64,000 nucleotides of DNA from Escherichia coli (GTDB lineage Bacteria > Pseudomonadota > Gammaproteobacteria > Enterobacterales > Enterobacteriaceae). How positions within the stretch are numbered: the first letter of the stretch is position 1; each line of letters starts with the position of its first letter. The stretch is from NCBI RefSeq assembly GCF_009931435.1, contig NZ_CP043414.1; one strand, given 5' to 3'. This document shows, piece by piece, positions 1 through 64,000 of this stretch. The notes beneath the pieces were generated by a model, which saw only the letters and a list, made by a program, of their open reading frames with translations, did not search any database and had not been told where the DNA came from. The position numbers were made by a program, and so were the translations under genes.

Positions 1-648
1 CATTACTTCCCAGACGTTCGCCAGGTGCTGTTCCAGTTCTTCTTTGCTGTGCAGCGCCAGCTCGTTTTTCATCATCAGACCAGAGAGTGACAGCCCGGTC
101 TCCTGACAATGTTTTTGAAGATCGGCAGCGGAACTGTACGGATAAGGAACTTCAACCGGTGCGCTATCCTGCTGGCCAAAATGTTCTTCATCAACAATAA
201 AGCCACCGCCGATAGAGTAGTAAGTCTGGCTGTAAACGACTTTATCGCCCGCCAGCGCGGTAATGCGCATGCCGTTTTCATGCAGAGAAAGGTTATCGGC
301 ATGGAAGTTCATGCACTGATCAACCGGGAACTCCACTTCGTGCTGACCGTTTGCCAACATCAGGCGACCATGAGTATTCACATCCTGAATAAAACCAGGG
401 ATGGAATCGATATCCACGGTATCCGGCAGGTTACCCGCCAGACCCATAATTATGGCGATATCTGTGTGGTGGCCTTTACCGGTCAGAGAGAGCGAGCCGT
501 ACACGTCAACCACCACGCGGGTCACGTCTTTAAGCAGGTTACGGGCAATCAGATCGTCGGTAAATTGCTTACCCGCTTTCATTGGTCCAACGGTATGAGA
601 ACTGGAAGGGCCAATGCCGATTTTGAAAATATCGAATACGCTAATCAT
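1..648 (-). CDS. sdaB: L-serine dehydratase 2, N-terminal 216 codons (gene continues beyond window start)
   Basis: ATG at 648-646 on minus strand; translation MISVFDIFKIGIGPSSSHTVGPM... and the in-frame segment ...ALHSKEELEQHLANVWEVM at the window edge match the Fe-S L-serine dehydratase family; lies directly downstream of sdaC as in the sdaCB operon. Confidence 0.9.
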   Translation of the reverse strand, partial: MISVFDIFKIGIGPSSSHTVGPMKAGKQFTDDLIARNLLKDVTRVVVDVYGSLSLTGKGHHTDIAIIMGLAGNLPDTVDIDSIPGFIQDVNTHGRLMLANGQHEVEFPVDQCMNFHADNLSLHENGMRITALAGDKVVYSQTYYSIGGGFIVDEEHFGQQDSAPVEVPYPYSSAADLQKHCQETGLSLSGLMMKNELALHSKEELEQHLANVWEVM

Positions 649-705
649 AGGAAATACATCGCGTTAAAACGGAGGAAGCGCCGCCCGAAAGCGGCGCGAA
701 AGGAC

Positions 706-1995
706 TTAGCTGAACAGAGAGTAGAAGATTGCGGAGATTGCAATCAGACCCATCACGACAACGAATACGTTGCTGATGTGACCGCTGTATTTACGCATTG
801 CCGGTACTTTCTGAATTGCGTACATCGGCATCAGGAACAGGATCATCGCGATGATTGGGCCGCCCAGGGTTTCAATCATACCCAGGATGCTCGGGTTCAG
901 GGTGGCAACAATCCAGGTCGTTACCAGCATGAACAGCGCAGTGATACGGTTCAGCTTGTTGATTTCGATAGACTTACCTTTACCACGCAGAGATTTAATC
1001 ACCATACCGTTGAAGCCTTCACGTGCACCCAGGTAGTGGCCGAGGAAGGATTTGGTGATAGCGATAATCGCGATAATCGGAGCCATCCACGCGATAACCG
1101 GTGCGTTAAAGTGGTTAGCCAAGTAAGACAGAATCGAGATGTTCTGCTCTTTAGCCGCAGCCAGGTCTGCCGGAGTCAGGCTCAGTACGCAGCTGAATAC
1201 GAAGAACATTACGGTCAGCACCATCATGATGTGTGCGAATGCCAGGATCTTCGAGCATTTCTGTTCTGCCATATCGCCGTACTCTTCACGCTTCGCAACG
1301 GCGAAAGAAGAGATGATTGGAGAGTGGTTGAACGAGAACACCATGACCGGAATCGCCAGCCACAGGGTCATCCACAGACCGTTGCCGGTTGCCGATGCAG
1401 TGTCCAGAGACAGCGTTTCCAGTGCTGCGCCGTTCCACTGCGGGATCAGGTACAGAGCCAGCAGCATCAGTACACCAACAAACGGGAATACCAGAATACT
1501 CATCGCCTTCACGATCATCTGCTCACCGAAGCGAACAATGGTCATCATACCCACGATCAGGATCAGAGACAGAATCGCACGCGGCGGCGGCGTCATACCC
1601 AGCTGGTGAGACATGAAGCTTTCAACCGTGTTGGTGATTGCCACACTGTAAACCAGCAGGATCGGGTAGATAGCAAAGAAGTAGAGCAGGGTAATCAGTT
1701 TACCTGCACCAATACCAAAGTGTTCTTCTACAACCTCGGTGATGTCTTCGCCCGGGTTTTTACCAGACAGTACGAAGCGAGTCAGGCCGCGGTGAGCAAA
1801 AAACGTCATCGGGAACGCAAGGATAGCCATGATGATCAGCGGGATCATACCGCCAACACCGGCGTTGATTGGCAGGAACAGCACGCCCGCGCCGATTGCC
1901 GTGCCGTAAAGGCCCAGCATCCACATGGTGTCTGTCTTGCGCCATGCACTACGTGAGTCTTTCGACACAATCGTGCTGGTTTGAGTCGTTTCCAT
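706..1995 (-). CDS. sdaC: serine:H+ symporter SdaC (HAAAP family)
   Basis: ORF track 706..1998 begins with TTG; the ATG one codon downstream (1995-1993) gives [20 protein letters not shown]..., 429 aa, with AGGAGA RBS upstream; polytopic membrane protein. Confidence 0.93.
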
Positions 1996-2551
1996 CAATT
2001 TCTCCTGGAGGAATGCAAATAATTCAGCTTTTAGCCAGTTCAGCCCGGGAAGGTGCCTGACCGTAAAAATGAAATCTGTCTATCGGCGATGGCTTAATCA
2101 TTTTCCGCCGTAATAATTTGAGGGCGGAAAGATACACACAAGTTATGTATCTATCAGTGATCTTGATCTCAAATACAATAATCTACTTGGAAGATAGATA
2201 ATCTCAACGCTTTACTCTGTAAATCAAAAGTAAAAGAGAATTTAAGGGCAATATTTGCCCATTAAACGACATCTGACCTCTTCCGGGGCGCGCAATATAT
2301 GTAGGTTGAGCTGAAAAAATCAATACTTTTAGTGAATAATGGGGATAATTTATTTTTCATAGCGATAAAATGTGGTTTGTGAAAACAGGGAAACGTTTGC
2401 GTTGCAATATAAATTGTATGACATATTAACTGTGATGATATTTATCGCGTGAGGATGGTAAGAAACATTTATATAACAAATGAAATGAATTGATGAGTAA
2501 GTAACCAAAAACGAGAAAACCCGGCAACAAACGTCACCGGGGAAGGGGAGA

Positions 2552-3916
2552 TTACGTGCAGATTTCGTAGCAAGGGATGTAGGCTGAGCCTGGCAACTTC
2601 ATACGATGCTGGGCAACAAAACCCTGTAGCAGGTCGTCCATACGACGCATAATCTCTTTATCGCCGTTGATTTTGTAAGGACCAAACTCTTCAATGGCGC
2701 GAATACCGACTTCTTTTACGTTACCCGCCACAATACCGGAGAACGCACGACGCAGATCAGCGGCCAAAACTTCTACTGGCTGATCCGGATACAGTTTCAG
2801 ATTAGCCATGTTCTCGTGAGACGGCTCAAACGGCATTTGCAGATCGGGCGCAATGCGCATTGACCAGTTAAAGCTGTAGGCATCGCCCGTATCGCGACGG
2901 TTTTCTTTCACCAGCGGCATCGATTTTTTCATCTGACGAGCGACTTCAGCGGCGTCATCAATGATGATGCGATAATGGCGTCGCGCGTTTTCTCCCAGCG
3001 TATGCACGACAAACTCGTCCAGTACGCGGAAGTAGTCTGCGCTCTCTTTCGGGCCGGTGAGGATCAATGGTAAAACCTGATCTTTGTTGGCCGGGTTCAT
3101 TAAAATTCCCAGCAAATACAGCAACTCTTCTGCCGTACCCACACCGCCAGGGAAGATAATGATACCGTGAGCGATACGGACAAACGCTTCCAGACGTTTT
3201 TCGATATCTGGCATGATGATCAATTCGTTGACCAGCGGGTTAGGCGGTTCAGCGGCGATAATCGACGGCTCTGTCATACCAATAAAACGACTGTCTTTGT
3301 AACGCTGCTGTGCGTGTCCGACCGCAGCACCTTTCATCGGCGCTTCCATCGCTCCCGGACCACAGCCGGTGCAGATATTCAGCTCACGCAGGCCCAGCTG
3401 ATTCCCGACGCGACGGGCATACAAATACTCGTTTTCGTTAATTGAGTGCCCGCCCCAGCAGACCACCATATTTGGCGCTTCACCGACATGCAGTGCGCGA
3501 GCGTTACGCAAGATGGAAAAGACCAGGTTAGTGATGTGGACGGAGTTGTCGAGATTCAGGTTGGGAAAACGAACGGTGTTATGGATTTGCCCGTAAACGA
3601 AGAGAATGTCACGCAGAACCGCGAACAAGTTGGCCTGCAAAGCGCGGATAATACGCCCATCGACAAAAGCTTCTTCCGGGGGATTAATCAGTTCCAGCTT
3701 TACGCCGCGTTCACGGCGCAGGACGTTAATATCGAAATTTTCAAAACGAGACAGCAATTCTTTGCTGTTATCGGTCAAACTACCGGAGTTCAGTACGGCA
3801 AGTGAACAGTTGCGAAACAGTTGATAGAGGTCGCTGCTGGCGGTGCGTTTAAGCATATCCACTTCCAGCTGCGACAACATATCCATGGAGCCAAGCGGGC
3901 TAATATGTGTAATCAA
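2552..3916 (-). CDS. ppnN: pyrimidine/purine nucleotide 5'-monophosphate nucleosidase (LOG-family, YgdH)
   Basis: 454-aa [28 protein letters not shown]..., recognised as the YgdH/PpnN family. Confidence 0.9.
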
Positions 3917-4027
3917 GAAAAACTCCTTATGGGACGAATATCGTCATTCCCTTTGATTACAATAGCCCTGCCTGATGACCTTTCACAACCTTCTGCGTGA
4001 ATCCAGCACGCAAAATTGAGAAAAAAT

Positions 4028-4876
4028 TTATTGCCGAACCAGTCTTGTGGTCGATGGGACAAAATCGCTATTACTGCGCCACGGGTTAATGTCCAGACCG
4101 CCACGACGGGTATAACGTGCGTAAACGCTCAATTTCTCTGGCTGGCAGAAGCGTAACAGGTCATTAAAGATGCGTTCCACGCACTGTTCGTGGAACTCGT
4201 TGTGATGACGGAATGAGACCAGGTAACGCAGCAGTTTTTCTCTGTCAATTTGGCGTCCACGATACTGAATTTGGATCGAACCCCAATCTGGTTGATGGGT
4301 GATCAGGCAGTTTGATTTCAGCAGGTGGCTGACGAGCGTCTCTTCTACTACTTTTTCACCACTGGTGGCATTCTCAAGATAGTCAGTAGTGAATTCATAG
4401 TTATCGATAGTGATATCCTGGTCATCAATGCAGGTGCCATTGAAATGACCTATCGGCTGGCCTTCCAGTTCATCAAGACGATATAACGCCACGCTAACCT
4501 TACCCTGAGCGCAAGTGCTTAAGTCGCGCTCCAGCGTCTGGCGCACCTCATCCCAGTTATTAAAACGCGTCTGGTTAAAACTGTTGAGATAAAGCTTAAA
4601 ACTCTTCGACTCAATCAGATTTACGCTGGTGTAATCAAGTTCAACATGACCGACAGCGACCTGCGGCAAACCTTTCGCATTCAGCCAGGAAAGTTCATAC
4701 AGCGTCCAGATATCCGTACCGTGAAAAGGCAGGTTATCCGCTTTCAGACCCAGCGGGTCGCGATTCAGGCTGCGTGGAACGCCTTGCAGTAGGCTAGCGT
4801 CATAGGTATCCCGGTAATCGGTTGATTTTCCAAGAGTCAGGCCCGCAAGTGCCTGATGGTTTGCATAAGAAGACAT
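4028..4876 (-). CDS. queF: NADPH-dependent 7-cyano-7-deazaguanine reductase
   Basis: 282-aa [26 protein letters not shown]..., ATG at 4876-4874; two-domain QueF type. Confidence 0.93.
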
Positions 4877-4943
4877 GTTTCACCGTCATAAACCAGATAA
4901 ACTAAACGACAAGTGTATCTGGTTTAAGTGAAGAGAGAAATTA

Positions 4944-5489
4944 GTGGACGATTTGACCGCACAAGCCCTGAAAGATTTTACTGCACGCTACTGCGATGCG
5001 TGGCATGAAGAGCATAAAAGCTGGCCGTTAAGTGAGGAACTGTACGGCGTTCCTTCACCGTGCATTATTTCAACCACCGAAGACGCTGTATACTGGCAAC
5101 CCCAGCCGTTTACCGGTGAACAAAATGTAAACGCGGTTGAACGTGCTTTTGATATTGTGATACAACCCACGGTTCATACTTTTTACACGACCCAGTTTGC
5201 CGGGGATATGCACGCGCAGTTTGGCGATATCAAACTGACATTGCTGCAAACCTGGAGTGAAGACGACTTCCGTCGGGTGCAGGAAAATCTGATTGGTCAT
5301 CTGGTGACTCAGAAAAGGCTAAAACTGCCGCCCACGCTATTTATCGCAACGCTGGAAGAAGAGTTAGAGGTCATCTCGGTGTGTAATCTCTCCGGTGAAG
5401 TGTGCAAAGAGACGCTGGGAACACGCAAACGGACGCATTTAGCCTCAAATCTTGCGGAATTCCTTAATCAACTTAAGCCTCTTCTGTAA
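4944..5489 (+). CDS. syd: SecY-interacting protein Syd
   Basis: 181-aa [46 protein letters not shown]...; GTG start at 4944. Confidence 0.9.
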
Positions 5490-5699
5490 TCCAAATACCC
5501 CATCTTGTTGTGAGAGATCTCTTACAGACTCTGTAGGAGATCGCCAGGAAATAAGCGAATACTTAAAAAGATAAGAATCGTTATTTTCATTTAAAATCAA
5601 TATATTGCTTGTTAATTCTTAACTTTCATATGAAATTTTCCTTAAGGCATTGTCTGTAAGCGCCTTGTAAGACTTCGCGAAAAAGACGATTCTATCTTC

Positions 5700-6066
5700 G
5701 TCGACAGGGAGTCAGACAACGAAGTGAACATCAGGATGATGACACTTCTGAAGGACACACCAGGAGGGTGTTTCAGGGAAAGGCTTCTGGATGAAGCGAA
5801 GAGGATGACGCAGGACGCGTTAAAGGACACCTCCAGGATGGAGAATGAGAACCGGTCAGGATGATTCGGTGGGTCAGGAAGGCCAAGGACACTTCAGGAT
5901 GAAGTATCATATCGGGGTGGTGTGAGCAGGAAGCAATAGTTCAGGATGAACGATTGGCCGCAAGGCCAGAGGAAAAGTTGTCAAGGATGAGCAGGGAGCA
6001 ACAAAAGTAGCTGGAATGCTGCGAAACGAACCGGGAGCACTGTGAATACAGTGCTCCCTTTTTTTA
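5700..6066 (+). ncRNA. csrB: CsrB small RNA (CsrA-sequestering)
   Basis: Starts GTCGACAGGGAGTCAGACAACGAAGTGAACATCAGGATGATGAC...; about 18-20 reiterated CAGGA(U/A)G / AGGA motifs across about 360 nt; ends in hairpin GGGAGCACTGTGAATACAGTGCTCCC plus T8 (6031-6066); no long ORF in the region. Confidence 0.93.
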
Positions 6067-6110
6067 TTCCTGCTATCCTTCGCGGCAGTTTTTCTTATTG
6101 AGGTTGCTTT

Positions 6111-6440
6111 ATGACCACTCATGACCGCGTTCGTCTCCAGTTGCAGGCGCTTGAAGCGTTACTGCGTGAACATCAGCACTGGCGAAACGATGAACCCCAG
6201 CCGCATCAATTTAACAGTACCCAACCGTTCTTTATGGACACCATGGAACCACTGGAGTGGTTGCAGTGGGGGCTGATCCCGCGAATGCACGATTTGTTAG
6301 ATAATAACCAGCCATTACCGGGCGCTTTTGCTGTTGCACCCTATTATGAAATGGCGCTGGCGACGGACCATCCGCAACGCGCGCTTATTCTGGCTGAGCT
6401 GGAAAAACTGGATGCTCTTTTTGCGGATGATGCGAGCTGA
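6111..6440 (+). CDS. yqcC: DUF446-family protein YqcC
   Basis: 109-aa ORF MTTHDRVRLQLQALEALLREHQHW...; GAGG RBS at 6100-6103; stop overlaps the truC start. Confidence 0.85.
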   Translation: MTTHDRVRLQLQALEALLREHQHWRNDEPQPHQFNSTQPFFMDTMEPLEWLQWGLIPRMHDLLDNNQPLPGAFAVAPYYEMALATDHPQRALILAELEKLDALFADDAS

Positions 6441-7222
6441 TGCTGGAAATAATCTACCAGGATGAATGGCTGGTTGCGGTAAATAAACCCTCCGGCTGGC
6501 TGGTTCACCGCAGCTGGCTGGATCGCGACGAGAAAGTAGTGGTCATGCAAACCGTGCGTGACCAGATTGGTCAGCATGTATTTACCGCGCATCGGCTGGA
6601 TCGACCGACGTCCGGCGTATTGCTGATGGGACTATCCAGCGAGGCCGGACGGCTGTTGGCACAACAGTTTGAACAGCACCAAATCCAGAAACGTTACCAT
6701 GCGATTGTGCGCGGCTGGCTGATGGAAGAGGCTGTGCTGGATTATCCGCTGGTGGAAGAACTGGACAAAATCGCTGATAAATTCGTCCGCGAAGATAAAG
6801 GTCCACAGCCAGCGGTGACACATTATCGCGGTCTGGCGACCGTAGAAATGCCTGTAGCGACCGGACGTTACCCGACTACGCGCTACGGTCTGGTGGAACT
6901 GGAGCCGAAAACAGGACGCAAGCATCAGCTCCGTCGCCATCTTGCCCACTTGCGCCATCCGATTATTGGCGACAGCAAACATGGTGATTTACGTCAAAAT
7001 CGTAGCGGTGCTGAACATTTTGGCCTTCAGCGGTTAATGCTGCATGCCAGTCAGTTGTCATTGACACATCCTTTTACTGGCGAGCCGTTGACTATTCACG
7101 CGGGCCTGGACGGCACCTGGATGCAGGCGTTATCACAATTTGGCTGGCGGGGTCTGCTTCCTGAAAATGAAAGGGTTGAGTTCAGTGCGCCATCGGGTCA
7201 GGATGGAGAGATAAGTTCCTAA
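6440..7222 (+). CDS. truC: tRNA pseudouridine(65) synthase
   Basis: 260-aa [27 protein letters not shown]... with RluA-family pseudouridine synthase motifs (HRLDRPTSG); start overlaps yqcC stop (TGATG). Confidence 0.92.
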
Positions 7223-7239
7223 TCCAGGGAGAAAACGGT

Positions 7240-7689
7240 ATGGCGGAAATTGGTATTTTTGTGGGCACAATGTACGGAAATTCGCTGTTAGTGGCGGAAG
7301 AAGCGGAAGCAATTCTGACCGCGCAGGGCCACAAAGCAACGGTATTTGAAGATCCTGAATTAAGCGACTGGCTGCCCTATCAGGATAAGTATGTTCTGGT
7401 GGTTACGTCCACGACCGGGCAGGGCGACCTTCCTGATAGCATTGTGCCGCTCTTTCAGGGAATTAAAGATACCCTGGGCTTCCAGCCGAATCTGCGTTAT
7501 GGCGTGATTGCGCTCGGCGACAGTAGTTATGTGAATTTCTGCAATGGCGGCAAACAGTTCGATGCCTTGTTGCAGGAACAGAGTGCGCAGCGGATAGGGG
7601 AAATGCTGCTGATTGACGCCAGTGATAACCCGGAACCGGAAACGGAATCAAATCCGTGGGTCGAACAGTGGGGCACGCTGTTGTCCTGA
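7240..7689 (+). CDS. yqcA: flavodoxin-like FMN protein YqcA
   Basis: 149-aa [26 protein letters not shown]... (flavodoxin fold signature). Confidence 0.88.
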
Positions 7690-8108
7690 AAAATTGCCGT
7701 TTTAAGCAAACTGAATCGAATCTTTTCAGGCAAATGCCAGTAAAAACTGCTTCATAGCGCGGATTTTTACTGGCGTTTGCCTGGAGTCAAGCGATCCATT
7801 TCATACTCTTCTTTATTTCTTCGTTTTAATCCTTCCTTTCTTGTTCTTGTTTTCATTTCCGTGAAGTGGATTCCACCGTCCAGGGCTAATGCCAAAATCG
7901 GGCCTCATTGAACGCATTAATGTTGTGTTGTTGCACGGTGAGCCGCTATGGCGCGCTTTTTATACTGCTATTGCCAGATATAAACACGCGCCGTATTCGG
8001 CGAACGACCTATAAAAACGGCAAAAAACACCCTACGTCACCTCTGATTTCCTGGCGATGTCGCAGTCCAGAGTGAGCGTGGCTAACGCGAATTTTCAGGA
8101 GTGCAACA

Positions 8109-9461
8109 ATGAGTTCTTTAAGTCAGGCTGCGAGCAGTGTGGAAAAACGCACGAATGCTCGTTACTGGATAGTGGTGATGTTGTTTATCGTCACATCCTT
8201 CAACTACGGCGACCGCGCTACGCTCTCTATCGCCGGTTCGGAAATGGCCAAAGATATCGGCCTTGATCCTGTGGGAATGGGCTATGTGTTCTCTGCTTTC
8301 TCATGGGCTTATGTTATCGGGCAGATCCCTGGTGGCTGGTTGCTGGACCGTTTTGGTTCAAAACGCGTCTACTTCTGGTCGATCTTTATCTGGTCGATGT
8401 TTACCTTGCTGCAAGGCTTCGTCGATATCTTTAGTGGATTCGGCATTATCGTTGCCCTGTTTACGCTGCGCTTCCTGGTCGGGCTTGCTGAAGCGCCATC
8501 TTTCCCCGGTAACAGTCGCATTGTAGCGGCCTGGTTTCCGGCGCAGGAAAGGGGAACTGCAGTGTCTATTTTTAACTCCGCCCAATACTTCGCAACGGTG
8601 ATCTTCGCGCCGATTATGGGCTGGCTGACTCATGAAGTGGGTTGGTCACATGTCTTCTTCTTCATGGGCGGTCTGGGCATTGTCATCAGCTTTATCTGGT
8701 TGAAAGTCATCCATGAGCCAAATCAACATCCGGGCGTAAATCAGAAAGAGCTGGAGTACATCGCCGCGGGTGGTGCGCTGATCAATATGGATCAGCAAAA
8801 TACCAAAGTTAAAGTGTCGTTCAGCGTGAAGTGGGGGCAGATCAAACAGCTGCTCGGGTCACGGATGATGATCGGCGTTTATATCGGTCAGTACTGTATC
8901 AACGCCCTGACTTACTTCTTCATTACCTGGTTTCCGGTTTATCTGGTGCAGGCACGCGGGATGTCGATTCTGAAAGCGGGCTTTGTGGCTTCCGTACCGG
9001 CGGTTTGCGGTTTTATCGGCGGCGTGTTGGGGGGGATTATTTCAGACTGGCTGATGCGCCGCACAGGTTCGCTGAACATTGCGCGTAAAACACCGATCGT
9101 GATGGGCATGTTGCTATCAATGGTGATGGTGTTCTGTAACTACGTCAACGTTGAGTGGATGATCATCGGCTTTATGGCGCTGGCCTTCTTCGGTAAGGGC
9201 ATTGGGGCGCTGGGTTGGGCAGTAATGGCAGATACCGCGCCAAAAGAGATCAGCGGTCTTTCCGGTGGCCTGTTCAATATGTTTGGTAACATTTCCGGTA
9301 TCGTCACGCCAATCGCAATTGGTTATATCGTTGGCACGACTGGCTCCTTTAATGGGGCGCTGATTTATGTTGGTGTTCATGCCCTAATCGCGGTACTGAG
9401 CTACCTGGTGCTGGTGGGCGATATCAAGCGTATCGAGCTGAAACCTGTCGCGGGGCAATAA
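8109..9461 (+). CDS. gudP: glucarate/galactarate MFS transporter
   Basis: 450-aa [27 protein letters not shown]..., 12-TM MFS profile; CAGGAG RBS at 8096-8101. Confidence 0.92.
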
Positions 9462-9462
9462 G

Positions 9463-10803
9463 ATGACGACACAATCCAGTCCTGTTATTACTGATATGAA
9501 GGTTATTCCGGTCGCCGGGCACGACAGCATGTTGCTTAATATTGGTGGTGCACATAACGCATATTTCACCCGCAATATTGTGGTACTCACCGATAACGCC
9601 GGGCATACCGGTATTGGTGAAGCGCCCGGCGGAGAGGTGATTTATCAAACACTGGTCGATGCTATTCCGATGGTGCTGGGCCAGGAGATCGCACGACTGA
9701 ATAAAGTGGTTCAGCAGGTGCATAAAGGTAATCAGGCAGCCGATTTTGATACCTTCGGCAAAGGTGCCTGGACTTTTGAATTGCGCGTTAATGCCGTGGC
9801 GGCGCTGGAAGCTGCCTTGCTTGACCTGCTAGGTAAGGCGCTGAATGTTCCGGTCTGCGAACTGTTAGGGCCAGGCAAGCAACGCGATGCTATTACTGTC
9901 CTTGGTTATCTGTTTTATATCGGTGATCGGACCAAAACCGATCTTCCTTATCTGGAAAATACGCCGGGCAACCATGAGTGGTATCAATTGCGGCATCAGA
10001 AAGCGATGAACAGCGAAGCCGTTGTGCGTCTGGCGGAAGCTTCACAGGATCGCTATGGCTTTAAAGATTTCAAACTTAAGGGCGGAGTGTTACCTGGCGA
10101 GCAAGAAATCGACACTGTTCGTGCATTGAAGAAACGCTTCCCGGATGCGCGAATTACCGTTGATCCCAACGGTGCATGGCTGCTTGATGAAGCCATTTCT
10201 CTGTGCAAAGGGCTGAATGATGTTCTCACCTATGCCGAAGACCCGTGCGGCGCTGAGCAGGGTTTCTCCGGACGTGAAGTGATGGCGGAGTTTCGACGGG
10301 CGACCGGCTTGCCCGTCGCGACTAACATGATCGCCACCAACTGGCGCGAAATGGGCCATGCGGTGATGCTCAATGCGGTAGATATTCCACTTGCCGATCC
10401 GCATTTCTGGACGCTTTCCGGTGCAGTCCGCGTGGCGCAACTTTGCGACGACTGGGGGCTGACCTGGGGCTGCCATTCTAATAACCACTTTGATATCTCT
10501 CTGGCGATGTTTACCCATGTGGGCGCGGCGGCACCGGGTAATCCTACCGCTATCGATACCCACTGGATTTGGCAGGAGGGCGATTGTCGTCTGACCAAAA
10601 ATCCGCTGGAGATTAAAAACGGAAAAATTGCCGTTCCTGATGCGCCCGGTCTGGGCGTGGAACTGGACTGGGAACAGGTACAAAAGGCACATGAGGCCTA
10701 TAAACGTCTGCCTGGCGGTGCGCGTAACGACGCAGGCCCGATGCAATACCTGATCCCCGGCTGGACCTTTGACCGTAAACGTCCCGTTTTCGGCCGTCAT
10801 TGA
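9463..10803 (+). CDS. gudX: glucarate dehydratase-related protein (enolase superfamily paralogue)
   Basis: 446-aa [34 protein letters not shown]...; tandem paralogue of the following gudD. Confidence 0.9.
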
Positions 10804-10823
10804 TTTTGAAAAAGGACATAGAT

Positions 10824-12164
10824 ATGAGTTTTCAATTTACGACGCCTGTTGTTACTGAAATGCAGGTCATCCCGGTGGCGGGCCATGACAGTATGCTGAT
10901 GAATCTGAGTGGTGCACACGCACCGTTCTTCACGCGTAATATTTTGATTATCAAAGATAATTCTGGTCACACTGGCGTAGGGGAAATTCCCGGCGGCGAG
11001 AAAATCCGTAAAACGCTGGAAGATGCAATTCCGCTGGTGGTGGGTAAAACGCTGGGTGAATACAAAAACGTTCTGACGCTGGTGCGTAATACATTTGCCG
11101 ATCGTGATGCCGGCGGGCGCGGTTTGCAGACATTTGATTTGCGGACCACTATTCATGTGGTTACTGGGATAGAAGCGGCAATGCTGGATCTGCTGGGGCA
11201 GCATCTGGGGGTTAACGTGGCATCGCTGCTGGGCGATGGTCAACAGCGTAGCGAAGTCGAAATGCTCGGTTATCTGTTCTTCGTCGGTAATCGCAAAGCC
11301 ACACCGCTGCCGTATCAAAGCCAGCCGGATGACTCATGCGACTGGTATCGCCTGCGTCACGAAGAAGCGATGACGCCGGATGCGGTGGTGCGCCTGGCGG
11401 AAGCGGCATATGAAAAATATGGCTTCAACGATTTCAAACTGAAGGGCGGTGTACTGGCCGGAGAAGAAGAAGCCGAATCTATTGTGGCACTGGCGCAACG
11501 CTTCCCGCAGGCGCGTATTACCCTCGATCCTAACGGTGCCTGGTCGCTGAACGAAGCGATTAAAATCGGTAAATACCTGAAAGGTTCGCTGGCTTATGCA
11601 GAAGATCCGTGTGGTGCGGAGCAAGGTTTCTCCGGGCGTGAAGTGATGGCAGAGTTCCGTCGCGCGACTGGCCTGCCGACCGCAACCAATATGATCGCCA
11701 CCGACTGGCGGCAGATGGGCCATACGCTCTCGTTACAATCCGTTGATATCCCGCTGGCGGATCCGCATTTCTGGACGATGCAAGGTTCGGTACGTGTGGC
11801 GCAAATGTGCCATGAATTTGGCCTGACCTGGGGGTCACACTCTAACAACCACTTCGATATTTCCCTGGCGATGTTTACCCATGTAGCCGCTGCTGCACCG
11901 GGTAAAATTACTGCTATTGATACGCACTGGATCTGGCAGGAAGGCAATCAGCGTCTGACCAAAGAACCGTTTGAGATCAAAGGCGGGCTGGTACAGGTGC
12001 CGCAAAAACCAGGATTGGGCGTAGAAATCGATATGGATCAGGTGATGAAAGCCCACGAGCTGTATCAGAAACACGGGCTTGGCGCGCGTGACGATGCAAT
12101 GGGAATGCAGTATCTGATTCCTGGCTGGACGTTCGATAACAAGCGTCCGTGCATGGTGCGTTAA
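10824..12164 (+). CDS. gudD: D-glucarate dehydratase
   Basis: ORF track starts at 10800; the ATG at 10824 gives [39 protein letters not shown]..., the expected enolase-superfamily N-terminus. Confidence 0.92.
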
Positions 12165-12199
12165 GACAGAAAACCAAAACCGGCTCTGTCAGGAGCCGG

Positions 12200-12335
12200 G
12201 TTGAGTCTGATGCCAAACGCAAAATTGCTTGTTGCGCTACGTATCAGGCCTACATTATTTTTTTAATTCATTGAATTTAATTGGTGTTTATGCCGGATAA
12301 GGCGTTAACGCCGCATCCGGCATAAACACAGGCAC
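12200..12335. repeat. REP/BIME-like palindromic units in the convergent gudD-barA intergenic region
   Basis: GCGCTACGTATCAGGCCTACA and the imperfect palindrome GCCGGATAAGGCGTTAACGCCGCATCCGGC match the REP consensus style. Confidence 0.6.
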
Positions 12336-12395
12336 CTTGTCACCAGTCTGAAACCAGCGTTATAAAAAGCCGATTGCTACTCGACAAGACGTCCA

Positions 12396-15152
12396 TTACC
12401 CAAGAATTTTGCTGGCTTCGCGCGCCACATTATCCATCTCGTCCAGCAGTTCCAGAAGCTCTGGCTCCAAATCTTCTTCTTTAGTACCGCTGCGTAGCTG
12501 TTGTTCGATCAGTTGGCAGAGATTCTTCATACGCGGCACACCGCTATAGCCGCAACTGCCATGCAGTTTATGAATCAAATCAACCAGGCCTTCCGGGTTT
12601 TCTCCAACCAGCTGTTCCTCAACTTTGTTGCGAACTTCAGGCAGGAAATCGAGTAACATTTGCAGCATATCGCGCGCTAAATCGGTTTTTCCTGCTGCCT
12701 GGCGTAGTGCCAGTTGCCAGTCGAGGGTCGCATTCGGGTTCACCACAATTTCATTGAATTCGGGGGTCACGACGCGAGAGGAAATACCGCTGCCAGGCTT
12801 GTAGCGCAACAGCAAATTATGCAATCGTTCTTCTTCAATCGGTTTCGCCAGATAATCGCTCATCCCTGCGCCAAGCAGCTTCTCTTTTTGCCCGGCCATT
12901 GCATGCGCCGTTACCGCGATAACCGGCGTTTGTTGCTGATGGGGGAGCTGGTGGATGAGTTCGCAGGCCCGAATACCGTCCATGTCCGGCATTTGAATAT
13001 CCATTAAGATCAAATCGAACGGCATCTGTTTCGCCCGTTCAACCGCCTGATGCCCGCTATCGCAAAGTTCCACATGTTGCACCATATCTTCCAGCAATGC
13101 GCCGATAAGTTTCAGGTTAGCGGGGTTGTCATCAACCGCCATGACTGTCATTGCCAGCTTACTTTCATCGGTTACAGGCAAAAGCGTGTTTTGTTTGTGA
13201 TGACAAAATTCCGTCAGGGCAGGGAACAGGCGCGTAGGTGTTAATGGTTTCAGCAGACACGCGCCGATACCATCTTGCTTAAGTTTTTCAGCATTGACTT
13301 GTGCATGGCAAGGAAGTGCCAGCATCAGAAAATCGGTCATCGATACCGCTTTCGCTAATCGCTCATGTTGCATTGTTAGCGGCTCGCGGAAGGTCACCGC
13401 AATGCCTAATAACATCATGTCGTAATGCGCGGGAGGCAGCGCGGAGAACGTTGGGCTATAAACCACTTCCAGCGGCGTTTCACTTAAAATATCCAGCGTG
13501 CATTGCGCTGCTGCGGAGTTTGGTTCGACATAGGCCAGGCGCTTGCCGGCGAGGCACTGGGTGGATGGCCCTTCGATAATAATGTTCGGATTCAGATCGA
13601 GATTAATGTGGAACCAGAAAGTTGAACCGCGATTCGGCTGGCTATGGAACGAAATATCGCCGCCCATTTCATTAACCAGTTTCTGTGTGATCACCAGCCC
13701 CAGCCCGGTGCCACCATGACGGCGGGAAATACTGGCATCAGCCTGTCGGAAGGCCTGGAATAAGCGCGATTGATCGCGTTCAGGAATACCAATGCCGGTA
13801 TCCCGAATCTGCACTTCAATCTGCACTTTGGTATTACTCAGCGCACGTTTTTCTACCAGAATATCAATGTTGCCATTCTCGGTGAATTTAATTGCATTCC
13901 CTACCAGGTTAGTGATGATTTGCTGTAATCGCAGTGGGTCGCCAATTACGTTATCGGGCACGTCGCTCTTAATATTGAGCGTCAGTTCCAGCCCTTTATC
14001 GTGAGAAGAATGTGCCAGCAGGGTAACGACTTCATCCAGCGTGCTGCGTAGTGGGAATGGAATACTTTCCAGAATCAGCTTACCTGCTTCCAGTTTCGAG
14101 AAGTCGAGAACATCATTAATAATTGCCAGCAAATTATTTGCCGAACGTTCAATCGTATTCAGGTGATCGCGCTGCGTTGGTGTTAATTCTGTTTTCAGCG
14201 TCAGGCGGGTAAAGCCAATAACACCATTCAGTGGTGTACGCAGCTCGTGTGACATATTTGCCAGAAACTCGGATTTAATACGCGCCGCTTCCTGGGCGCG
14301 CTTTTTCGCCAGATCCAACTCAACGTTCTGAATTTCCATCTGCTCCAGCGTTTCACGCAGATCGGACGTCGCCTGGTCGATATTGTGCTGCATCTCTTCG
14401 TGATAAGCTGCCAGCGACATTGCCATCGAGTTGATGCCATTTTTCAGCATATCCAGCTCGCCGAGCATAAATCCTTCCACTCGGCTGTCGAGTTGTCCGC
14501 GACGGATACGGTCGACGGTATTCACCATGTTGCGAATTGGACCGGTTACATCACGCATGAGTCGCCAGCCAAAAATAAGCGCAATACCGATACAAAACAG
14601 CATCATCACGCTGGAAATAAAGATCTCTTTATATTGCTGCAAGCGAACCGATTTAAGATCCAGCTCAAGCGCAATATATCCCAACATATTTTGACTATTT
14701 TTGGCATCGCTACTGGGCGATTCGTCGGGGGAGTAACTCTCAGAAATAATCGGCGTGCGGAGGATCATAATATCGCCGTCACGAGTGACAGTGAGCTGGC
14801 GAGGAAACGGCACGTTGCTGCCGAGCTGCATTGATGAGGGATCAAGATGAAAATTGGAGGTGACAAAGAGTCGGTTATTTTCATCATAAACCGAAATCGC
14901 GCGAACAATATCGGAATGGCGACGATGCAGTACGCTTATTAACTGACCGATAGATTCGCGATTTTGCAGGCTCATGCCATATTCAGTAGAAACTGCAAGC
15001 GGCTCAATAATGCTGGCTCCGGCATCTTCCAGTTGACGCTGCAAGTCGTTATAGCGATGCACGACGAAAAAGATACTCAGCAATAAACCAATAAGGACGG
15101 TCGGTGCCAGGATCAGAATCATCATGCGTGCGCGCAGGCTGTAGTTGGTCAT
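12396..15152 (-). CDS. barA: hybrid sensor histidine kinase BarA (BarA/UvrY two-component system)
   Basis: 918-aa [27 protein letters not shown]... with HAMP, HisKA (SHELRTPLN), ATPase, receiver ([14 protein letters not shown]) and HPt domains. Confidence 0.95.
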
Positions 15153-15208
15153 GGAGTTCCGTTATGGGACAATTAAGGTCACACTGTTAAATTGAGAAAG
15201 TCTCGCCA

Positions 15209-16510
15209 ATGGCGCAATTCTACTCTGCAAAACGACGCACGACGACGCGTCAGATCATAACTGTTTCAGTCAACGACCTCGACTCTTTTGGTCAGGGCGT
15301 GGCACGACATAACGGCAAAGCGTTATTTATTCCTGGATTATTGCCACAGGAAAACGCGGAAGTTACTGTTACTGAAGATAAAAAACAGTACGCCCGCGCT
15401 AAAGTCGTGCGCCGGTTAAGCGATAGCCCGGAACGCGAAACGCCACGCTGCCCTCATTTTGGCGTATGCGGTGGCTGTCAGCAACAACACGCCAGCGAGG
15501 ATTTACAGCAGCGAAGCAAAAGTGCGGCACTCGCCCGATTAATGAAACACGAAGTCTCTGAAGTGATCGCCGATGTTCCCTGGGGCTATCGCCGTCGCGC
15601 GCGTTTAAGTCTGAACTACTTACCGAAAACACAGCAACTTCAGATGGGGTTTCGCAAAGCGGGCTCCAGTGACATTGTCGACGTTAAACAATGCCCCATT
15701 TTAGTGCCCCAACTTGAAGCATTGCTGCCCAAAGTCAGGGCATGCCTGGGCAGCTTACAAGCTATGCGCCATCTTGGTCATGTTGAACTGGTACAGGCAA
15801 CCAGCGGCACGCTGATGATTTTGCGCCATACCGCACCGCTAAGTTCGGCAGATCGCGAAAAACTGGAACGCTTTTCGCATTCTGAAGGCCTGGATCTGTA
15901 TCTCGCCCCCGATAGTGAGATACTCGAAACCGTCTCTGGTGAGATGCCCTGGTATGACTCAAACGGGTTGCGCTTAACTTTTAGCCCGCGCGATTTTATT
16001 CAGGTCAATGCGGGTGTGAACCAAAAAATGGTAGCGCGTGCGTTGGAATGGCTGGATGTACAACCTGAAGATCGCGTACTGGATCTGTTCTGCGGTATGG
16101 GCAACTTTACACTGCCATTGGCGACACAAGCTGCCAGTGTGGTGGGTGTAGAAGGCGTTCCGGCGCTGGTTGAAAAAGGCCAGCAGAATGCGCGTCTTAA
16201 TGGCTTACACAATGTGACGTTTTATCACGAAAATCTTGAAGAAGATGTCACAAAGCAGCCGTGGGCGAAAAACGGCTTCGATAAAGTGTTGCTGGACCCG
16301 GCGCGAGCAGGTGCCGCAGGTGTTATGCAGCAAATTATAAAACTGGAACCTATTCGTATAGTTTATGTATCCTGTAATCCTGCAACGCTGGCTCGGGATA
16401 GCGAAGCGTTATTAAAAGCAGGATATACCATTGCGCGACTGGCGATGCTGGATATGTTCCCACACACGGGACATCTGGAATCGATGGTACTTTTCTCGCG
16501 CGTTAAATAG
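15209..16510 (+). CDS. rlmD: 23S rRNA (uracil1939-C5)-methyltransferase
   Basis: 433-aa [33 protein letters not shown]... with TRAM domain, Cys cluster ([11 protein letters not shown]) and SAM-MTase motif. Confidence 0.93.
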
Positions 16511-16557
16511 TTACGATTTGTCGATTTCGGCAGGTCTGGTCCCTAAAGGAGAGGACG

Positions 16558-18792
16558 ATGGTTGCGGTAAGAAGTGCACATATCAATAAGGCTGGTGAAT
16601 TTGATCCGGAAAAATGGATCGCAAGTCTGGGTATTACCAGCCAGAAGTCGTGTGAGTGCTTAGCCGAAACCTGGGCGTATTGTCTGCAACAGACGCAGGG
16701 GCATCCGGATGCCAGTCTGTTATTGTGGCGTGGTGTTGAGATGGTGGAGATCCTCTCGACATTAAGTATGGACATTGACACGCTGCGGGCGGCGCTGCTG
16801 TTCCCTCTGGCGGATGCCAACGTAGTTAGCGAAGATGTGCTGCGTGAGAGCGTCGGTAAGTCGGTCGTTAACCTTATTCACGGCGTGCGTGATATGGCGG
16901 CGATCCGCCAGCTGAAAGCGACGCATACTGATTCTGTTTCCTCCGAACAGGTCGATAACGTTCGCCGGATGTTATTGGCGATGGTCGATGATTTCCGCTG
17001 CGTGGTCATCAAACTGGCAGAGCGTATTGCTCATCTGCGCGAAGTAAAAGACGCGCCGGAAGATGAGCGCGTACTGGCGGCAAAAGAGTGCACCAATATC
17101 TACGCGCCGTTGGCGAACCGTCTTGGGATTGGACAACTGAAATGGGAGCTGGAAGATTACTGCTTCCGTTATCTCCACCCGACCGAATACAAACGCATCG
17201 CAAAACTGCTGCATGAACGCCGTCTCGACCGCGAACACTATATCGAAGAGTTTGTCGGTCATCTGCGCGCTGAGATGAAAGCTGAAGGCGTTAAAGCTGA
17301 AGTGTATGGTCGTCCGAAACACATCTACAGTATCTGGCGCAAAATGCAGAAAAAGAACCTCGCCTTCGATGAGCTGTTTGATGTGCGTGCGGTACGTATT
17401 GTCGCCGAGCGTTTACAGGATTGTTATGCCGCACTGGGGATAGTGCACACTCACTATCGCCACCTGCCGGATGAGTTTGACGATTACGTTGCTAACCCGA
17501 AACCAAACGGTTATCAGTCTATTCATACCGTGGTTCTGGGGCCGGGTGGCAAAACCGTTGAGATCCAAATCCGCACCAAACAGATGCATGAAGATGCAGA
17601 GTTGGGTGTTGCTGCGCACTGGAAATATAAAGAAGGCGCGGCAGCTGGCGGCGCACGTTCGGGACATGAAGACCGAATTGCCTGGCTGCGTAAACTGATT
17701 GCGTGGCAGGAAGAGATGGCTGATTCCGGCGAAATGCTCGACGAAGTACGCAGCCAGGTCTTTGACGACCGGGTGTATGTCTTTACGCCGAAAGGTGATG
17801 TCGTTGATTTGCCTGCGGGATCAACGCCGCTGGACTTCGCTTACCACATCCACAGTGATGTCGGACACCGCTGCATCGGGGCAAAAATAGGCGGGCGCAT
17901 TGTGCCGTTCACCTACCAGTTGCAGATGGGCGACCAGATTGAAATTATCACCCAGAAACAGCCGAACCCCAGCCGTGACTGGTTAAACCCAAACCTCGGT
18001 TACGTCACAACCAGCCGTGGGCGTTCGAAAATTCACGCCTGGTTCCGTAAACAGGACCGTGACAAAAACATTCTGGCAGGGCGGCAAATCCTTGACGACG
18101 AGCTGGAACATCTGGGGATCAGCCTGAAAGAAGCAGAAAAACATCTGCTGCCGCGTTACAACTTCAATGATGTCGACGAGTTGTTAGCAGCGATTGGTGG
18201 CGGGGATATCCGTCTCAATCAGATGGTGAACTTCCTGCAATCGCAATTTAATAAGCCGAGTGCCGAAGAGCAGGATGCCGCCGCGCTGAAGCAACTTCAG
18301 CAAAAAAGCTATACGCCGCAAAACCGCAGTAAAGATAACGGTCGTGTGGTGGTAGAAGGTGTCGGCAACCTGATGCACCACATCGCGCGTTGCTGCCAGC
18401 CGATTCCTGGAGATGAGATTGTCGGCTTCATTACCCAGGGGCGCGGTATTTCAGTACACCGCGCCGATTGCGAACAACTGGCGGAACTGCGCTCCCATGC
18501 GCCAGAACGCATTGTTGACGCGGTATGGGGTGAGAGCTACTCCGCCGGATATTCGCTGGTGGTCCGCGTGGTGGCTAATGATCGTAGTGGGTTGTTACGT
18601 GATATCACGACCATTCTCGCCAACGAGAAAGTGAACGTGCTTGGCGTTGCCAGCCGTAGCGACACCAAACAGCAACTGGCAACCATCGACATGACTATTG
18701 AGATTTACAACCTGCAAGTGCTGGGCCGCGTGCTGGGTAAACTCAACCAGGTGCCGGATGTTATCGACGCGCGTCGGTTGCACGGGAGTTAG
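16558..18792 (+). CDS. relA: GTP pyrophosphokinase ((p)ppGpp synthetase I)
   Basis: 744-aa ORF MVAVRSAHINKAGEFDPEKWIASLG...; GGAGAGG RBS 9 nt upstream. Confidence 0.96.
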   Translation: MVAVRSAHINKAGEFDPEKWIASLGITSQKSCECLAETWAYCLQQTQGHPDASLLLWRGVEMVEILSTLSMDIDTLRAALLFPLADANVVSEDVLRESVGKSVVNLIHGVRDMAAIRQLKATHTDSVSSEQVDNVRRMLLAMVDDFRCVVIKLAERIAHLREVKDAPEDERVLAAKECTNIYAPLANRLGIGQLKWELEDYCFRYLHPTEYKRIAKLLHERRLDREHYIEEFVGHLRAEMKAEGVKAEVYGRPKHIYSIWRKMQKKNLAFDELFDVRAVRIVAERLQDCYAALGIVHTHYRHLPDEFDDYVANPKPNGYQSIHTVVLGPGGKTVEIQIRTKQMHEDAELGVAAHWKYKEGAAAGGARSGHEDRIAWLRKLIAWQEEMADSGEMLDEVRSQVFDDRVYVFTPKGDVVDLPAGSTPLDFAYHIHSDVGHRCIGAKIGGRIVPFTYQLQMGDQIEIITQKQPNPSRDWLNPNLGYVTTSRGRSKIHAWFRKQDRDKNILAGRQILDDELEHLGISLKEAEKHLLPRYNFNDVDELLAAIGGGDIRLNQMVNFLQSQFNKPSAEEQDAAALKQLQQKSYTPQNRSKDNGRVVVEGVGNLMHHIARCCQPIPGDEIVGFITQGRGISVHRADCEQLAELRSHAPERIVDAVWGESYSAGYSLVVRVVANDRSGLLRDITTILANEKVNVLGVASRSDTKQQLATIDMTIEIYNLQVLGRVLGKLNQVPDVIDARRLHGS

Positions 18793-18804
18793 GCCGAAAT
18801 TAGC

Positions 18805-18860
18805 TCGTATCTACAATGTAGATTGATATATACTGTATCTACATATGATAGCGGTTTGAG
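18805..18860 (+). promoter_or_regulatory. mazEF promoter/operator region with alternating palindrome
   Basis: ATCTACAATGTAGAT perfect palindrome (18809-18823) and the related TATCTACATATGATAG immediately upstream of the mazE RBS. Confidence 0.6.
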
Positions 18861-18869
18861 GAAAGGGTT

Positions 18870-19118
18870 ATGATCCACAGTAGCGTAAAGCGTTGGGGAA
18901 ATTCACCGGCGGTGCGGATCCCGGCTACGTTAATGCAGGCGCTCAATCTGAATATTGATGATGAAGTGAAGATTGACCTGGTGGATGGCAAATTAATTAT
19001 TGAGCCAGTGCGTAAAGAGCCCGTATTTACGCTTGCTGAACTGGTCAACGACATCACGCCGGAAAACCTCCACGAGAATATCGACTGGGGGGAGCCGAAA
19101 GATAAGGAAGTCTGGTAA
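18870..19118 (+). CDS. mazE: antitoxin MazE
   Basis: 82-aa [50 protein letters not shown]... Confidence 0.95.
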
Positions 19119-19453
19119 TGGTAAGCCGATACGTACCCGATACGGGCGATCTGATTTGGGTTGATTTTGACCCGACAAAAGGTAGCGAGCAAGCCGGACA
19201 TCGTCCGGCTGTTGTCCTGAGTCCGTTCATGTACAACAACAAAACAGGTATGTGTCTGTGTGTTCCTTGTACAACGCAATCAAAAGGATATCCGTTCGAA
19301 GTTGTTTTATCCGGTCAGGAACGTGATGGTGTAGCGTTAGCTGATCAGGTAAAAAGTATCGCCTGGCGGGCAAGAGGAGCAACGAAGAAAGGAACGGTTG
19401 CCCCAGAGGAATTACAACTCATTAAAGCCAAAATTAACGTGCTGATTGGCTAG
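19118..19453 (+). CDS. mazF: mRNA interferase toxin MazF
   Basis: 111-aa [60 protein letters not shown]...; start overlaps mazE stop. Confidence 0.95.
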   Translation: MVSRYVPDTGDLIWVDFDPTKGSEQAGHRPAVVLSPFMYNNKTGMCLCVPCTTQSKGYPFEVVLSGQERDGVALADQVKSIAWRARGATKKGTVAPEELQLIKAKINVLIG

Positions 19454-19524
19454 GTGTTACTAACTCACTTCTATTCTGGTCACAGGTTTCCACCTGACAG
19501 ACCCGCAATTTTCAGGACATTCTA

Positions 19525-20316
19525 ATGAATCAAATCGACCGTTTGCTCACTATTATGCAGCGTCTTCGCGACCCGGAAAACGGCTGCCCGTGGGATAAAG
19601 AGCAGACATTTGCCACCATTGCACCTTACACCCTTGAAGAAACCTACGAAGTGCTGGACGCCATCGCCCGCGAAGACTTTGACGATCTGCGCGGTGAACT
19701 CGGCGATCTGTTGTTCCAGGTGGTGTTTTACGCGCAAATGGCTCAGGAAGAAGGGCGCTTTGACTTTAATGATATTTGCGCTGCGATTAGCGATAAATTA
19801 GAGCGTCGCCATCCGCATGTTTTTGCTGACAGTTCTGCCGAAAACAGTAATGAAGTGCTCGCCCGTTGGGAGCAAATCAAAACCGAAGAGCGCGCGCAGA
19901 AAGCGCAGCATTCGGCGCTGGACGATATTCCTCGTAGTTTGCCGGCTTTAATGCGTGCGCAAAAAATCCAGAAACGTTGCGCCAACGTTGGCTTTGACTG
20001 GACGACGCTCGGCCCGGTAGTCGATAAGGTCTACGAAGAGATCGACGAGGTGATGTACGAGGCGCGGCAGGCTGTTGTCGACCAGGCTAAACTGGAGGAG
20101 GAAATGGGTGACCTGCTGTTTGCCACGGTCAATCTGGCTCGTCATTTAGGGACAAAAGCGGAAATCGCATTGCAAAAAGCCAATGAAAAATTCGAGCGCC
20201 GTTTTCGCGAAGTGGAGCGTATTGTTGCCGCGCGTGGACTGGAAATGACAGGTGTTGACCTCGAAACAATGGAAGAAGTCTGGCAACAGGTAAAACGGCA
20301 GGAAATTGATCTCTAA
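19525..20316 (+). CDS. mazG: nucleoside triphosphate pyrophosphohydrolase MazG
   Basis: 263-aa ORF MNQIDRLLTIMQRLRDPENGCPWDKEQTF... Confidence 0.93.
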   Translation: MNQIDRLLTIMQRLRDPENGCPWDKEQTFATIAPYTLEETYEVLDAIAREDFDDLRGELGDLLFQVVFYAQMAQEEGRFDFNDICAAISDKLERRHPHVFADSSAENSNEVLARWEQIKTEERAQKAQHSALDDIPRSLPALMRAQKIQKRCANVGFDWTTLGPVVDKVYEEIDEVMYEARQAVVDQAKLEEEMGDLLFATVNLARHLGTKAEIALQKANEKFERRFREVERIVAARGLEMTGVDLETMEEVWQQVKRQEIDL

Positions 20317-20528
20317 GGGAATTACGCGGTCAAGCGCGATTTGTGTCATTTTTTAAATGACAAGCGCTTGATTTGCGTCAAAAACATTTACCCCAAAGGG
20401 GCTATTTTCTCACTCCTGATTTCAATAGTGCGCTGGCGAAGAGGAGGGATAATGAAAGTTTGTGGCACAGGTCATGTTCGGGTATACTGCTTTCCCGTCC
20501 TGGTTATTCCATCGTCTTTTCAACCTAA

Positions 20529-22181
<1,653 letters not shown>

Positions 22182-22198
22182 GTAAAAAAGTTAGAACG

Positions 22199-22232
22199 GC
22201 AACGCGTACCCAGGGTACGCGTTGTTTGTCTG
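22199..22232 (+). terminator. hairpin plus T-rich tract between pyrG and eno
   Basis: CAACGCGTACCCAGGGTACGCGTTG (11-bp stem) followed by TTTGTCT. Confidence 0.5.
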
Positions 22233-22253
22233 GAGTTTCAGTTTAACTAGTGA

Positions 22254-23567
<1,314 letters not shown>

Positions 23568-23589
23568 GCCTGACTTTATCTGATTTAAA

Positions 23590-23619
23590 AATGCCAGCCT
23601 TCGGGCTGGCATTTTTTAT
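23590..23619. terminator. bidirectional intrinsic terminator between convergent eno and the TPM gene
   Basis: AAAAATGCCAGCCTTCGGGCTGGCATTTTTTAT: GC-rich stem with a U-run on the plus strand and an A-run giving a U-run on the minus strand. Confidence 0.8.
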
Positions 23620-23626
23620 GGTTGAG

Positions 23627-24520
23627 TTACCAGCGGCCAGACGCGCCGCCACCGCCAGAAGAACCGCCACCTCCGCTAAATCCGCCGCCACTTGAGCCGC
23701 CACCGGAAGAGGATGAAGAAGAACCTTTTCTTGAAGCTCTTTCTTTACCGAGCGTCTTGTATTTGGCTCGTAGCTTTTTATTAACGATAAGCCAAAAGAT
23801 AAGCAGCGCTACGATCGCAAAAGGCGTTAACATACCGCAGGCAACGATTAAATTCGTCCATGGTCCTGGCTCGGCAACATAGAGGAATACCATCCCGTAA
23901 ATTGCGGCAGTGAGAGTTATCCAGGGTAAATTCGACGGATCGGTAAAAACAATAAAATATGAAAGCACTGCCAGCAATATAATTACAGCAAGCGAAAATG
24001 GGATAGGGGGATTGATACTGTAATAATTCCCCCTGCCTTCCGGTAATTCACCATTCATCAGAAGTGCGCCGATATTTTCGCTTGCCAGTGTTAACCCCCC
24101 CATCAGGTCATCACTTTTGAAAGCAGGGATTAATATATCACGGATAATCTTTGCCGCTTGCAGGTCGGTAACCACCCCTTCCAGCCCATAGCCGACTTCT
24201 ATACGAACAGCATGATCTTCCCAGGCAACCAGAAGTAAAATGCCATCGTTTCGCTGCTTATCTCCCAGTTTCCAGCTATCAAAAACGCGTGTTGCATATT
24301 GTTCAATGGTATCGTCTCCGGTGGATGGCACTATTAATACGGCAACCTGTGCCCGTGTTTTTTGTGTAATATCCTGCAGCTGTTGTGTCAGTGATTGTTG
24401 TTCAGACGTGCTTAAGGTACCAGTAATATCGGTCACCTGTTGGCGCAGCTCCGGCACAGCAATTTGCTGGGCAAGCACAGGAAGGCACCATAAAGTGAGT
24501 AGAAAAAGGATTATACGCAT
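23627..24520 (-). CDS. TPM-domain membrane protein (YgcG-like), paralogue 1
   Basis: ORF 23627..24532 starts with TTG; the ATG at 24520 gives MRIILFLLTLWCLPVLAQQ... (signal peptide), TPM-type N-terminal domain, hydrophobic segments and a C-terminal Gly/Ser tail ending GGGGASGRW. Confidence 0.8.
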   Translation of the reverse strand: MRIILFLLTLWCLPVLAQQIAVPELRQQVTDITGTLSTSEQQSLTQQLQDITQKTRAQVAVLIVPSTGDDTIEQYATRVFDSWKLGDKQRNDGILLLVAWEDHAVRIEVGYGLEGVVTDLQAAKIIRDILIPAFKSDDLMGGLTLASENIGALLMNGELPEGRGNYYSINPPIPFSLAVIILLAVLSYFIVFTDPSNLPWITLTAAIYGMVFLYVAEPGPWTNLIVACGMLTPFAIVALLIFWLIVNKKLRAKYKTLGKERASRKGSSSSSSGGGSSGGGFSGGGGSSGGGGASGRW

Positions 24521-24525
24521 AACGA

Positions 24526-25674
24526 TCACCAACGGTCGGATGAACCGCCACCGCCAGAAGAACCGCCGCCACCGCGGAAAGAGTTTTTCGACGAAGAACG
24601 AGAATGAGCATTACGATTCCCCGTTTTCTTGTTGCTTTTATGCCCTGATCCCAGTTTAAGATTGCCAGTAGATTTGGCCACAATGATCAGCAGAACGATG
24701 CCAGCAATGGTTATTGGGCCGATAAAATGATCAATTAGCCCAATAATTGTTGAGATGAACGCAATATCTTTATTACTGGCAAATACCAGGCACCATCCCA
24801 CAACAATTATCAGCAGCACGACAAACAATGAATTTCGTCCTGATTCACGAACCTGCGGAGCCTTCTTTTGTTTTTTCACTTTAGCGTTTTTATTTTGGGG
24901 GGCCAGCATCATAGGAAATGCGCGGCATATATTAAAAACTACCGCGAGACGCTGCCAGCAGATTGCTGCGAAAAATAAACTAAAACAAACGACCGATATC
25001 CGTCGAATGATGACATCGTTCTGAAAGCAGAAAAACCAGACCATAGGGGTAATCATCGATATCATCCATATGCCAGGCCCTGGATGGGTGGTAAATCGCC
25101 AGAGGACAACGATGGCAACGATCATCAGCAGTGTCCAGGCAAGACATGGCAGAGAGCGTTGCGGATTAGCAAACAGATGATTGGCTAAAGCATCCAAAGG
25201 GCTAAGATTCGCTTTTATATAGGTAAACTGTGCGATGCCTTCAATTCCCTGCGTTAACCCGGAGAAGAGATTATTTTTTTTGAATTCCGGTTGCATATGG
25301 TAATGAACAATTTGCGCAGCTTGTTCCGGTGGCAGCATCTCTTCCAGTCCATGCCCAATCTTCATTGACGCCAGCCCTTCCGGCCAAACGACGAGAATTA
25401 AGATACCTTCGCCGTACCGCTTCTCTCCAACAGGTTTCCAGTGATATAACCCGTAGCTTTGCGAGGCTGCAAGTTTAATGTCTTTACCCCCAGTGGTCGG
25501 CGTTACCAACACGGCCACCTGAAAGTGGTTTTGCTGCTCGAGAGTCTGTAATTGTTGAGTTAAAGCAGTTTGTTCTTCTGTCGTTAATGTCCCGGTTAAG
25601 TCAGTTACTGAAGGCAATTGTTCAGCGAATGCCTGGAAACCACATAGCATCAGAAGTAAGAGAAAAATACGCAT
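24526..25674 (-). CDS. TPM-domain membrane protein, paralogue 2 (longer, polytopic)
   Basis: 382-aa ORF MRIFLLLLMLCGFQAFAEQLPSVTDLTGTLTTEEQ...; ATG at 25674-25672 with AAGGAA RBS; C-terminus GGGGSSGGGGSSDRW. Confidence 0.8.
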   Translation of the reverse strand: MRIFLLLLMLCGFQAFAEQLPSVTDLTGTLTTEEQTALTQQLQTLEQQNHFQVAVLVTPTTGGKDIKLAASQSYGLYHWKPVGEKRYGEGILILVVWPEGLASMKIGHGLEEMLPPEQAAQIVHYHMQPEFKKNNLFSGLTQGIEGIAQFTYIKANLSPLDALANHLFANPQRSLPCLAWTLLMIVAIVVLWRFTTHPGPGIWMISMITPMVWFFCFQNDVIIRRISVVCFSLFFAAICWQRLAVVFNICRAFPMMLAPQNKNAKVKKQKKAPQVRESGRNSLFVVLLIIVVGWCLVFASNKDIAFISTIIGLIDHFIGPITIAGIVLLIIVAKSTGNLKLGSGHKSNKKTGNRNAHSRSSSKNSFRGGGGSSGGGGSSDRW

Positions 25675-25688
25675 TTCAATTCCTTTTG

Positions 25689-26621
25689 TTACCAGCGCCC
25701 GGAGGCGCCACCGCCGCCAGATGAACCGCCGCCGCCGCTGAAATTATCATTGTCAAAAGAGGATGAAGAGGAAGATGACGACGATGATGAAGAACGCCAG
25801 GAGGCCGAGTTACTTCTTTCGTAGCGTGACGGTCGGTTGGCACTGCGCATCGAATCCCGAACCTTTTTGCCGAAGGGGGTAAAAGCGATAGCGACAGCCA
25901 GGAACGGTGTGGCGAAGCAGAGTAATGTTGCGAGTACTCCCCAGCTTCCGCCGAAACCTGCTATAGGTAAAACAAAGGCCAGTACAATAGCTGTGAAGCA
26001 AATTAGTCCCAGCGTTTTGAAATATCCTCTGGCGGAAATAAAGGTCAGTACTATTGCCCAGACTAACAAAGCCCACCAACCGCTAAAGGGCAAAGGGTGA
26101 TCGGTCGGTGTTATCGTTGCTAAATTATTCCCCGTCAGACGATTATCAATATCGCTTATTCCCTTTTGCAAGCCGCCAGCAAGGTCGCCATTTTTAAATG
26201 CCGGAATAATACTGTTGCGAATAATTTTCCCGGACTGCGCATCCGTAATAACGCCTTCCAGTCCGTAACCGATTTCAATACGCACGGTATGATCCTGCCA
26301 GGCGACTAACAGTAGAACGCCATCATCGCGGTCTTTATCACCCGGTTTCCAGCTATCGAATACCCGCGTAGCGTACTGCTCGATGGTTTCATCGCCCGTT
26401 GTTTCAACCACTAACACGACCAGTTGTGCGTGGCTTTTTTGCGTCAGCTCTTTAATCTGATTGGTCAAAGTATTTACTTCATCGTTCGTCAATTTACCGG
26501 TTAAGTCATTCACATACCTGGGTGATTCAGGCACTGGAATTTGTATGGCAAACACAGATGAACAAAAGAAAGCCATAAGGAAGATAAAATTTCGCACAGG
26601 ACTTCCTCGCTTAATGAGCAT
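25689..26621 (-). CDS. TPM-domain membrane protein, paralogue 3
   Basis: 310-aa ORF; shares identical stretches with paralogue 1 (TIEQYATRVFDSWK); C-terminal poly-Ser then GGGGSSGGGGASGRW; start codon uncertain (ATG at 26621 overlaps lemA by 11 nt; an internal Met before the signal peptide is possible). Confidence 0.75.
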   Translation of the reverse strand: MLIKRGSPVRNFIFLMAFFCSSVFAIQIPVPESPRYVNDLTGKLTNDEVNTLTNQIKELTQKSHAQLVVLVVETTGDETIEQYATRVFDSWKPGDKDRDDGVLLLVAWQDHTVRIEIGYGLEGVITDAQSGKIIRNSIIPAFKNGDLAGGLQKGISDIDNRLTGNNLATITPTDHPLPFSGWWALLVWAIVLTFISARGYFKTLGLICFTAIVLAFVLPIAGFGGSWGVLATLLCFATPFLAVAIAFTPFGKKVRDSMRSANRPSRYERSNSASWRSSSSSSSSSSSSFDNDNFSGGGGSSGGGGASGRW

Positions 26622-27213
26622 TAGTATTCTGGCTAAAATCTATTGTCGGGGCTTTACTCACAGCGGCGACATCATCCGGCAAATAATTTTTCTTTGGTGT
26701 GTAATCCATGACTTTTGCGGTTAACACTGCGGGGAATTTGCGGATAGTGACATTATATTGTTCGATGGCTTTAATATATCTTCCTCGCGCAACGGCAATT
26801 CGATTTTCACTTCCTTCGAGCTGTACCATCAAATTTTGATAGAGTTCCTGGGCCTTTAGCTCAGGGTAACGTTCACTAATTATCGTTAACTGACCGAGAG
26901 TGCGAGACACCTGCGCCTGAGCTTGTTGCCAGGTTTGTAATTTTTGTTCATCTCCCGGAGTTTGCTGAAGAGCGTTACTGGCGCGATTAGCCTGACTACG
27001 TGCCAATGTTACGGCTTCCAGTACCTCTTGTTCATGGCTGGAATAACCTTTAATACTGGCGACAAGATTAGGAATAAGATCGGCGCGACGTTGATATTGA
27101 TTTAATACCTCAGACCAGGAAGCGTTAACCTGCTCATCATAGGTTTGAATATCGTTATATCCACAGCCTGATAAATTGAAAATAAATATAATTACGATGA
27201 ATGTTCTGAGCAT
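26611..27213 (-). CDS. lemA: LemA-family lipoprotein
   Basis: 200-aa ORF MLRTFIVIIFIFNLSGCGYNDIQ... with lipobox LSGC and LemA-like coiled region; first gene of a four-gene minus-strand operon. Confidence 0.8.
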   Translation of the reverse strand: MLRTFIVIIFIFNLSGCGYNDIQTYDEQVNASWSEVLNQYQRRADLIPNLVASIKGYSSHEQEVLEAVTLARSQANRASNALQQTPGDEQKLQTWQQAQAQVSRTLGQLTIISERYPELKAQELYQNLMVQLEGSENRIAVARGRYIKAIEQYNVTIRKFPAVLTAKVMDYTPKKNYLPDDVAAVSKAPTIDFSQNTNAH

Positions 27214-27385
27214 GGTTAAATCCCTTTTAATTAATTCCTTAAAACATAATACGCCACTTCATTTTATTCTTTATGATCTAATCCACTTTTTGCCTTAAAC
27301 CTGCCTGTAACAGAATGTTAATAAGGCATGATTGTTGTGGCAGGATCTGCAATAATTAACAATTATCCACTTCACAGAGAATGCT

Positions 27386-28057
27386 ATGCAGTACCCGATT
27401 AACGAGATGTTCCAGACCCTGCAAGGTGAGGGTTACTTTACCGGCGTCCCCGCCATTTTTATTCGTTTACAGGGATGCCCGGTCGGCTGTGCCTGGTGCG
27501 ACACCAAACACACCTGGGAAAAGCTTGAGGATCGGGAAGTCTCCCTTTTCAGCATTCTGGCGAAGACCAAAGAGAGTGATAAGTGGGGGGCGGCGAGCAG
27601 TGAAGATTTGCTGGCTGTCATTGGTCGTCAGGGATACACCGCGCGGCATGTGGTGATTACGGGTGGTGAGCCTTGCATTCATGATTTGCTGCCACTGACT
27701 GACCTGCTCGAAAAGAACGGTTTTAGCTGCCAGATCGAAACCAGCGGTACTCATGAAGTACGCTGCACGCCGAATACCTGGGTTACCGTATCGCCAAAGC
27801 TGAACATGCGCGGCGGCTATGAAGTGTTGTCACAGGCACTGGAGCGAGCCAACGAAATCAAGCATCCAGTGGGACGCGTACGTGATATTGAAGCACTGGA
27901 TGAACTACTGGCAACGCTGACCGATGATAAACCACGAGTCATTGCACTGCAGCCGATTAGCCAAAAGGATGATGCCACACGTTTGTGCATTGAAACCTGC
28001 ATTGCGCGCAACTGGCGTTTGTCGATGCAAACACATAAATATTTAAATATTGCCTGA
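27386..28057 (+). CDS. queE: 7-carboxy-7-deazaguanine synthase (radical SAM)
   Basis: 223-aa ORF MQYPINEMFQTLQGEGYFTGVPAIFIRLQGCPVGCAWCDTKHTW... with CxxxCxxC radical-SAM cluster motif. Confidence 0.93.
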   Translation: MQYPINEMFQTLQGEGYFTGVPAIFIRLQGCPVGCAWCDTKHTWEKLEDREVSLFSILAKTKESDKWGAASSEDLLAVIGRQGYTARHVVITGGEPCIHDLLPLTDLLEKNGFSCQIETSGTHEVRCTPNTWVTVSPKLNMRGGYEVLSQALERANEIKHPVGRVRDIEALDELLATLTDDKPRVIALQPISQKDDATRLCIETCIARNWRLSMQTHKYLNIA

Positions 28058-28226
28058 TTAAACATTTATAAGCGTTATAAATGGGTGGAACCTGTAAAGA
28101 CTTCTGCTCATTTATATTCTTTGTCGCCTCTGAAAAACCTCCATTTTGCCCGTCCTGGACTAATCATTATCATTCTCTACAAATTCTCTGGCGTTAATTT
28201 TTCGCTGGAGTGAAAATTATTGCAGT

Positions 28227-28395
28227 GAAGTTTGGTAGATTTTAGTGGGTATAGAGTTATCTTAAACATTTACCTTTTTAATCAATGGATTAAGTGTTCT
28301 TTAACATAATGGATGTGTTGTTTGTGTGATCCTGTAAAGTTGGTAGATTGTGACTGGCTTAAAAAATCATTAATTAATAATAGGTTATGTTTAGA
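28227..28395 (+). promoter_or_regulatory. CRISPR leader of the queE-proximal array
   Basis: AT-rich; AGTTGGTAGATTGT motif at 28339-28352, 43 bp before repeat 1, and a related TTTGGTAGATTTT at 28231-28243. Confidence 0.7.
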
Positions 28396-29218
28396 GAGTT
28401 CCCCGCGCCAGCGGGGATAAACCGGCGGTAAAATTGTTGCTACCGTCTGGCCCTTGCGAGTTCCCCGCGCCAGCGGGGATAAACCGACGGTGCAGGATCT
28501 GTAATTCTTGCTCGCGATGAGTTCCCCGCGCCAGCGGGGATAAACCGAGTTATCAGGATTATTCCCGCTCCGCCGCCAGGAGTTCCCCGCGCCAGCGGGG
28601 ATAAACCGTCGTTTTTGTGGTGGGAGTGTGCGGATTGGTAGAGTTCCCCGCGCCAGCGGGGATAAACCGGCTGACATTGTCAGCTATAACCTTACAATGT
28701 GGAGTTCCCCGCGCCAGCGGGGATAAACCGACGTCCCGCTATTTCCTGGACAGTGTGTAGCGGAGTTCCCCGCGCCAGCGGGGATAAACCGGCGGCGCTA
28801 ACGTGATAATCACGATCAATTATGAGTTCCCCGCGCCAGCGGGGATAAACCGCGGGCGTTAACCTTTTTATAGGCATCTTCCTTGAGTTCCCCGCGCCAG
28901 CGGGGATAAACCGGCTTGCAGCAGCTGCGCCAACATCTGAATACGGAGTTCCCCGCGCCAGCGGGGATAAACCGCTTTTTCCCGTGACAAGATCCAGTTA
29001 ACTGTTGAGTTCCCCGCGCCAGCGGGGATAAACCGCATCACTGGACGCCCATTTGAATAACTCACAGGAGTTCCCCGCGCCAGCGGGGATAAACCGATTC
29101 AGCAAATAGCGAATTTCATAAATATGATGTGTTCCCCGCGCCAGCGGGGATAAACCGTACGTTAAACGCCATCTGTCATGGGTCGTCATGTGTTCCCCGC
29201 GCCAGCGGGGATAAACCA
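28396..29218 (+). CRISPR. type I-E CRISPR array: 14 repeats, 13 spacers (32-33 bp)
   Basis: 29-bp repeat GAGTTCCCCGCGCCAGCGGGGATAAACCG at 28396, 28458, 28519, 28580, 28641, 28702, 28763, 28824, 28885, 28946, 29007, 29068; last two repeats (29129, 29190) are GTGTT variants and the final one ends ...AAACCA. Confidence 0.97.
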
Positions 29219-29671
29219 CCATATAACCCGTTATCTCTTTCTCAAGTTTTTATATTAGCTGTACTTGTAATAAGCAACATATCCACATAACACCTCATGT
29301 TCAAAATAGTTCCCCATGCCAGATAAGTTCACAATTATCGATACAAAAAATCAAATTTAATCAAAGTGTTATATGTATAATCCTTAAACCGTTAAGAAAT
29401 TTTAATATATTATTTTTTTAATATTAATTAATGCCTGTTAATTTTTTCTTTAGAATAACAGTGTATTTTTTAAGCTTGTTATTCATTGATTAAGTAATAA
29501 ATCTGGAAGTTTGTCTTTGTTTTGAGGCTAATGAGTGGTTTTACATAACCGCCTCTATACGCTGTTGATGAATAGTTCTTATGAATAAAGATATCCAGTT
29601 CATACTTTAAGTGAAAATTGATAAAGTGCGATTCGTATTGTCTTTTATTCTAAAGACATCGAGTGTAGTTA

Positions 29672-29809
29672 ATATTCCTTGTAAAAACAGGGATAAACCG
29701 AACTAGTTAAAGTTTTTATTATGTTCCCTGCATCAGCGGGGATAAACCGGACTTGTTATCATTTTTTAAGTTGTCGAACTTATGTTCCCCGCGCCAGCGG
29801 GGATAACCA
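29672..29809 (+). CRISPR. degenerate mini-array remnant (about 3 decayed repeats, one clear 32-bp spacer)
   Basis: TTCCTTGTAAAAACAGGGATAAACCG (ends 29700), ATGTTCCCTGCATCAGCGGGGATAAACCG (29721-29749), 32-bp spacer 29750-29781, ATGTTCCCCGCGCCAGCGGGGATAACC (29782-29808). Confidence 0.75.
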
Positions 29810-29855
29810 TTCAGGTATGTTCAGGCCGGGCAGTTTCCCGCCCGGCCTTCCTCAC

Positions 29856-31334
29856 TTACGCATTCGACCAGCTCTGGATCGAATCTGCATTCCCCAACTC
29901 ACCATGCATCACTTCATACGATTTTTTCAGGATCACATCAGTGTGTTTGGTTAGGTCTTTGAAAATGCCTTTATTCATCGCGTCGTAGCGTTTGGCATTG
30001 CTCTCAATCGGCATAAAGATATCTTTCACGCGAACCATTTTGTCGACAGCCGTTGCGTAATCCGGGTATAGCCCCAGACCTATCGCTGTATTAATCGCGG
30101 CCCCCAGACTTGCGCAACCGTTAATGGCGTTACGGCGTGCCGGAAGGTTGAACACGTCGGCAAAAATCTGCATAAACAGATCGCTGTTCGAACCACCGCC
30201 AGTAATGATCACATGTTTCGCAAAGTGATTCATTTCATGACACATATTGTCGTAATTGTTCTTCAGCGTCAGCGCCACGCTTTCCAGTATCGAACGATAA
30301 ATCCATGCGTAATCCATGCTGGAATCAAAGCCGATCATAATTCCGCGTTTGTACGGTTCCCACGGATTGGTCAGCCAGTCCAGCACCGTCATCAGACCAT
30401 TACAGCCAGGCGGCACACAACAAGCTTTTTTGTTGAGCAAATCTTCCGGTGAAAGATCCTGCGCCCTGGCATCCTGAATTAACGATTCGCCTAGCATGTC
30501 GCGCAGCCAACTCACCGTCCACATACCTTTTCGAATACCATAACCTTCATACAGCAAGGTTTCCGGAATAGAAGACATGATCGGCCAGTACGCAACCGGA
30601 TCTTTCGGCAGTGCTTTGCCGTTCATCATCAACGCGATGTAGGTACCAAGAGAAATTACCGCCGTTTCATCATCCAGTAACCCTGCTCCCAGTGCTTCTA
30701 CCGGTTTATCACTGGTGGTACAAACAACGGGCAGTCCAACCGGGAAATGTGTCGCCAGCGCGGCTTGTGGTGTGATATGCCCAAGTACAGTGCCCGGCAT
30801 TTGCACATCAAAAAGCATCTGTCGGGGAATATTAAACTTCTCCATTACCGCGGTATCTTCGCTCCATGCCCAGGTCTTATAATCCACCGGCCACTGACCA
30901 AAATAGTTGGCGATATTGTCTTTAAACTCGCCGGTTAAACGGTGTGTCAGATAACCTGAAAAAGAGGTGACATATGCCACATCAGGATTGATGTGCTCGT
31001 AGGGACGTGTTACGCGTGCATCCTGCCAGCTAATCAACGGCGCAGCTGGCGTGCCATCGGCTTTCAATAACGCACGGCAGCAACGGATAGATCCCAGACC
31101 AATGCCGACAATATCTTCTTTATTCCCGGCAAACTGGCTCATCAAATCGTGACCAGCAAAACATAATGATGCCCATAAATCATCGTCAGGATGTTCTGCG
31201 GTATCGGCATCTGGAGTGTGCATCGGTTGTAATAAGCCTTTGCCTTCGCAAACCACGTTACCTTCCAGATCGTACATCACCACTTTTGTGCTCTGACTTC
31301 CGCCATCAATCCCTATGATGTATTTTTTCGACAT
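29856..31334 (-). CDS. ygcE: FGGY-family sugar (pentulose/hexulose-type) kinase
   Basis: 492-aa ORF MSKKYIIGIDGGSQSTKVVMYDLEGNVV... (FGGY N-terminal signature). Confidence 0.88.
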   Translation of the reverse strand: MSKKYIIGIDGGSQSTKVVMYDLEGNVVCEGKGLLQPMHTPDADTAEHPDDDLWASLCFAGHDLMSQFAGNKEDIVGIGLGSIRCCRALLKADGTPAAPLISWQDARVTRPYEHINPDVAYVTSFSGYLTHRLTGEFKDNIANYFGQWPVDYKTWAWSEDTAVMEKFNIPRQMLFDVQMPGTVLGHITPQAALATHFPVGLPVVCTTSDKPVEALGAGLLDDETAVISLGTYIALMMNGKALPKDPVAYWPIMSSIPETLLYEGYGIRKGMWTVSWLRDMLGESLIQDARAQDLSPEDLLNKKACCVPPGCNGLMTVLDWLTNPWEPYKRGIMIGFDSSMDYAWIYRSILESVALTLKNNYDNMCHEMNHFAKHVIITGGGSNSDLFMQIFADVFNLPARRNAINGCASLGAAINTAIGLGLYPDYATAVDKMVRVKDIFMPIESNAKRYDAMNKGIFKDLTKHTDVILKKSYEVMHGELGNADSIQSWSNA

Positions 31335-31360
31335 GATTTTTCTCCTGTAATTTTCCTGGC

Positions 31361-32638
31361 TTACTTGCTGCTAGCCATTGCGGGGGCGCTATCAGCAGTA
31401 CGAATTTTTTGGAACAGCAAAAAGGTAAAGACGATCACCATGGCAAGCGCCGCCATGCCCATCAGCCACATATTGCGGTAGGCTTCTGCTGCGGGCAGGG
31501 TGTCTTGCCAGTGGCCGATAATTGGGTAAACGAAGACATCCGGCAGAAATCCAATCACCGAACAAATACCTACCGTGGTGCCCATAATGTAAGACGGTGT
31601 TCTCGCTTCGCCAGGGCAGGCCCAGTACAGCCCGCGTGAGGCGTAACAGGTGAATCCCAGAAGTAAAATCAGACCAATCCCCATCGCGACCGATTGCGGG
31701 TTAGAGTTCGTGATGAGCAGGGCAGTTAACGCCAGCAGGCCGAGTACGGAAAGGATTTGGATCACGCGGGTAGGGGATTTCACTTTGCTGTAGGTGGTGA
31801 TAATGCCACCAAGTGGGCCGCACAGTGCGCGGAAGATTTTGTTGATCACAATCCCCATGTAGCTCGCCGCCACCAGCGACATGCCGTACATTTCGGTCAG
31901 ATAGTTGGTGGAGTAACTCAGAATGGCGTAGATGGTGAAGACGCCAAAAATCACCATGCTGCAGTACCATGTGGTGCTGATACGCAAAACGGCAAGGATG
32001 TCGCTAAGCTGGAATGACTGTTTTTCTTCGGTGTTGGTATTGCACAGGTTGTTGTTATCGCTAACAAAAAACCAGCACAGAATCCCCAACAAGATGTAAA
32101 CCACACTATAGATGATAATGACCGTTTTCAGGCTGGCGCTGTCATCCGGTGCAAAGCGAGAAAAGACCCACATGGTAAACACCGCCAGCGACATTACACC
32201 GACGCCGCGCAGCCCTTCCATCCAGCCCATAATTTTCCCTTGCTCGCTATGATCGCCAAGCAACGATGCGGCTTTAATCGACACCGACCACAGCATTAAA
32301 ATCGTCGTTATCGCAAAGGCGACCTGAATACAGAGCATTACCCACAGCGGTGGATACGTTGCCATTAACAGACCCAGCAATCCGGTAATGATCATCGCGG
32401 AAGTAATCATTTTGCGATGCGAAAATTTATCGGCAATAACGCCGCTGGGGGCATAAAGAATAATAGCCGCAATACCAAAGGTACTCATTATTAAACCTAT
32501 CTCGGTATTGCTGAATCCCATAAATTTCGCCATGGGAATTTGATAAATATAACGTAAATAAGCCAGATCAAAACTAACGCCGCCACTAAAACTAATTATC
32601 GCTAGGGTTATCCAACGGCGATATGAGTTGTGTTGCAT
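31361..32638 (-). CDS. yqcE: MFS transporter
   Basis: 425-aa ORF MQHNSYRRWITLAIISFSGGVSFDLAYLRYIYQ..., polytopic. Confidence 0.85.
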   Translation of the reverse strand: MQHNSYRRWITLAIISFSGGVSFDLAYLRYIYQIPMAKFMGFSNTEIGLIMSTFGIAAIILYAPSGVIADKFSHRKMITSAMIITGLLGLLMATYPPLWVMLCIQVAFAITTILMLWSVSIKAASLLGDHSEQGKIMGWMEGLRGVGVMSLAVFTMWVFSRFAPDDSASLKTVIIIYSVVYILLGILCWFFVSDNNNLCNTNTEEKQSFQLSDILAVLRISTTWYCSMVIFGVFTIYAILSYSTNYLTEMYGMSLVAASYMGIVINKIFRALCGPLGGIITTYSKVKSPTRVIQILSVLGLLALTALLITNSNPQSVAMGIGLILLLGFTCYASRGLYWACPGEARTPSYIMGTTVGICSVIGFLPDVFVYPIIGHWQDTLPAAEAYRNMWLMGMAALAMVIVFTFLLFQKIRTADSAPAMASSK

Positions 32639-32662
32639 ATCGTATTCCCATTTGTAATAGAC

Positions 32663-32710
32663 AAAAAAAAGAGAAAAGTAAGCCGCCCTTTCAGGTGGAT
32701 TACTTTTCTC
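32663..32710 (-). terminator. intrinsic-terminator-like hairpin in the yqcE 5' leader (minus-strand sense)
   Basis: On the minus strand: 11-bp perfect stem GAGAAAAGTAA / TTACTTTTCTC (plus 32671-32710) followed by U8 (plus 32663-32670), ending about 25 nt upstream of the yqcE ATG. Confidence 0.6.
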
Positions 32711-32885
32711 AGGTCTCTAGTAATTGCAATAAGAAATAACATGGAAAGCAGGGGGGTTGTGTGAGAGTAGTCACGCTTCTGCTTTTTAAAATTATTTGAT
32801 AATACGAATATCACACTGTGATTACGATCACATTAGCGCTTATGCCCTTATGCTAAAAATTATCTCCAGTTACCAGAGATAATGA

Positions 32886-32932
32886 GAAAGGTAACTTCCC
32901 TCTCGCGGGGGAAGTTACCTTTCTTTTTTTTT
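32886..32932 (+). terminator. canonical intrinsic terminator hairpin in the ygcW 5' leader
   Basis: 15-bp perfect stem GAAAGGTAACTTCCC / GGGAAGTTACCTTTC with 8-nt loop, followed by T9 (32924-32932); ends 24 nt before the ygcW ATG. Confidence 0.7.
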
Positions 32933-32956
32933 GCCTTACGGAAATTGGAGCTAACT

Positions 32957-33742
32957 ATGTCAATCGAATCTCTCAATGCGTTCTCAATGGATCTTTTCTC
33001 CCTGAAAGGTAAAACCGCAATTGTTACCGGCGGGAATAGCGGTTTAGGCCAGGCATTTGCCATGGCGCTGGCAAAAGCAGGCGCAAATATCTTTATTCCA
33101 AGTTTCGTTAAAGATAATGGCGAAACAAAGGAAATGATTGAAAAACAGGGTGTTGAGGTGGACTTCATGCAGGTGGATATCACCGCAGAAGGCGCGCCGC
33201 AGAAGATAATTACCGCCTGTTGTGAACGTTTCGGCACCGTCGATATTCTGGTTAACAATGCCGGTATATGTAAGCTGAATAAGGTGCTGGATTTCGGTCG
33301 TGCCGACTGGGACCCGATGATTGACGTGAACCTGACCGCCGCATTCGAGTTAAGCTATGAAGCGGCAAAAATTATGATCCCGCAGAAAAGCGGTAAAATC
33401 ATTAATATCTGTTCATTATTCTCTTACTTAGGTGGTCAATGGTCACCTGCTTATTCTGCCACTAAACACGCCCTTGCCGGATTTACCAAAGCCTATTGCG
33501 ATGAATTAGGTCAATATAATATTCAGGTAAATGGTATTGCCCCAGGATATTACGCTACCGATATCACCCTGGCGACACGCAGTAATCCAGAAACCAATCA
33601 GCGCGTTCTTGATCATATTCCAGCAAACCGTTGGGGCGATACTCAGGATTTAATGGGCGCAGCCATATTTCTCGCAAGTCCGGCATCGAATTATGTCAAC
33701 GGGCATTTATTAGTGGTTGATGGCGGTTATTTAGTGCGCTAA
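32957..33742 (+). CDS. ygcW: short-chain dehydrogenase/reductase (KduD/FabG-like)
   Basis: ORF track starts 32882; the ATG at 32957 with GGAG RBS gives MSIESLNAFSMDLFSLKGKTAIVTGGNSGLGQA... (TGxxxGxG NAD-binding motif), 261 aa. Confidence 0.88.
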   Translation: MSIESLNAFSMDLFSLKGKTAIVTGGNSGLGQAFAMALAKAGANIFIPSFVKDNGETKEMIEKQGVEVDFMQVDITAEGAPQKIITACCERFGTVDILVNNAGICKLNKVLDFGRADWDPMIDVNLTAAFELSYEAAKIMIPQKSGKIINICSLFSYLGGQWSPAYSATKHALAGFTKAYCDELGQYNIQVNGIAPGYYATDITLATRSNPETNQRVLDHIPANRWGDTQDLMGAAIFLASPASNYVNGHLLVVDGGYLVR

Positions 33743-33811
33743 TCCATAACGGTGGTTTCTGATTTCTTTTATTAATGACTATTCCATTTTTATTATCAGG
33801 AAGGAATTACT

Positions 33812-35266
33812 ATGTCTTTATCTCGCGCAGCGATTGTCGACCAGCTAAAGGAAATTGTTGGTGCAGATCGCGTAATTACCGATGAAACGGTATTGAAGAA
33901 AAACAGTATTGATCGTTTTCGTAAATTTCCGGATATTCATGGTATTTATACTTTGCCTATTCCGGCAGCGGTCGTAAAACTCGGTTCCACTGAGCAAGTG
34001 TCCCGTGTGCTGAATTTTATGAATGCACACAAAATTAACGGCGTACCACGTACCGGTGCTTCCGCTACCGAAGGCGGGCTGGAAACCGTTGTGGAAAACT
34101 CGGTGGTGCTTGATGGCTCTGCAATGAATCAAATCATTAATATTGATATAGAGAATATGCAGGCGACGGCGCAATGTGGCGTTCCGCTGGAAGTGCTGGA
34201 AAACGCGTTGCGTGAAAAAGGTTACACCACGGGGCACTCTCCGCAGTCAAAACCGTTGGCACAGATGGGGGGACTGGTGGCGACCCGTAGTATCGGGCAG
34301 TTCTCCACACTCTACGGCGCAATCGAGGATATGGTCGTTGGCCTGGAAGCAGTACTGGCTGATGGCACCGTGACACGCATTAAAAACGTGCCACGACGCG
34401 CGGCGGGTCCGGACATTCGTCACATCATCATCGGCAACGAAGGCGCATTGTGCTATATCACTGAAGTTACTGTGAAAATCTTTAAATTCACCCCGGAAAA
34501 CAACCTCTTCTACGGCTATATCCTGGAAGACATGAAAACCGGCTTCAACATCCTGCGTGAAATCATGGTGGAAGGATATCGTCCGTCGATCGCTCGTTTG
34601 TATGACGCTGAAGATGGCACCCAACACTTCACCCATTTTGCCGACGGAAAATGCGTGCTGATCTTTATGGCTGAAGGTAACCCTCGCATTGCGAAGGCGA
34701 CGGGCGAAGGGATTGCTGAAATCGTGGCACGTTACCCGCAATGCCAGCGCGTGGACAGCAAGCTGATCGAAACCTGGTTTAACAACCTGAACTGGGGACC
34801 GGATAAAGTGGCTGCCGAACGTGTGCAGATCCTCAAAACCGGCAACATGGGCTTTACCACCGAAGTCTCCGGCTGCTGGAGCTGCATCCACGAAATCTAC
34901 GAAAGTGTTATTAACCGTATTCGTACCGAGTTCCCACATGCCGACGACATCACTATGCTGGGCGGTCACTCTTCCCACAGCTATCAGAACGGCACCAACA
35001 TGTATTTTGTCTACGACTACAACGTTGTTGACTGTAAGCCGGAAGAGGAAATCGACAAATACCACAATCCGCTCAACAAAATCATCTGCGAAGAAACCAT
35101 TCGCCTCGGCGGTTCGATGGTACACCATCACGGTATCGGTAAACATCGTGTTCACTGGAGCAAACTGGAACACGGCAGCGCGTGGGCGTTGCTGGAAGGG
35201 CTGAAAAAGCAGTTCGATCCTAACGGCATTATGAATACGGGTACTATCTATCCGATTGAAAAATAA
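33812..35266 (+). CDS. ygcU: FAD-linked oxidase (alkyl-DHAP synthase / D-lactate dehydrogenase-like)
   Basis: 484-aa ORF MSLSRAAIVDQLKEIVGADRVITDETVLKKNSIDRF..., FAD-binding PCMH-type domain. Confidence 0.88.
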   Translation: MSLSRAAIVDQLKEIVGADRVITDETVLKKNSIDRFRKFPDIHGIYTLPIPAAVVKLGSTEQVSRVLNFMNAHKINGVPRTGASATEGGLETVVENSVVLDGSAMNQIINIDIENMQATAQCGVPLEVLENALREKGYTTGHSPQSKPLAQMGGLVATRSIGQFSTLYGAIEDMVVGLEAVLADGTVTRIKNVPRRAAGPDIRHIIIGNEGALCYITEVTVKIFKFTPENNLFYGYILEDMKTGFNILREIMVEGYRPSIARLYDAEDGTQHFTHFADGKCVLIFMAEGNPRIAKATGEGIAEIVARYPQCQRVDSKLIETWFNNLNWGPDKVAAERVQILKTGNMGFTTEVSGCWSCIHEIYESVINRIRTEFPHADDITMLGGHSSHSYQNGTNMYFVYDYNVVDCKPEEEIDKYHNPLNKIICEETIRLGGSMVHHHGIGKHRVHWSKLEHGSAWALLEGLKKQFDPNGIMNTGTIYPIEK

Positions 35267-35359
35267 TGTGTCAGGTAGCGTTTCGCGATGACGGGACGTT
35301 GCCTTTTCGGCTTCTCAACCGGGAAGCCGTTCTTATTACCGGACAATGAAGGGGTAAAG

Positions 35360-36697
35360 ATGAACACTTCACCGGTGCGAATGGATGATTTACCACTTAA
35401 CCGTTTTCACTGTCGAATTGCTGCGCTGACTTTCGGCGCACACCTGACCGACGGTTATGTTCTCGGCGTCATTGGTTACGCCATAATTCAGCTTACTCCA
35501 GCCATGCAACTGACGCCGTTTATGGCGGGAATGATCGGCGGCTCGGCGCTACTTGGCCTGTTTATCGGCAGCCTGGTTTTGGGCTGGATCTCCGACCATA
35601 TCGGGCGGCAAAAAATCTTCACCTTCAGCTTTATGCTGATTACACTCGCCTCGTTCCTGCAATTTTTTGCCACCACGCCAGAGCATCTTATTGGACTGCG
35701 CATTTTGATCGGCATTGGGCTGGGAGGCGATTACTCAGTAGGCCACACCTTGCTGGCTGAATTTTCTCCGCGCCGCCATCGCGGTATTTTGCTGGGCGCA
35801 TTCAGCGTGGTGTGGACCGTAGGCTATGTGCTGGCAAGTATTGCCGGACATCACTTTATTAGCGAAAGCCCCGAAGCCTGGCGATGGTTACTTGCATCGG
35901 CGGCATTTCCTGCCCTGTTGATTACGTTGTTACGTTGGGGAACGCCAGAATCGCCACGCTGGCTACTGCGCCAGGGGCGTTTTGCAGAAGCTCACGCTAT
36001 CGTGCATCGCTATTTTGGTCCCCATGTTTTACTGGGCGATGAAGTGGCAACGGCGACCCATAAACACATCAAAACCTTGTTCTCTTCGCGCTACTGGCGG
36101 CGCACGGCGTTTAACAGTGTCTTCTTTGTCTGCCTCGTAATCCCATGGTTTGTAATTTACACCTGGCTGCCAACTATCGCCCAGACTATTGGACTGGAAG
36201 ATGCGCTGACTGCCAGCCTGCTGCTTAACGCGTTATTAATTGTGGGTGCGCTGCTGGGATTATTTCTGACGCACCTGCTGGCACATCGCAAATTTTTACT
36301 TGGCAGTTTTTTGTTGCTGGCGGCAACGCTGGTAGTGATGGCCTGTTTGCCTTCTGGCTGTTCATTAACGCTGCTGCTTTTTGTTCTCTTCAGTACCACC
36401 ATTTCGGCAGTCAGTAATCTGGTGGGCATTTTGCCTGCGGAAAGTTTTCCTACTGACATTCGCTCGCTGGGCGTCGGTTTTGCCACCGCCATGAGTCGGT
36501 TGGGCGCGGCGGTAAGTACTGGCCTGCTGCCGTGGGTGCTGGCACAGTGGGGAATGCAAGTCACCTTATTGCTCCTGGCGGCAGTGTTGTTGGTTGGTTT
36601 TGTTGTGACCTGGCTATGGGCGCCAGAAACCAAAGCACTCCCGCTGGTGGCGGCGGGAAATGTAGGAGGTGTGAATGAACATTCTGTTAGCGTTTAA
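35360..36697 (+). CDS. ygcS: MFS transporter (sugar/acid porter type)
   Basis: ORF track starts 35288; the ATG at 35360 with GAAGGGG RBS gives MNTSPVRMDDLPLNRFHCRIAALTFGAH..., polytopic. Confidence 0.85.
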   Translation: MNTSPVRMDDLPLNRFHCRIAALTFGAHLTDGYVLGVIGYAIIQLTPAMQLTPFMAGMIGGSALLGLFIGSLVLGWISDHIGRQKIFTFSFMLITLASFLQFFATTPEHLIGLRILIGIGLGGDYSVGHTLLAEFSPRRHRGILLGAFSVVWTVGYVLASIAGHHFISESPEAWRWLLASAAFPALLITLLRWGTPESPRWLLRQGRFAEAHAIVHRYFGPHVLLGDEVATATHKHIKTLFSSRYWRRTAFNSVFFVCLVIPWFVIYTWLPTIAQTIGLEDALTASLLLNALLIVGALLGLFLTHLLAHRKFLLGSFLLLAATLVVMACLPSGCSLTLLLFVLFSTTISAVSNLVGILPAESFPTDIRSLGVGFATAMSRLGAAVSTGLLPWVLAQWGMQVTLLLLAAVLLVGFVVTWLWAPETKALPLVAAGNVGGVNEHSVSV

Positions 36698-37454
36698 AGC
36701 CGAACCGGATGCCGGAATGCTGGCGGAAAAAGAGTGGCAGGCGGCGGCTCAGGGTAATAGCGGACCGGATGTTTCGCTGCTGCGAAGTTTACTCGGTGCT
36801 GATGAACAGGCCGCTGCCGCGCTTCTGTTAGCGCAGAGAAAAAACGGTACGCCGATGTCTTTAACCGCGTTGAGCATGGGGGATGAACGGGCGTTGCACT
36901 GGCTGCGCTATCTCATGGCTCTTGGGTTTGAGGAAGCTGTATTGCTGGAGACGGCGGCAGATCTGCGCTTTGCGCCGGAATTTGTCGCTCGCCATATTGC
37001 CGAATGGCAGCGCCAGAATCCGCTGGATCTGATCATTACTGGCTGCCAGAGCAGCGAAGGGCAGAACGGGCAAACGCCATTTTTGCTGGCGGAAATGCTG
37101 ACCTGGCCCTGTTTTACCCAGGTGGAGCGTTTTACTCTCGACGCACCGTTTATCTCGCTCGAACAGCGTACTGAACATGGATTACGCTGTTGTCGGGTTC
37201 GCTTGCCTGCGGTGATTGCCGTGCGCCAGTGTGGCGAGGTGGCCTTGCCAGTACCGGGAATGCGCCAGCGAATGGCTGCGGGGAAAGCTGAAATTATCCG
37301 CAAAACTGTTACTGCTGAATCGTCAGCGATGCAGTGCCGGCAACTGGAAAGGCCAGAGCAACGACGCGGTGCAACGCTTCTTGATGGGCAAACGGTAGCA
37401 GAAAAAGCGCAAAAGCTATGGCAGGACTATTTACGCCAAAGGATGCAGCCATGA
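36675..37454 (+). CDS. ygcR: electron-transfer flavoprotein beta-subunit-like (FixA-type)
   Basis: 259-aa ORF MNILLAFKAEPDAGMLAEKEWQAAAQG...; GGAGGTG RBS; overlaps the ygcS 3' end. Confidence 0.85.
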   Translation: MNILLAFKAEPDAGMLAEKEWQAAAQGNSGPDVSLLRSLLGADEQAAAALLLAQRKNGTPMSLTALSMGDERALHWLRYLMALGFEEAVLLETAADLRFAPEFVARHIAEWQRQNPLDLIITGCQSSEGQNGQTPFLLAEMLTWPCFTQVERFTLDAPFISLEQRTEHGLRCCRVRLPAVIAVRQCGEVALPVPGMRQRMAAGKAEIIRKTVTAESSAMQCRQLERPEQRRGATLLDGQTVAEKAQKLWQDYLRQRMQP

Positions 37455-38311
37455 ATATCGCCATTGTGACAATAAATCAGGAACATGCCGCAATAGCGGG
37501 CTGGCTGGCGGAGCAGGATTTCAGCGGCAGCACATTAACGCACTGGCAAATCGAGCCGCAGCCGATGGTCGCGGAACAGGTGCTGGATGCGCTGGTAGAA
37601 CAGTGGCAGCGAACGCCTGCGGACGTTGTTCTCTTTCCGCCGGGAACGTTTGGCGATGAACTGGCTACCCGCCTGTCCTGGCGTTTACATGGTGCCAGTA
37701 TATGCCAGGTGACTTCATTAAATATTCCAACCGGAAGCGTACGCAAATCCCAGTGGGGAAATGCGCTAACGGCGACGCTGCAAACAGAAAAACGCCCGCT
37801 ATGCCTTTCCCTTGCCCGCCAGGCGGGAGCAGTGAAAAATGCCACGTTGCCCTCTGGTATGCAGCAACTGAACATTGTCCCCGGCGCGCTTCCCGACTGG
37901 CTGGTTAGCACAGAGGATCTGAAAAATGTTACCCACGACCCATTAGCTGAGGCCAGACGGGTGCTGGTGGTGGGGCAGGGCGGAGAGGCAGATAACCAGG
38001 AAATCGCTATGCTGGCAGAAAAGCTGGGAGCCGAAGCGGGCTACAGTCGGGCGCGAGTAATGAACGGTGGCGTTGATGCCGAAAAAGTGATTGGTATTTC
38101 CGGACATCTGCTGGCACCTGAGGTGTGTATTGTTGTTGGCGCTTCCGGCGCAGCAGCGTTAATGGCGGGCGTCCGCAATAGCAAGTTTGTGGTGGCGATT
38201 AATCATGACGCCAGCGCGGCGGTATTTTCACAGGCAGATGTTGGCGTGGTAGATGACTGGAAAGCGGTGCTGGAGGCACTGGTGACAACCATTCACGCAG
38301 ATTGCCAATAA
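37451..38311 (+). CDS. ygcQ: electron-transfer flavoprotein alpha-subunit-like (FixB-type)
   Basis: ATG at 37451 gives MNIAIVTINQEHAAIAGWLAEQ...; ATGA overlap with the ygcR stop. Confidence 0.85.
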   Translation: MNIAIVTINQEHAAIAGWLAEQDFSGSTLTHWQIEPQPMVAEQVLDALVEQWQRTPADVVLFPPGTFGDELATRLSWRLHGASICQVTSLNIPTGSVRKSQWGNALTATLQTEKRPLCLSLARQAGAVKNATLPSGMQQLNIVPGALPDWLVSTEDLKNVTHDPLAEARRVLVVGQGGEADNQEIAMLAEKLGAEAGYSRARVMNGGVDAEKVIGISGHLLAPEVCIVVGASGAAALMAGVRNSKFVVAINHDASAAVFSQADVGVVDDWKAVLEALVTTIHADCQ

Positions 38312-38315
38312 CGTG

Positions 38316-38428
38316 CTGCCGGATGATCCTGTCTACGGTTCTGGGCTGGGGACTGTAGGCCTGATAAGACGCGTCAAGCGTCGTATCAGGCGCTGAATGC
38401 CGGATTTGGCATGTGGCCTACAAATCAG
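38316..38428. repeat. REP/BIME palindromic units in the convergent ygcQ-ygcP intergenic region
   Basis: GTAGGCCTGATAAGACGCGTCAAGCGTCGTATCAGGCGC plus the flanking TGCCGGAT...GGCCTACA. Confidence 0.7.
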
Positions 38429-38456
38429 ACAAATTCAACTCGTTACGAGTATCCCG

Positions 38457-39032
38457 TCAAAGCAATTTTTTCGCTAACGTCCAGACCCCGGTATTCGTGG
38501 TGGAAAGCGCCACGACACCGGCGTTAATCGCATTACGCGCATCTTCTTCATCGCACACCAGCCCGCCAGCAATCAGCGGCTGGTGGATTTTCTCCGTTAC
38601 CCAGCCCAGCACTTTAGGCATACAGCCTGGCAGAATTTCAATACAATCAGGATTCGATTGCGCAACCTGCTTATCAATGTTGTGAAAAGAAATCGAGTCG
38701 ACAATAAACAAGCGATGAATACAGAAAAAGCCTTCCGCTCTCGCCGCTTTTAGCATTGACGCTTTGGTACTGATAATGCCGTCCGCCTCGGTCACCAGTT
38801 TCAGAAACTGAATTACTACTTCTTTATTTGATGCGCCTTCCAGCAAATCGACATGAATAAAGGCATATTTCCCGGCACTTTTAATCTTTTTGACGATATG
38901 ACTGATGGTGCAGATATTGCCGTATAACACGGAAATAAACTGGCATTCAGAATCGATTGCCAACTGCAGGCTGGCATTATCTTTAACGGCAGCAATCACC
39001 GGATTCTGGCGGAGCAGGTGTAAGAGGGGCAT
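38457..39032 (-). CDS. ygcP: GlpP-family (glycerol-3-phosphate-responsive-type) transcription antiterminator
   Basis: 191-aa ORF MPLLHLLRQNPVIAAVKDNASLQLAIDSECQFISVLYGNI... Confidence 0.85.
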   Translation of the reverse strand: MPLLHLLRQNPVIAAVKDNASLQLAIDSECQFISVLYGNICTISHIVKKIKSAGKYAFIHVDLLEGASNKEVVIQFLKLVTEADGIISTKASMLKAARAEGFFCIHRLFIVDSISFHNIDKQVAQSNPDCIEILPGCMPKVLGWVTEKIHQPLIAGGLVCDEEDARNAINAGVVALSTTNTGVWTLAKKLL

Positions 39033-39048
39033 AAATTATCCTTATTAT

Positions 39049-39309
39049 TTATCCAAAGCGGTAGGTGATGCCGAATCCGGAAGGCGGATAGCGCCACTGT
39101 TGTAGGTTTTTTTCATCACACAGTAAACGGCAGGTGCCACACTCCAGGCAGCCGCGATAATCAACGCGTAAGTCGCCTTCCGGCGTGAGCGAAAAAAGAC
39201 CAGCCGGACAAGCGTTAATCAACCGTTCTGCCGTCTGGCGCTCAACGGAGTCTGCCGGAACAATATGTGGCGCATCAGCAGCGCGCCAGAGATTACGGGC
39301 TACAGACAT
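39049..39309 (-). CDS. ygcO: ferredoxin-like protein (FixX-type)
   Basis: ORF track 39049..39345; the ATG at 39309 gives MSVARNLWRAADAPHIVPADS... with Cys motif CLECGTCRLLC; 86 aa. Confidence 0.8.
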   Translation of the reverse strand: MSVARNLWRAADAPHIVPADSVERQTAERLINACPAGLFSLTPEGDLRVDYRGCLECGTCRLLCDEKNLQQWRYPPSGFGITYRFG

Positions 39310-40571
39310 CGAATACTCCTGACAACATCGCCCGCCAGATGCCACAGGCCATGACGACGTAAATGACGCCAGAGCAACTGACGCAGCGGCGGAACAGGTT
39401 TATCACCCTGATCCCATAAATCACGGGAAATATCCTGCATTAACACAGGCCACTTACGGTACCATCCAGGGCGTTGCAAAAGCGCCGGAACATGCTGATA
39501 GCGCTGTAGAACATCCCACAGCAGGCTGCGCTCTACGTTGTAATGATAAAGCGGAAACAGATTTTGCGGCTCGCGGTGCTGGCAGGCGCTTATCAGCGTT
39601 TGTGCCGCCGCCTGTGCGCCAGCCAGCGCCATATCCATGCCGCGCACGGAAATTCCGGTATTGACGCAACTGCGCAACGTATCGCCCACCAGCAGCCAGC
39701 CGTTACCGGCGTATTGCACCGGCATACTGTGCAAGCCACCTTCTGGCACCAGATGCGCACCATACTCCAGTGATTCCGTGTTTTTGATAAGCGGGCGCAC
39801 TGCCGGATGCGTTTTAAAGCGAGCCAGCAGCTCGCTTGCCGGAACACGACTTTGCGTAAGTGAAGAGAGCGGGCAAACAATCCCTAACGAGAGCGTTTGT
39901 TGATTAGTATAAAGAAATGCGCCGCCGGGTAAGTCATCACAGATTCCGCCGCTGAACAGCAACGCTGCGCCTTCGTTATTCTCCAGATGAAAACGTTCTT
40001 CAATAGCGGATGTTTCCAGTGAAAGAACTTCTTTGATCCCCAACGCCATCGCTTCGCCAGCAGGACGAGTCACTAACCCGTGACGCTCAGCCAGGACGCT
40101 GTTGGCACCTTCTGCCAGCGCCACATAACGGGCGCGGAGAATATCGTCACCGCAAATGACACCACACACCCTGCCGTTTTCTTCATACAGCGCATCTACC
40201 GTCGCACCAGGGATGCATTCGACACCTTCTTTTTCGGCTTCGGCAACCAGCCACGGATCGAACCGTGCACGTAATACGCTCCAGGATTCACCGCCGGGCT
40301 GTAAGCTGGAAAACGTCGTTGCGCCATCCGGCGTTAGCAGAGAAAGACTTTCGTGAGTGATGCGTCGTTCAAGAGGCGCGGTCAGGTGAAACTGAGGGAG
40401 GAGTTCCGCGAGCGCATGGGTGTATAAACGCCCGCCGGAAAGGTTTTTACTGCCGGGAATTTCAGCGCGTTCCAGTAACAGAACGGATAAACCTGCCCGC
40501 GCGCAGCGTAAAGCACAAGCGGTGCCTGCTATACCCGCACCAATAATAATAATGTCGCAGTCGTCTTCCAT
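39300..40571 (-). CDS. ygcN: FAD-dependent oxidoreductase (FixC / ETF-quinone oxidoreductase-like)
   Basis: The ATG at 40571 gives MEDDCDIIIIGAGIAGTACALRCARAGLSVLLLER (Rossmann GxGxxG immediately N-terminal); the ORF track's longer GTG start at 40601 lacks support. Confidence 0.83.
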   Translation of the reverse strand: MEDDCDIIIIGAGIAGTACALRCARAGLSVLLLERAEIPGSKNLSGGRLYTHALAELLPQFHLTAPLERRITHESLSLLTPDGATTFSSLQPGGESWSVLRARFDPWLVAEAEKEGVECIPGATVDALYEENGRVCGVICGDDILRARYVALAEGANSVLAERHGLVTRPAGEAMALGIKEVLSLETSAIEERFHLENNEGAALLFSGGICDDLPGGAFLYTNQQTLSLGIVCPLSSLTQSRVPASELLARFKTHPAVRPLIKNTESLEYGAHLVPEGGLHSMPVQYAGNGWLLVGDTLRSCVNTGISVRGMDMALAGAQAAAQTLISACQHREPQNLFPLYHYNVERSLLWDVLQRYQHVPALLQRPGWYRKWPVLMQDISRDLWDQGDKPVPPLRQLLWRHLRRHGLWHLAGDVVRSIRCL

Positions 40572-40648
40572 GTCATGCCCCAGATATCCAGAGCGCAACA
40601 CCCTAACATAGCGTTACTTAAGGGAAATTGACCGCCGACACACTCTTA

Positions 40649-41014
40649 TCATTCGCCGCGATAGATGCAACCTGCGGTGCAGGTTTCTTTCACCATAACC
40701 GCACTTAACAGCGGAACAACCGGTTTAACCTGATTCCAAATCCATTTTGCTAAAACCTCGCTGGTCGGGTTTTCCAGGCCAGGAATATCATTGAGATAAT
40801 AGTGATCGAGGCGATCATAGGTTGGTTTAAATGCCGCTTTCAGTTCAGCGAAATCGATAATCCAGCCCGTATGCGGATCGACTTCCCCGGTAATTTCCAG
40901 TCGCACCATAAAGGAATGCCCGTGCAGGCGACCACATTTATGTCCTTCCGGGACGTGTGGTAAGCGGTGAGCGGCTTCGAAGGTGAAATCTTTAAATAAC
41001 GTGGTGGACATCAT
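40649..41014 (-). CDS. queD: 6-carboxy-5,6,7,8-tetrahydropterin synthase
   Basis: The ATG at 41014 gives [35 protein letters not shown]..., 121 aa. Confidence 0.9.
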
Positions 41015-41329
41015 AATTTCTCTACATGACGATAAAACCGCCGTAGAGTACCGGAAAGGCTTTTTTTTCGCATTATCTAAAACGACTTTGTTGCGCAAAA
41101 TCGCTGATTTATCTTAATGATTGGCTAAATTCATTTGTTTTTCATTGGGTTGGTTAATCTGTTTTGTTGTTAAAGACTATTGCTAAAACAGGTTAGTCGA
41201 TTTGGTTATTAGTTATCGCTATCCCGTCTTTAATCCACACCGTTCACCCCGTTAACCTTACCTTCTCTTCTGTTTTATGGGCGCTGACAGGGCGCAGAAA
41301 CAGCTTTGCTTACTGGAACATAACGACGC

Positions 41330-43135
41330 ATGACGACACAGGTCCCACCTTCCGCGTTGCTTCCGTTGAACCCGGAGCAACTGGCACGCCTTCAGGCGGC
41401 CACGACCGATTTAACTCCCACCCAGCTTGCCTGGGTTTCTGGCTATTTCTGGGGCGTGCTCAACCAACAGCCTGCTGCGCTTACAGCGACGCCAGCGCCC
41501 GCCCCCGCCGCAGAAATGCCGGGTATAACTATTATCTCCGCTTCGCAAACCGGCAATGCGCGCCGGGTTGCTGAAACATTACGCGATGATTTATTAGCGG
41601 CAAAACTGAACGTTAAGCTGGTGAACGCGGGCGACTATAAATTCAAACAAATCGCCAGCGAAAAACTGCTCATCGTGGTGACGTCAACGCAAGGTGAAGG
41701 GGAACCGCCGGAGGAGGCCGTCGCGCTGCATAAGTTCCTGTTCTCCAAAAAAGCGCCGAAGCTGGAAAACACCGCGTTTGCTGTGTTTAGTCTCGGCGAT
41801 AGCTCTTATGAATTTTTCTGCCAGTCCGGGAAAGATTTTGACAGCAAGCTGGCGGAACTGGGCGGTGAACGCCTGCTCGACCGTGTCGATGCCGACGTTG
41901 AATACCAGGCTGCTGCCATCGAGTGGCGCGCCCGCGTGGTTGATGTTCTGAAGTCCCGTACGCCTGTCGCGGCACCTTCGCAATCCGTCGCTACTGGCGC
42001 GGTAAATGAAATCCACACCAGCCCGTACAGCAAAGACGCGCCGCTGGTGGCGAGCCTCTCTGTTAACCAGAAAATTACCGGGCGTAACTCTGAAAAAGAC
42101 GTTCGCCATATCGAAATTGACTTAGGTGACTCGGGCCTGCGTTACCAGCCGGGTGACGCGCTGGGCGTCTGGTATCAGAACGATCCGGCACTGGTGAAAG
42201 AACTTGTCGAACTGCTGTGGCTGAAAGGCGATGAACCTGTCACCGTCGAGGGCAAAACGTTACCTCTGAACGAGGCCCTACAGTGGCACTTCGAACTGAC
42301 CGTCAACACCGCCAACATCGTTGAGAACTACGCCACGCTTACCCGCAGTGAAACGCTGCTGCCGCTGGTGGGCGATAAAGCGAAGTTACAGCATTACGCC
42401 GCGACGACGCCGATTGTCGATATGGTGCGTTTCTCTCCGGCACAGCTTGACGCTGAAGCCCTCATTAACTTGCTGCGCCCGCTGACGCCGCGCCTGTATT
42501 CCATCGCCTCCTCGCAGGCGGAAGTCGAGAACGAAGTACACGTCACCGTTGGTGTCGTTCGTTATGACATTGAAGGCCGCGCCCGTGCCGGTGGTGCCTC
42601 TAGTTTCCTCGCGGATCGTGTGGAAGAAGAGGGCGAAGTCCGCGTCTTTATCGAACATAACGACAACTTCCGTCTGCCAGCCAACCCGGAAACGCCGGTG
42701 ATTATGATTGGTCCAGGCACCGGCATCGCGCCGTTCCGCGCCTTTATGCAGCAACGTGCTGCTGACGAAGCGCCGGGTAAAAACTGGCTGTTCTTTGGCA
42801 ACCCACACTTTACGGAAGATTTCCTCTATCAGGTGGAGTGGCAGCGCTACGTCAAAGAGGGCGTGCTGACACGTATCGATCTTGCCTGGTCGCGCGATCA
42901 AAAAGAAAAAATTTACGTACAAGACAAACTGCGCGAACAGGGCGCAGAGCTGTGGCGCTGGATCAATGACGGAGCCCACATTTATGTCTGCGGCGACGCT
43001 AATCGCATGGCGAAAGACGTTGAACAGGCACTTCTGGAAGTGATTGCCGAATTTGGTGGCATGGACACCGAAGCGGCGGATGAATTTTTAAGTGAGCTGC
43101 GCGTAGAGCGCCGTTATCAGCGAGATGTCTACTAA
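41330..43135 (+). CDS. cysJ: sulfite reductase (NADPH) flavoprotein alpha subunit
   Basis: 601-aa [33 protein letters not shown]... with flavodoxin and FNR-like domains. Confidence 0.96.
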
Positions 43136-44847
43136 TGAACGAAAAACATCCAGGGCCTTTAGTGGTCGAAGGAAAACTGACAGACGCCGAGCGCATGAAG
43201 CTTGAGAGCAACTACCTGCGCGGGACCATTGCGGAAGATTTAAACGACGGTCTGACCGGCGGCTTTAAGGGCGACAACTTCCTGCTGATCCGTTTCCACG
43301 GTATGTATCAGCAGGATGACCGCGATATCCGCGCCGAACGTGCTGAACAGAAGCTGGAACCGCGTCATGCGATGCTGCTGCGCTGCCGTCTGCCGGGTGG
43401 GGTGATCACCACTAAACAGTGGCAGGCAATTGATAAATTCGCCGGTGAAAACACCATTTATGGCAGCATTCGCCTGACCAACCGCCAGACGTTCCAGTTC
43501 CACGGCATTCTGAAAAAGAACGTCAAACCGGTGCACCAGATGCTGCACTCGGTCGGTCTTGATGCGCTGGCGACCGCCAACGACATGAACCGTAATGTAC
43601 TCTGCACCTCGAACCCATTTGAATCTCAGTTGCACGCGGAAGCGTATGAGTGGGCGAAGAAAATCTCTGAACATCTGCTGCCGCGAACCCGCGCCTATGC
43701 GGAGATCTGGCTCGATCAGGAGAAAGTCGCCACTACTGACGAAGAACCGATCCTCGGTCAGACCTATCTGCCGCGTAAATTCAAAACCACGGTAGTGATC
43801 CCGCCGCAGAACGATATCGATCTGCACGCCAACGACATGAACTTTGTGGCGATCGCGGAAAACGGCAAGCTGGTGGGCTTCAACCTGCTGGTGGGCGGTG
43901 GGCTTTCTATCGAACACGGCAACAAGAAAACCTACGCCCGCACGGCGAGTGAGTTTGGTTATCTGCCGCTGGAGCATACGCTGGCGGTGGCGGAAGCCGT
44001 CGTGACAACTCAGCGCGACTGGGGTAACCGAACCGATCGTAAAAATGCCAAAACCAAATACACGCTGGAGCGCGTGGGGGTCGAGACGTTTAAAGCAGAA
44101 GTGGAACGTCGCGCGGGGATCAAATTTGAGCCGATCCGTCCATATGAATTTACCGGGCGCGGCGATCGTATCGGCTGGGTAAAAGGGATCGACGACAAAT
44201 GGCACCTGACGCTGTTTATCGAAAATGGCCGAATTCTTGATTATCCGGGGCGTCCGCTGAAAACCGGCCTGCTGGAGATCGCGAAGATCCACAAAGGTGA
44301 TTTCCGCATTACGGCGAACCAGAATCTGATCATCGCTGGTGTACCGGAAAGCGAGAAAGCGAAGATTGAGAAGATCGCCAAAGAGAGCGGATTGATGAAT
44401 GCCGTCACGCCGCAGCGCGAAAACTCAATGGCCTGCGTGTCATTCCCGACTTGCCCGTTGGCGATGGCGGAAGCGGAGCGTTTCCTGCCGTCGTTTATCG
44501 ATAACATCGATAATTTAATGGCGAAACATGGTGTCAGCGATGAGCACATCGTGATGCGTGTAACAGGCTGCCCGAACGGTTGTGGTCGCGCGATGCTGGC
44601 GGAAGTTGGCCTGGTGGGTAAAGCGCCGGGTCGCTACAACCTGCATCTTGGTGGCAACCGCATTGGGACACGTATCCCACGGATGCATAAAGAAAACATC
44701 ACCGAGCCGGAAATCCTGGCGACGCTTGATGAACTGATAGGGCGCTGGGCGAAAGAACGTGAAGCGGGTGAAGGCTTCGGCGACTTTACGGTGCGTGCGG
44801 GCATCATTCGCCCGGTGCTCGATCCGGCGCGTGATTTGTGGGATTAA
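43135..44847 (+). CDS. cysI: sulfite reductase hemoprotein beta subunit
   Basis: 570-aa [45 protein letters not shown]... Confidence 0.96.
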
Positions 44848-44860
44848 CCATCAGTCCAGT

Positions 44861-44903
44861 CTTGTAGGCCTGATAAGACGCGTAAGCGTCGCATCAGGCA
44901 AGG
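44861..44903. repeat. REP palindromic unit between cysI and cysH
   Basis: CTTGTAGGCCTGATAAGACGCGTAAGCGTCGCATCAGGCAAGG. Confidence 0.7.
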
Positions 44904-44920
44904 CAAACAGTGAGGAATCT

Positions 44921-45655
44921 ATGTCCAAACTCGATCTAAATGCCCTGAACGAACTGCCGAAGGTAGATCGCATTCTGGCGCTGGCGGAAACTAACGCCGA
45001 GCTTGAAAAACTGGATGCTGAAGGCCGTGTTGCCTGGGCGCTGGATAATCTGCCCGGTGAATATGTGCTTTCTTCCAGCTTCGGTATCCAGGCGGCGGTT
45101 AGTCTGCATCTGGTGAATCAGATTCGCCCGGATATTCCGGTGATCCTCACCGATACCGGTTATCTGTTTCCGGAAACCTACCGCTTTATTGACGAGTTAA
45201 CGGACAAACTCAAGCTCAACCTGAAAGTGTACCGCGCTACCGAAAGCGCCGCCTGGCAGGAAGCACGCTACGGCAAACTGTGGGAGCAGGGCGTTGAAGG
45301 CATTGAAAAGTACAACGATATCAACAAAGTCGAACCGATGAACCGGGCGCTGAAAGAACTGAACGCACAAACGTGGTTTGCTGGCCTGCGCCGTGAACAA
45401 TCCGGCAGCCGCGCTAATTTACCGGTGTTGGCAATTCAGCGTGGCGTATTTAAAGTGCTGCCGATTATCGACTGGGATAACCGAACTATTTATCAGTATC
45501 TGCAAAAACATGGCCTGAAATATCACCCATTATGGGACGAAGGATATTTATCGGTTGGTGATACCCATACAACCCGTAAATGGGAACCTGGTATGGCGGA
45601 AGAAGAAACGCGTTTCTTTGGCTTAAAAAGGGAATGTGGGCTGCACGAAGGGTAA
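44921..45655 (+). CDS. cysH: phosphoadenosine phosphosulfate (PAPS) reductase
   Basis: ORF track starts 44759; the ATG at 44921 with GAGGAA RBS gives [57 protein letters not shown]..., 244 aa. Confidence 0.95.
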
Positions 45656-45671
45656 ATATTGCCGGATAAAA

Positions 45672-45712
45672 TAAACGCCTCTGTCAGAAATGATGGGGGC
45701 GTTTTTATTTTG
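45672..45712 (+). terminator. cysH terminator-like hairpin
   Basis: AAACGCC...GGCGTTT stem followed by TTATTTT. Confidence 0.5.
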
Positions 45713-45918
45713 CGAGCCGCATTCCGGCATTTAAACATGAATATAGCAGGGGAAATCAACAGTTATAGAATGGCGTCGGGTGCTTGAGGCTGTCTGGCGT
45801 TGAGCATTCGCGAGGTTCCAGATGGACAAAAGCCCCGGGCGATATTTCTATCAACCTGAGGCTCGCGTTCGAACGTAGCAATTCGAATGTTAGTCTCTTC
45901 TTTGCAGGGAGGCAAGAC

Positions 45919-46071
45919 ATGCTGACAAAATATGCCCTTGTGGCAATCATCGTACTGTGTTGTACAGTACTGGGATTCACGCTGATGGTAGGCGACTCGT
46001 TGTGTGAGTTGAGTATCAGAGAACGTGGTATGGAGTTTAAGGCAGTTCTCGCTTACGAACCGAAGAAGTAG
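45919..46071 (+). CDS. Hok/Gef-family type I toxin (hok-like; position corresponds to the K-12 sokX locus)
   Basis: 50-aa [53 protein letters not shown] with GGGAGG RBS; N-terminal TM helix, conserved SLCE and AYE motifs; upstream GCTTGAGGCT element typical of hok mRNA 5' ends. Confidence 0.7.
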
Positions 46072-46139
46072 CCACCACGCGGGGGTAAAACCCCGCGTAT
46101 TGAATTGTGATGGTTTGGTCTCCTGCACCCTTTTTTTCA

Positions 46140-46309
46140 TTTATATTGTTTTTGTGAATATTATGCCTGTGTTTATTATTTATATATATCACAGATGAAA
46201 ATCATTGAATTATTCATAATGTAAATATTTTATTGAACGATATATATCACAGATAATTTTTAATATATGCGTAAATATCCTTTAAGTTTTACTGAAGGAT
46301 AAAAACATT
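46140..46309 (+). promoter_or_regulatory. AT-rich cas3 upstream region with 15-bp direct repeat
   Basis: ATATATATCACAGAT at 46182-46196 and 46240-46254 within a strongly AT-rich tract immediately upstream of the cas3 start. Confidence 0.45.
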
Positions 46310-48967
46310 GTGACTTTCTTTGATTTCTGGGGAAAAACCCGACGTGGCGAGAAAGAGGGTGGCGACGATTATCACCTTCTTTGCTGGCATTCGCTGGATG
46401 TAGCCGCGATAGGCTATTTAATGGTCAAAAACAACTGTTTCGGGCTGGCTGACTATTTTCGTCAATTAGGTTTCGCTGACACGGATCAGGCAGCACAATT
46501 TTTCGCCTGGTTGTTGTGCTGGCACGATACTGGAAAATTTGCCCGCTCATTTCAGCAACTTTACCTGCACCCACAACTCAAGGTTCCGGAAGGCGCAAGA
46601 AAGAATTACGAAAAGATCTCTCATTCAACGCTGGGTTACTGGTTGTGGCATCATTATTTAATTGAATGTGAAGAGTTGCTTCCTTCATCTTCACTCTCTT
46701 TGCGCAAACTTAAACGAGTAATAGATATGTGGATGCCCGTGACGACCGGGCATCATGGTCGGCCTCCTGACCGTATCGATGAACTGGACAACTTTCTGCC
46801 TGAAGACAAAGCTGCCGCACGGGATTTTCTCCTTGAAATCAAGGTACTGTTTCCGCTCATCGAGATCCCTACATTCTGGGATGATGACGAGGGCGTTGAA
46901 CTTATAAAACATTTTTCCTGGTATATCTCTGCAACCGTCGTACTCGCAGACTGGACGGGATCGTCAACGCGGTTTTTTCCACGCGTTGCACAGGCAATGG
47001 ATATTAAAGATTACTGGCAGAAGGCTTTAGTTCAGGCTCAAAACGCATTAACCGTCTTTCCCCCAAAAGCAGAAAGCGCGCCTTTCACTGGAATTAATAC
47101 GCTGTTTCCTTTTATTGAGAACCCAACACCGTTACAGCAAAAGGTGTTGGATCTGGATATCAGCCAGCCAGGACCACAGTTGTTTATTCTGGAAGATGTG
47201 ACTGGCGCAGGTAAAACAGAAGCGGCGCTTATCCTGGCGCACAGGTTGATGTCTGCGGGGAAAGCACAGGGTTTGTTTTTTGGCCTGCCAACAATGGCAA
47301 CGGCCAATGCCATGTACGATAGGCTGGTAAAAACCTGGCTTGCTTTCTATTCGCCACAATCCCGCCCCAGCCTGGTGCTGGCACACAGCGCTCGTTCGCT
47401 AATGGATCGCTTTAACGCATCGCTGTGGTCTGGTGATTTTGTGGGGTCAGAAGAACCGGATGAACAAGCGTTCAGTCAGGGATGTGCGGCCTGGTTTGCT
47501 GACAGTAACAAGAAGGCGTTGCTGGCTGAAATTGGCGTCGGCACGCTGGATCAGGCGATGATGGCGGTGATGCCGTTCAAACATAATAATCTGCGGCTTC
47601 TGGGGCTGAGTAACAAAATCCTGCTAGCCGATGAGATCCACGCCTGTGACGCTTATATGTCGTGCATTCTTGAAGGGCTGATCGAGCGGCAGGCGCGTGG
47701 CGGAAACAGCGTTATTTTGCTTTCTGCTACGTTGTCTCAACAGCAGCGTGACAAACTCGTCGCCGCCTTTGCGCGTGGTGCAGAGGGCCAGCAAGAAGCT
47801 CCGTTGCTGGAAAAAGATGATTATCCCTGGCTGACGCATGTCACGAAATCCGATGTGCATTCGCACCGGGTAGCGACGCGCAAAGACGTTGAGCGCAGCG
47901 TGAGTGTGGGTTGGCTTCATAGCGAACAAGAGTGTATTGCGCGTATCGAATCGGCGGTAAGTCAGGGGAAATGCATCGCCTGGATTCGGAATTCTGTCGA
48001 TGACGCCATCCAGGTTCATCGTCAGCTGCTTGCCCGCGGCGTCATTCCTGCTTCCAGCCTTTCACTTTTTCATAGCCGCTTTGCTTTCAGCGATCGCCAG
48101 CGAATTGAAACGGAGACGCTGGCACGCTTTGGTAAAGAAGACTGTTCACAGCGTGCCGGAAAAGTCCTCATTTGTACTCAGGTCCTGGAGCAGAGCGTCG
48201 ACTGCGACCTGGACGAAATGATTTCCGACCTTGCCCCTGTTGATTTACTGATCCAGCGAGCAGGGCGATTACAGCGACATATCCGCGATATTAATGGTCA
48301 GTTAAAGCGTGACGGTAAAGACGAGCGTCACCCTCCTGTATTGCTGATTCTGGCCCCCGTCTGGAACGACTCTCCGGGTGAAGAATGGTTTGGCTGTGCC
48401 ATGCGTAACAGTGCATTTGTCTATCCCGATCATGGGCGAATCTGGTTGACGCAGCGTGTGCTGCGTGAACAAGGCGCGATTCAGATGCCACACTCAGCCC
48501 GGCTTCTGATTGAATCAGTCTACGGTGAGGACGTGGTAATGCCGGAAGGGTTTGCCCGCAGCGAGCAGGAGCAAGTGGGCAAATACTACTGCGATCGTTC
48601 AATGGCTAATAAGTTTGTGCTGAACTTCAGGCCCGGCTATGCCGCCAATATCAACGATTACCTCCCGGAAAAACTGTCGACACGTCTGGCTGAAGAGTCT
48701 GTTTCCCTGTGGCTGGCTAGCTGTATTGGCGGTGTGGTGAAGCCTTATGCCACCGGTGCACACGCATGGGAAATGAGCGTTGTCAGAGTGCGCCAAAGCT
48801 GGTGGAAAAAACATCGGGATAAGTTTTCTTTACTGGAAGGGGATGCGTTCAGGCAGTGGTGCGTTGAACAGCGGCAAGATCCGGAGATGGCAAACGTGAT
48901 TTTGGTCACCGATGACGAAAGTTGTGGATATTCGGCTACGGAGGGATTGATTGGCAAGGTTGGTTGA
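46310..48967 (+). CDS. cas3: Cas3 HD-nuclease/helicase (type I-E)
   Basis: 885-aa ORF (GTG start, AAGGA RBS); HD motif ...LLCWHDTGKF..., Walker A VTGAGKTEA, DEIH box LLADEIHACD, then helicase C-terminal region. Confidence 0.93.
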   Translation: MTFFDFWGKTRRGEKEGGDDYHLLCWHSLDVAAIGYLMVKNNCFGLADYFRQLGFADTDQAAQFFAWLLCWHDTGKFARSFQQLYLHPQLKVPEGARKNYEKISHSTLGYWLWHHYLIECEELLPSSSLSLRKLKRVIDMWMPVTTGHHGRPPDRIDELDNFLPEDKAAARDFLLEIKVLFPLIEIPTFWDDDEGVELIKHFSWYISATVVLADWTGSSTRFFPRVAQAMDIKDYWQKALVQAQNALTVFPPKAESAPFTGINTLFPFIENPTPLQQKVLDLDISQPGPQLFILEDVTGAGKTEAALILAHRLMSAGKAQGLFFGLPTMATANAMYDRLVKTWLAFYSPQSRPSLVLAHSARSLMDRFNASLWSGDFVGSEEPDEQAFSQGCAAWFADSNKKALLAEIGVGTLDQAMMAVMPFKHNNLRLLGLSNKILLADEIHACDAYMSCILEGLIERQARGGNSVILLSATLSQQQRDKLVAAFARGAEGQQEAPLLEKDDYPWLTHVTKSDVHSHRVATRKDVERSVSVGWLHSEQECIARIESAVSQGKCIAWIRNSVDDAIQVHRQLLARGVIPASSLSLFHSRFAFSDRQRIETETLARFGKEDCSQRAGKVLICTQVLEQSVDCDLDEMISDLAPVDLLIQRAGRLQRHIRDINGQLKRDGKDERHPPVLLILAPVWNDSPGEEWFGCAMRNSAFVYPDHGRIWLTQRVLREQGAIQMPHSARLLIESVYGEDVVMPEGFARSEQEQVGKYYCDRSMANKFVLNFRPGYAANINDYLPEKLSTRLAEESVSLWLASCIGGVVKPYATGAHAWEMSVVRVRQSWWKKHRDKFSLLEGDAFRQWCVEQRQDPEMANVILVTDDESCGYSATEGLIGKVG

Positions 48968-49063
48968 TATGCCTGCGACAGGATTCTCTGAATAGTTGAT
49001 ACACAAAAAAGGATGGAAGGATGGATAACCGACCTGGGATGGTCTTTTTACGAGAGGATGCGT

Positions 49064-50626
49064 ATGAACTCGTTTTCACTTCTGACAACCCCGTGGTTGC
49101 CCGTTCGTTATAAAGACGGAACGACAGGCAAACTGGCGCCAGTCGATCTGGCGGATGAAAATGTTGTCGATATCGCTGCGCCGCGGGCAGATCTCCAGGG
49201 TGCGGCATGGCAGTTTTTGCTGGGACTACTACAAACCAGCTTCGCGCCCAAAAATCACGGTCGTTGGGATGATATATGGGAAGACGGACTGGAAGCTGAA
49301 AAGCTAAGGGAAGCATTGCTGTCTTTAGAACATGCTTTCCAGTTTGGCCCAGATTCCCCTTCATTTATGCAGGATTTCGAGGCGCTTACGGGAGATAAAG
49401 TTCCTGTCGCTTCGTTACTGCCTGAAATTCCCGGCGCTCAAACAACGAAGTTCAATAAAGACCACTTTATTAAGCGTGGCGTGACTGAACACATATGCCC
49501 TCATTGTTCCGCGTTAGCGCTGTTTTCCCTACAGTTAAATGCGCCGTCAGGCGGCAAAGGCTATCGCACCGGTTTGCGCGGCGGTGGGCCAATGACGACG
49601 CTGATTGAATTACAGGAATATCAGGGCAATCAACAAACACCCTTGTGGCGCAAACTGTGGCTCAACGTGATGCCGCAGGATGAATCTGACTTACCGCTAC
49701 CCAAAAAATTTGGCGATCTGGTTTTCCCCTGGCTTGGCCCGACGCGTACCAGTGAACTGGCCGGTGCGGTGGTAACTGATGATCAGGTCAACAAACTCCA
49801 GGCGTACTGGGGAATGCCTCGGCGCATACGTGTTGATTTTAATACCACGACAGTCGGCAACTGCGATATTTGCGGTGAGCAGAGCGACGCGCTCCTGAGC
49901 CTGATGACGACCAAAAATTACGGTGCGAATTATGCCATGTGGCAGCATCCCTTAACGCCCTACCGTATACCACTTAAAGAGGGCGGCGAGCTTTACTCGG
50001 TTAAACCACAACCGGGCGGTTTAATCTGGCGCGACTGGCTAGGACTTATCGAAACGGGTAAGTCAGAAAACAATACGGAACTTCCCGCGCTGGTGGTGAA
50101 ACTCTTTAATGCCAGCAGTCTGAAACAGGCAAAAGTGGGCCTGTGGGGATTTGGCTATGATTTCGACAACATGAAAGCGCGCTGTTGGTACGAACACCAT
50201 TTCCCGCTACTGCTCAATAAAAAAGAAGGCCAGATACCAAAGCTGCGGCTGGCTGCGCAAACGGCTTCACGGATTCTAAGTCTGTTACGGAGTGCATTGA
50301 AAGAAGCATGGTTCTCCGATCCAAAAGGTGCACGGGGTGATTTCAGTTTTGTGGATATCGACTTCTGGAACAAAACTCAGCATCGCTTCCTGAGGTTAGT
50401 GCGTCAAATTGAAGAAGGTCAGGAGCCGGATGAATTACTCAGCAAATGGCAAAAGGAAATGTGGTTATTCGCGCGTCAGGATTTTGACGAGCGGGTATTC
50501 ACTAATCCTTATGAGCCCGTTGATTTGAAACGCGTCATGACCGCGCGCAAGAAATATTTTACAACATCGGCGGAGAAGCAAAGTGCTAAAGCCGCCAGGG
50601 AGAAAAAGCAGGAGGCTGCTGAATGA
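49064..50626 (+). CDS. casA: Cse1/CasA, Cascade large subunit
   Basis: ORF track starts 49013; the ATG at 49064 has a GAGAGG RBS and gives MNSFSLLTTPWLPVRYKDGTTGK..., a Cse1-family N-terminus; about 520 aa. Confidence 0.85.
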   Translation: MNSFSLLTTPWLPVRYKDGTTGKLAPVDLADENVVDIAAPRADLQGAAWQFLLGLLQTSFAPKNHGRWDDIWEDGLEAEKLREALLSLEHAFQFGPDSPSFMQDFEALTGDKVPVASLLPEIPGAQTTKFNKDHFIKRGVTEHICPHCSALALFSLQLNAPSGGKGYRTGLRGGGPMTTLIELQEYQGNQQTPLWRKLWLNVMPQDESDLPLPKKFGDLVFPWLGPTRTSELAGAVVTDDQVNKLQAYWGMPRRIRVDFNTTTVGNCDICGEQSDALLSLMTTKNYGANYAMWQHPLTPYRIPLKEGGELYSVKPQPGGLIWRDWLGLIETGKSENNTELPALVVKLFNASSLKQAKVGLWGFGYDFDNMKARCWYEHHFPLLLNKKEGQIPKLRLAAQTASRILSLLRSALKEAWFSDPKGARGDFSFVDIDFWNKTQHRFLRLVRQIEEGQEPDELLSKWQKEMWLFARQDFDERVFTNPYEPVDLKRVMTARKKYFTTSAEKQSAKAAREKKQEAAE

Positions 50627-51159
50627 GTATTGTAAAAGAGGAGCACAAAGCCACGCTGCGCAAATGGCACGAGGAATTGCAGGAAAAACGCGGCAATCGT
50701 GCCAGTCTGCGGCGTAGTACGACGGTTAATGATGTTTGTTTGTCAGAAGGGTTTCGTTCTCTGCTGATGCAGACCCACACGTTGTGGAAAGTTGAAGCGC
50801 AAGAGTGGCGTTTTACCGCACTGGCACTGGTCGCTGCAGTTAGCGCCAATGTAAAAGCCATTGATGAACGGCAGCCTTTTGCCGCGCAGCTGGCGGCAGT
50901 AATGTCAGAAGGGCGGTTTTCGCGCCTGTCGGCAGTAAAAACGCCGGATGATTTACTGCGCCAGTTACGTCGCGCGGTCAAATTATTAAACGGTTCCGTC
51001 AATCTTATCTCTTTGGCAGACGATATTTTCCGCTGGTGCCAGGAGAGTGACGACCTGCTCAACCATCACCGCCGTCAGCAGCGGCCAACAGAATTTATCC
51101 GTATCCGCTGGGCGCTGGAATATTACCAGGCTGGCGACGCCGATAACGAACAAAATTAA
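50623..51159 (+). CDS. casB: Cse2/CasB, Cascade small subunit
   Basis: 178-aa ORF; GGAGG RBS; ATGA overlap with the casA stop; operon position. Confidence 0.85.
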   Translation: MSIVKEEHKATLRKWHEELQEKRGNRASLRRSTTVNDVCLSEGFRSLLMQTHTLWKVEAQEWRFTALALVAAVSANVKAIDERQPFAAQLAAVMSEGRFSRLSAVKTPDDLLRQLRRAVKLLNGSVNLISLADDIFRWCQESDDLLNHHRRQQRPTEFIRIRWALEYYQAGDADNEQN

Positions 51160-51173
51160 TAAAGGACTATCTC

Positions 51174-52229
51174 ATGACGACATTTATTCAGCTCCATTTG
51201 TTAACCGCTTACCCTGCAGCCAACCTTAACCGTGATGACACCGGTGCGCCGAAAACCGTGGTGCTGGGTGGAGCAACGCGTCTGCGCGTTTCCTCGCAAA
51301 GTCTGAAACGTGCGTGGCGCACTTCTGCACTTTTTGAACAGGCGCTGGCGGGCCATATTGGTATTCGTAGTGGGCGTATCGCGCGCGAGGCAGCAACTAT
51401 CATGATTGAGAAAGGAATCGAAGAAAAAAAAGCCATCGAATGGGCGGCAGATATTGCCGATTATCTTGGTAAAGCCAAAAAAGACAAAAAAACAAAAGAT
51501 CCGCTCACTAACGCTGAAACTGAACAGCTCGTCCATATCAGCCCTGCAGAATTTGACGCCGTAAAAGCGCTGGCCCATCAACTGGCAGAAGAAAAGCGCG
51601 CGCCAAAAGAGGACGATCTCGCTTTGTTACGTAAAGATCGTATGGCGGTAGATATCGCCATGTTTGGTCGTATGCTGGCGAATAAACCCGAGTTTAATGT
51701 TGAAGCCGCCTGTCAGGTCGCGCACGCGTTTGGTGTCAGTGAAACGATTGTCGAAGATGATTTTTTCACCGCCGTTGATGATTTGCGCCAGGCCTCTGAA
51801 GATGCTGGTGCAGGGCATCTTGGTGAAACTGGGTTTGGTTCTGCGCTGTTCTACACCTATATCTGCATTGATAAAGATCTGCTGGTCGAAAACCTCGGCG
51901 GTGACGAAGCATTAGCTAATCAGACCCTGCGCGCCTTTACGGAAGCAGCGTTTAAAGTTTCCCCAACCGGTAAACAAAACAGCTTTGCCAGCCGTGCCTA
52001 CGCCTCCTGGGCGCTGGCAGAAAAAGGCACCGAACAACCGCGTTCTCTGGCGGCGGCTTTCTATGAACCCATTAATGGCACACGTCAGTTAGATGTGGCA
52101 GTGCAGCGTATTACAACGCTTCGCGAAAACATGAATACGGTTTACGAACAGAAGACCGAATGCGCAAGTTTTGACGTGATGAACAAACAGGGAAGCATGA
52201 AGGACGTGCTGGACTTTATCTGCGCGTAA
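51174..52229 (+). CDS. casC: Cas7e/CasC, Cascade backbone
   Basis: 351-aa ORF MTTFIQLHLLTAYPAANLNRDDTGAPKTVVLGGATRLRVSSQSLKRAWR... (Cas7 RAMP signature). Confidence 0.9.
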   Translation: MTTFIQLHLLTAYPAANLNRDDTGAPKTVVLGGATRLRVSSQSLKRAWRTSALFEQALAGHIGIRSGRIAREAATIMIEKGIEEKKAIEWAADIADYLGKAKKDKKTKDPLTNAETEQLVHISPAEFDAVKALAHQLAEEKRAPKEDDLALLRKDRMAVDIAMFGRMLANKPEFNVEAACQVAHAFGVSETIVEDDFFTAVDDLRQASEDAGAGHLGETGFGSALFYTYICIDKDLLVENLGGDEALANQTLRAFTEAAFKVSPTGKQNSFASRAYASWALAEKGTEQPRSLAAAFYEPINGTRQLDVAVQRITTLRENMNTVYEQKTECASFDVMNKQGSMKDVLDFICA

Positions 52230-52239
52230 GGGGCGGCTT

Positions 52240-52986
52240 ATGAGCCAATATCTGATTTTTCAGCTTCATGGGCCAATGGCATCCTGGGGCGTTGATGCAC
52301 CCGGTGAGGTGCGTCATACCCATGAACTGCCTTCGCGTTCAGCATTGCTGGGGCTGCTGGCTGCCGGGTTAGGGATACGGCGTGATGACACCGAATGCTT
52401 AAACGCGTTTAATCGCCACTATTCACTGGTGGTTTGCGCCAGCCGTAACCCGCGCTGGGCACGGGATTATCACACGGTCCAGATGCCAAAAGAGGTGCGT
52501 AAAGCGCGTTATTTCAGCCGTCGCGAAGAGTTGAGCGACCCTGATCTTCTAAGCGCGATTATCTCCCGGCGCGACTACTACACCGATGCCTGGTGGATGG
52601 TGGCCGTGGCAACAACAGCTGATGCGCCTTACAGCCTCGAACAGTTGCAGGAAGGTTTACGCCATCCGGTTTTTCCGCTTTATCTGGGGCGAAAAAGCCA
52701 TCCGCTGGCGTTACCCCTTGCGCCGTTACTGCTCGAAGGCAACGCGTCTGATGCCTTACGTACCGCATATCAACAGTATCAGGATCGTTTCCACGAACTA
52801 AAAGTCTCACTCCCGAAACTTCAGGATGAATGCTGGTGGGAAGGGGAACACGACGGCCTGGTCGCGAGCAAAATATTACGCCGCCGGGATGTTCCTTTAA
52901 ATCGTCAGCAGTGGCTGTTTGGGGAACGCACTGTCAATCAGGGGCCGTGGCTCAGCAAGGAGGAACCATGTACCTCTCAAGAATAA
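52240..52986 (+). CDS. casD: Cas5e/CasD
   Basis: 248-aa ORF MSQYLIFQLHGPMASWGVDAPGEVRHTHELPSRSALLGLLAAGLGIRRDD... (Cas5e N-terminal signature). Confidence 0.9.
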   Translation: MSQYLIFQLHGPMASWGVDAPGEVRHTHELPSRSALLGLLAAGLGIRRDDTECLNAFNRHYSLVVCASRNPRWARDYHTVQMPKEVRKARYFSRREELSDPDLLSAIISRRDYYTDAWWMVAVATTADAPYSLEQLQEGLRHPVFPLYLGRKSHPLALPLAPLLLEGNASDALRTAYQQYQDRFHELKVSLPKLQDECWWEGEHDGLVASKILRRRDVPLNRQQWLFGERTVNQGPWLSKEEPCTSQE

Positions 52987-53614
52987 CCTTACATACCGGC
53001 CAGCTTTCCCCAGCGCAGTTGCTGCATCTGGTGGATCGCGGTGAATATGTGATGCATCAGTGGCTGTGGGATCTTTTCCCTGGCGGCAAAGAAAGGCAAT
53101 TTCTTTATCGTCGGGAAGAACTCCAGGGCGCGTTTCGCTTTTTTGTCCTGTCGCAGGAACGCCCGGCGGAAAGTGAAACGTTCACCATCGAATGCCGGTC
53201 ATTTGCGCCGGAGCTGCGTACCGGACAATCCCTTTTTTTCAACCTGCGAGCGAATCCAACAGTCTGTAAAGCGGGTAAGCGCCACGATCTGCTGATGGAG
53301 GCGAAACGGCAGGTGAGGGGGCAGGCGGAAGGAAGTGATGTCTGGTTGCATCAACAACAGGCGGCGCTGGGCTGGCTGGCTGCGCAGGGAGAGAGAAGTG
53401 GTTTTACACTGCTGGATACCTCGGTCGATGCCTACCGACAACAGCAACTGCGGCGGGAAAATGCCCGGCAACTGATCCAGTTCAGTAGCGTGGATTATAC
53501 GGGGATGCTGACGGTCACCGAGCCAGGGTTATTTCTGCAACGTCTCTGCCTGGGGTATGGCAAAAGCCGGGCGTTCGGCTGTGGTCTGATGTTAATCAAA
53601 CCCGGAGCAGAGGC

Positions 53615-53618
<4 letters not shown>
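52968..53618 (+). CDS. casE: Cas6e/CasE, pre-crRNA endoribonuclease
   Basis: ORF track starts 52830; the ATG at 52968 with AGGAGG RBS gives MYLSRITLHTGQLSPAQLLHL...; contains FNLRANP and C-terminal glycine-rich GYGKSRAFGCGLM motifs. Confidence 0.88.
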
Positions 53619-54828
<1,210 letters not shown>

Positions 54829-54924
54829 GTTACCCGTTCTTTAAAAATAAGGAAATGTTTGAATTTAGTTGGTAGATTGTTGATGTGGAATAAAATTGTT
54901 TAAAAACAGATACGTATGCTTAGT
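54829..54924 (+). promoter_or_regulatory. CRISPR leader of the cas2-proximal array
   Basis: AT-rich 96 bp; AGTTGGTAGATTGT at 54868-54881, 43 bp upstream of the first repeat. Confidence 0.8.
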
Positions 54925-56050
54925 GTGTTCCCCGCGCCAGCGGGGATAAACCGTGGATTATGACGCCAGAGAGCTTCCTGTTTGCGTGTTCCCCGCGCCA
55001 GCGGGGATAAACCGCTGGCTAATAACATCCCACTGAATATTATTTCGTGTTCCCCGCGCCAGCGGGGATAAACCGAGGTGTGGCATGCGGGGAATTATGA
55101 TCCGGTAGTGTTCCCCGCGCCAGCGGGGATAAACCGTGACAACGGCCGGCCGCTCTTTTTGCGGTCATGTGTTCCCCGCGCCAGCGGGGATAAACCGATC
55201 ATCGGCATCATCTCGTGATACTCATCCGGCGTGTTCCCCGCGCCAGCGGGGATAAACCGCCCAGGCTTTACGTGAGCTGGCGGATGTGGCCGTGTTCCCC
55301 GCGCCAGCGGGGATAAACCATACGGTCAAGCGATATCAGGGGTACTGTGTCGTGTTCCCCGCGCCAGCGGGGATAAACCGGGCGCCGCATCTTTATCGTA
55401 AAGCATGTAAAGGTGTTCCCCGCGCCAGCGGGGATAAACCGACCGCTCACACCCAGACAAGCGCCACTAACGTGTGTTCCCCGCGCCAGCGGGGATAAAC
55501 CGAACGCCGCATCAGCTAAATACGCTAAAAAAATGTGTTCCCCGCGCCAGCGGGGATAAACCGCGGCTGATACTCAGGAGCAGGCCAGAGAGCGTGTGTT
55601 CCCCGCGCCAGCGGGGATAAACCGTACCACCTGTGTATTGAGTTACGTCGCCGGGGGTGTTCCCCGCGCCAGCGGGGATAAACCGGAGCTTCATCGGTGG
55701 TTCTGGGAGCAACGGGAGTGTTCCCCGCGCCAGCGGGGATAAACCGGCACAAGTGACTACATCAAGGATGGGGAATGGGTGTTCCCCGCGCCAGCGGGGA
55801 TAAACCGATTAACATTGCAATTGAATTGACGCGTATGAGGTGTTCCCCGCGCCAGCGGGGATAAACCGCAGGCAGCACGGCGGGTTTTGCCCGGATATTT
55901 GTGTTCCCCGCGCCAGCGGGGATAAACCGCAAAACCAATAGGTGCTTTCCACATTGCAGAAGTGTTCCCCGCGCCAGCGGGGATAAACCGCTCTCGGTTC
56001 TGGGGTACTGTTACCCATAACTGAGCTCCCCCGCGTCAGCGGGGGAACTC
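54925..56050 (+). CRISPR. type I-E CRISPR array: 19 repeats (18 canonical plus degenerate terminal), 18 spacers
   Basis: 29-bp repeat GTGTTCCCCGCGCCAGCGGGGATAAACCG at 54925, 54986, 55047, 55108, 55169, 55231, 55292, 55352, 55413, 55474, 55535, 55596, 55657, 55718, 55779, 55840, 55901, 55962; terminal degenerate GAGCTCCCCCGCGTCAGCGGGGGAACTC (56023-56050); spacers 31-33 bp. Confidence 0.97.
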
Positions 56051-56072
56051 CCAGCTCCCATTTTCAAACGCC

Positions 56073-57110
56073 TCATGACGCCTTCACCAGCTCCTTCACC
56101 AGCGGTAGCATTATCCGCATAACGTCACGGCAGCGACGTTCTATTCTTCCAGGAAGCGCCTTATCAATATGCTGTTGATTATCAAGCCTTACATCATGCC
56201 AGCTATTTCCCGCCGGGAAGGCCGGTGTTTTTGCGCGTTGCTGATAACCATCCTTATTTCCAAGATTCCAGTTGGTCGCCTCCACCGAAAGTACCGCAAT
56301 ACCGGCTTTGTCGAAAACTTCTGCATCATTACAACACCCGGTGCCTTTCGGATAGTTTTTATTCAAACCTGGATTTGTTGTCGCTGCAATCCCATGATTA
56401 CGCGCAATTGCCAGCGCTCGATCACGGGTTAATTTCCTGACAGCCTCTGGTGTATTTACACCACTATTAAAATACAATTTATCGCCAACAATTAAGTTAT
56501 CGAGATTAATCACCAGCAGCGTATTTTTCTTTTCGGTGTCACTCATCCGTTTGAGTAAATTCTCAGCGCCTAATTTTCCTTCCTCTTCGCCGCTGGTCGC
56601 CACAAATCGAATACCATACTCGGTAGGCGTATTTTTCAGGCGTTCAGCCAGTTCCAGCATGACACCTAAACCTGCGGCGTTATCATCCATTCCTTGTAAC
56701 GTTAGCCCGCCGAGATTGGCATCGGCGTCAGCATCGCTCAGCGGGGCGTAAGTATCCAGATGCGCCATAATGATGATCTGCTGCGGCGCTTTGCCTTCAT
56801 GAGCGGCAATCACCGTACTTCCCGTCACGTTATGCCAGCTCTTGCGATTATCGCGGGCGGTGTAAATATATCGGCTATTAAATGTCCGAATATCACTGCG
56901 ATAACCCATCTGTTGAAACTGTTGGCGAATATAATCGGCAGATAACATTTCTGCAGGAGTTCCGGTCATGCGTCCCGGAAAGAAAGTAGCAATATGTCGT
57001 GCCTGTGTATTAGCAAAATCACCAGGTTTAGGTGACGAGGCGTGTACGGGGAGAATAAAGCATACGCCGAGCGCCAGGGCAGCGGTACGGTGGCGCAATG
57101 CGGAAAACAT
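56073..57110 (-). CDS. iap: alkaline phosphatase isozyme conversion aminopeptidase
   Basis: 345-aa ORF MFSALRHRTAALALGVCFILPVHASSPKPGDF... (signal peptide, M28-type peptidase). Confidence 0.92.
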   Translation of the reverse strand: MFSALRHRTAALALGVCFILPVHASSPKPGDFANTQARHIATFFPGRMTGTPAEMLSADYIRQQFQQMGYRSDIRTFNSRYIYTARDNRKSWHNVTGSTVIAAHEGKAPQQIIIMAHLDTYAPLSDADADANLGGLTLQGMDDNAAGLGVMLELAERLKNTPTEYGIRFVATSGEEEGKLGAENLLKRMSDTEKKNTLLVINLDNLIVGDKLYFNSGVNTPEAVRKLTRDRALAIARNHGIAATTNPGLNKNYPKGTGCCNDAEVFDKAGIAVLSVEATNWNLGNKDGYQQRAKTPAFPAGNSWHDVRLDNQQHIDKALPGRIERRCRDVMRIMLPLVKELVKAS

Positions 57111-57361
57111 AGTGAGTCCTTAAATACCATGCAAATTTTTTTACCGCCATAGTATGAAACTGCCGCTGCGCTAAAACAATTTCAAATCTTCCTAAACGCC
57201 CGAAATCCGGTGCCTTAAGCACTTTTTGATATTAGCTTTGCCAAATCGTTATTCCGTTAAGGAACTACTCATTCTAATTGGTAATTTCATTCGTTCTCTT
57301 ACGCTCCCTATAGTCGAAACATCTGATGGCAAGAAAATAGCGGTATTGCAAAGGAACGGTT

Positions 57362-58270
57362 ATGGATCAAAAACGACTTACTCACCTGCGGCAACTGGAG
57401 GCGGAAAGCATCCACATTATTCGCGAGGTGGCGGCAGAATTCTCAAATCCGGTGATGCTCTACTCTATCGGTAAAGATTCCAGCGTCATGCTGCATCTGG
57501 CGCGCAAGGCGTTTTATCCGGGTACGCTGCCTTTCCCTCTGCTGCATGTTGATACTGGCTGGAAATTCCGCGAGATGTATGAGTTTCGCGATCGTACGGC
57601 TAAAGCCTATGGCTGCGAGTTGCTGGTGCATAAAAACCCGGAAGGCGTGGCGATGGGGATTAATCCATTCGTACACGGCAGCGCAAAACATACCGATATT
57701 ATGAAAACCGAAGGTTTGAAGCAGGCGTTGAACAAGTACGGTTTTGATGCCGCCTTCGGTGGCGCACGTCGTGACGAAGAGAAATCCCGCGCTAAAGAGC
57801 GTATCTACTCTTTCCGTGATCGCTTCCATCGCTGGGACCCGAAAAATCAGCGCCCGGAACTGTGGCACAACTACAACGGGCAAATTAACAAAGGCGAAAG
57901 TATTCGTGTCTTCCCGCTCTCTAACTGGACCGAGCAGGATATCTGGCAATACATCTGGCTGGAAAATATTGACATTGTCCCACTGTATCTCGCCGCTGAA
58001 CGTCCGGTTCTGGAACGCGACGGTATGTTGATGATGATTGATGACAACCGTATCGACCTGCAACCGGGCGAAGTGATTAAAAAACGGATGGTGCGTTTCC
58101 GTACGCTGGGCTGCTGGCCGCTGACCGGCGCGGTGGAGTCAAATGCGCAAACACTGCCGGAAATCATCGAAGAGATGCTGGTTTCCACCACCAGTGAACG
58201 TCAGGGGCGCGTGATTGACCGCGACCAGGCGGGATCCATGGAGCTGAAAAAACGTCAGGGGTATTTTTAA
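57362..58270 (+). CDS. cysD: sulfate adenylyltransferase subunit 2
   Basis: 302-aa [30 protein letters not shown]... Confidence 0.96.
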
Positions 58271-58271
58271 G

Positions 58272-59699
58272 ATGAACACCGTACTTGCACAACAAATCGC
58301 CAACGAAGGCGGCGTCGAAGCCTGGATGATTGCGCAACAACATAAAAGCCTGCTGCGTTTTCTGACCTGTGGTAGCGTCGATGACGGCAAAAGTACCCTG
58401 ATTGGTCGCCTGCTGCACGATACCCGCCAAATCTACGAAGATCAGCTCTCATCACTGCATAACGACAGTAAACGTCACGGCACCCAGGGCGAAAAACTGG
58501 ATCTGGCCCTGCTGGTGGACGGCCTGCAAGCTGAGCGTGAACAGGGCATCACCATTGATGTGGCTTACCGCTATTTCTCCACCGAGAAGCGTAAATTTAT
58601 CATTGCCGACACTCCCGGGCACGAGCAGTACACCCGCAATATGGCGACTGGCGCATCGACATGCGAACTGGCGATCTTACTGATCGATGCCCGTAAAGGC
58701 GTGCTCGATCAAACCCGTCGTCACAGTTTTATCTCCACGCTGTTGGGTATCAAACATCTGGTCGTGGCGATCAACAAAATGGATCTGGTGGGTTACAGCG
58801 AAGAGACGTTCACCCGCATTCGTGAAGATTATCTGACCTTTGCCGGGCAGCTGCCGGGTAATCTGGATATCCGCTTTGTGCCGCTCTCCGCACTGGAAGG
58901 CGACAACGTGGCTTCGCAAAGTGAAAGTATGCCGTGGTACAGCGGTCCGACACTGCTCGAAGTGCTGGAAACCGTGGAAATCCAGCGAGTGGTGGATGCT
59001 CAGCCAATGCGCTTTCCGGTGCAGTACGTTAACCGCCCGAATCTCGATTTTCGTGGCTACGCCGGAACGCTGGCATCCGGTCGCGTGGAAGTCGGGCAAC
59101 GTGTCAAAGTGCTGCCCTCTGGTGTGGAATCAAACGTCGCGCGGATCGTGACCTTTGATGGCGATCGCGAAGAAGCCTTTGCCGGAGAAGCGATCACCCT
59201 GGTGCTGACGGATGAGATCGACATCAGCCGTGGCGATCTGCTGCTGGCGGCAGACGAAGTGTTACCGGCTGTGCAGAGTGCGTCGGTGGATGTGGTGTGG
59301 ATGGCGGAACAGCCGCTTTCCCCGGGCCAGAGTTACGACATCAAAATTGCCGGTAAGAAGACGCGTGCTCGTGTTGATGGCATTCGTTATCAGGTTGATA
59401 TCAATAACCTTACCCAACGCGAAGTTGAAAACCTACCGCTGAACGGCATCGGCCTGGTAGATCTCACCTTTGACGAGCCACTGGTGTTAGATCGTTATCA
59501 GCAAAACCCGGTTACCGGTGGGCTGATTTTTATCGATCGCCTGAGTAATGTGACCGTAGGTGCCGGTATGGTGCACGAGCCAGTTAGCCAGGCAACTGCT
59601 GTGCCATCTGAATTCAGTGCATTCGAACTGGAATTGAATGCCCTGGTCCGTCGTCATTTCCCGCACTGGGGCGCTCGCGATTTACGGGGAGATAAATAA
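58272..59699 (+). CDS. cysN: sulfate adenylyltransferase subunit 1 (GTPase)
   Basis: 475-aa ORF with G-domain motifs ([21 protein letters not shown]). Confidence 0.96.
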
Positions 59700-60304
59700 T
59701 GGCGCTGCATGACGAAAACGTCGTCTGGCATAGCCATCCGGTCACAGTGCAACAACGCGAGCAACACCACGGTCATCGTGGTGTTGTGTTGTGGTTTACC
59801 GGCCTATCCGGGTCCGGTAAATCCACGGTCGCCGGGGCGCTGGAGGAGGCGTTACATAACCTTGGTGTCAGTACGTATTTGCTGGATGGCGACAACGTCC
59901 GCCACGGCTTATGCAGCGATCTCGGTTTTAGCGATGCCGATCGTAAAGAGAATATCCGTCGCGTCGGTGAAGTGGCGAATTTAATGGTTGAAGCTGGACT
60001 GGTGGTGCTGACCGCTTTTATCTCGCCACACCGCGCCGAACGCCAGATGGTTCGCGAACGCGTAGGAGAAGGGCGTTTTATCGAAGTGTTTGTCGATACG
60101 CCGCTGGCGATTTGCGAGGCCCGCGATCCAAAAGGCTTATATAAGAAAGCACGTGCCGGTGAACTGCGTAACTTTACGGGAATAGATTCCGTTTACGAAG
60201 CACCTGAATCGGCAGAAATTCATCTCAATGGTGAACAATTAGTAACAAATTTGGTACAGCAATTATTAGATCTGTTGAGACAGAACGATATTATCAGATC
60301 CTGA
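59699..60304 (+). CDS. cysC: adenylyl-sulfate (APS) kinase
   Basis: 201-aa ORF with P-loop GLSGSGKST; start overlaps the cysN stop. Confidence 0.96.
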
Positions 60305-60353
60305 GACACCACCGGGTTTCCATGCCCGGTCCGTCAAAGTTACAGGATCAAAT

Positions 60354-60677
60354 ATGCGTAATAGCCATAACATTACACTAACAAATAACGACAGCCTTAC
60401 TGAGGATGAAGAAACCACATGGTCACTGCCAGGTGCTGTGGTCGGTTTTGTCTCCTGGTTATTTGCGCTGGCGATGCCGATGTTGATTTATGGCTCTAAC
60501 ACGCTGTTCTTCTTTATCTACACCTGGCCTTTCTTTCTGGCACTGATGCCTGTCGCGGTGGTGGTGGGGATTGCACTGCATTCATTGATGGACGGAAAGC
60601 TACGCTACAGTATTGTTTTCACCCTGGTGACAGTCGGCATTATGTTTGGCGCACTGTTTATGTGGCTACTGGGCTAA
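60354..60677 (+). CDS. ygbE: DUF3561 inner-membrane protein
   Basis: 107-aa hydrophobic ORF MRNSHNITLTNNDSLTEDEETTWSLPGAVVGFVSWLF... Confidence 0.8.
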   Translation: MRNSHNITLTNNDSLTEDEETTWSLPGAVVGFVSWLFALAMPMLIYGSNTLFFFIYTWPFFLALMPVAVVVGIALHSLMDGKLRYSIVFTLVTVGIMFGALFMWLLG

Positions 60678-60870
60678 TTTGTACTTTCCCGTCTCCTCTG
60701 TTCATAATTCAAACCGTAACGAATAATGAGATTATGTTCTGCACGCCCTGGGTATACGTAACAATGGACAAATGTGGTACATTTGCCCGCGTTGTCGCGG
60801 TATCCCCAACAGAGGATGTAGAGTCGTCTTCGGATGCATGGGATGATGATGCCGTTTTTCAGGGGGCAGG

Positions 60871-61182
60871 ATGGGTAAACTAACGCTGCTGTTGCTGGCT
60901 ATTCTGGTCTGGCTACAGTATTCGCTGTGGTTCGGTAAGAACGGTATACATGACTATACCCGCGTCAATGATGATGTGGCGGCACAGCAAGCTACAAACG
61001 CGAAACTTAAAGCGCGAAACGATCAACTTTTTGCCGAAATTGACGATCTCAATGGCGGCCAGGAGGCGCTCGAAGAGCGTGCGCGTAATGAACTCAGCAT
61101 GACCAGGCCGGGCGAAACTTTTTATCGTCTGGTGCCTGACGCGTCGAAACGCGCACAGTCTGCGGGGCAAAACACTCGATAA
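60871..61182 (+). CDS. ftsB: cell division protein FtsB
   Basis: 103-aa [56 protein letters not shown]... (TM plus coiled coil). Confidence 0.93.
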
Positions 61183-61200
61183 ATCAGCCCGGGAATTAAC

Positions 61201-61911
61201 ATGGCAACCACTCATTTGGATGTTTGCGCCGTGGTTCCGGCGGCCGGATTTGGCCGTCGAATGCAAACGGAATGTCCTAAGCAATATCTCTCAATCGGTA
61301 ATCAAACCATTCTTGAACACTCGGTGCATGCGCTGCTGGCGCATCCCCGGGTGACTCGTGTCGTCATTGCCATAAGTCCTGGCGATAGCCGCTTTGCACA
61401 ACTTCCTCTGGCGAATCATCCGCAAATTACCGTTGTAGATGGCGGTAATGAGCGTGCCGATTCCGTGCTGGCAGGTCTGAAAGCCGCTGACGGCGCGCAG
61501 TGGGTATTGGTGCATGACGCCGCTCGTCCTTGTCTGCATCAGGATGACCTTGCGCGATTGTTGGCGTTGAGCGAAACCAGTCGCACAGGGGGGATCCTCG
61601 CCGCACCGGTGCGCGATACCATGAAACGTGCCGAACCTGGCAAAAATGCCATTGCTCATACCGTTGATCGCAACGGCTTATGGCACGCGCTGACGCCGCA
61701 ATTTTTCCCTCGTGAGCTGTTACATGACTGTCTGACGCGCGCTTTAAATGAAGGTGCGACTATTACCGACGAAGCCTCGGCGCTGGAATATTGCGGATTC
61801 CATCCGCAGTTGGTCGAAGGCCGCGCGGATAACATTAAAGTCACGCGTCCGGAAGATTTGGCACTGGCCGAGTTTTACCTCACCCGAACCATCCATCAGG
61901 AGAATACATAA
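61201..61911 (+). CDS. ispD: 2-C-methyl-D-erythritol 4-phosphate cytidylyltransferase
   Basis: 236-aa [25 protein letters not shown]... Confidence 0.95.
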
Positions 61912-62390
61912 TGCGAATTGGACACGGTTTTGACGTACACGCCTTTGGCGGTGAAGGCCCAATTATCATTGGTGGCGTACGCATTCCTTACGAAAAAGGG
62001 TTGCTGGCGCATTCTGATGGCGACGTGGCGTTACATGCGCTGACCGATGCATTGCTTGGTGCAGCGGCGTTGGGGGATATCGGCAAGCTGTTCCCGGATA
62101 CCGATCCATCATTTAAAGGGGCCGACAGCCGCGAATTGCTGCGCGAAGCCTGGCGTCGTATTCAGGCGAAGGGGTATACCCTCGGTAACGTCGATGTCAC
62201 TATCATCGCTCAGGCACCGAAGATGTTGCCGCATATTCCACAAATGCGCGTGTTTATTGCCGAAGATCTCGGCTGCCATATGGATGATGTTAACGTGAAA
62301 GCCACTACTACGGAAAAATTAGGATTTACCGGGCGTGGGGAAGGGATTGCCTGTGAAGCGGTGGCGCTACTCATTAAGGCAACAAAATGA
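61911..62390 (+). CDS. ispF: 2-C-methyl-D-erythritol 2,4-cyclodiphosphate synthase
   Basis: 159-aa [47 protein letters not shown]...; 1-nt overlap with the ispD stop. Confidence 0.96.
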
Positions 62391-63436
62391 TTGAGTTTGA
62401 TAATCTCACTTACCTCCACGGTAAACCGCAAGGTACCGGGCTGCTGAAAGCCAATCCGGAAGACTTTGTGGTGGTGGAAGATTTGGGCTTTGAGCCTGAT
62501 GGTGAAGGTGAGCATATTCTGGTTAGAATCCTCAAAAACGGCTGTAATACCCGTTTTGTGGCGGATGCACTGGCGAAATTCCTGAAAATTCATGCCCGTG
62601 AAGTCAGCTTCGCTGGGCAAAAAGACAAACATGCTGTTACGGAACAGTGGTTATGCGCTCGCGTGCCAGGCAAAGAGATGCCCGATCTCAGTGCTTTTCA
62701 ACTGGAAGGTTGTCAGGTGCTGGAGTATGCGCGGCACAAGCGTAAGCTGCGTTTAGGGGCGCTGAAAGGTAACGCTTTTACCCTGGTACTCCGCGAAGTG
62801 AGCAATCGTGATGACGTTGAACAACGTCTGATCGATATTTGCGTAAAAGGTGTACCGAACTACTTTGGTGCCCAACGTTTTGGTATTAGCGGCAGCAACT
62901 TGCAGGGTGCGCTGCGCTGGGCGCAAACCAATACTCCGGTGCGTGATCGCAATAAACGGAGTTTTTGGTTGTCGGCAGCCCGCAGTGCGTTGTTTAATCA
63001 GATTGTTGCTGAGCGCCTCAAAAAAGCAGACGTTAATCAAGTTGTTGACGGCGATGCGCTACAATTAGCCGGACGTGGCAGCTGGTTTGTTGCCTCCAAT
63101 GAAGAACTGGCGGAATTACAGCGTCGCGTCAACGATAAAGAGCTGATGATTACTGCTGCATTGCCGGGCAGTGGCGAATGGGGAACTCAGCGTGAAGCGC
63201 TGGCATTCGAACAAGCAGCTGTCGCCGAAGAAACTGAATTGCAAGCCTTACTGGTGCGCGAAAAAGTTGAAGCCGCGCGCAGAGCGATGCTGCTGTATCC
63301 GCAACAATTAAGCTGGAACTGGTGGGATGACGTCACCGTAGAAATCCGTTTCTGGCTTCCGGCAGGCAGTTTTGCGACCAGCGTTGTCAGGGAACTTATC
63401 AACACAACAGGTGATTATGCGCATATTGCTGAGTAA
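62387..63436 (+). CDS. truD: tRNA pseudouridine(13) synthase
   Basis: 349-aa [49 protein letters not shown]... Confidence 0.94.
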
Positions 63437-64000
63437 TGATGACGGGGTACATGCACCCGGTATACAAACGCTGGCGAAAGCCTTGCGTGAGTTTGCTGAC
63501 GTTCAGGTGGTCGCCCCCGATCGTAACCGCAGCGGCGCTTCAAATTCTCTGACACTGGAATCCTCCTTGCGCACGTTTACCTTTGAAAATGGTGATATTG
63601 CTGTGCAAATGGGAACCCCGACCGATTGCGTCTATCTTGGCGTGAATGCTCTGATGCGTCCGCGCCCGGACATTGTTGTGTCGGGGATTAACGCCGGGCC
63701 GAATCTGGGGGATGATGTTATTTATTCCGGTACGGTAGCCGCCGCGATGGAGGGCCGTCATTTAGGCTTTCCGGCGCTTGCTGTCTCGCTTGACGGGCAT
63801 AAACATTACGACACTGCCGCGGCGGTAACCTGTTCCATTTTGCGCGCACTGTGTAAAGAGCCGTTGCGCACCGGGCGTATTCTCAATATTAACGTACCGG
63901 ATTTACCGTTGGATCAAATCAAAGGTATTCGCGTGACGCGCTGCGGTACCCGACATCCGGCAGATCAGGTGATCCCGCAGCAAGATCCGCGCGGCAATAC
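63417..64000 (+). CDS. surE: 5'/3'-nucleotidase SurE (N-terminal part; gene continues past window end)
   Basis: The ATG at 63417 gives [48 protein letters not shown]...; overlaps the truD 3' end by 20 nt. Confidence 0.9.

Follow-up and report, generated by a model that had tools for sequence, protein, structure and literature searches.

The antiterminators BglG, SacY, and LicT, which are CAT-PRD proteins under PTS control, act on RAT-terminator leaders at bgl in Escherichia coli and at sac and lic in Bacillus subtilis. In the trp operon of B. subtilis it is TRAP that binds spaced NAG/GAG repeats, there promoting termination. Spaced NAG/GAG repeats are also described as being bound by HutP, in the hut operon of B. 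subtilis (PMC2425495). The glp genes of the same species are controlled through antitermination by GlpP at the leaders of glpD, glpFK, and glpTQ, as cited in PMC9604022 and PMC10573289, which refer to the original work of Holmberg & Rutberg (1991, 1992), Glatz et al. (1996, 1998), and Darbon et al. (2002); according to the papers cited there, glpD is a demonstrated GlpP target at which antitermination requires the protein.

The locus described here lies in a 64 kb stretch of E. coli DNA (the window), which is approximately 97% identical to most E. coli. It contains the divergent operons yqcE-ygcE (29856-32638, minus strand), encoding an MFS transporter and an FGGY kinase, and ygcW-ygcU-ygcS-ygcR-ygcQ (32957-38311, plus strand), encoding an SDR, an FAD oxidase, an MFS transporter, and the beta and alpha subunits of an ETF. 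No ygc protein reaches an equivalog cut-off in the NCBIfam scan, and no paper was found on the ygc pathway. The gene ygcP (38457-39032, minus strand) is proposed from its sequence to encode the antiterminator of both operons. As had been said of it in a preliminary description of the region, YgcP is a protein of the GlpP family: the model of the Pfam family G3P_antiterm (PF04309) is covered in all of its 173 positions by residues 12-184, with E = 2.5e-62, and its sequence relatives with a solved structure include the GlpP structures 3KTS and 1VKF. YgcP is 31% identical to the Priestia GlpP that is encoded beside glpFKD and 62% identical to a YgcP-type protein of Clostridium, and this type is placed by sequence comparison in an orthologous group of its own.

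Terminators, transcripts, and promoters of the two leaders

The yqcE–ygcW spacer, as read from the sequence, is 318 nt long (32639-32956) and is bordered by the ATG of yqcE at 32638 on the minus strand and that of ygcW at 32957 on the plus strand. Eight of its positions differ from strain K-12, none of them within the hairpins described below and only one, 32727, adjoining a leader. The terminator scan found 8 terminator-like sites in 1 kb, against 1.2 +/- 1.3 in shuffled sequences. The two intrinsic terminators that had been described in the spacer are confirmed by sequence and by folding. The ygcW leader terminator hairpin (32884-32925, plus strand) has a folding energy of -30.6 kcal/mol (z = -7.8), with none of 200 shuffles as stable, and the 15 bp perfect stem described previously is present as the core of a 19-pair stem; the following T9 tract (32924-32932, plus strand) ends 24 nt before the ygcW ATG. 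The yqcE hairpin (32671-32710, minus strand) consists, as described, of an 11 bp basal stem, continued by an imperfect upper stem, and has an energy of -20.5 kcal/mol (z = -5.5), again with 0 of 200 shuffles as stable. Its U8 tract (32663-32670, minus strand) ends 24 nt before the yqcE ATG, where the previous figure was about 25.

Published data from K-12 show that both terminators are used. The RNA-seq of Romero et al. 2014 (Table S5, PMC4681348) contains two short RNAs, ecr2774 and ecr2775, which were catalogued as candidate sRNAs and tentatively labelled as REP-like stem-loops. When their coordinates are mapped to the window, ecr2774 is the ygcW leader transcript (32864-32937, plus strand) and ecr2775 the yqcE leader transcript (32662-32726, minus strand), with the 3' end of the latter at 32662/32663, by the U8 tract. 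Adams et al. 2021 (PMC7815308) likewise report 5'-UTR 3' ends at K-12 positions 2900556(+) and 2900311(-). The former corresponds to 32919 in the window, -38 from the ygcW start codon and with 40,640 Term-seq reads in LB, and the latter to 32674, -36 from the yqcE start codon; both are 4-5 nt ahead of the long U runs, not inside them. The intrinsic-terminator scores of these ends are 15.8 for ygcW and 11.4 for yqcE, and the Rho scores of 0.50 and 0.61, respectively, indicate that neither 3' end is Rho-dependent. The northern probe for ecr2775, as printed in Table S9 of the 2014 study, has no match to the spacer even with 8 mismatches allowed, and the blot is therefore not counted here as support.

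The transcripts in these two data sets, which were listed there without a mechanism or regulator, are thus identical to the terminated leaders of ygcW and yqcE. The short terminated leader transcripts that the preliminary description had suggested looking for are indeed present, as ecr2774 and ecr2775, and its placement of the terminators within 5' leaders holds, in that the published 5' ends are upstream of both hairpins and the 3' ends are at both; neither promoter lies downstream of its hairpin. The alternative given there, that one hairpin terminates a small divergent sRNA, is right in that short RNAs exist, but these are terminated leaders on the sense strand rather than a divergent sRNA. 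Both hairpin-plus-T-run signals are genuine, conserved transcription stop signals.

Upstream of each leader there is a CRP site and an extended -10 sequence. CRP site 1, TGTGAGAGTAGTCACG (32760-32775, centre 32767.5), serves the yqcE promoter, and CRP site 2, TGTGATTACGATCACA (32817-32832, centre 32824.5), which is a perfect consensus, serves the ygcW promoter. Site 2 binds CRP in vitro with a Kd of 1.7 nM (PMC12871828) and is occupied in vivo in ETEC ChIP-seq (PMC4287617). The extended -10 of yqcE (TG, T, TATTTC; 32733-32741, minus strand) is 7 nt upstream of the mapped 5' end, and CATGYTATTT is kept here across loci; that of ygcW (TG-C-TAAAAA; 32851-32859, plus strand) is recognized from sequence and conservation, with TGCTAAAAAT kept within the Escherichia-to-Pluralibacter group. 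The CRP-site centres at 32824.5 and 32767.5 are at -40 to -42 from the mapped 5' ends, 32864/5 and 32725/6, respectively. Since each site is thus centred about 41.5 nt from its start, both promoters can be assigned to the class II CRP-dependent type. On the yqcE side, a CRP-like site is located 41.5-43.5 nt from the first base of the leader (AATTAC/AGTTAC) in 42 of 42 loci, and on the ygcW side the spacing is 42.5-44.5 nt in 41 of 42, the exception being L040, where the script chose a spurious nearer site. Relative to CRP sites and start codons, the element keeps one position from Escherichia to Vibrio.

The RNA element and its relatives

Compared with each other, the two leaders are recognizable as copies of one RNA element of roughly 70 nt, in which a 5' arm AGUUACY is followed by a boxed loop, a 3' arm RGUAACU, the terminator, and the U-tract. 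The loop holds two invariant boxes, AGAGA and NGAGA, separated by 2-3 nt, and the RGUAACU arm doubles as part of the terminator 5' arm. In the ygcW leader (plus strand) the antiterminator 5' arm AGUUACC is at 32868-32874, the tandem boxes AGAGA-UAA-UGAGA, which are the proposed YgcP binding site, at 32875-32887, and the 3' arm GGUAACU at 32890-32896. In the yqcE leader (minus strand) the corresponding features are AUUACU at 32719-32724, AGAGA-CC-UGAGA, again the putative YgcP site, at 32707-32718, and AGUAAU at 32699-32704; in both leaders the 3' arm is within the terminator 5' arm. The ygcW and yqcE copies are inverted repeats of each other. Attenuation by a leader peptide was considered and rejected, as conservation of the ATG at 32882, which is in frame, does not extend to the yqcE-type leaders.

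The alternative structure expected of GlpP-type leaders, one that overlaps the terminator 5' arm, is found at both terminators as an antiterminator helix with compensatory changes, the two features for which the preliminary description had recommended folding and alignment across relatives. The nascent ygcW leader (32864-32904) folds to a 7 bp antiterminator helix of -6.7 kcal/mol, and the truncated yqcE leader likewise to an antiterminator helix of -1.4 kcal/mol. No fold of the nascent leader has a lower energy than the antiterminator, yet this helix is weak compared with terminators of -31 and -20.5 kcal/mol, which would mean that a stabilizing factor is needed. In an alignment of 75 distinct leaders, no variation is seen in the GAG of box 1 or in GAGAAA-G. 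The terminator helix is paired in 88.8% of cells, with compensatory change at 9 pairs. The antiterminator helix is paired in 88–92% of cells, against at most 53% in slid controls, and shows two-sided change at 3 pairs, which, the sequences being related, amounts to about three independent double changes; in one locus, L027, the change is consistent in all three interacting segments. The GAGAAA sequence doubles as the A-rich base of the terminator stem, and its conservation could in part be due to termination itself. A search of 32000-33600 against Rfam at permissive thresholds gave nothing relevant, the best match being SurA sRNA with 23 bits against a gathering score of 100, and the element is absent from Rfam.

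The distribution of the element was followed in about 45 loci of Enterobacterales, Vibrio, Clostridium, and Thalassobacillus. Both leaders are present in all 42 Enterobacterales loci with an intact ygcW–yqcE spacer, while in a 43rd, L032, the two hairpins are fused into one. A covariance model scores the ygcW leader (32862-32932) at 83.5 bits and the yqcE leader (32663-32731) at 78.9 bits and finds exactly two strong matches per Enterobacterales locus, with no further copy in the 64 kb window or in any 20 kb locus. It also matches sequences that were not used in training, each beside a YgcP-type gene: two divergent leaders in Vibrio, two copies with a separate promoter each in Clostridium, and the element in Thalassobacillus. 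One of the Clostridium copies is operon-internal, with its own promoter. Weak matches in Lachnoclostridium and Faecalibacterium are located between GlpP-like and glycerol-3-phosphate-oxidase-like genes, and their stems, which differ in sequence, are still complementary. The element is present at every sufficiently complete locus gathered through a YgcP relative and is always directly upstream of coding regions. The leaders are thus genomically linked to the regulator gene, a co-occurrence that runs in the direction from protein to RNA only, the loci having been found through the protein.

Within the ygc cluster there is no terminator and no element in the queD–ygcN spacer, and the convergent ygcQ/ygcP spacer has only REP-type palindromes and no third leader. 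In E. coli genomes the hairpin is found at a median of two places per genome, with no copies on plasmids; as the hairpin is a palindrome and would match itself on either strand, the two places are taken to be a single locus. In the opposite direction, from RNA to protein, scanning metagenomes for AGTTACTAGAG-N3-6-GAGRAAAGTAACTTCC gave only two short contigs, one Enterobacterales-like with both leaders and ygcW, the other, of 1.3 kb, ending within the element.

A comparable arrangement is seen in the leaders of a demonstrated GlpP target and of glp genes next to GlpP. The B. subtilis glpD leader, GGUC[CUGAGAUGAGGAGA]GACC, carries UGAGA-UGAG-GAGA in a GGUC/GACC hairpin and folds, as the ygc leaders do, into a weak antiterminator against a strong terminator. 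GlpP-adjacent glpF/glpD leaders of Priestia, Lysinibacillus, Paenibacillus, and Gracilibacillus have GGAGA-N3-GGAGA, with the first box degenerate in one Paenibacillus glpD leader; the Listeria GlpP locus was left out, as no glp genes adjoin it. A motif common to the two sets of leaders is seen in a comparison made by eye and by regular-expression search. Both systems have a known or proposed regulator of family PF04309, an intrinsic terminator close to the promoter within the 5' leader, and a weak hairpin whose 3' arm begins the terminator 5' arm and whose loop has two boxes of GAGA type at a distance of about 8 nt. In both, leader control, which is proposed in the ygc case, is joined to catabolite control, and the FGGY kinase, FAD-dependent oxidase, and transporter of the ygc operons parallel GlpK, GlpD, and GlpF/T.

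The ygc leaders differ from those of glp in their boxes, AGAGA/NGAGA rather than GGAGA/GGAGA, and in having the hairpin arm AGUUACY at the extreme 5' end. Their target genes are not glp genes, the two divergent leaders have a class II CRP site each where CcpA acts in the glp case, and YgcP, at about 31% identity to glpFKD-adjacent GlpP, is in a separate orthologous group. The hosts of ygc-type loci are mostly Gram-negative, and the ygc case is known from comparison. With the BglG, SacY, and LicT systems the proposed ygc control would share its logic, that of a catabolic operon with a leader terminator, a protein-stabilized hairpin over the terminator 5' arm, and substrate-dependent induction. 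The regulator family is not that of YgcP, however, and the RAT is unrelated to the ygc element in sequence and structure. The ygc leader sequence is unlike the RAT hairpin, and no CAT-PRD antiterminator gene was found in the annotated cluster or by the NCBIfam scan, so that membership of the RAT type can be rejected. HutP and TRAP are similar in that short, spaced, purine-rich repeats are by or over a leader terminator, but their folds are unrelated and the number and spacing of the repeats are unlike those of the ygc boxes.

A model for control by CRP and YgcP

It is quite probable, as judged from these comparisons, that yqcE-ygcE and ygcWUSRQ are controlled by CRP-activated promoters together with YgcP-dependent antitermination. 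A YgcP antitermination regulon was the model of the preliminary description, and as a prediction from sequence it is well supported by comparison, through the terminators, the motif shared with glp leaders, the covarying helices, and the linkage to ygcP-type genes. No paper was found that ties YgcP to these leaders, and the searchable literature yielded no data from ygcP mutants. Each transcript opens with the same 65–70 nt leader, which, unaided, folds into a strong intrinsic terminator, such that RNA polymerase halts 24–40 nt ahead of the start codon and frees ecr2774 or ecr2775. In the proposed mechanism, YgcP would be the RNA-binding factor and the boxes its site. As for its inducer, the parallel with GlpK, glycerol-3-phosphate, and GlpP makes a phosphorylated intermediate, produced by the FGGY kinase YgcE, the probable candidate. 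Loaded YgcP would then bind the two purine boxes, AGAGA and NGAGA with 2–3 nt between them, in the loop of the weak 6–7 bp hairpin AGUUACY/RGUAACU at the 5' end of the transcript. The terminator 5' arm begins with 13–14 nt that are box 2 and the 3' arm of this hairpin, and the terminator therefore could not form once the hairpin was stabilized. Polymerase would read through into yqcE-ygcE and ygcWUSRQ, and expression would need two signals, the inducer of the pathway itself and cAMP-CRP, the sign that no better carbon source is present.

That the terminators are instead constitutive dampers or insulators, or answer to some other factor, with CRP alone setting expression and the short RNAs being by-products or trans-acting sRNAs, is improbable. 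The abundance of the terminated ygcW leader in LB, with its 40,640 Term-seq reads, the cataloguing of both short RNAs as candidate sRNAs, and the well documented binding of CRP would all suit such an arrangement, but a constitutive terminator would have no use for a covarying upstream arm and invariant unpaired boxes, and the constant position of the element directly upstream of coding regions, including the operon-internal copy in Clostridium, suits a switch acting in cis. Still less credence can be given to protein-independent riboswitches, in which the loop or hairpin would bind a metabolite directly and YgcP would be otherwise employed. The anatomy is riboswitch-like, with helices that exclude one another and a conserved core left unpaired by either fold, but the candidate aptamer is merely a 6–7 bp stem with a 14–18 nt loop, smaller and simpler than any riboswitch class known to us. 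It matches no Rfam family, its box layout is that of B. subtilis glpD, where antitermination requires GlpP, and a GlpP-family gene is beside the element at every locus examined.

The hairpins might be taken for REP-like or mobile palindromes devoid of regulatory function, given the tentative label in the 2014 catalogue and the fact that the two copies are mutual inverted repeats, yet this can scarcely be believed: the two copies are alone in the window and in each locus, the E. coli median of two places is read as one locus and plasmids have none, placement with respect to CRP sites and start codons does not change from Escherichia to Vibrio, and the REP sequences proper that occur elsewhere in the cluster are unlike these hairpins. 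Control by YgcP is the preferred reading of both leaders.

A wider reading, towards which we lean with some reserve, is that proteins of the GlpP family read two RGAGA boxes, approximately 8 nt apart and carried in the loop of a short, terminator-fused hairpin, and that YgcP-type proteins form a separate branch carrying this to the Gram-negative bacteria, where it gates, with CRP, a kinase/FAD-oxidase/ETF pathway for a polyol or sugar. The system would have been transferred as a unit, as is suggested by the presence of regulator, RNA site, and pathway genes together in distant phyla, and the inverted copies would have been kept alike by gene conversion. Recognition of RNA by B. subtilis GlpP is, to our knowledge, still poorly defined, and the boxes are proposed as a recognition motif for antiterminators of this family. 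Should this be confirmed, no earlier GlpP-type antitermination system would be known to us from a Gram-negative bacterium. The ygc operons, among many in K-12 that lack an assigned function or regulation, gain a concrete regulatory model, and two abundant and unexplained 5'-UTR transcripts in published K-12 data are accounted for. A reporter built on the leader could help to find the substrate of the pathway.

Terminators and transcript ends in the yqcE-ygcW spacer

An 801-bp query around the site matches 5,068 of 5,426 complete E. coli genomes at 95–99% identity, and the window DNA is Escherichia. The order of the ygc genes is that of K-12, with ygcE and yqcE on the minus strand, ygcW, ygcU, ygcS, ygcR and ygcQ on the plus strand, and ygcP, ygcO, ygcN and queD again on the minus strand. 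The spacer between yqcE and ygcW (32639–32956) is 318 nt, as in K-12, from which it differs at 8 positions, none inside the hairpins. The ygcW-side hairpin (32884–32925, plus strand) has 19 pairs and a folding energy of -30.6 kcal/mol (z -7.8), and the yqcE-side hairpin (32710–32671, minus strand) folds at -20.5 kcal/mol (z -5.5); none of 200 shuffled sequences was as stable in either case. The T9 tract of the ygcW leader (32924–32932, plus strand) and the U8 tract of the yqcE leader (32670–32663, minus strand) each end 24 nt 5' of the ATG. A consensus scan of 1 kb around the spacer found 8 terminator-like sites against 1.2 expected. Sequence and folding thus agree with the preliminary description of two intrinsic terminators here, the factual statements of which are all correct.

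That the hairpins lie inside 5' leaders is borne out by two published K-12 data sets. Among the short RNAs of Romero et al. 2014 (PMC4681348, Table S5), ecr2774 (73 nt) and ecr2775 (63 nt) are from this spacer and are listed as 'upstream, same strand' of ygcW and yqcE, respectively. Once calibrated on CsrB (their numbering is shifted by 1978 from that now used for K-12), they correspond to 32864–32937 (plus) and 32725–32662 (minus), each starting slightly 5' of its own hairpin and finishing at the end of the U-tract. Short terminated leaders, with 5' ends upstream of the hairpins, are therefore present in the published transcript mapping. The Term-seq data of Adams et al. 2021 (PMC7815308, Supplementary file 3; LB, OD 0.4) place 3' ends at 2900311(-) and 2900556(+), 38 and 36 nt upstream of the ygcW and yqcE start codons. 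Their Rho scores of 0.50 and 0.61 mean that they are not Rho-dependent, their intrinsic-terminator scores are 15.8 and 11.4 (threshold 3), the ygcW leader end is abundant (40,640 reads), and neither is assigned a regulatory element (PMC7815308).

These 3' ends, at 32919 (plus) and 32674 (minus), are 4–5 nt ahead of the long U runs, in the lower stem's U-rich 3' arm; either trimming as far as the GC-rich upper stem or a terminator made up of the upper stem alone could account for this. The northern probe ORL43, given for ecr2775(u+) in Table S9 (PMC4681348), has no match in the spacer of K-12 or the window with 8 substitutions allowed, so that there is an error either in that table or in the blot assignment, and because the printed probe has no match the blot is not counted as support.

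Other repeats are present nearby. Between queE and ygcE (28458–28915) is a CRISPR array of type I-E, with the E. coli repeat GAGTTCCCCGCGCCAGCGGGGATAAACCG and a 61-nt period; the best-matching E. coli genome also has a CRISPR annotated there. REP/BIME-like palindromes, GCCTGATAAGACGCG...CGTCGTATCAGGC and TGCCGGAT, are in the convergent ygcQ-ygcP spacer (38330–38420); their sequences are unrelated to those of the leader hairpins.

The leader element in the Enterobacterales

A genome scan with YgcP, the GlpP-family protein encoded in the cluster, gave 48 loci, 44 of which have both ygcW and yqcE, with an extractable spacer in 43. They include Escherichia, Citrobacter, Klebsiella, Yokenella, Mixta, Pluralibacter, Buttiauxella, Serratia, Rahnella, Ewingella, Budvicia, Limnobaculum and Enterobacillus. 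The two terminators are separate copies in 42 of these 43 spacers, and in the sense orientation the ygcW and yqcE leaders are variants of one sequence, (C)AGUUACY - AGAGA - N2-4 - NGAGAAA - RGUAACUUCCC - loop - GGGAAGUUACYUUUCUC - U7-9. Across 75 distinct leaders the GAG of box 1, the first of the two GAGA-type motifs, and GAGAAA-G are invariant. Initiation at the in-frame ATG at 32882 would make ygcW 25 codons longer, reaching across the terminator (32882–32956; the 286-aa form in the ORF list), but this ATG belongs to box 2 and lacks conservation in yqcE-type leaders, and is therefore probably not a start codon.

The comparative alignment shows compensatory changes in two mutually exclusive helices. 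The terminator helix is paired in 88.8% of cells, with two-sided changes at 9 of 19 pairs. In the alternative helix, the 5' AGUUACY pairs with RGUAACU, itself within the terminator 5' arm; pairing is 88% in the MAFFT alignment and 91.8% in the model-based alignment (89 matches), against at most 53% in slid controls. The double changes here are G-C to A-U (26 sequences), U-A to C-G (23 sequences) and, in locus L027, A-U to G-C, the last accompanied by a matching alteration of the terminator 3' arm. The alternative helix is the lowest-energy fold of each nascent leader before the terminator 3' arm is made. At -6.7 (ygcW) and -1.4 kcal/mol (yqcE) it is far weaker than the terminators (-31 and -20.5 kcal/mol), which would make termination the default and a stabilising factor necessary for read-through.

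In the 43rd spacer, that of Limnobaculum eriocheiris (130 nt), there is a single fused hairpin between A9 and T9 (L032, 13882–13955); recombination between the inverted terminators appears to have removed the two promoters and the two CRP sites. In two further loci, L036 (16257–16330 and 16578–16651) and L041 (16312–16385 and 16592–16665), the two terminators, read in the sense direction, do not differ even in the loop, while the loops differ between the species, which suggests that gene conversion has kept the inverted copies in concerted evolution. In Citrobacter youngae and Klebsiella spallanzanii (L011, L013) an insertion of about 128 nt, similar in appearance to an ERIC/IRU-type element, lies between the yqcE-leader terminator and the start codon, increasing their distance from about 24 to 150 nt.

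YgcP-type genes elsewhere and the GlpP leaders

A covariance model trained on the 75 leaders finds exactly two strong matches in each spacer-containing Enterobacterales locus, and two in the 64-kb window (83.5 and 78.9 bits), with no additional copies elsewhere in the window or loci. Outside the training set, there are divergent leaders 5' of SDR and FGGY kinase genes in Vibrio hannami (59 and 54 bits; YgcP 59% identical), and one in Thalassobacillus (58 bits; 59%), where it precedes the SDR-kinase-oxidase operon and is oriented away from the regulator gene. Clostridium sediminicola (62%) has one copy 5' of an SDR gene (49 bits) and one operon-internal 5' of an FAD oxidase gene (60 bits), each preceded by TTGACA-17-TATACT. 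The element sequence is near-identical in all three, for example AGUUACUAGAGCCGAGAGAAAAGUAACUUCC. Since these training-independent matches adjoin YgcP-type genes, regulator, RNA site and pathway genes are, on this evidence, found together in both Proteobacteria and Firmicutes. The second Clostridium copy (L052, 7268–7333) lies between the FGGY kinase and FAD oxidase genes with its own promoter, in a cluster with duplicated oxidase/ETF gene sets. In Lachnoclostridium and Faecalibacterium, weak matches lie between GlpP-like genes (products 46–49% identical to YgcP) and glycerol-3-phosphate-oxidase-like genes; the boxes are the same and the stems differ yet remain complementary (UUGC/GCAA and GUUUC/GAAAC).

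YgcP is a full-length G3P_antiterm protein, in line with the GlpP-family membership given in the preliminary description. Its identity is 31% with Priestia GlpP and 62% with the YgcP-type protein of Clostridium, which puts it in a distinct branch of the family. Placed behind foreign promoters, the 5' UTR of B. subtilis glpD by itself confers control by GlpP and glycerol (PMC9604022). That leader reads AGUUAAUAAGAAC-GGUC-CUGAGAUGAGGAGA-GACC-ACAG..., with the terminator next. Its 4-bp hairpin has GAGA-UGAG-GAGA in the loop and a 3' arm that is also the start of the terminator. The same plan is seen in leaders adjacent to glpP, glpF or glpD in four other Bacillales, with boxes GGAGA-AUA-GGAGA (Priestia glpF), GGAGA-AUC-GGAGA (Priestia glpD), UGAGU-AAC-UGAGA (Lysinibacillus glpD), AGGAA-A-AGGAA (Lysinibacillus glpF), GGAGA-ACC-GGAGA (Paenibacillus glpF) and GGAGA-AUA-GGAGU (Gracilibacillus glpF), compared with AGAGA-UAA-UGAGA for ygcW and AGAGA-CC-UGAGA for yqcE. 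The ygc system differs in its protein branch, regulon, mostly Gram-negative hosts, paired divergent leaders and CRP coupling.

The Bacillales glp leaders (L057 8565–8740 and 11128–11296; L058 6079–6288 and 8559–8723; L061 8571–8823 and 12577–12968; L062 8541–8771) also have a conserved 5' AGUUAAUA; all of them start with AAGUUAAUA (AAGUUCAUA in one) directly after the -10. A 5' AGUUA is common to these and the ygc leaders, which start AGUUAC.

Promoters, proposed mechanism and alternatives

A perfect CRP site, TGTGATTACGATCACA (32817–32832), published as a prediction in 2007, is bound in vitro with a Kd of 1.7 nM (PMC12871828) and in vivo in ETEC ChIP-seq (PMC4287617); a second CRP-like site, TGTGAGAGTAGTCACG (32760–32775), is seen in the sequence. 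Each leader has a CRP-like site of its own, 42.5–44.5 nt from the first conserved base of the leader on the ygcW side (41 of 42 loci) and 41.5–43.5 nt on the yqcE side (42 of 42), even where the spacer is 587 nt. Both transcripts start 1–3 nt ahead of the conserved AGUUAC/AAUUAC, with a TG-extended -10 at 7 nt upstream and the CRP centre at about -41 relative to the mapped 5' ends; both are class II CRP promoters. In genomic SELEX the spacer (32639–32956) was bound by RpoD holoenzyme and H-NS (PMC3946193), and H-NS silencing could be an extra layer of control.

CRP-cAMP would turn on both promoters, and both leaders would terminate unless relieved. Inducer-loaded YgcP would bind both boxes and steady the 5' hairpin, hiding the first 13–14 nt of the terminator 5' arm and so allowing polymerase to continue past it. 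The inducer is likely to be the product of YgcE (an FGGY kinase) and the substrate of YgcU (an FAD oxidase with ETF partners), on the model of GlpK, glycerol-3-phosphate, GlpP and GlpD; all ygc proteins fall short of the NCBIfam equivalog cut-offs. The YgcP-controlled antitermination regulon of the preliminary description is thus supported as to terminators, transcript ends, CRP binding, helices, glpD-like motif and linkage to ygcP, while the binding by YgcP, its location at the boxes and the nature of the ligand are what we infer.

The terminators might instead be constitutive dampers or insulators, or be otherwise controlled, with the short RNAs as by-products or trans-acting sRNAs, but this is unlikely, as it leaves the covarying upstream arm and the invariant unpaired box unexplained. 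Protein-free riboswitches are a good deal less probable still, given that the candidate aptamer is very small, that Rfam has no family matching the leader element, and that glpD, with the same layout, requires GlpP. The tentative REP-like label that the hairpins carry in the 2014 catalogue (PMC4681348) is hardly credible for an element that has just two copies and whose position with respect to CRP sites and start codons is fixed across orders.

Published tables already contain the hairpins and short RNAs, without a mechanism, and the CRP site is known; no paper was found in the literature that ties YgcP to these leaders. GlpP antitermination is a known kind of system, of which the ygc cluster would be a new case, and as a side product a recognition motif is proposed for the entire GlpP family.

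Follow-up and report, generated by a model that had tools for sequence, protein, structure and literature searches.

The region between cysH and cas3 in the window, the 64,000-nucleotide stretch of Escherichia coli DNA that we analyzed, is most probably an uninterrupted chromosomal hokX/sokX type I toxin-antitoxin locus and a close paralog of hokE/sokE; we put the probability of this reading at roughly 85%. It is based on the family to which the encoded peptide belongs, the homology of the leader and of the antisense region, a set of conserved RNA helices, purifying selection and synteny. The ends of the hokX transcript, its 3′ processing, the action of Sok, toxicity and editing are predicted by analogy with other hok loci and are worded here as such. 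The locus itself is already known and is ordinary, and in the window it is intact. It has been named hokX/sokX in the cysH-iap region (PMC7232551), and the name also appears in PMC11598369. A "hok sok system" was described at the CRISPR-I locus of all strains but those with K-12-type cas-E2 (PMC3903273), and among uropathogenic E. coli (UPEC), 90% of strains were reported to have hok and sokX beside cysH (PMC12736100). No tie could be made between the "hokG" of PMC13017025 and the cysH-cas3 locus.

The locus is flanked by the cysH stop codon at 45655 and by the start of the cas3 ORF at 46310. The cysH gene has its own terminator hairpin at 45673-45704, and a weak match to ctRNA_p42d at 45671-45713 (30 bits, against a gathering threshold of 50) was rejected, as it corresponds to this hairpin. 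The initial annotation had proposed an intact Hok-family toxin gene between cysH and cas3, which is now corroborated by Pfam, PHROG, NCBIfam, Rfam and the RefSeq annotation. The elements it had listed, namely an ORF with a ribosome binding site, a 5′ element, a 3′ hairpin and a T-run, were all found where it had put them, to within a few bases. The hokX coding sequence spans 45919-46071 on the + strand, from an ATG at 45919 to a TAG ending at 46071, and encodes 50 amino acids plus the stop. It is preceded by a GGAGG Shine-Dalgarno (SD) sequence at 45908-45912, separated from the ATG by a 6-nt spacer. The copy in the window contains neither an IS element nor a frameshift, in contrast to two other E. 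coli copies (L021 and L022) and to hokA, hokC and hokE of K-12.

The peptide has the layout of the approximately 50-residue Hok/Gef proteins, with a hydrophobic N-terminal helix followed by the conserved C-terminal Cys and (A)Y/C-E positions; SLCE occupies residues 27-30 and AYE residues 45-47. Residues 5-46 of 50 match the complete Pfam model PF01848 (HOK_GEF, positions 1-42 of 42) with an E-value of 6.3e-10, and PHROG 251, "MokW-like host killing", is matched at 6e-12. At E ≤ 1e-3, 316 homologs with PF01848 were found. The best NCBIfam matches were the HokA equivalog NF007290 and the Hok subfamily NF007279, for neither of which the curated cut-off was reached (52.8 versus 89 bits and 36.2 versus 73 bits, respectively). 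As the score lies under the NF007290 cut-off, the peptide is not HokA, and at the same site in other genomes RefSeq names it only "Hok/Gef family protein". PADLOC defence models gave no match to the peptide. We also made the alignment with HokA-E and plasmid Hok that had been suggested as a check, and it places the peptide within the Hok family. Among the K-12 toxins, identity is highest to HokE (80%), followed by HokA (48%), HokD (40%), HokC (37%) and HokB (31%), and it is 45% to a Hok from an IncF plasmid. C14, T16, L28, C29, E30 and A45 are conserved in HokX, K-12 HokA-E and the plasmid Hok, while residue 46 is a Tyr encoded by TAC and followed by G, as in HokC, HokD and HokE. The window peptide is identical to WP_000956457.1, a RefSeq coding sequence in RMDEC465, and is one residue apart (P48S) from the common WP_000956458.1.

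We then considered how the locus is distributed in E. coli. It had been stated in the initial annotation that only sokX is annotated at this position in K-12, and this is the case in MG1655, where the ncRNA sokX (b4701) is the only feature between cysH and cas3. The K-12 sequence can be aligned with the window as far as the start codon of hok, beyond which the two are unrelated, and therefore K-12 has kept the leader and sok while the ORF and the 3′ UTR are missing. The hokX leader is present in 5399 of 5426 complete E. coli genomes; in a sample of 60 evenly spaced rows of this leader search, 43 genomes (approximately 70%) have an annotated Hok. The best match to the 671-nt region among complete E. 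coli genomes was 98.5%. The window allele carries a Sok-target loop of the CGTAGCA type, which it has in common with O157:H7. In 11 further E. coli loci, similarity stops exactly after GCACCC(T)n regardless of the sequence that lies downstream, which may be cas3 in the same direction, cas3 in inverted orientation (L019), or iap without cas genes (L020). This common 3′ boundary in varied contexts delimits the module to 45778-46137. Insertions have reached the module in some strains: IS186/IS421 lies in the 3′ hairpin in L022, at the same spot that is used in hokE and hokC of K-12, and IS150 lies in the hokX leader in L021.

Conservation of the ORF in close relatives, absence of which the initial annotation had named as grounds for dismissal, was observed both in E. 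coli loci and in other genera. The Hok of Atlantibacter is 84% identical and is encoded between cysH and iap, in a context devoid of CRISPR-Cas; here, too, homology stops directly behind GCACCC(T)n. Among the closest homologs from other genera, only this one is syntenic (cysH-hok-iap), the copies in C. rodentium, E. kobei and K. oxytoca being located elsewhere. The cysH-hok-iap arrangement without CRISPR-Cas indicates that the cysH-adjacent site is older than the cas cassette. The dN/dS ratio was 0.10 against the Atlantibacter ortholog, at a dS of 0.9-1.0, and ranged from 0.09 to 0.18 against other genera. These low values indicate that the HokX peptide is under purifying selection.

The leader and the rest of the predicted mRNA carry the elements that are known from hok transcripts. 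Rfam RF01794 (hok/sok) matches 45778-45934 on the + strand with 103.2 bits (gathering threshold 59, E = 8e-24). As this match lies on the mRNA-sense strand, it marks the hok leader and not the Sok strand; we rejected the latter assignment, since the match runs in sense from tac to the hok ATG, and took the ends of Sok from the K-12 annotation instead. The predicted full-length hokX mRNA is approximately 360 nt long (45778-46137, + strand) and extends over the conserved module from the 5′ end at tac to the T-run after fbi. Its putative -10 hexamer, TAGAAT at 45766-45771, was read by eye 6 nt before the GGGTGC 5′ end, and the -35 region is poor. A hexamer of the TA(G/T)(A/G)AT type is found shortly upstream of GGGTGC, at approximate spacing, in the E. 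coli alleles, Atlantibacter, K. oxytoca, hokE and hokC. A consensus scan returned no significant sigma-70 promoter and no local terminator for either hok or sok. Given that both promoters fall below the scan threshold, they are proposed from inspection by eye together with conservation.

The tac element, GGGTGCTTGAGGCT at 45778-45791, starts the RF01794 match, contains GCTTGAGGCT and is the 5′ partner of the fold-back helix, the 3′ partner being the fbi element, GGTCTCCTGCACCC at 46117-46130. The structure prediction that had been proposed for these elements was carried out: in the minimum free energy (MFE) fold of 45778-46137, the 5′ end pairs with 46117-46130. The tac-fbi duplex has an energy of -21.8 kcal/mol, which was reached by 1 of 500 shuffles, while the z-score of the whole-mRNA fold is only -2.4. 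A duplex between tac and the 3′ end was recovered in 15 loci from five genera (E. coli, Atlantibacter, E. kobei, K. oxytoca and C. rodentium). We used RNAalifold to obtain a consensus fold of 13 sequences from these loci, representing all five genera. This fold contains tac/fbi, a 5′ hairpin, the Sok-target hairpin, ucb/dcb, SD/anti-SD and the 3′ hairpin, as well as a hairpin at 45832-45862 that is complementary to the Sok terminator, and its layout is the architecture described for hok mRNAs. The ucb-like box, GTCTCTTCTTTG at 45893-45904, lies upstream of the hok SD and pairs in the consensus fold (columns 119-130 with 287-298) with the dcb-like box, CGAAGAAGTAGC at 46061-46072, at the end of the ORF. 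The SD region, GGAGGCAAGA at 45908-45917, is predicted to be sequestered by 46047-46056 (columns 135-143 with 273-282, the SD strand of the helix being 45909-45917). A GC-rich 3′ hairpin, CGCGGGGGTAAAACCCCGCG at 46078-46097 (CGCGGGG-GTAAAA-CCCCGCG), appears in both the MFE and consensus folds. The Sok-target hairpin at 45865-45890 follows the Rfam structure, and its loop, CGTAGCA in the window, is the polymorphic part of the locus.

Compensatory double changes were observed in 15 of the 107 pairs of the consensus fold, and four pairs of the Sok-target hairpin are kept through changes on both sides. The 12 pairs of tac/fbi are kept across the 13 sequences by one-sided changes (G-C to G-U and G-U to G-C), because tac is nearly invariant. 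The ucb/dcb and SD/anti-SD helices are present and almost invariant, an invariance that is uninformative either way. The module ends with a T7 run at 46131-46137, which is probably the 3′ end of the transcript or the U-tract of a terminator. The T-run has no stable local hairpin ahead of it (-3.7 kcal/mol, z = +0.8), which leaves the module without a canonical intrinsic terminator and makes read-through into cas3 conceivable.

The antisense RNA was mapped from K-12 sokX (b4701). The predicted SokX is 58 nt long and lies on the - strand, with its 5′ end at 45879 and its 3′ end near 45822. From 45874 to 45822, 50 of 53 bases are identical to K-12 sokX, and the six 5′ bases are allele-specific. 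The fold of SokX has a terminator stem, AGCCUCAGGUUGAUA/UAUCGCCCGGGGCU, followed by UUUU. The putative sok promoter at 45887-45915 (- strand) consists of a -35 TTGCCT (reverse complement of 45910-45915), a 17-nt spacer and a -10 TAACAT (reverse complement of 45887-45892), placing the putative +1 at 45879, 7 nt downstream of the -10. It agrees with the consensus at 8 of 12 positions, which is below the scan threshold. No E. coli allele, that of K-12 included, shows variation in this region, and SokX is detected in K-12. A cis-antisense RNA with its own promoter and terminator is predicted over the hok leader at the sequence level. The initial annotation was right in expecting an antisense RNA here; the interval that it gave, 45830-45920, has to be replaced by 45879 to 45822 for the RNA and 45887-45915 for its promoter.

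The locus had further been suggested to be complete, which holds for the toxin, the hok mRNA elements and the Sok region but needs qualifying with regard to mok, as a canonical mok was not found in the window hokX leader. In E. kobei and K. oxytoca, an ATG in frame with hok and preceded by a GAGG SD opens a 67-aa Mok-Hok frame, whereas this codon is TCG in E. coli hokX, where it is accompanied by compensating changes in the hairpin. A possible substitute is a leader ORF at 45822-45878 (+ strand) that has an ATG, a GAGG SD at 45812-45815 and 18 codons up to a TAG at 45876-45878. In the window allele it thus stops early, inside the Sok-target loop and 40 nt before the hok ATG, and its ATG is absent outside E. 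coli. In the alleles with a CCCAAAC loop (roughly 70% of genomes), the leader ORF extends for 34 codons, and its TGA stop overlaps with the start codon of hok. The truncated class comprises roughly 20-30% of genomes and includes the window, O157:H7, Ec394 and ST38 types; this estimate relies on a count of 1623 among 5399 genomes in which the 82-mer of the window is matched at 95% identity or more. There is also a 12-codon mini-ORF at 45887-45925 (+ strand), whose TGA overlaps the hok ATG (ATGCTGA) and which, of the relatives examined, only Atlantibacter lacks. It is doubtful that this mini-ORF has a coding role. A mok start at its ATG (45887) was rejected as the main explanation, since an SD is missing and the codon overlaps both the sok -10 and a stem of the target hairpin. 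Being the reverse complement of the sok -10 hexamer, the ATG has a conservation that is sufficiently explained by that role. The coupling step is non-canonical in E. coli hokX and truncated in this allele, making the amount of Hok that is translated uncertain. It is possible, but on balance we think it rather unlikely, that in E. coli hokX the canonical in-frame mok has been replaced by a lineage-specific leader ORF that is cut by a stop in the Sok-target loop in about a quarter of strains, that Hok translation in these strains is uncoupled, being either silent or dependent on re-initiation at ATGCTGA, and that the tac-fbi helix and U7 form the only terminator before cas3. If true, either the replacement of mok or the tac-fbi/U7 terminator would amount to a small novelty in the way hok genes are regulated.

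The locus may work in the manner of hok/sok on plasmid R1, as follows. A weak promoter with its -10 at 45766-45771 would give rise to the hok mRNA of 45778-46137, which the tac/fbi, ucb/dcb and SD/anti-SD helices would hold in a compact and untranslatable form until slow trimming of the 3′ end allowed it to refold. SokX would pair with the leader through the target hairpin, blocking leader translation and triggering cleavage of the duplex by RNase III. If Sok levels fell, the 50-aa Hok would be made, enter the inner membrane and depolarise the cell. HokE and 42 of 45 Hok homologs tested were reported as toxic on over-expression (10.1101/2025.08.07.668861).

The hokX mRNA may also be subject to recoding. 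The TACG at Tyr46 (46054-46057, + strand) is a candidate site of A-to-I editing by TadA, which would change Tyr46 to Cys, and its context, GTTCTCGCTTACGAACCGAAGAAGTAGCC, is identical to that of the K-12 hokE site. TadA editing to a Cys codon was reported for 40% of hokE mRNA (PMC12214031, PMC5630033), and Tyr46 of hokX is probably recodable in the same way. The local folds of hokX and hokE both put UACG into the same 9-nt loop; the hokX stem has a z-score of about 0 relative to shuffled sequences. As the stem is no better than shuffled, the case for editing draws on sequence identity with hokE and not on structure, and on that ground editing of hokX at Tyr46 is a reasonable inference.

Three other explanations of the region were weighed. 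That the ORF and hairpins resemble a hok locus by chance, within a non-coding spacer, is scarcely credible; the small size of the ORF and nothing more can be cited for it, and it is refuted by profile E-values of 1e-10 to 1e-24, by the 316 homologs, by the RefSeq annotation at the site and by conservation across genera. We give more thought to the possibility that the locus is a silent relic which inherited its RNA elements but has no present function, Hok being essentially never translated since the mok coupling was lost. That E. coli hokX has no canonical mok ATG in frame, and that a stop lies within the target loop in this allele class, including O157:H7, are both what one would expect of such a relic, as are the weak hok -35 and the low numbers of reads and ribosome footprints over the region in EHEC EDL933 (PMC5331693). 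The ORF has also been lost in K-12-type strains and IS elements have inserted in others, and chromosomal hok loci are reported as inactive in post-segregational killing in work cited in 10.1101/2025.08.07.668861, where Pedersen and Gerdes (1999) is the source given for hokA, hokB and hokC. However, a dN/dS of about 0.1 at a dS of about 1 relative to Atlantibacter is at odds with a gene that is never translated. The ORF is intact in 9 of the 9 further E. coli loci that retain it, every RNA helix is kept through compensatory or one-sided changes, and the editable TAC-G codon of Tyr46 is retained. We therefore regard a silent relic as unlikely, while giving it some weight.

Alternatively, the module may serve mainly to regulate or insulate cas3, either by read-through from hok or by convergent or antisense interference. 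Module and cas3 are oriented alike, the start of cas3 follows only approximately 170 nt further on, no stable local terminator hairpin lies ahead of the T-run, and the presence of hok sok correlates with cas-E1 and its absence with cas-E2 (PMC3903273). The same module with the same 3′ boundary is nevertheless found beside iap without cas genes (L020), beside an inverted cas3 (L019) and, in Atlantibacter, in the absence of CRISPR-Cas. This indicates that the position of the module follows cysH and not cas3. Moreover, the promoter of hok appears to be weak, the module closes with a conserved T7 that resembles a transcript end, and the peptide is matched by no PADLOC defence model. The comparative data argue against a dedicated link between hokX and cas3, and we consider this explanation very improbable.

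If the region is read as an intact hokX/sokX locus, the window has this locus in its ancestral and uninterrupted form, most of which is lost from the K-12 reference. The locus marks where, on the side of cysH, the exchangeable CRISPR-Cas I-E cassette ends, and its IS-free copy is a candidate for studies of chromosomal Hok, for instance on persistence or on disulfide control through TadA editing. Beyond correct annotation the finding matters little, and the polymorphism of mok and the lack of a local terminator are minor loose ends.

The locus resembles plasmid R1 hok/sok in its Hok-family peptide, in the predicted antisense RNA encoded in cis across the leader, in the tac/fbi and ucb/dcb pairs and in a sequestered SD, but it is chromosomal and lacks a long overlapping mok. 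Plasmid Hok-family peptides, in a comparison that excludes R1 Hok itself, are approximately 42-45% identical to HokX. A further difference is post-segregational killing, which is not known from chromosomal hok loci. In R1 hok, fbi precedes a separate terminator hairpin, whereas in the window the T-run comes directly after fbi. The K. oxytoca and E. kobei hok genes, annotated as "protein HokE", encode peptides with 84-92% identity to HokX and have the same RNA helices, but unlike E. coli hokX they possess the in-frame 67-aa Mok with a good SD; the K. oxytoca gene is near mutS, and that of E. kobei is a tandem pair. The closest named paralog is hokE/sokE of K-12, with 80% amino acid identity and the same leader architecture, and at the DNA level the hokE locus of one E. 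coli genome is approximately 79% identical over a megablast match of about 220 nt. K-12 hokE is located at another site (ybdK-entD) and has lost its 3′ end to IS186. Its leader ATG opens an ORF in frame with hok (83-aa forms), whereas the hokX leader ORF of the window stops early. Relative to hokX/sokX of other E. coli, the locus has the same position and orientation, and only allelic detail differs.

The most variable part of the hokX/sokX locus, when the window was compared with the RMDEC465 locus (L001) and the further loci L003 and L016-L023, is the loop (45874-45880) of the Sok-target hairpin in the mRNA leader (45865-45890). The 5′ end of the antisense RNA Sok comprises the same bases as this loop. 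At least four loop alleles were found in this set, represented by CGT-AGC, CCCAAAC (with two types of flank) and CCTAAGC, and they alter not only the length of the loop but also the frame of the leader ORF or its stop. In Enterobacter kobei, two near-identical hok/sok modules are arranged in tandem about 480 nt apart (2383-2742 and 2861-3220 in locus L010, and likewise in L011), with the Sok-target loop as the main difference between them.

For some E. coli hokX alleles, gene callers report "long Hok" products of 67 to 83 aa (P0006, P0009, and P0002), of which P0006 represents 424 contigs. In these forms either the leader ORF is joined in frame to hok or an upstream in-frame start is used. They may be real Mok-Hok fusions or, alternatively, artefacts arising from indels near the SD.

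Over the 671 nt of window positions 45650-46320, none of the complete E. coli genomes compared exceeded 98.5% identity, and most were 90-95% identical. The closest complete genome was that of RMDEC465. Because this region carries an O157-type loop allele within otherwise RMDEC465-like sequence, our data suggest a mosaic or a less-sampled lineage. Downstream of hokX, the annotation gives the cas3 gene of RMDEC465 (L001 2119-3672) as a pseudogene that carries a frameshift and an internal stop; the cas3 ORF of the window is open (46310-48967).

This cas3, starting at 46310, is the first gene of the cas operon, downstream of which lies the second of two type I-E CRISPR arrays (28458-28915 and 54925-55929), which have 61-nt periodicity and the repeats GAGTTCCCCGCGCCAGCGGGGATAAACCG and GTGTTCCCCGCGCCAGCGGGGATAAACCG. 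The window also contains a full-length CsrB sRNA gene on the plus strand (5709-6068; Rfam RF00018, 379.8 bits). An Rfam match to ctRNA_p42d on the plus strand at 45671-45713 was sub-threshold (30 bits vs. a gathering score of 50) and coincides with the intrinsic terminator hairpin of cysH; it most likely reflects a chance likeness between terminators.

Insertion sequences were found in several hok loci. In strain D6 (L021), IS150 lies within the hokX leader. The GC-rich 3′ hairpin is interrupted by IS186/IS421 at an identical position, between GGGG...CCC and ATAAGCGCTAACTTAAGGGTTG, in three different hok loci, namely those of E. coli VE-V11-M (L022), K-12 hokE (L005) and K-12 hokC (L006), at the equivalent of window positions 46078-46097. 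This position appears to be a hot spot for repeated insertion. The HokX Tyr46 codon, TAC followed by G (46054-46057), matches the TadA editing motif; the TAC-G is retained in 13 of 13 aligned relatives, and its sequence context is identical to that of the edited site in K-12 hokE.

Follow-up and report, generated by a model that had tools for sequence, protein, structure and literature searches.

Does an exact 15-bp direct repeat upstream of a cas3 gene mark a pair of regulatory sites, or is it an accident of one allele? The question is raised by an Escherichia coli stretch of 64,000 nucleotides (64 kb, hereafter the window), in which the order of loci is cysJ-cysI-cysH, a hok/sok-type toxin locus, an AT-rich tract, cas3-cse1-cse2-cas7-cas5-cas6e-cas1-cas2, a CRISPR array, iap and cysD. 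These cas genes belong to the cas-E1 variant of the E. coli type I-E system in the naming of Almendros et al. (PMC3903273), in which K-12 represents cas-E2; E1 is the more prevalent variant, and functional work has been done essentially on E2 (PMC3903273). Among 5426 complete E. coli genomes, 2774 carry an E1-type cas3 upstream region. The sequence-only reading of the locus had suggested that the two copies could be paired regulator sites or duplicated promoter elements, in DNA with the composition of an H-NS-silenced promoter. The analysis given here argues for a different answer, to which we assign a probability of about 0.7: the 15-mers do not form a functional pair, the proximal copy (copy 2) being the edge of a conserved promoter block and the distal copy (copy 1) an accident of a rare allele. 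Most likely, the locus is an ordinary promoter region of a known kind to which an allele-specific repeat has been added, by coincidence, in a hypervariable AT-rich spacer.

The tract upstream of cas3 extends from 46138 to 46309 (172 nt; GC 0.20, more exactly 0.198), and it lies, as do hok, cas3 and the elements described within it, on the + strand. It had been described as strongly AT-rich and directly upstream of the cas3 GTG, and both points are borne out: its AT content is 0.80, ranking 40 among the 63,829 windows of 172 nt in the 64 kb, and the GTG at 46310 opens an 885-aa Cas3 ORF in the ORF list (46310–48967). No 172-nt stretch of the window is richer in AT than the one at about 29331–29502, which with 0.83 exceeds the cas3 tract. 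The left boundary of the tract is formed by the hok/sok-type locus (45778–46130), which comprises the hok coding sequence (45919–46071; a Hok/Gef family protein in the RefSeq annotation), a sok match to RF01794 at 45778–45934 (103 bits, Rfam) and a closure of the hok mRNA in which the 5' GGGUGC (45778–45783) pairs with GCACCC (46125–46130), as predicted by the MFE and the centroid fold alike (z = -2.6). Behind this 3' pairing element come seven T in a row, and then the tract begins. Homology to cas-less E. coli stops at about 46136, and in those strains hok abuts iap; the tract, being absent from them, is therefore part of the cas module and not of the hok locus. It is also absent from K-12. 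Within 45500–46500 the Rfam scan returned only sok and two weak matches upstream, none of them within 46138–46309, and a consensus terminator scan of the region gave no terminators. The tract is likely both an H-NS target and the cas3 promoter region.

The surroundings of the tract vary between strains. The toxin locus of the window is intact: it encodes a 50-aa Hok, and the two ends of its mRNA close on each other. Its K-12 homologue, hokX (L011), breaks off immediately behind the ATG, where the E2 cas module joins. In three other E. coli genomes (L002, L004 and L007) an IS4-like element, IS421, takes the place of hok up to the GGGGTAAAACCCCGCG stem-loop; the junction lies next to window-equivalent 46082, the cas3 upstream tract is intact, and the junction sequence in E. 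albertii is the same as in these IS421-bearing strains. Just after cysH, at 45671–45713, a sub-threshold Rfam match to ctRNA_p42d (30 bits vs a gathering score of 50) covers a GC stem followed by a T run, and in all likelihood represents the terminator of cysH, not a ctRNA.

The repeat itself is real. The 15-mer ATATATATCACAGAT occurs exactly at 46182–46196 and 46240–46254, with 58 bp from start to start, as had been reported; an exact non-overlapping direct repeat of at least 15 nt arose in 1 of 5000 dinucleotide-preserving shuffles of the tract (P ~2e-4), and repeats of at least 12 nt in 1.8% of them. The repeat therefore exceeds chance under the local AT-rich composition. No third copy with up to two mismatches is present in the 64-kb window (whole-window shuffles expect 0.02), and a search of the rest of the window for TATCACAGATAA, including the surroundings of cse1 and the CRISPR leader, gave no excess of related copies over chance (seven against 3.2 expected) and none close to another cas promoter. 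Identity between the copies ends exactly at the boundary of the 15-mer. The spacing of 58 bp corresponds to 5.52 helical turns at 10.5 bp per turn, which places the copies on opposite faces of the helix.

The two copies differ sharply in how they are conserved, as could be followed in alignments of eleven E. coli E1 alleles spanning the range of identity (nine at first and two more later) and three other species. Copy 2 (46240–46254) lies at the 5' edge of a conserved block of 71 bp (46239–46309), and its TCACA (46247–46251) is the core of the conserved element. Over this block the window is 0.96–0.97 identical to the other E. coli E1 alleles and 1.00 to Pseudocitrobacter. For the distal tract (46138–46238) the identity to the other alleles is 0.74–0.90, and for the third-codon positions of cas3 it is 0.78–0.82 against the other E. 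coli E1 alleles. The block (96–100% between alleles) is thus more conserved than the synonymous sites of cas3 (78–84% between alleles), and the distal part that bears copy 1 evolves at least as fast as the third-codon positions. Apart from an A-to-G change in its (TA) part in GF4-3 and Escherichia sp. MOD1, copy 2 is invariant in all 9 aligned E. coli E1 alleles and in Pseudocitrobacter, and its TCACA is retained in E. albertii and Intestinirhabdus. The 32 bp from 46239 to 46270 are exact in 991 of the 2774 genomes, with one mismatch in 1774 and more in 9, i.e. this core of copy 2 is kept with at most one mismatch in 2765/2774. Judged from these alignments, the 71-bp block is under purifying selection; recombination rather than selection could partly be responsible for its high identity among E. 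coli alleles.

In Pseudocitrobacter vendiensis (L012, 2325–2885, compared with window 46082–46640) the 5' end of cas3 has 98% DNA identity to the window, and 96% at third-codon positions; together with the block (100%) it is nearer to the window than are the other E. coli E1 alleles (~90%), a closeness that points to recent transfer of the cas module between genera. In an E. coli-like genome (L019, GCA_046506925.1; 1240–1956), copy 2 carries a 5-bp deletion (GATATAGCAGATAAT), GTAAAT is altered and the truncated cas3 encodes 151 aa; promoter and gene appear to decay in parallel.

Copy 1 (46182–46196), on the other hand, occupies a hypervariable position, and it is exact only in the rare allele of the window. 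Its 60-bp context is identical in 6 of the 5426 complete E. coli genomes, i.e. 6/2774 of those carrying the E1 cas3 upstream region, and the next full-length matches have four mismatches; a figure of 467 genomes at ≥99% identity counts 36-bp partial matches in cas-less strains. One of the six genomes with the exact context has a truncated cas3. Seven states of the copy-1 position are found in seven alleles or species: ATATATATCACAGAT in the window, ATATATTTTATAGAT in LHM10-1, ATATATATTACGGAT in GF4-3, ATATATATTACTGAT in RM14516, ATATATATTACAGAT in Escherichia sp. MOD1, TATGAATTTCAAAT with a 3-bp deletion in the O157/O111 majority class (9/15 positions matching) and GATTTGTATTTCAAAT in Pseudocitrobacter (11/16 matching, including the preceding base). 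The C at 46190 is unique to the window allele, and RM14516, GF4-3, LHM10-1 and Escherichia sp. MOD1 have T; since T stands in every other allele of the same class, C46190 is derived, and this single T-to-C transition turns a 14/15 match into 15/15. The nearest allele, LHM10-1, has three clustered differences from the window inside copy 1, two of them private to LHM10-1. None of the other aligned alleles has TCACA in copy 1.

These observations bear directly on the proposal of paired regulator sites or duplicated promoter elements, which is contradicted by an unconserved copy 1 (6/2774) and by a spacing of 5.5 turns. The repeat is not conserved across strains: O157:H7 and O111 have full-length annotated cas3 alleles and lack copy 1. 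A pair would be expected wherever the promoter is retained, and copy 1 does not follow this pattern; at the level of sequence this is the outcome that the sequence-only reading had itself named as refuting. Copy 1 would then have become identical to copy 2 through the T-to-C change at 46190 within fast-evolving, (TA)n-rich DNA.

The function of copy 2 would be that of the block to which it belongs, quite probably the core promoter and 5' UTR or leader of cas3 in cas-E1. The block is proposed to hold, in order, TCACA, a spacer of 19 nt, a -10-like element, a Shine-Dalgarno sequence and the GTG. This proposal draws on comparison with more distant upstream regions, namely those of E. albertii, Intestinirhabdus alba and a cysH-linked lineage (L017/L025). 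Outgroups are few, a contig scan having given four species and a protein search mostly truncated Cas3 fragments. In ungapped alignments anchored on TCACA, TC(A/G)CA-N19-(G/A)TAAA(T/A) comprises the sole elements of fixed spacing across five lineages, the TC(A/G)CA-N19-(G/A)TAAA distance being the same in E. coli E1, E. albertii, Intestinirhabdus and L017/L025. Over the block, identity to E. albertii falls to 54%, and the sequence around the two islands, diverged to 54% or less, is largely scrambled. The downstream island, GTAAATAT at 46271–46278, is the candidate for the -10 region, its (G/A)TAAA(T/A) always following 19 nt past TC(A/G)CA; the hexamer AAATAT (46273–46278), which matches 3/6 consensus -10 positions, together with a G at -14 would form a weak extended -10-like element. 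Transcription would start near 46285 and give a 25-nt leader containing GAAGGA. This Shine-Dalgarno-like sequence (46294–46299, 10 nt before the GTG) is invariant in 8/9 E. coli E1 alleles and in two other species, and reads AAAGGA in LHM10-1.

Searches with promoter models add little. A consensus promoter scan gave 2 sites in the region vs 1.9 expected and is uninformative on function, and an approximate sigma-70 PWM placed the block promoter top in no lineage, the top candidates differing by lineage. One such promoter-like sequence, TTGTGA-16-TATTAT at 46152–46179, matches the consensus at 9/12 positions and has its predicted start inside copy 1. By-eye consensus searches of the tract for IHF and Fur sites gave matches at the level of composition only, and both candidates were rejected.

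The start codon at the downstream end of the block deserves comment. In alleles with TTT, RefSeq starts E1 cas3 from the ATG that corresponds to 46267, which lies 43 nt ahead of the GTG and gives 899 aa. In the window this ATG is out of frame, opening an ORF of 11 codons (46267–46302) that ends at TAA 46300–46302: a fourth T (46287–46290) breaks its frame, and in strain 2013C-4282 RefSeq labels the gene 'frameshifted'. LHM10-1, GF4-3, Pseudocitrobacter and Escherichia sp. MOD1 share the fourth T, and E. albertii has a longer T run; the ATG itself is missing in E. albertii, and in Intestinirhabdus a stop follows directly after it. The N-terminus initiated at the GTG aligns with six other lineages, which start 5–7 residues before the WGK motif. 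Because the N-termini align across species and the ATG is not kept, the GTG at 46310 is likely the true start of cas3, and the 'frameshift' or pseudogene label is probably an annotation artefact affecting many genomes. The 11-codon ORF was also considered as a leader peptide and discarded, its ATG being missing in E. albertii and stopped at once in Intestinirhabdus.

A further element may be recognized around the conserved TCACA. This pentamer is proposed to form the half nearer the promoter in a weak CRP-type site, whose centre would lie about 41.5 bp before the predicted start near 46285. The 16-mer AACGATATATATCACA (46236–46251, centre 46243.5) is the candidate activator site. It was scored with a CRP PWM derived from 107 ChIP-seq sites (PMC4287617, Table 1), and a smaller matrix of 13 sites gave other numbers with a similar ranking. 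As a positive control, the ChIP-verified sites of ygcW/yqcE, sdaC and cysI rank 1st, 2nd and 6th in the window. Three segments of the window (32817–32832, 2156–2171 and 44550–44565) are identical to ChIP-seq CRP sites of ETEC H10407 (PMC4287617, Table 1), namely ygcW/yqcE, sdaC and the site inside cysI upstream of cysH. With this matrix the copy-2 16-mer reaches 8.8 bits in the window (rank 20 of ~64,000 positions; composition-matched P = 0.027), 9.7 bits in O157, 11.2 bits in E. albertii, 10.9 bits in Intestinirhabdus and about 0 in L017/L025, where the spacing is kept with TCGCA and no left half. Scores of 8.8–11.2 bits fall within the lowest 13–28% of the 107 ChIP sites, whose median is 12.9. 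The left half-site in the window allele is poor (AACGA); the right half-site, TCACA, does not vary among four lineages, and the N6 spacer is TATATA, CGCTCA or GATGGC. If transcription starts 7 nt past the hexamer, TCACA occupies -38 to -34 and the 16-mer is centred at -41.5; class II CRP sites have their downstream half at -38 to -34. The arrangement would then be of class II with an extended -10-like element, set within DNA that H-NS probably coats. That CRP is the protein reading the TCACA of copy 2 is a tentative proposal, somewhat doubtful in view of these scores.

Known systems offer likenesses to such a promoter. The galP1 promoter is a class II CRP-dependent promoter with an extended -10 element. 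As in class II CRP promoters with an extended -10, TCACA here precedes the first base of the -10 candidate by 26 nt, a G is present at -14 and no -35 hexamer is recognisable in the E1 block; unlike them, the E1 candidate has a weak site with a degenerate left half and a poor -10 candidate. In K-12, cas3 (E2) shares with E1 cas3 the chromosomal slot between cysH and cas3 and an independent transcription unit, and its promoter likewise has a weak CRP-type site near the gene start in AT-rich surroundings plausible for H-NS. The K-12 cas3 promoter is reported to be CRP-activated via an equally weak site (PMC7019758). It differs in having an unlike 100-bp upstream region, with the site TATGA-N6-TCGAA and no homology to the E1 tract. 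Salmonella cas3 is an independent, H-NS-silenced unit of an E1-like type I-E system, with a Cas3 62–65% identical over the N-terminal 250 aa; however, it adjoins sopD, and its upstream DNA has no detectable similarity to the tract, none being found in S. bongori, S. enterica or S. arizonae. Comparison with published cas3 promoter maps is thus of no help at these coordinates, since the K-12 and Salmonella upstream regions are unrelated to the tract and the maps cannot be transferred. In ETEC H10407 the cysH-cas3 spacer is of the E2 type and cas3 is split by IS66, so that the CRP and H-NS ChIP maps of that strain miss the E1 promoter. The estA2 promoter of ETEC, where ChIP and reporters show H-NS excluding CRP from AT-rich DNA (PMC4287617), is a model for a silent but inducible cas3, with a CRP site inside DNA that H-NS can coat; there the case is experimental, here it is by analogy only.

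H-NS also provides the first alternative to the reading of the repeat as a coincidence, in which the 15-mers themselves, rich in TpA and with a narrow minor groove, would be favoured by H-NS for nucleation, or would serve an antagonist such as LeuO, so that duplication strengthens silencing or counter-silencing. The composition expected of an H-NS-silenced promoter is present, with 80% AT and 27 TpA steps in the tract. Matches to TCGATAAATT, which we take to be the high-affinity H-NS motif, are dense: seven with up to three mismatches, four times the window average, two of them (46237–46246 and 46250–46259) overlapping both ends of copy 2. Moreover, cas3 is reported to be repressed by H-NS in K-12 (PMC4782391) and in S. 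Typhi (PMC8039139), and H-NS can prevent CRP from occupying good sites where the DNA is AT-rich (PMC4287617). The upstream regions of the K-12 and S. Typhi genes are non-homologous to the tract, and H-NS repression here therefore stands by analogy only. Enrichment of the motif beyond composition, by contrast, is not seen: shuffled tracts of equal composition carry 5.7 ± 2.4 matches (P = 0.36), nothing marks out the 15-mer, and, copy 1 being unconserved, the E1 promoter does not include a pair of such sites. The H-NS-type character suggested in the sequence-only reading is upheld as regards composition, to which the motif count adds nothing. A dedicated role of the 15-mers as H-NS or LeuO sites is accordingly unlikely, whereas general coating of the whole tract by H-NS is likely and compatible with an interpretation of copy 2 as the edge of a promoter block.

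A second alternative, rather improbable, concerns the origin of the repeat: it could be what is left of an old tandem duplication, some 58 bp long and carrying promoter elements, or it could stem from a quasi-repeat that underwent templated correction by slipped misalignment between (TA)4 runs, any function being secondary. Several features lend themselves to this view. GTAAATAT follows both copies (46221–46228 and 46271–46278), outside the 15-mer the two 58-bp units can be aligned weakly once gaps are allowed (score 21 vs 15.4 ± 2.9 shuffled), divergent alleles keep 9/15 (O157 type) to 11/16 (Pseudocitrobacter) positions at copy 1, and the differences of LHM10-1 cluster at three positions inside copy 1. 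Identity of 15/15 is, moreover, improbable by composition, so that selection or templated correction in the window allele could be behind it. Against a duplication, however, Tandem Repeats Finder finds nothing in 45900–46500, the alignment of the units is non-significant (P = 0.06), and the offsets from each copy to GTAAATAT differ by 8 bp. As regards correction, one derived substitution suffices in the window lineage, so no conversion event is required.

The last alternative, that both copies work because the T-to-C change at 46190 created a second CRP-type site (ATTTATATATATCACA, 46178–46193) and with it a tandem, class III-like promoter with altered cas3 expression, is very unlikely: the copy-1 16-mer scores 10.2 bits in the window allele (rank 12 in the window; composition-matched P = 0.014), above the 8.8 of copy 2, CATAAT (46215–46220) is as far from the copy-1 TCACA as AAATAT is from that of copy 2, and an exact repeat is hardly expected from composition alone, but the score at this position falls to -0.5 in RM14516 and -8.5 in O157, the left half-site ATTTA lacks both G residues, the sites lie on opposite faces of the helix, and the allele is confined to six genomes among the 2774 that bear the region, one of them with a broken cas3. 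The fuller picture in which E1 cas3 is under a class II CRP-type promoter in H-NS-bound DNA, convergent with K-12, and the window allele has gained a stronger upstream site, is an equally long shot. If true, the allele would be a natural gain-of-site variant in which the amount of Cas3 nuclease is tuned to carbon status; should the pair matter, it would illustrate on a small scale how a point mutation can add regulation, and the evidence is against it.

The promoter block, rather than the repeat, is thus what the locus offers to further work. In E. coli K-12, the amount of Cas3 available sets the limit to CRISPR interference (PMC4782391). Regulatory work has all been done on the K-12 (E2) variant, and the promoter of the prevalent E1 cas3 is unmapped, no transcription start site, binding data or experimental study of it being found in the literature. 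The useful yield of the comparison is a short set of conserved bases, TCACA at 46247–46251 and GTAAAT at 46271–46276 within the 71-bp block, as first targets for mutation.

One further observation concerns the genes downstream. CRP control has been reported for the casA promoter of K-12. In the window, the third best match to the ChIP-derived CRP matrix (13.3 bits) is CGTGATTTTGGTCACC at 48895–48910, in the 3' end of cas3, with the cse1 start (49013) about 100 bp further downstream, and this site may be the E1 counterpart of that control.

Follow-up and report, generated by a model that had tools for sequence, protein, structure and literature searches.

The cas2-proximal array in the Escherichia coli DNA analysed here (GCF_009931435.1, NZ_CP043414.1; a stretch of 64,000 nucleotides, hereafter the window) is almost certainly a CRISPR2.1 array of the O157:H7-type I-E system, in which encounters with mobile DNA are recorded in order of time. 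Fourteen of its 18 spacers match mobile elements with 0–4 mismatches. The array is real and typical, and it is fully explained as belonging to an E. coli I-E variant that has already been described; nothing found contradicts its identity. Counted against the reading as a record were the four unmatched spacers, five others with 2–4 mismatches to their nearest known targets and the TCA flank of one protospacer (spacer A7). All coordinates refer to the window, and all features given lie on the + strand, except iap.

Organization and Orientation of the Array

A pattern search of the whole window found 18 copies of the repeat GTGTTCCCCGCGCCAGCGGGGATAAACCG at 54925–55990 with a 61-nt period. Seventeen are exact, and the variant repeat (55292–55320), with A and not G as its final base, lies directly 5′ of the 31-nt spacer A7. 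The degenerate terminal repeat GAGCTCCCCCGCGTCAGCGGGGGAACTCC (56023–56051) is found 32 nt past the last canonical repeat and is directly followed by CCAGCTCCCATTTTC, likewise in K-12 and in O157:H7 Sakai. The complete CRISPR2.1 array, made up of 18 CRISPR-A repeats, 18 spacers and the terminal repeat, extends over 54925–56051. The repeats are the 29-nt type-2 repeats of E. coli and the spacers are all unique, with a length of 32 nt in 16 of the 18, 33 nt in A5 and 31 nt in A7. For 18 near-identical 29-mers at constant spacing, chance is irrelevant.

The preliminary description had placed a CRISPR array of 18 spacers next to cas2. The repeat pattern scan and the cas2/iap context bear out this call, the 18 canonical repeats plus the terminal repeat give the same spacer count, and the sequences quoted for the first, second and last spacers read identically in the window. 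Its start at 54925 was right; its end at 56050 is one base short since the 29-nt terminal repeat reaches 56051, which is immaterial. The 31 spacers that it counted for two arrays have to be raised to 32, because the window contains, besides the 18 treated here, 13 spacers in an array at 28396–29218 (spacers labelled B) and one in a two-repeat remnant at 29721–29810.

Folding of the palindromic repeat gives a hairpin with a stem of 7 bp and a loop of 4 nt (−15.2 kcal/mol, z = −3.2). This is the Cas6e hairpin, and cleavage by that enzyme is predicted.

An AT-rich leader of 96 nt (54829–54924), of the leader-A type, adjoins cas2. A consensus scan located one promoter-like site in it (TTGGTA, 16 nt, TAAAAT; 54869–54896), agreeing at 9 of 12 positions. 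The site is the sole one in the region, against a shuffle expectation of 0.8, so the count is not above expectation. When the leaders are aligned, its TTGGTA falls on the TTGGTG box of K-12, and it is regarded here as a candidate promoter. At the distal end, the array is bounded by iap (56073–57110, − strand), a conserved gene that carries this name in every E. coli match. The order is then cas2, leader on the cas2 side, array, degenerate last repeat on the iap side, and iap.

The orientation, previously deduced from the leader and the degenerate repeat, is confirmed by both and by two further comparisons. The leader beside cas2 is identical to that of O157:H7 Sakai at 91 of 96 positions, and the iap end carries the degenerate repeat. 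In addition, AWG is found on the 5′ side of 13 of 14 protospacers when the spacers are read from leader to distal end, with no motif on the 3′ side. Finally, the array of E. coli N96 has the same distal anchor spacer, A18, with other spacers at its leader end.

The cas Operon and Variant Assignment

A complete type I-E cas operon of eight ORFs (46310–54828) precedes the leader, consisting of cas3 (46310–48967), cse1 (49013–50626), cse2 (50623–51159), cas7 (51174–52229), cas5 (52240–52986), cas6e (52968–53618), cas1 (53615–54538) and cas2 (54535–54828). All eight Cas products have their full length and exceed the NCBIfam cut-offs for I-E; with the K-12-specific equivalogs of Cas3 and Cse1, the scores stay below the respective cut-offs.

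Two I-E variants have been defined in E. coli, cas-EK/leader-T/CRISPR-T (K-12 type) and cas-EO/leader-A/CRISPR-A (O157:H7 type) (Diez-Villasenor et al. 2013, PMC3737337). The A-type repeat begins with GTGTT on the strand read here, which corresponds to a repeat ending in AACAC in the orientation of that paper (PMC3737337). All 18 repeats are of the A type. By its repeat, leader, Cas proteins and PAM spectrum, the locus belongs to the cas-EO/leader-A/CRISPR-A variant. Its repeat, leader and Cas proteins all differ from those of the K-12-type variant.

Spacer Targets

The spacers were joined by runs of N and searched by blastn (E ≤ 10) against phages, plasmids and complete E. coli genomes. The matched loci were then scanned with all the spacers, a maximum of 7 or 8 mismatches being allowed according to the locus, and the flanks were read. 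Scans of viral contigs with 22-mers and of metagenomes with 24-mers demand exact matches, which diverged targets would escape. The spacers had been described as being of unknown origin, and a search with a check for AAG or ATG at the protospacers had been proposed. It assigned 14 of the 18 to mobile elements, 13 of these 14 with a PAM, and the PAM-flanked matches in phages, phage-plasmids, prophages and plasmids support the idea that the spacers have functional targets. Seven spacers (A2, A10, A12 and A14–A17) combine an exact match with an AWG PAM, and five (A3, A5, A8, A9 and A18) have 2–4 mismatches to the nearest known target.

Five families of target elements were recognised: SSU5-type phage-plasmids, the STEC384 prophage, an IncHI-type plasmid, a 31-kb conjugative plasmid and a P2-like prophage. 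Each was matched at least twice, the count for the P2-like prophage including spacer B13 of the other array.

The phage-plasmids are matched by A6, A7 and A18, and also by A14 and A17, which are treated further below. In the SSU5-type phage-plasmid PhiR41_1, A6 (55260–55291) targets a gene that matches the PHROG family "tellurite resistance", with 1 mismatch and PAM ATG; the homologous gene of P1 is annotated tciA, and the match there is weaker (26/29). A7 (55321–55351) is identical to a segment of the minor tail protein M gene in PhiR41_1, Cyrano and CMS-2020a, flanked by TCA. A18 (55991–56022), the anchor of the array, which is also present in N96, matches a conserved unannotated stretch in SSU5, PhiR41_1 and Klebsiella phage-plasmids with 4 mismatches and AAG. 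No structured RNA was matched beneath this conserved protospacer in Rfam at E ≤ 0.01. PhiR41_1 is a circle of 108 kb with tail genes, ParA and replication genes, and is syntenic with SSU5 (about 76% identity over 16 kb aligned of a 24-kb SSU5 segment).

Several spacers point to the STEC384 prophage: A3 (55076–55107) to a tail-region gene and A5 (55198–55230) to a DUF3383 gene, each with 2 mismatches and PAM ATG, and A12 (55625–55656), common to N96, exactly to the gene for replication protein P, also beside ATG. B11 of the array at 28396–29218 hits the replication gene neighbouring the A12 target in this prophage, with 0 mismatches and AAG. A10 (55503–55534) matches an early-region ORF of the viral contig IMGVR_UViG_2713896897_000016 exactly, with PAM ATG, 1.6 kb from the A12 site of that contig and on the same strand. 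This contig is related to the STEC384 prophage.

Both conjugative elements are represented by two spacers. On the IncHI-type plasmid pE401651_221, A2 (55015–55046) is identical to positions 133922–133953, where no gene is annotated, and A15 (55808–55839) to a TraE/TraK transfer gene, both beside ATG. On pGF47-C, a 31-kb VirB-type conjugative plasmid, A8 (55381–55412) matches the coupling-protein gene and A9 (55442–55473) the ArdC gene, both with 2 mismatches and PAM ATG. The P2-like prophage is targeted by A16 (55869–55900), identical to a tail gene in strain 40EC with PAM ATG, and by B13, which matches the terminase gene in a prophage of this type with 1 mismatch and AAG. Against phages and plasmids, the array at 28396–29218 gave only a weak match of B7 to recE, with 4 mismatches.

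Two spacers fall in one gene. A14 (55747–55778), present in N96, and A17 (55930–55961) match a DUF551 gene without mismatches. Both protospacers are on one strand, that of A17 being 13 bp upstream of that of A14; the PAMs are ATG for A14 and AAG for A17. Exact targets with both PAMs are carried by phage vB_EcoP-611R6, by the E. albertii plasmid p06-3542 and by 12 E. coli chromosomes among the matches listed. The gene is also present in P22-like and Stx phages, in a plasmid with an IncY replicon and in many prophages, and an A14/A17 protospacer match occurs in 623 of 5,426 E. coli genomes. In PhiR41_1, the DUF551 sites have ACG and AGA where the exact targets carry ATG and AAG. Escape by PAM mutation was considered for these protospacers and found unconvincing, since the gene is mosaic and the altered PAMs are not clearly denser than the surrounding divergence. 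The common DUF551 allele has 6 differences over the 80 positions of the block of PAM and protospacer, and the flanks of the Stx2a phage copy have 8 over 237.

Four spacers were orphans, A1 (54954–54985), A4 (55137–55168), A11 (55564–55595) and A13 (55686–55717), for which blastn at E ≤ 10 against phages, plasmids and E. coli genomes returned nothing; A11 and A13 are common to N96. In the viral contigs of IMG/VR, A1–A5, A11 and A13 had no 22-mer match, and A10 alone was matched. A1 and A5 had no 24-mer match in metagenomes, and A1 and A2 had no protospacer in species-representative genomes, for A1 in an exact search with the full spacer.

At one stage the five newest spacers all appeared to be orphans (0/5 vs. 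11/13, p = 0.0025). This was an artefact of a listing that gave only the best place for each record. Once the orphans had been searched on their own and the loci scanned, A2, A3 and A5 could be placed, and the contrast disappeared (3/5 vs. 11/13, p = 0.53). A clustering of spacers for the same family within the array was likewise dismissed, with three adjacent pairs (A6–A7, A8–A9 and A17–A18) against about 2.0 expected by chance.

Since most of the matched targets are temperate elements commonly carried by E. coli strains, the spacers might instead be directed at prophages or plasmids of their own host, with autoimmunity or regulation of resident elements as the outcome. The preliminary description had pointed to the significance that self-targeting would have. 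With up to 7 mismatches allowed, the three arrays have no spacer with a match anywhere else in the 64-kb window, and perfect PAM-flanked self-targets are normally counter-selected where the cas genes are intact. Self-targeting, excluded as far as the 64-kb window extends, is considered improbable.

PAM Usage and the A7 Exception

AWG was found directly 5′ of 13 of the 14 protospacers, as ATG in 11 cases and AAG in 2. With a background frequency for AWG of 3.65% (determined on the phage-plasmid), the probability of this by chance is 2.8·10−18. The 3′ side of the 14 protospacers showed no motif. The matches are therefore true protospacers and not chance similarities, and the orientation of the array is fixed independently of the leader and the terminal repeat. 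The preference for ATG over AAG departs from equal use (binomial p = 0.013). Natural leader-A arrays have been reported with 34 CAT and 9 CTT of 55, where CAT equals ATG and CWT equals AWG (PMC3737337), and the ATG excess observed here agrees with this published bias.

A7 is the only matched spacer flanked by another triplet. In PhiR41_1 and Cyrano, the base 5′ of its protospacer is A (CAGTCA|TACGG...), and the repeat preceding A7 in the array also ends in A. The last repeat base is reported to enter with the spacer, so that the 29-nt repeat represents a 28-nt duplicon plus one spacer-derived base (PMC3737337 and references therein). If the last base of the "repeat" is spacer-derived here too, the A-ending repeat and the unit that is one base short fit an off-register acquisition of A7.

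The array at 28396–29218 has T-type repeats and its own leader, and both of its well-matched spacers (B11 and B13) have AAG, compared with 11 ATG and 2 AAG for the A-type array beside the cas genes. These counts could be taken to mean that two arrays of one genome, served by a single Cas1–Cas2 pair, record different PAM preferences, a proposal to which we give little credence. If it were true in many genomes, the surviving PAMs would be shaped by leader and repeat context or by array-specific interference selection, and not by the Cas1–Cas2 variant alone. As for B4, its only target is a diverged prophage copy with the flank ATA, which says nothing about the PAM.

Distribution among E. coli Genomes and Relation to N96

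The query is covered by 1,482 complete E. coli genomes whose annotation shows the layout cas1e–cas2e–CRISPR–iap. None of the 5,426 complete genomes searched has the array itself, the best full-length matches being about 84% identical. The best match for the core genes in the same set is 98.0%; therefore, the strain belongs to E. coli or a very close relative but has no near relation among the 5,426 genomes.

A comparison of spacer order with other strains, as previously suggested, identified N96, an isolate from a Tibetan pig (NZ_CM169999.1), as the only one of the 5,426 genomes that shares spacers. N96 has A11–A14 as a contiguous block and the anchor A18. It differs in nine leader-proximal spacers and, between A14 and A18, it contains five different spacers where the window array has A15–A17. 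The segment from cas6e through cas2 to the leader is 99.2% identical in the two strains, compared with 98.0% for iap–cysD and 97.6% for the ygc–cys region. Since the flanking core genes are only 97.6–98% identical, N96 is not the same clone.

The common anchor and internal block, together with the different leader end, fit polarised acquisition. The pattern can be produced by stepwise acquisition combined with internal deletions, or by exchange of array segments. According to the latter explanation, the spacer content would derive mainly from recombination between the arrays of different strains, through block exchange or deletion, and not from stepwise acquisition within the lineage. The replacement of A15–A17 by five other spacers in N96 argues for it, as does the cas6e–leader segment, which is closer to N96 than either flank is, and RM9088 carries one-mismatch versions of A12 and B9. 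Nevertheless, differential internal deletions from a longer common ancestor account for the pattern as well, stepwise acquisition predicts just such a polarised difference at the leader end, and with just one of 5,426 complete genomes sharing any block, donors are not evident. Recombination as the main source of the spacers is thus judged rather unlikely, and stepwise acquisition in the lineage is kept as the preferred reading.

The spacer set makes a good lineage marker, since a single genome among the 5,426 complete ones has any spacer in common with it.

Proposed Mechanism and Present Activity

In the preferred reading, Cas1–Cas2 inserted 33-nt fragments, cut beside AWG, at the leader-proximal repeat, so that the spacers run from A1 as the newest to A18 as the oldest. 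According to the established biology of type I-E systems, reportedly described by Brouns in 2008 and by Datsenko and Swarts in 2012, transcription of the array would start from the leader, and crRNAs with one spacer each would arise through cleavage by Cas6e at the foot of every 7-bp repeat hairpin. Cascade, guided by these crRNAs, would bind protospacers flanked by AWG, and Cas3 would degrade the DNA there. Leader transcription, Cas6e cutting and interference by Cascade and Cas3 in type I-E systems are also covered by PMC3737337. For the strain studied here, transcription, processing and interference are inferred from this general type I-E biology.

The repeated sampling of each element family could reflect primed adaptation or, equally, more than one encounter. 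Priming would place the spacers from an element on the strand of the priming protospacer, and here the strand evidence is mixed. PhiR41_1 has all five of its protospacers on a single strand (chance 1/16), but both strands are represented on the STEC384 prophage (A3 and A12 vs. A5 and B11), on pGF47-C (A8 vs. A9) and on the IncHI plasmid (A2 vs. A15).

The preliminary description spoke of this system as typically H-NS-silenced in E. coli, a view that goes back to work with K-12. Silencing of the K-12 system by H-NS is said to have been demonstrated by Pul and by Westra, both in 2010. A locus repressed in the same way would make the array a silent fossil, a set of old spacers that gives no present immunity and serves as a neutral lineage marker. 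This is a serious possibility, to which we give somewhat less than even odds. It is favoured by the H-NS silencing of the K-12 I-E system under laboratory conditions (PMC3737337) and by the mismatches that A3, A5, A8, A9 and A18 carry to their nearest known targets. In addition, the A14/A17 protospacers are widespread in prophages and plasmids of E. coli, as shown by the 623 genomes mentioned above, so that the species as a whole is not keeping these elements out. On the other hand, all eight cas genes are intact, 17 of 18 repeats are identical, and seven spacers are exact beside AWG (A7 also being exact, beside TCA). The window array and that of N96 have each gained 9–10 different leader-proximal spacers despite cas6e–leader DNA that is 99.2% identical. 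Moreover, silencing was established for the K-12 variant and not for the O157-type variant, and it cannot simply be transferred to this locus because the K-12 effector proteins are only 23–40% identical.

The addition made by this analysis is the list of targets. It leaves the current understanding unchanged and has little import beyond the strain. The array can serve as a fully annotated example of a natural O157-type I-E array whose targets are overwhelmingly temperate or plasmid-like elements, with repeated sampling of each, and the matches suggest that the CRISPR memory of E. coli is directed at phage-plasmids time and again.

Comparison with the O157:H7 and K-12 Systems

CRISPR2.1 of O157:H7 Sakai is the closer of the two reference systems in variant type. 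Its 29-nt repeat is identical to that of the window array, both arrays are located between cas2 and iap, and the leaders differ at only 5 of 96 positions. The Cas proteins are 83.6–98.3% identical, Cse2 being the most diverged (83.6%). The arrays differ in content, since Sakai has only 4 spacers, none of them common to the 18 of the window. Leader-A arrays as published have the AWG PAM with ATG as the most frequent form, the same as the window array.

The K-12 array (CRISPR I/CRISPR2.1) has the same chromosomal site, architecture, repeat hairpin and downstream sequence. Its CRISPR-T repeat differs at position 2 (GAGTT vs. GTGTT in the window), and its leader is identical at 72 of 96 positions. 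The difference is greatest in the effector genes: Cas3 and the Cascade proteins are 23–40% identical, compared with about 85% for Cas1 and Cas2, and no nucleotide alignment was obtained over 45.9–53.6 kb (cas3–cas6e). Positions 1–23708 of the window are 97.3% identical to K-12, the region adjoining the cas genes is 93–94% identical, and Iap, CysD and CysH show 98.6–100% amino acid identity (Iap 98.6%). A 3.5-kb segment of the window missing from K-12 was considered as an insertion, which was rejected since O157:H7 Sakai has it too. As to the PAM, K-12 acquires almost only beside AAG, whereas the spacers of the window array correspond mostly to ATG. The K-12 type I-E system is the experimental model, and the same mechanism is presumed for the system in the window.

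Protospacers in phage-plasmids and prophages

The protospacer of A18, the anchor spacer of the cas2-proximal array, lies in a stretch carrying no annotated gene, at 14096-14127 in the SSU5-type phage-plasmid PhiR41_1 and at 12000-12031 in SSU5. Over the 32 nt of the protospacer and 6 nt on its 5' side the two elements show no differences, in contrast to their overall identity of only about 76%. An Rfam search of this stretch gave no match; the stretch may have a conserved role in regulation or replication.

Spacers A14 and A17 of the same array target a DUF551 gene, which was compared between locus L009 (4001-4077), PhiR41_1 (23735-23811) and loci L022, L023 and L024. The gene is mosaic and common to several kinds of element: P22-like phages, Stx phages, SSU5-type phage-plasmids and two plasmids, p1303_95 with an IncY replicon and one from E. 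albertii. Its common allele has ACG and not ATG at the PAM position of A14.

The second array (28396-29218) consists of 12 GAGTT repeats, of K-12 type, followed by two GTGTT repeats, and despite these mostly K-12-type repeats, the sole cas set within the window is of O157 type. Two of its spacers, B11 and B13, are well matched, to the replication gene of an STEC384 prophage and to a P2-like terminase gene, respectively. Both protospacers have an AAG PAM, whereas the cas-proximal array is rich in ATG, a comparison based on two spacers in the second array. Spacer B4 matched an unannotated prophage site with 2 mismatches in about 450 genomes, ST131 being frequent among them, and B7 matched recE weakly.

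Related and remnant arrays

A short array with two repeats and the single spacer GACTTGTTATCATTTTTTAAGTTGTCGAACTT is located at 29721-29810. The spacer was unchanged across some 4,000 complete genomes of E. coli, K-12 among them, and the remnant is a fixed relic. We take it to be probably the CRISPR2.2 of the literature.

Spacers similar to A12 and B9 were also observed in RM9088, an E. coli crow isolate, within a CRISPR array at about 4322059-4322639 of the chromosome. Each has one mismatch and they lie less than about 600 bp apart, in one array, while in the window A12 and B9 belong to separate arrays. In the array of N96, the Tibetan pig E. coli, repeat 8 terminates in A instead of G, resembling the window repeat at 55292-55320, and single-base variants were found in repeats 2, 5 and 19.

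Neighboring genes and RNAs

A cluster of four genes on the minus strand (23627-27213) comprises one LemA-like gene, two genes with TPM domains and a 382-aa ORF, for which a family match was sought and none was found. K-12 shows an alignment gap here and lacks the cluster, while O157:H7 Sakai has it, with lemA labelled as a pseudogene.

Full-length Rfam matches on the plus strand were obtained for the CsrB small RNA (5709-6068, 380 bits) and the sok antitoxin RNA (45778-45934, 103 bits), the latter in the cysH-cas3 interval. At this spot, a Hok/gef toxin gene is annotated in Sakai, whereas K-12 retains sokX alone.

Follow-up and report, generated by a model that had tools for sequence, protein, structure and literature searches.

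In the normal course of spacer acquisition by Cas1-Cas2, the 3'-OH of the C opposite the PAM G attacks the repeat-spacer junction, and the G comes to lie after the leader-proximal repeat. Departures from this outcome have been described in adaptation experiments. Shmakov et al. (2014) interpreted a downstream CTT with C at +32 in the E. coli type I-E system as the mark of inverted AAG protospacers, the correct orientation of AAG protospacers being favoured 30-fold or more, and in overexpression-driven naive adaptation 63% of the acquired fragments were non-AAG (PMC4027179). Prespacers of 32 bp form a further documented class, making up 0.3% of usage, and 88-96% of these are AAG-associated and lack the PAM-distal base (10.1101/2020.02.10.942821). 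Flipping of slipped or odd-length prespacers has likewise been described in the literature. The locus analysed here lies within a stretch of 64,000 nucleotides (the window) and carries a type I-E array in which a single unit probably records an inverted insertion of this kind, preserved in a natural chromosome.

The complete cas operon (46310-54828, plus strand), identified from the ORF list and NCBIfam profile models, consists of cas3 (46310-48967), cse1/cas8e (49013-50626), cse2 (50623-51159), cas7 (51174-52229), cas5 (52240-52986), cas6e (52830-53618), cas1 (53615-54538) and cas2 (54535-54828), all on the plus strand and with coordinates from the ORF list. Seven of the eight Cas proteins had a type I-E model as their best NCBIfam match, with a score over the curated cut-off; for Cas3, the core and HD domain models were above cut-off and the full-length model PRK09694 was below it (420.9 versus 569 bits). 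Cse1 was matched strongly by the general I-E model, with the E. coli-type model PRK09693 below cut-off. We take the operon at 46310-54828 to be the non-K-12 variant of the E. coli I-E operon, which is paired with GTGTTCC repeats. An AT-rich leader on the same strand (54829-54924) separates cas2 from the first repeat, and the array itself (54925-56051, plus strand) comprises 18 full 29-nt repeats of the sequence GTGTTCCCCGCGCCAGCGGGGATAAACCG, the first starting at 54925, together with 18 spacers and a degenerate terminal repeat (56023-56051). Directly after the terminal repeat follows iap-cysDNC, in a flank that is 95-98% identical to E. coli chromosomes, which marks the host as E. coli or a very near relative. 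The cas set in one operon, the lengths of repeats and spacers, and the AWG PAM (see below) are those of an E. coli-type I-E locus.

Sixteen of the 18 units in the cas2-proximal array measure 61 bp, made up of the 29-nt palindromic repeat and a 32-nt spacer; unit 5 has 62 bp, and unit 7 is one base short. The initial annotation had singled out repeat 7, and the coordinates and sequence it gave are exact. Among the 18 full repeats, repeat 7 (55292-55320) alone ends in A, this A (55320, plus strand) occupying the slot usually held by the PAM-derived G, and the spacer that follows (55321-55351) is 31 nt long, giving a unit of 60 bp rather than 61. The rarity of such a unit is apparent from a survey of nine arrays with 84 unique units, where the insert was 33 bp in 80 units, 34 bp in three and 32 bp in one, namely unit 7 itself. 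Two 34-bp inserts (33-nt spacers) occur in the window, in s5 of the cas2-proximal array (55197-55230) and s1 of the distal array (28424-28457), and no protospacers were found for either of them.

In the distal array (28396-29218), 12 repeats are of the GAGTTCC... type and the two after them of the GTGTTCC... type. The terminal repeat of this array, at 29190-29218, likewise ends in AAACCA, with non-spacer sequence behind it. Recombination with this terminal repeat was considered as a source of the odd end of repeat 7 and was rejected, as the sequence after it is unrelated. About 500 bp beyond the distal array lies a mini-array (29721-29810) with two degenerate repeats and a single spacer; judging from match counts, this spacer may explain why nearly all E. 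coli genomes gave a match to a single spacer.

What ordinarily fills the last position of the repeat could be read from four other spacers of the cas2-proximal array with recognizable protospacers. The G plus spacer 6 of the next-younger unit (s6; 55259-55291, plus strand) matches PhiR41_1 at 16194-16226 in 32 of 33 positions, in normal orientation and with an ATG PAM, the phage sequence preceding the G being ...ctaAT. Both s14 (PAM ATG) and s17 (PAM AAG) are 100% identical to sequences in the DUF551 gene of phage vB_EcoP-611R6, and s18 (PAM AAG) matches PhiR41_1 with three mismatches. The G at the repeat end agrees with the protospacer in all four cases (s6, s14, s17 and s18). With AWG flanks and a matching G, these control spacers demonstrate that the system uses an AWG PAM and copies the G into the array. 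The premise of the initial annotation, that the 29th base of the repeat is supplied by the acquired DNA, is thus borne out, and it extends to unit 7, where the A falls inside an uninterrupted match to foreign DNA.

This match covers the 32 nt at 55320-55351 (plus strand; hereafter spacer 7), which read ATACGGTCAAGCGATATCAGGGGTACTGTGTC with the odd A included and are 100% identical to phage-plasmid DNA (E = 2e-8 and 6e-8). Four phage records (Cyrano, PhiR41_1 and two CMS-2020a records) match at 100%, as do about 200 plasmids (>180), which are non-mobilizable, 100-115 kb in size and mostly from E. coli and Shigella. These elements are presumably phage-plasmids of the SSU5/pLF82 type. The protospacer lies in a 336-nt gene annotated as "minor tail protein M" or "phage tail protein"; in PhiR41_1 it occupies 60155-60186, inside the CDS at 59887-60222. 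When the C at 55319 is included, the match grows to 33 nt in 199 plasmids from complete E. coli genomes, and the C that closes the duplicated 28 bp of repeat 7 (55292-55319, plus strand) could therefore just as well be part of the insert.

Given that 55320-55351 matches the invader in 32 of 32 positions including the A, which the phage has in this position too, preceded there by GTC, the A was brought in by the acquired DNA rather than arising by mutation of a repeat base. To this extent the initial annotation, which had attributed the A to an aberrant acquisition, was correct. A G-to-A substitution in an ordinary repeat, combined with a 1-nt deletion in a forward spacer, can hardly be the explanation. 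Point mutations of repeats are known in natural arrays (that of E. coli N96 has them in repeats 2, 5 and 19), but here the A agrees with the protospacer, the phage has no G at or beside the position (GTC/ATACGG, the slash marking the insert boundary), there is no AWG upstream, and two independent mutations would be required.

The flanks of the protospacer in the phage read tgtgacagtC/ATACGG...GTGTC/TTaac. In the orientation of the array, the PAM position is thus taken by TCA, or by GTC if the A is counted as spacer, and neither AAG nor ATG was found at offsets -2 to +2 of the 5' side (GACAGTC/AT) in the known phage-plasmid variants. This bears on the two origins put forward in the initial annotation, a PAM other than AAG and a slipped integration. 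A forward slip, with the PAM one or two bases off, is the commonest origin of non-AAG spacers in primed adaptation, and a natural +1 slip is present in other E. coli (see below); the 5' flank GACAGTC, however, holds no AAG or ATG within 2 nt, which effectively excludes a slip in forward orientation and leaves it next to no probability. The AAG that the initial annotation had regarded as incompatible with its proposal does exist, but at the other end of the insert and on the complementary strand. That strand reads GTT-AAG-ACACAGTACC..., so that a canonical AAG abuts the far end of the insert, and the C pairing with its G (55351, plus strand; phage ...GTGTC/TTAAC) is the last inserted base at the leader-distal end, the signature of a flip. 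The CTT across this 3' junction is kept in two major plasmid variants, representing ~181 of the 199 plasmids.

The AAG at the other end on the complementary strand indicates that the fragment went in reversed, and the A would then not be derived from a non-AAG PAM, contrary to what had been proposed. The lack of a 5' PAM, a complementary-strand PAM at the other end and a C as the last inserted base are together what is expected of an inverted spacer. We consider it likely that spacer 7 is a flipped, one-base-short insert from a protospacer with a canonical AAG in the tail gene of an SSU5/pLF82-like phage-plasmid. In such an event, the PAM-side end of the fragment would have attacked the leader-repeat junction instead, placing the C that pairs with the PAM G beside the downstream (leader-distal) repeat at 55351, and the trimmed PAM-distal end would have filled the G slot after the 28-bp repeat, giving the A at 55320. 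The integrated fragment would effectively have been 32 bp rather than 33, with the PAM-distal base gone.

The same sequence could have been acquired directly in forward orientation without a proper PAM (TCA or GTC), for example by naive adaptation, the AAG at the far end then being coincidental. The non-AWG 5' flank of the protospacer is in keeping with this, naive adaptation takes many non-AAG fragments with a weak orientation preference (PMC4027179), and spacer 7 as it stands shares its phage strand with the four other spacers that match. In addition, one of the four non-G units encountered in this work (PK5/H7, CTGGATC...CACTG) ends in G and can be assigned to no class. Against such an origin, about 1/64 of random fragments would have a perfect AAG at the flipped position, its G within the insert; the non-AAG, non-slip spacers of primed adaptation are strongly enriched for G at -1 where spacer 7 has A; and a second natural non-G unit (in N96, see below) likewise shows a CWT at its far end. 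With coincidence at about 1/64, direct PAM-less acquisition keeps some room, and we regard it as unlikely. Strand bias adds weak evidence either way: its usual direction would put a flipped spacer from the favoured strand on the other strand, which speaks against a primed flip.

The length of the unit is not that of a simple inversion. A clean 33-bp flip, in a 61-bp unit, predicts AAACC+CATACGG, or AAACCCATACGG, at the junction, and the 60-bp unit in the array has AAACC+ATACGG, or AAACCATACGG. As the array differs from the clean-flip prediction, a second irregularity or an assembly error must be assumed. The 60-bp unit as such is no argument against inversion, since flips of odd-length prespacers have been described. 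Three routes could have led to the shortfall: a 32-bp prespacer without its PAM-distal base may have been integrated, a 33-bp prespacer may have been joined one nucleotide inside the repeat, or one C may have been lost from the CCC run by replication slippage or assembly error. The three give an identical sequence and cannot be told apart. The suggestion of imprecise integration in the initial annotation consequently survives in part, as the missing base pair fits a 32-bp prespacer lacking the PAM-distal base, although not as the forward slip that had been envisaged.

Loss of a C, whether as a homopolymer error in sequencing or assembly or as a later slippage deletion, would imply an original AAACC+CATACGG in a 61-bp unit with a repeat ending in C. 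Such a loss would account for the missing base pair alone and can stand alongside the flip. The phage does have a C right before ATACGG, the match then being 33/33, and the missing base falls in a C run (CCC at 55317-55319). The predominance of 33-bp inserts in the survey and the scarcity of 32-bp prespacers in experiments also fit a lost base. The other 17 full repeats nevertheless match the consensus and the cas ORFs are intact, with no sign of poor sequence, and 32-bp prespacers without the PAM-distal base are a documented class. On balance, we consider a lost C to be rather unlikely, while giving it appreciable weight.

Had the fragment been inserted in the usual orientation, the AAG-forward version of spacer 7 would read GACACAGTACCCCTGATATCGCTTGACCGTATG. 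As it stands, unit 7 would give rise to a crRNA that has AUAAACCA as its 5' handle and faces TCA (or GTC) in the flank of the target. The consensus PAMs of E. coli are ATG and AAG, and 36 of the 64 trinucleotides supported neither interference nor priming (PMC6568314). With TCA and GTC outside the consensus interference PAMs, spacer 7 is predicted to be dead or weak, and probably contributes little to interference. The spacer acquired next, s6, derives from the same element and the same strand, and may have been primed by s7, an order of events that the data permit rather than demonstrate. One could go further and imagine that the flipped terminal C and the final C of the repeat served as a microhomology, shifting the second strand transfer one nucleotide into the repeat, and that the dead s7 subsequently primed the acquisition of s6; this combined scenario is doubtful. 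If the microhomology route were true, unit 7 would preserve, in a natural array, a kind of ruler imprecision that is confined to prespacers in the wrong orientation.

Spacer 7 is accompanied in the array by other matches to the same element. PhiR41_1 is matched by five of the 18 spacers (s6, s7, s14, s17 and s18; 55259-55291, 55320-55351, 55746-55778, 55929-55961 and 55990-56022, respectively), all on the same (plus) strand, with s7 as now oriented. The protospacers of s14 and s17 lie within 77 bp, in a DUF551 gene that is also found in P22-like and Stx prophages. The remaining 13 spacers were without a match in the plasmid search, and in the phage search only s14 and s17 matched. The pattern suggests repeated, possibly primed, encounters with the phage-plasmid family of PhiR41_1.

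The initial annotation had proposed that the same spacer be compared in other strains. This was pursued, and no strain searched carries spacer 7 in an array: it is absent, in either orientation, from the chromosomes of 5,426 complete E. coli genomes, and in the observed orientation from the GTDB species representatives and JGI metagenome contigs. The collections searched may simply be without the pair-mate spacer of spacer 7. Searches with the whole array and with spacers only returned one related array, in E. coli N96, in which s11-14 and s18 are the only common spacers. Since N96 shares only spacers on the iap side, the polarity of the leader is confirmed, and s1-s10 are younger and lineage-specific.

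The N96 array itself (NZ_CM169999.1, CRISPR adjoining cas2) contains a second case of a repeat with an odd end, repeat 8 (L007 750-810), which also ends in A. This A and the following 32-nt spacer agree with rlmM in 33 of 33 positions, and the 3' junction reads CAT. The source of the insert is chromosomal and present in essentially all E. coli, and by its sequence the unit is a flipped, full-length, self-derived ATG protospacer. For a CWT at this junction, the chance expectation is about 1/32 per case. The inversion may be the reason why a perfect self-match is tolerated in N96. A different origin is found in unit 2 of E. coli E400634, 24A16CRGN010 and E200086 (L013, L014 and L018), ACGTGGCAAC...GCAA, which begins with A; its protospacer on an IMG/VR contig (L019 624-656) is preceded by ATG, which makes this a natural +1 slip. 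The insert shared by unit 2 of E. coli PK5 and unit 3 of H7 (L015 and L017), CTGGATCAGCTGG...CACTG, has C as its first base and G as its last, and no protospacer was found for it in IMG/VR. Two of the four non-G units from the survey end in C. Natural non-G repeat ends thus have mixed origins (flip, slip and unexplained), as do those obtained in adaptation experiments.

The flip mechanism was already known, and what is recorded in unit 7 is most likely an ordinary error of acquisition that leaves the understanding of the system unchanged. Its value is that of a clean natural case of flipping as described in the laboratory, preserved in a wild, E. coli-like genome and involving a spacer that targets a widespread phage-plasmid family. 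A type I-E repeat that does not end in G may be looked upon as a readable insertion scar, from which flip, slip and short prespacer can be separated once the protospacer is known. For annotation, flipped spacers are probably non-functional for interference and call for caution, and the possibility that a spacer is inverted must be considered when PAMs are deduced from natural arrays.

Compared with the systems described at the outset, unit 7 shares with the flipped spacers obtained experimentally (PMC4027179; 10.1101/2020.02.10.942821) the opposite-strand AAG at the far end, the terminal C and the CTT across the junction, as well as a repeat end other than G and a crRNA that would face a non-PAM flank. 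It differs from the laboratory cases in its setting, a natural chromosomal array, and in its insert of 32 bp (or an ambiguous C) in place of 33 bp. The 32-bp prespacers of 10.1101/2020.02.10.942821 are likewise AAG-associated and one base short on the PAM-distal side, but they were integrated in forward orientation, whereas spacer 7 is short and, in the reading preferred here, also flipped. Slipped spacers (+1/-1) similarly leave non-G repeat ends, from which spacer 7 is set apart by a 5' flank with no AWG in the range of a slip. The rule that incoming DNA supplies the 29th position of the repeat is followed by the four control spacers, and in unit 7 the slot appears to have been filled by the same rule from the non-PAM end of the fragment.

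Follow-up and report, generated by a model that had tools for sequence, protein, structure and literature searches.

The last repeat of the type I-E CRISPR-I (CRISPR2.1) array of Escherichia coli, an interrupted palindrome that faces the iap gene, is probably a relic: a repeat that came to mirror its own 5' end, drifted afterwards and now has, at most, a passive role at the RNA level. The copy described here lies in a 64,000-nucleotide stretch of E. coli DNA (GCF_009931435.1, NZ_CP043414.1), which was analysed as a whole and is called the window. The identity of the element is already known: it is the long-known degenerated or anchor repeat adjoining iap. The E. coli array next to this gene, the locus of Ishino 1987, is reportedly the first CRISPR array ever sequenced. 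The hairpin in the window is stronger than most of its E. coli counterparts, and represents a rare, well-preserved allele of an otherwise ordinary element. The biological weight of the unit is low; it is the end of a classic array, and the functional idea attached to it comes without terminator features or conservation. In its 3' third the repeat carries a mirror image of its 5' end instead of a decayed tail, which provides a hint at how terminal repeats arise or change.

The components of the locus are collected in table 1. Together with its terminal unit, the type I-E array extends from 54925 to 56050 on the + strand, and the repeats recur with a period of 60-62 nt, nearly always 61 nt. The genes upstream of the leader match the NCBIfam equivalogs of cas6e, cas1e and cas2e (E = 2e-82, 1.5e-114 and 3e-39, respectively). 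On the opposite side of the array, the protein encoded by the convergent ORF matches the NCBIfam aminopeptidase equivalog PRK10199 (E = 2e-211), and near-identical E. coli genomes annotate this gene as iap. The terminal repeat, GAGCTCCCCCGCGTCAGCGGGGGAACTC, consists of arm 1, GAGCTCCCCCGC (56023-56034), the loop GTCA (56035-56038) and arm 2, GCGGGGGAACTC (56039-56050). It is in register with the array, starting 61 nt after the start of the last regular repeat (55962-55990) and behind a 32-nt spacer. In a global alignment with the regular repeat, the first ~22 nt hold two to three substitutions and one inserted C, and the divergence falls in the last 8 nt. The repeat core CCCCGCNNNNGCGGGG is matched at 56029-56044. 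Register, degeneracy of the 3' end and the adjacent Cas6e, Cas1e and Cas2e genes place the unit among the terminal repeats of type I-E arrays. Degeneracy of the 3' end is nearly universal among terminal repeats (Touchon & Rocha 2010, PMC2886076). A preliminary description of the window had reported a near-palindromic, degenerate terminal repeat convergent with iap; its sequence and coordinates are confirmed, and the ORF bears out the 22 nt that separate the palindrome from the iap stop codon.

Table 1. Features of the window at the CRISPR-I and iap junction, and forms of the terminal repeat read in E. coli (dG, folding energy of the + or - strand RNA in kcal/mol).
Feature or form	Position or genome	Strand	Description
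cas6e	~52968-53618	+	upstream of leader
cas1e	53615-54538	+	upstream of leader
cas2e	54535-54828	+	upstream of leader
leader	54829-54924	+	96 nt; boxA-like GTTCTTTAAAAA at 54836-54847, promoter-like site at 54869-54896
CRISPR-I (CRISPR2.1) array body	54925-55990	+	18 regular repeats GTGTTCCCCGCGCCAGCGGGGATAAACCG, 17 spacers between
last, oldest spacer	55991-56022	+	32 nt
terminal degenerate repeat	56023-56050	+	28-nt interrupted palindrome, leader-distal, 19th repeat
gap, palindrome to iap stop	56051-56072		22 nt, conserved flank CCAGCTCCCATTTTCAAACGCC
C-rich, G-poor tract	56051-56130	+	31 C versus 13 G; antisense to iap 3' end; candidate Rho-loading (rut-like)
iap, alkaline phosphatase isozyme conversion aminopeptidase	56073-57110	-	ORF, convergent with array; stop codon 56073-56075
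perfect palindrome	N96 (L093)		GAGTTCCCCCGC-GTCA-GCGGGGGAACTC; dG -25.7 (+), -24.8 (-)
T4C form	window, 2013C-4282 (L096)		GAGCTC...; dG -21.4 (+), -24.8 (-)
T4C plus C>T in arm 2	L002		...GTCAGTGGGGG...; dG -19.5 (+), -19.4 (-)
T4C, one G lost	L091, L092, L097		C5 / G4; dG -14.3 (+), -17.7 (-)
T4 form, one G lost	L098		distinct from the form in L091, L092 and L097
K-12 type, 2x2 internal loop	L001, L083, L088		GAGTTCCCCCGCC(T/C)CTGCGGTAGAACTC; dG -13.3 (+), -15.8 (-)
further decayed	L084-L087, L090		GAATTCCCCGCCCCTGCGGTAGAAC(T/A)C; dG -5.6 to -5.3 (+), -12.4 to -9.4 (-)
tenth form	L089		K-12 type, one C fewer

The CRISPR features of RefSeq/PGAP (L001, L002) stop before the last spacer and the degenerate repeat; automated annotation undercounts the array, missing one spacer and one repeat. 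The window also contains a second type I-E locus, CRISPR-II, with 14 repeats at 28396-29220 followed ~0.5 kb downstream by a two-repeat array at 29721-29810. Near-canonical repeats close both of these arrays. After the last repeat of the two-repeat array comes a separate GC hairpin, GGCCGGGC-agtttccc-GCCCGGCC, at ~29824-29847.

RNA of the + strand of the terminal repeat folds into a hairpin of 11 pairs interrupted by one C.A mismatch (-21.4 kcal/mol, z = -5.3), and none of 200 shuffled sequences folds as well. The - strand RNA has 12 pairs, one of them G.U (-24.8 kcal/mol, z = -5.8). The regular repeat folds at -15.2 kcal/mol. The core stem is the hairpin of the repeat itself, plus one C:G pair. 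The 7-bp stem CCCCCGC/GCGGGGG noted in the preliminary description is present, but it understates the pairing, which extends to 11 pairs on the + strand and 12 on the - strand. The outer pairs arise because the unit closes with AACTC, complementary to the 5' sequence with which it opens (GAGCT; GAGTT in relatives). The chance of at least four of five outer Watson-Crick pairs is P ~0.016, and for the perfect five of five in strain N96 it is P ~0.001, both calculated post hoc for a single locus. A search of 54500-57400 against Rfam gave no match at the terminal repeat and two chance-level hits, both elsewhere.

The following course of events is proposed. (i) The first ~22 nt of the unit keep the repeat hairpin, the would-be 3' handle of the last crRNA. 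(ii) The last 6-8 nt would be dispensable in a terminal unit, because no crRNA follows. (iii) Rather than a decayed ATAAACCG, these nucleotides would be a mirror of the repeat's own 5' end (GAGTT / AACTC), and mirroring would yield the 12-bp interrupted palindrome. (iv) The mirror may have originated by template switching on the quasi-palindromic repeat, or by recombination between inverted copies of the repeat; the additional C in one arm and its partner G in the other would fit mirroring. (v) Subsequent drift would have proceeded through transitions, changes in homopolymer length and deletions, without compensation, leaving a nearly intact copy in the window. (vi) Any effect on RNA would be passive, the hairpin being at most a pause site and an obstacle to 3'-5' exonucleases. 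Pre-crRNA that reads through the hairpin, and that Rho probably ends in the C-rich tract, could be trimmed back to the hairpin and acquire a stable 3' end there. The 3' end of iap mRNA is possibly stabilized too.

A possible, although not a probable, alternative is that the hairpin has been kept as the Cas6e-binding 3' handle of the crRNA from the last spacer, with the extended pairing being incidental. Over its first ~22 nt the unit aligns with what enters a mature crRNA, and the stem is kept; the divergent last 8 nt would form only the 5' handle of a non-existent crRNA. This is the general pattern for terminal repeats (PMC2886076), and cas6e is present. The details of the hairpin are less favourable to a working handle: the stem has an extra base pair, the loop is changed from GCCA to GUCA, and with the outer pairing the usual cleavage site would lie within a duplex. 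Moreover, the 3' arm of the K-12-type unit is broken (GCGGTAG), and the last spacer is probably unprocessed in most E. coli, yet the tandem of spacer and repeat persists.

Comparison with other E. coli genomes shows how the unit varies. Homology to K-12 starts exactly at 56023, the first base of the terminal repeat. In K-12 the terminal repeat reads GAGTTCCCCCGCCTCTGCGGTAGAACTCC and runs into the same flank as in the window; in MG1655 the hairpin lies at ~2877641-2877668 of NC_000913.3. In all variants CCAGCTCCCATTTTCAAAC comes directly after the terminal repeat. The last spacer of the window is unlike the K-12-type last spacer. The window locus is a minority allele: over 55960-56400, an identity of 95% or more is reached by only ~20 of 5426 complete genomes, with K-12 at ~90%, and the window-type last spacer and terminal repeat occur in 27 of the 5426. 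The K-12-type tandem was found in 4241 genomes of this set, and a match of any kind in 4279. Among the latter, 625 fall in the band of at least 99% identity, where the matches listed are exact K-12; 549 differ at one to three positions, and 3054 lie in the 90-95% band. The sequences read from this last band (93.5%, 91.9% and 90.3%) are all of the decayed GAATT type GAATTCCCCGCCCCTGCGGTAGAAC. Folding of the commonest E. coli allele yields only -5.6 (+) and -12.4 (-) kcal/mol. A strong hairpin is the exception within E. coli, not the rule, because the population counts are dominated by K-12-type and decayed alleles.

The forms of the unit were taken from ~20 E. coli loci, a small sample picked without phylogeny, in which ten distinct forms were recognized. 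Hairpin energies across these variants span -25.7 to -5.3 kcal/mol for the + strand and -24.8 to -9.4 kcal/mol for the - strand. The window allele is one transition away from the perfect palindrome. Compensatory changes were absent from the ten variants, with none of the 12 pairs altered on both sides, and five pairs depart solely through unpaired combinations. Three of the four stem transitions become G.U wobbles when read in the iap sense but mismatches on the array strand, and decayed alleles preserve the iap-sense hairpin better. As a sign of constraint, this wobble bias (three iap-sense versus one array strand) was set aside; it is a weak, non-significant hint from too few events. The palindrome has been cleanly deleted between short direct repeats in strain 2020CK-00188 (L094; GAGTTCCCATTTTC) and is largely gone in Escherichia sp. 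MOD1-EC7003 (L007; GGGGGAGCTTCC); the array is kept in both. These junctions suggest loss through short direct repeats or hairpin-mediated excision. No sign of selection on the hairpin is apparent, because compensation is lacking, the energy range is wide, the commonest allele is weak, two genomes have lost the element and its relatives are decayed. The variation pattern thus points to a lack of selection.

Some strains have lost larger parts of the locus. In E. coli A20 and A37 (L091, L092), a truncated cas3 pseudogene is joined to one repeat, the window-type last spacer and the terminal repeat; the remaining cas operon and the array are deleted, and the terminal tandem is retained. CRISPR-less B2-type strains are homologous to the window only from ~56062, with a hok/gef gene in place of the array. 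In strains without CRISPR-Cas such as E. coli TUM14697 (L095), a toxin gene of the hok/gef family fills the cysH-iap interval, and homology to the window restarts only ~11 nt before the iap stop.

Almendros et al. (2014, PMC3903273) proposed that the terminal unit is a recombination anchor: being unlike the other repeats, it would keep the array from being lost altogether and make it easier to exchange CRISPR-Cas modules. The unit could not recombine with the other repeats, because its sequence differs: its 5' end is of the GAGTT type, like those of K-12-type repeats, whereas the regular repeats of the array start with GTGTT. Its retention in A20 and A37, although the cas genes are deleted and one repeat is left, also agrees with an anchor. 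The argument operates at the level of populations, however, and the palindrome is not needed for it; 2020CK-00188 and MOD1-EC7003 do without the element though the array is present. As an explanation of the palindrome, the anchor appears rather doubtful. The crRNA-handle and anchor ideas are compatible additions to the account of a mirrored and drifted relic repeat.

It is unlikely that the palindrome is a selected bidirectional transcript-end element, which would stop or stabilize both pre-crRNA and iap mRNA and insulate the array from antisense transcription. Such a role would be in keeping with a hairpin that is very stable on both strands, besides which no structure lies between the array and the iap stop, and whose - strand fold tolerates most observed transitions as G.U. 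Comparison of iap loci from 80 species bears on this reading in two ways. A repeat-like core within 150 nt of the iap stop is present in 13 of the 80 species. Among those read, from Salmonella, Citrobacter, Raoultella, E. albertii and another E. coli lineage, the array closes with an ordinary unit that retains no more than a 6-7-bp core stem, and its tail is decayed, for example to ATAAGC, ATAACC or ATGTCC. Conservation of the extended palindrome beyond E. coli was considered and rejected: the terminal repeats that adjoin iap in E. albertii, Salmonella, Citrobacter, Raoultella and Enterobacter do not have it. The other genera and the other arrays of the window lack such an extension, so the extended palindrome is, as far as these loci indicate, peculiar to the iap-proximal unit of E. 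coli.

The remaining 67 species have no array beside iap, and here a strong hairpin usually lies within 90 nt past the stop. A strict terminator scan of the 80 species was too crude and missed long-loop terminators; the energy of the best local hairpin was used instead. The best 44-nt segment past the iap stop has a median of -19.5 kcal/mol in these 67 species, versus -14.0 +/- 3.1 inside the CDS, and 34 of them lie beyond the 5th percentile of the CDS null. The iap 3' hairpin of array-less species is often an obvious intrinsic terminator, or a bidirectional one shared with cysH. True bidirectional terminators follow iap in other genera (for example, AAAACGCGAC...GTCGCGTTTT in L054 and L063). 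Since array-less species usually have a strong hairpin at this site, the terminal repeat occupies the usual place of an iap 3' hairpin; this is the best argument for a function at transcript ends.

The features expected of a terminator are incomplete. The GC-rich stem-loop of intrinsic terminators is found on both strands. No U tract adjoins the stem on either strand, the + tail being CCAGCUCCCAUUUUCA / CCAGCUCC and the - tail AGUUAUGGGUAACAGU / AGUUAUGG. On the + strand, a U4/T4 run begins 11 nt past the stem; on the - strand, the tail belongs to the spacer and differs between alleles. The combination of an A tract upstream and a U tract downstream is also absent (flanks CCCATAACT upstream and CCAGCTCCC downstream), and a consensus terminator scan did not call the terminal repeat on either strand. 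The hairpin is not expected to stop RNA polymerase, because it has no U tract. Judged by its sequence, the terminal repeat is neither an intrinsic nor a bidirectional terminator. The preliminary description had suggested a structural terminator; with no U tract on either strand and no call by the scan, that suggestion fails. The further proposal that the hairpin limits antisense transcription into the array does not follow without termination, which the hairpin alone would need to exert such an effect.

Two other terminator-like sites were noted near the array. The + strand hairpin CGCCGGgaaggCCGGTG with a T5 run at 56211-56232 was examined as a dedicated array terminator and rejected, since its stem is unconserved in other E. 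coli. This hairpin lies inside iap antisense, ~160 nt past the end of the array, and the T5 is conserved as coding sequence. On the - strand, at 55556-55539, an antisense repeat hairpin is followed by ACACAUUUUUUU, and the adjacent spacer ends in A7. This is the sole terminator-like site within the array in the iap-sense direction, and it is ~500 nt past the iap stop.

A passive role in protecting RNA 3' ends is better compatible with the layout of the + strand. The 80 nt past the hairpin have a C/G ratio of 2.38 on this strand, compared with a 99th percentile of 2.29 for 80-nt segments of the window. This composition may be incidental, as the tract is antisense to the C-terminal codons of iap. 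Rho-dependent steady-state 3' ends of E. coli are found directly behind stable stem-loops that lack a U tract and have more C than G downstream (Dar & Sorek 2018, PMC6061677). The + strand layout of the terminal repeat is alike in all three respects, and to this extent favours a transcript-end element. Downstream on the - (iap-sense) strand, a C/G ratio of 0.83 is unlike that of a rut site and speaks against such an element. It is plausible that the hairpin serves as a passive block to 3' exonucleases, mainly for pre-crRNA, because the C-rich, G-poor stretch follows on the + strand. The RNA stabilizer likewise suggested in the preliminary description is plausible to this extent, and its interpretation is borne out in part. 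The parts of the Adams 2021 and TRS 2023 tables of E. coli 3' ends that were covered contain no iap, cas2 or CRISPR entry and no 3' end near NC_000913.3 2.8776 Mb, the K-12 homologue; with expression being low, this weighs only weakly against a transcript end. A full-text literature search returned nothing on Rho or bicyclomycin at iap-CRISPR.

The transcript of the array may itself be resistant to Rho. The boxA-like element of the leader has a counterpart, GTTCTTTAACAT (28296-28307, +), at the same relative position, upstream of array CRISPR-II. Both sites are on the array strand, ~90-100 nt upstream of the first repeat, and share the pattern GTTCTTTAA(A/C)A(A/T). Each has 10 of 12 matches to GCTCTTTAACAA, presumably the rrn boxA consensus, and the window-wide count of such sites, seven versus 4.8 expected, is not above chance. 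Their shared position agrees with that of the boxA elements that precede CRISPR leaders in Salmonella, where they render transcription resistant to Rho in a Nus-dependent way (PMC7665894). By analogy, the boxA-like elements suggest that the E. coli array transcript may resist Rho, and this counts against a transcript-end element at the terminal repeat. If both arrays are boxA-antiterminated, as their sequence suggests, what ends pre-crRNA beside a convergent gene becomes a real question. The lack of compensatory changes, the weakness of the majority allele on both strands and the loss of the element from two genomes likewise argue against a selected transcript-end element, as does the absence of U and upstream A tracts. 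Combining the two ideas, such that a template switch produced a mirror half-repeat whose intact form became a U-tract-free, bidirectional hairpin that protects 3' ends and insulates iap from boxA-antiterminated pre-crRNA in replacement of the iap terminator, is improbable. A relic repeat with a mirrored 5' end, subject to drift, thus continues to be the preferred reading.

The unit can be compared with several known systems. Quasipalindrome correction by intramolecular template switching is a mutational mechanism of E. coli. The terminal repeat is alike in being an imperfect palindrome whose flank became the exact complement of the opposite flank. Here, template switching would be a past origin that we infer, and recombination between inverted copies would give the same product. 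The hairpin of a type I-E repeat becomes an efficient terminator once a T8 tract is fused to it (Semenova 2015, PMC4499155). This engineered terminator and the E. coli terminal repeat share a GC-rich hairpin derived from the type I-E repeat; the former has the T8 tract, whereas the latter is without an adjacent T tract on both strands. The Rho-dependent ends described by Dar & Sorek were mapped, whereas the terminal repeat resembles them by sequence layout alone; unlike those ends, its iap-sense strand has no excess of C over G downstream, and the boxA-like element in the leader may counteract Rho. The closest relative is the anchor repeat of E. coli CRISPR2.1 (Diez-Villasenor 2010; Almendros 2014, PMC3903273), which has the same locus, the same position and the same flank to the iap stop. 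The common anchor alleles carry a 2x2 internal loop or weaker pairing, whereas the window combines another last spacer with an almost intact 12-bp palindrome.
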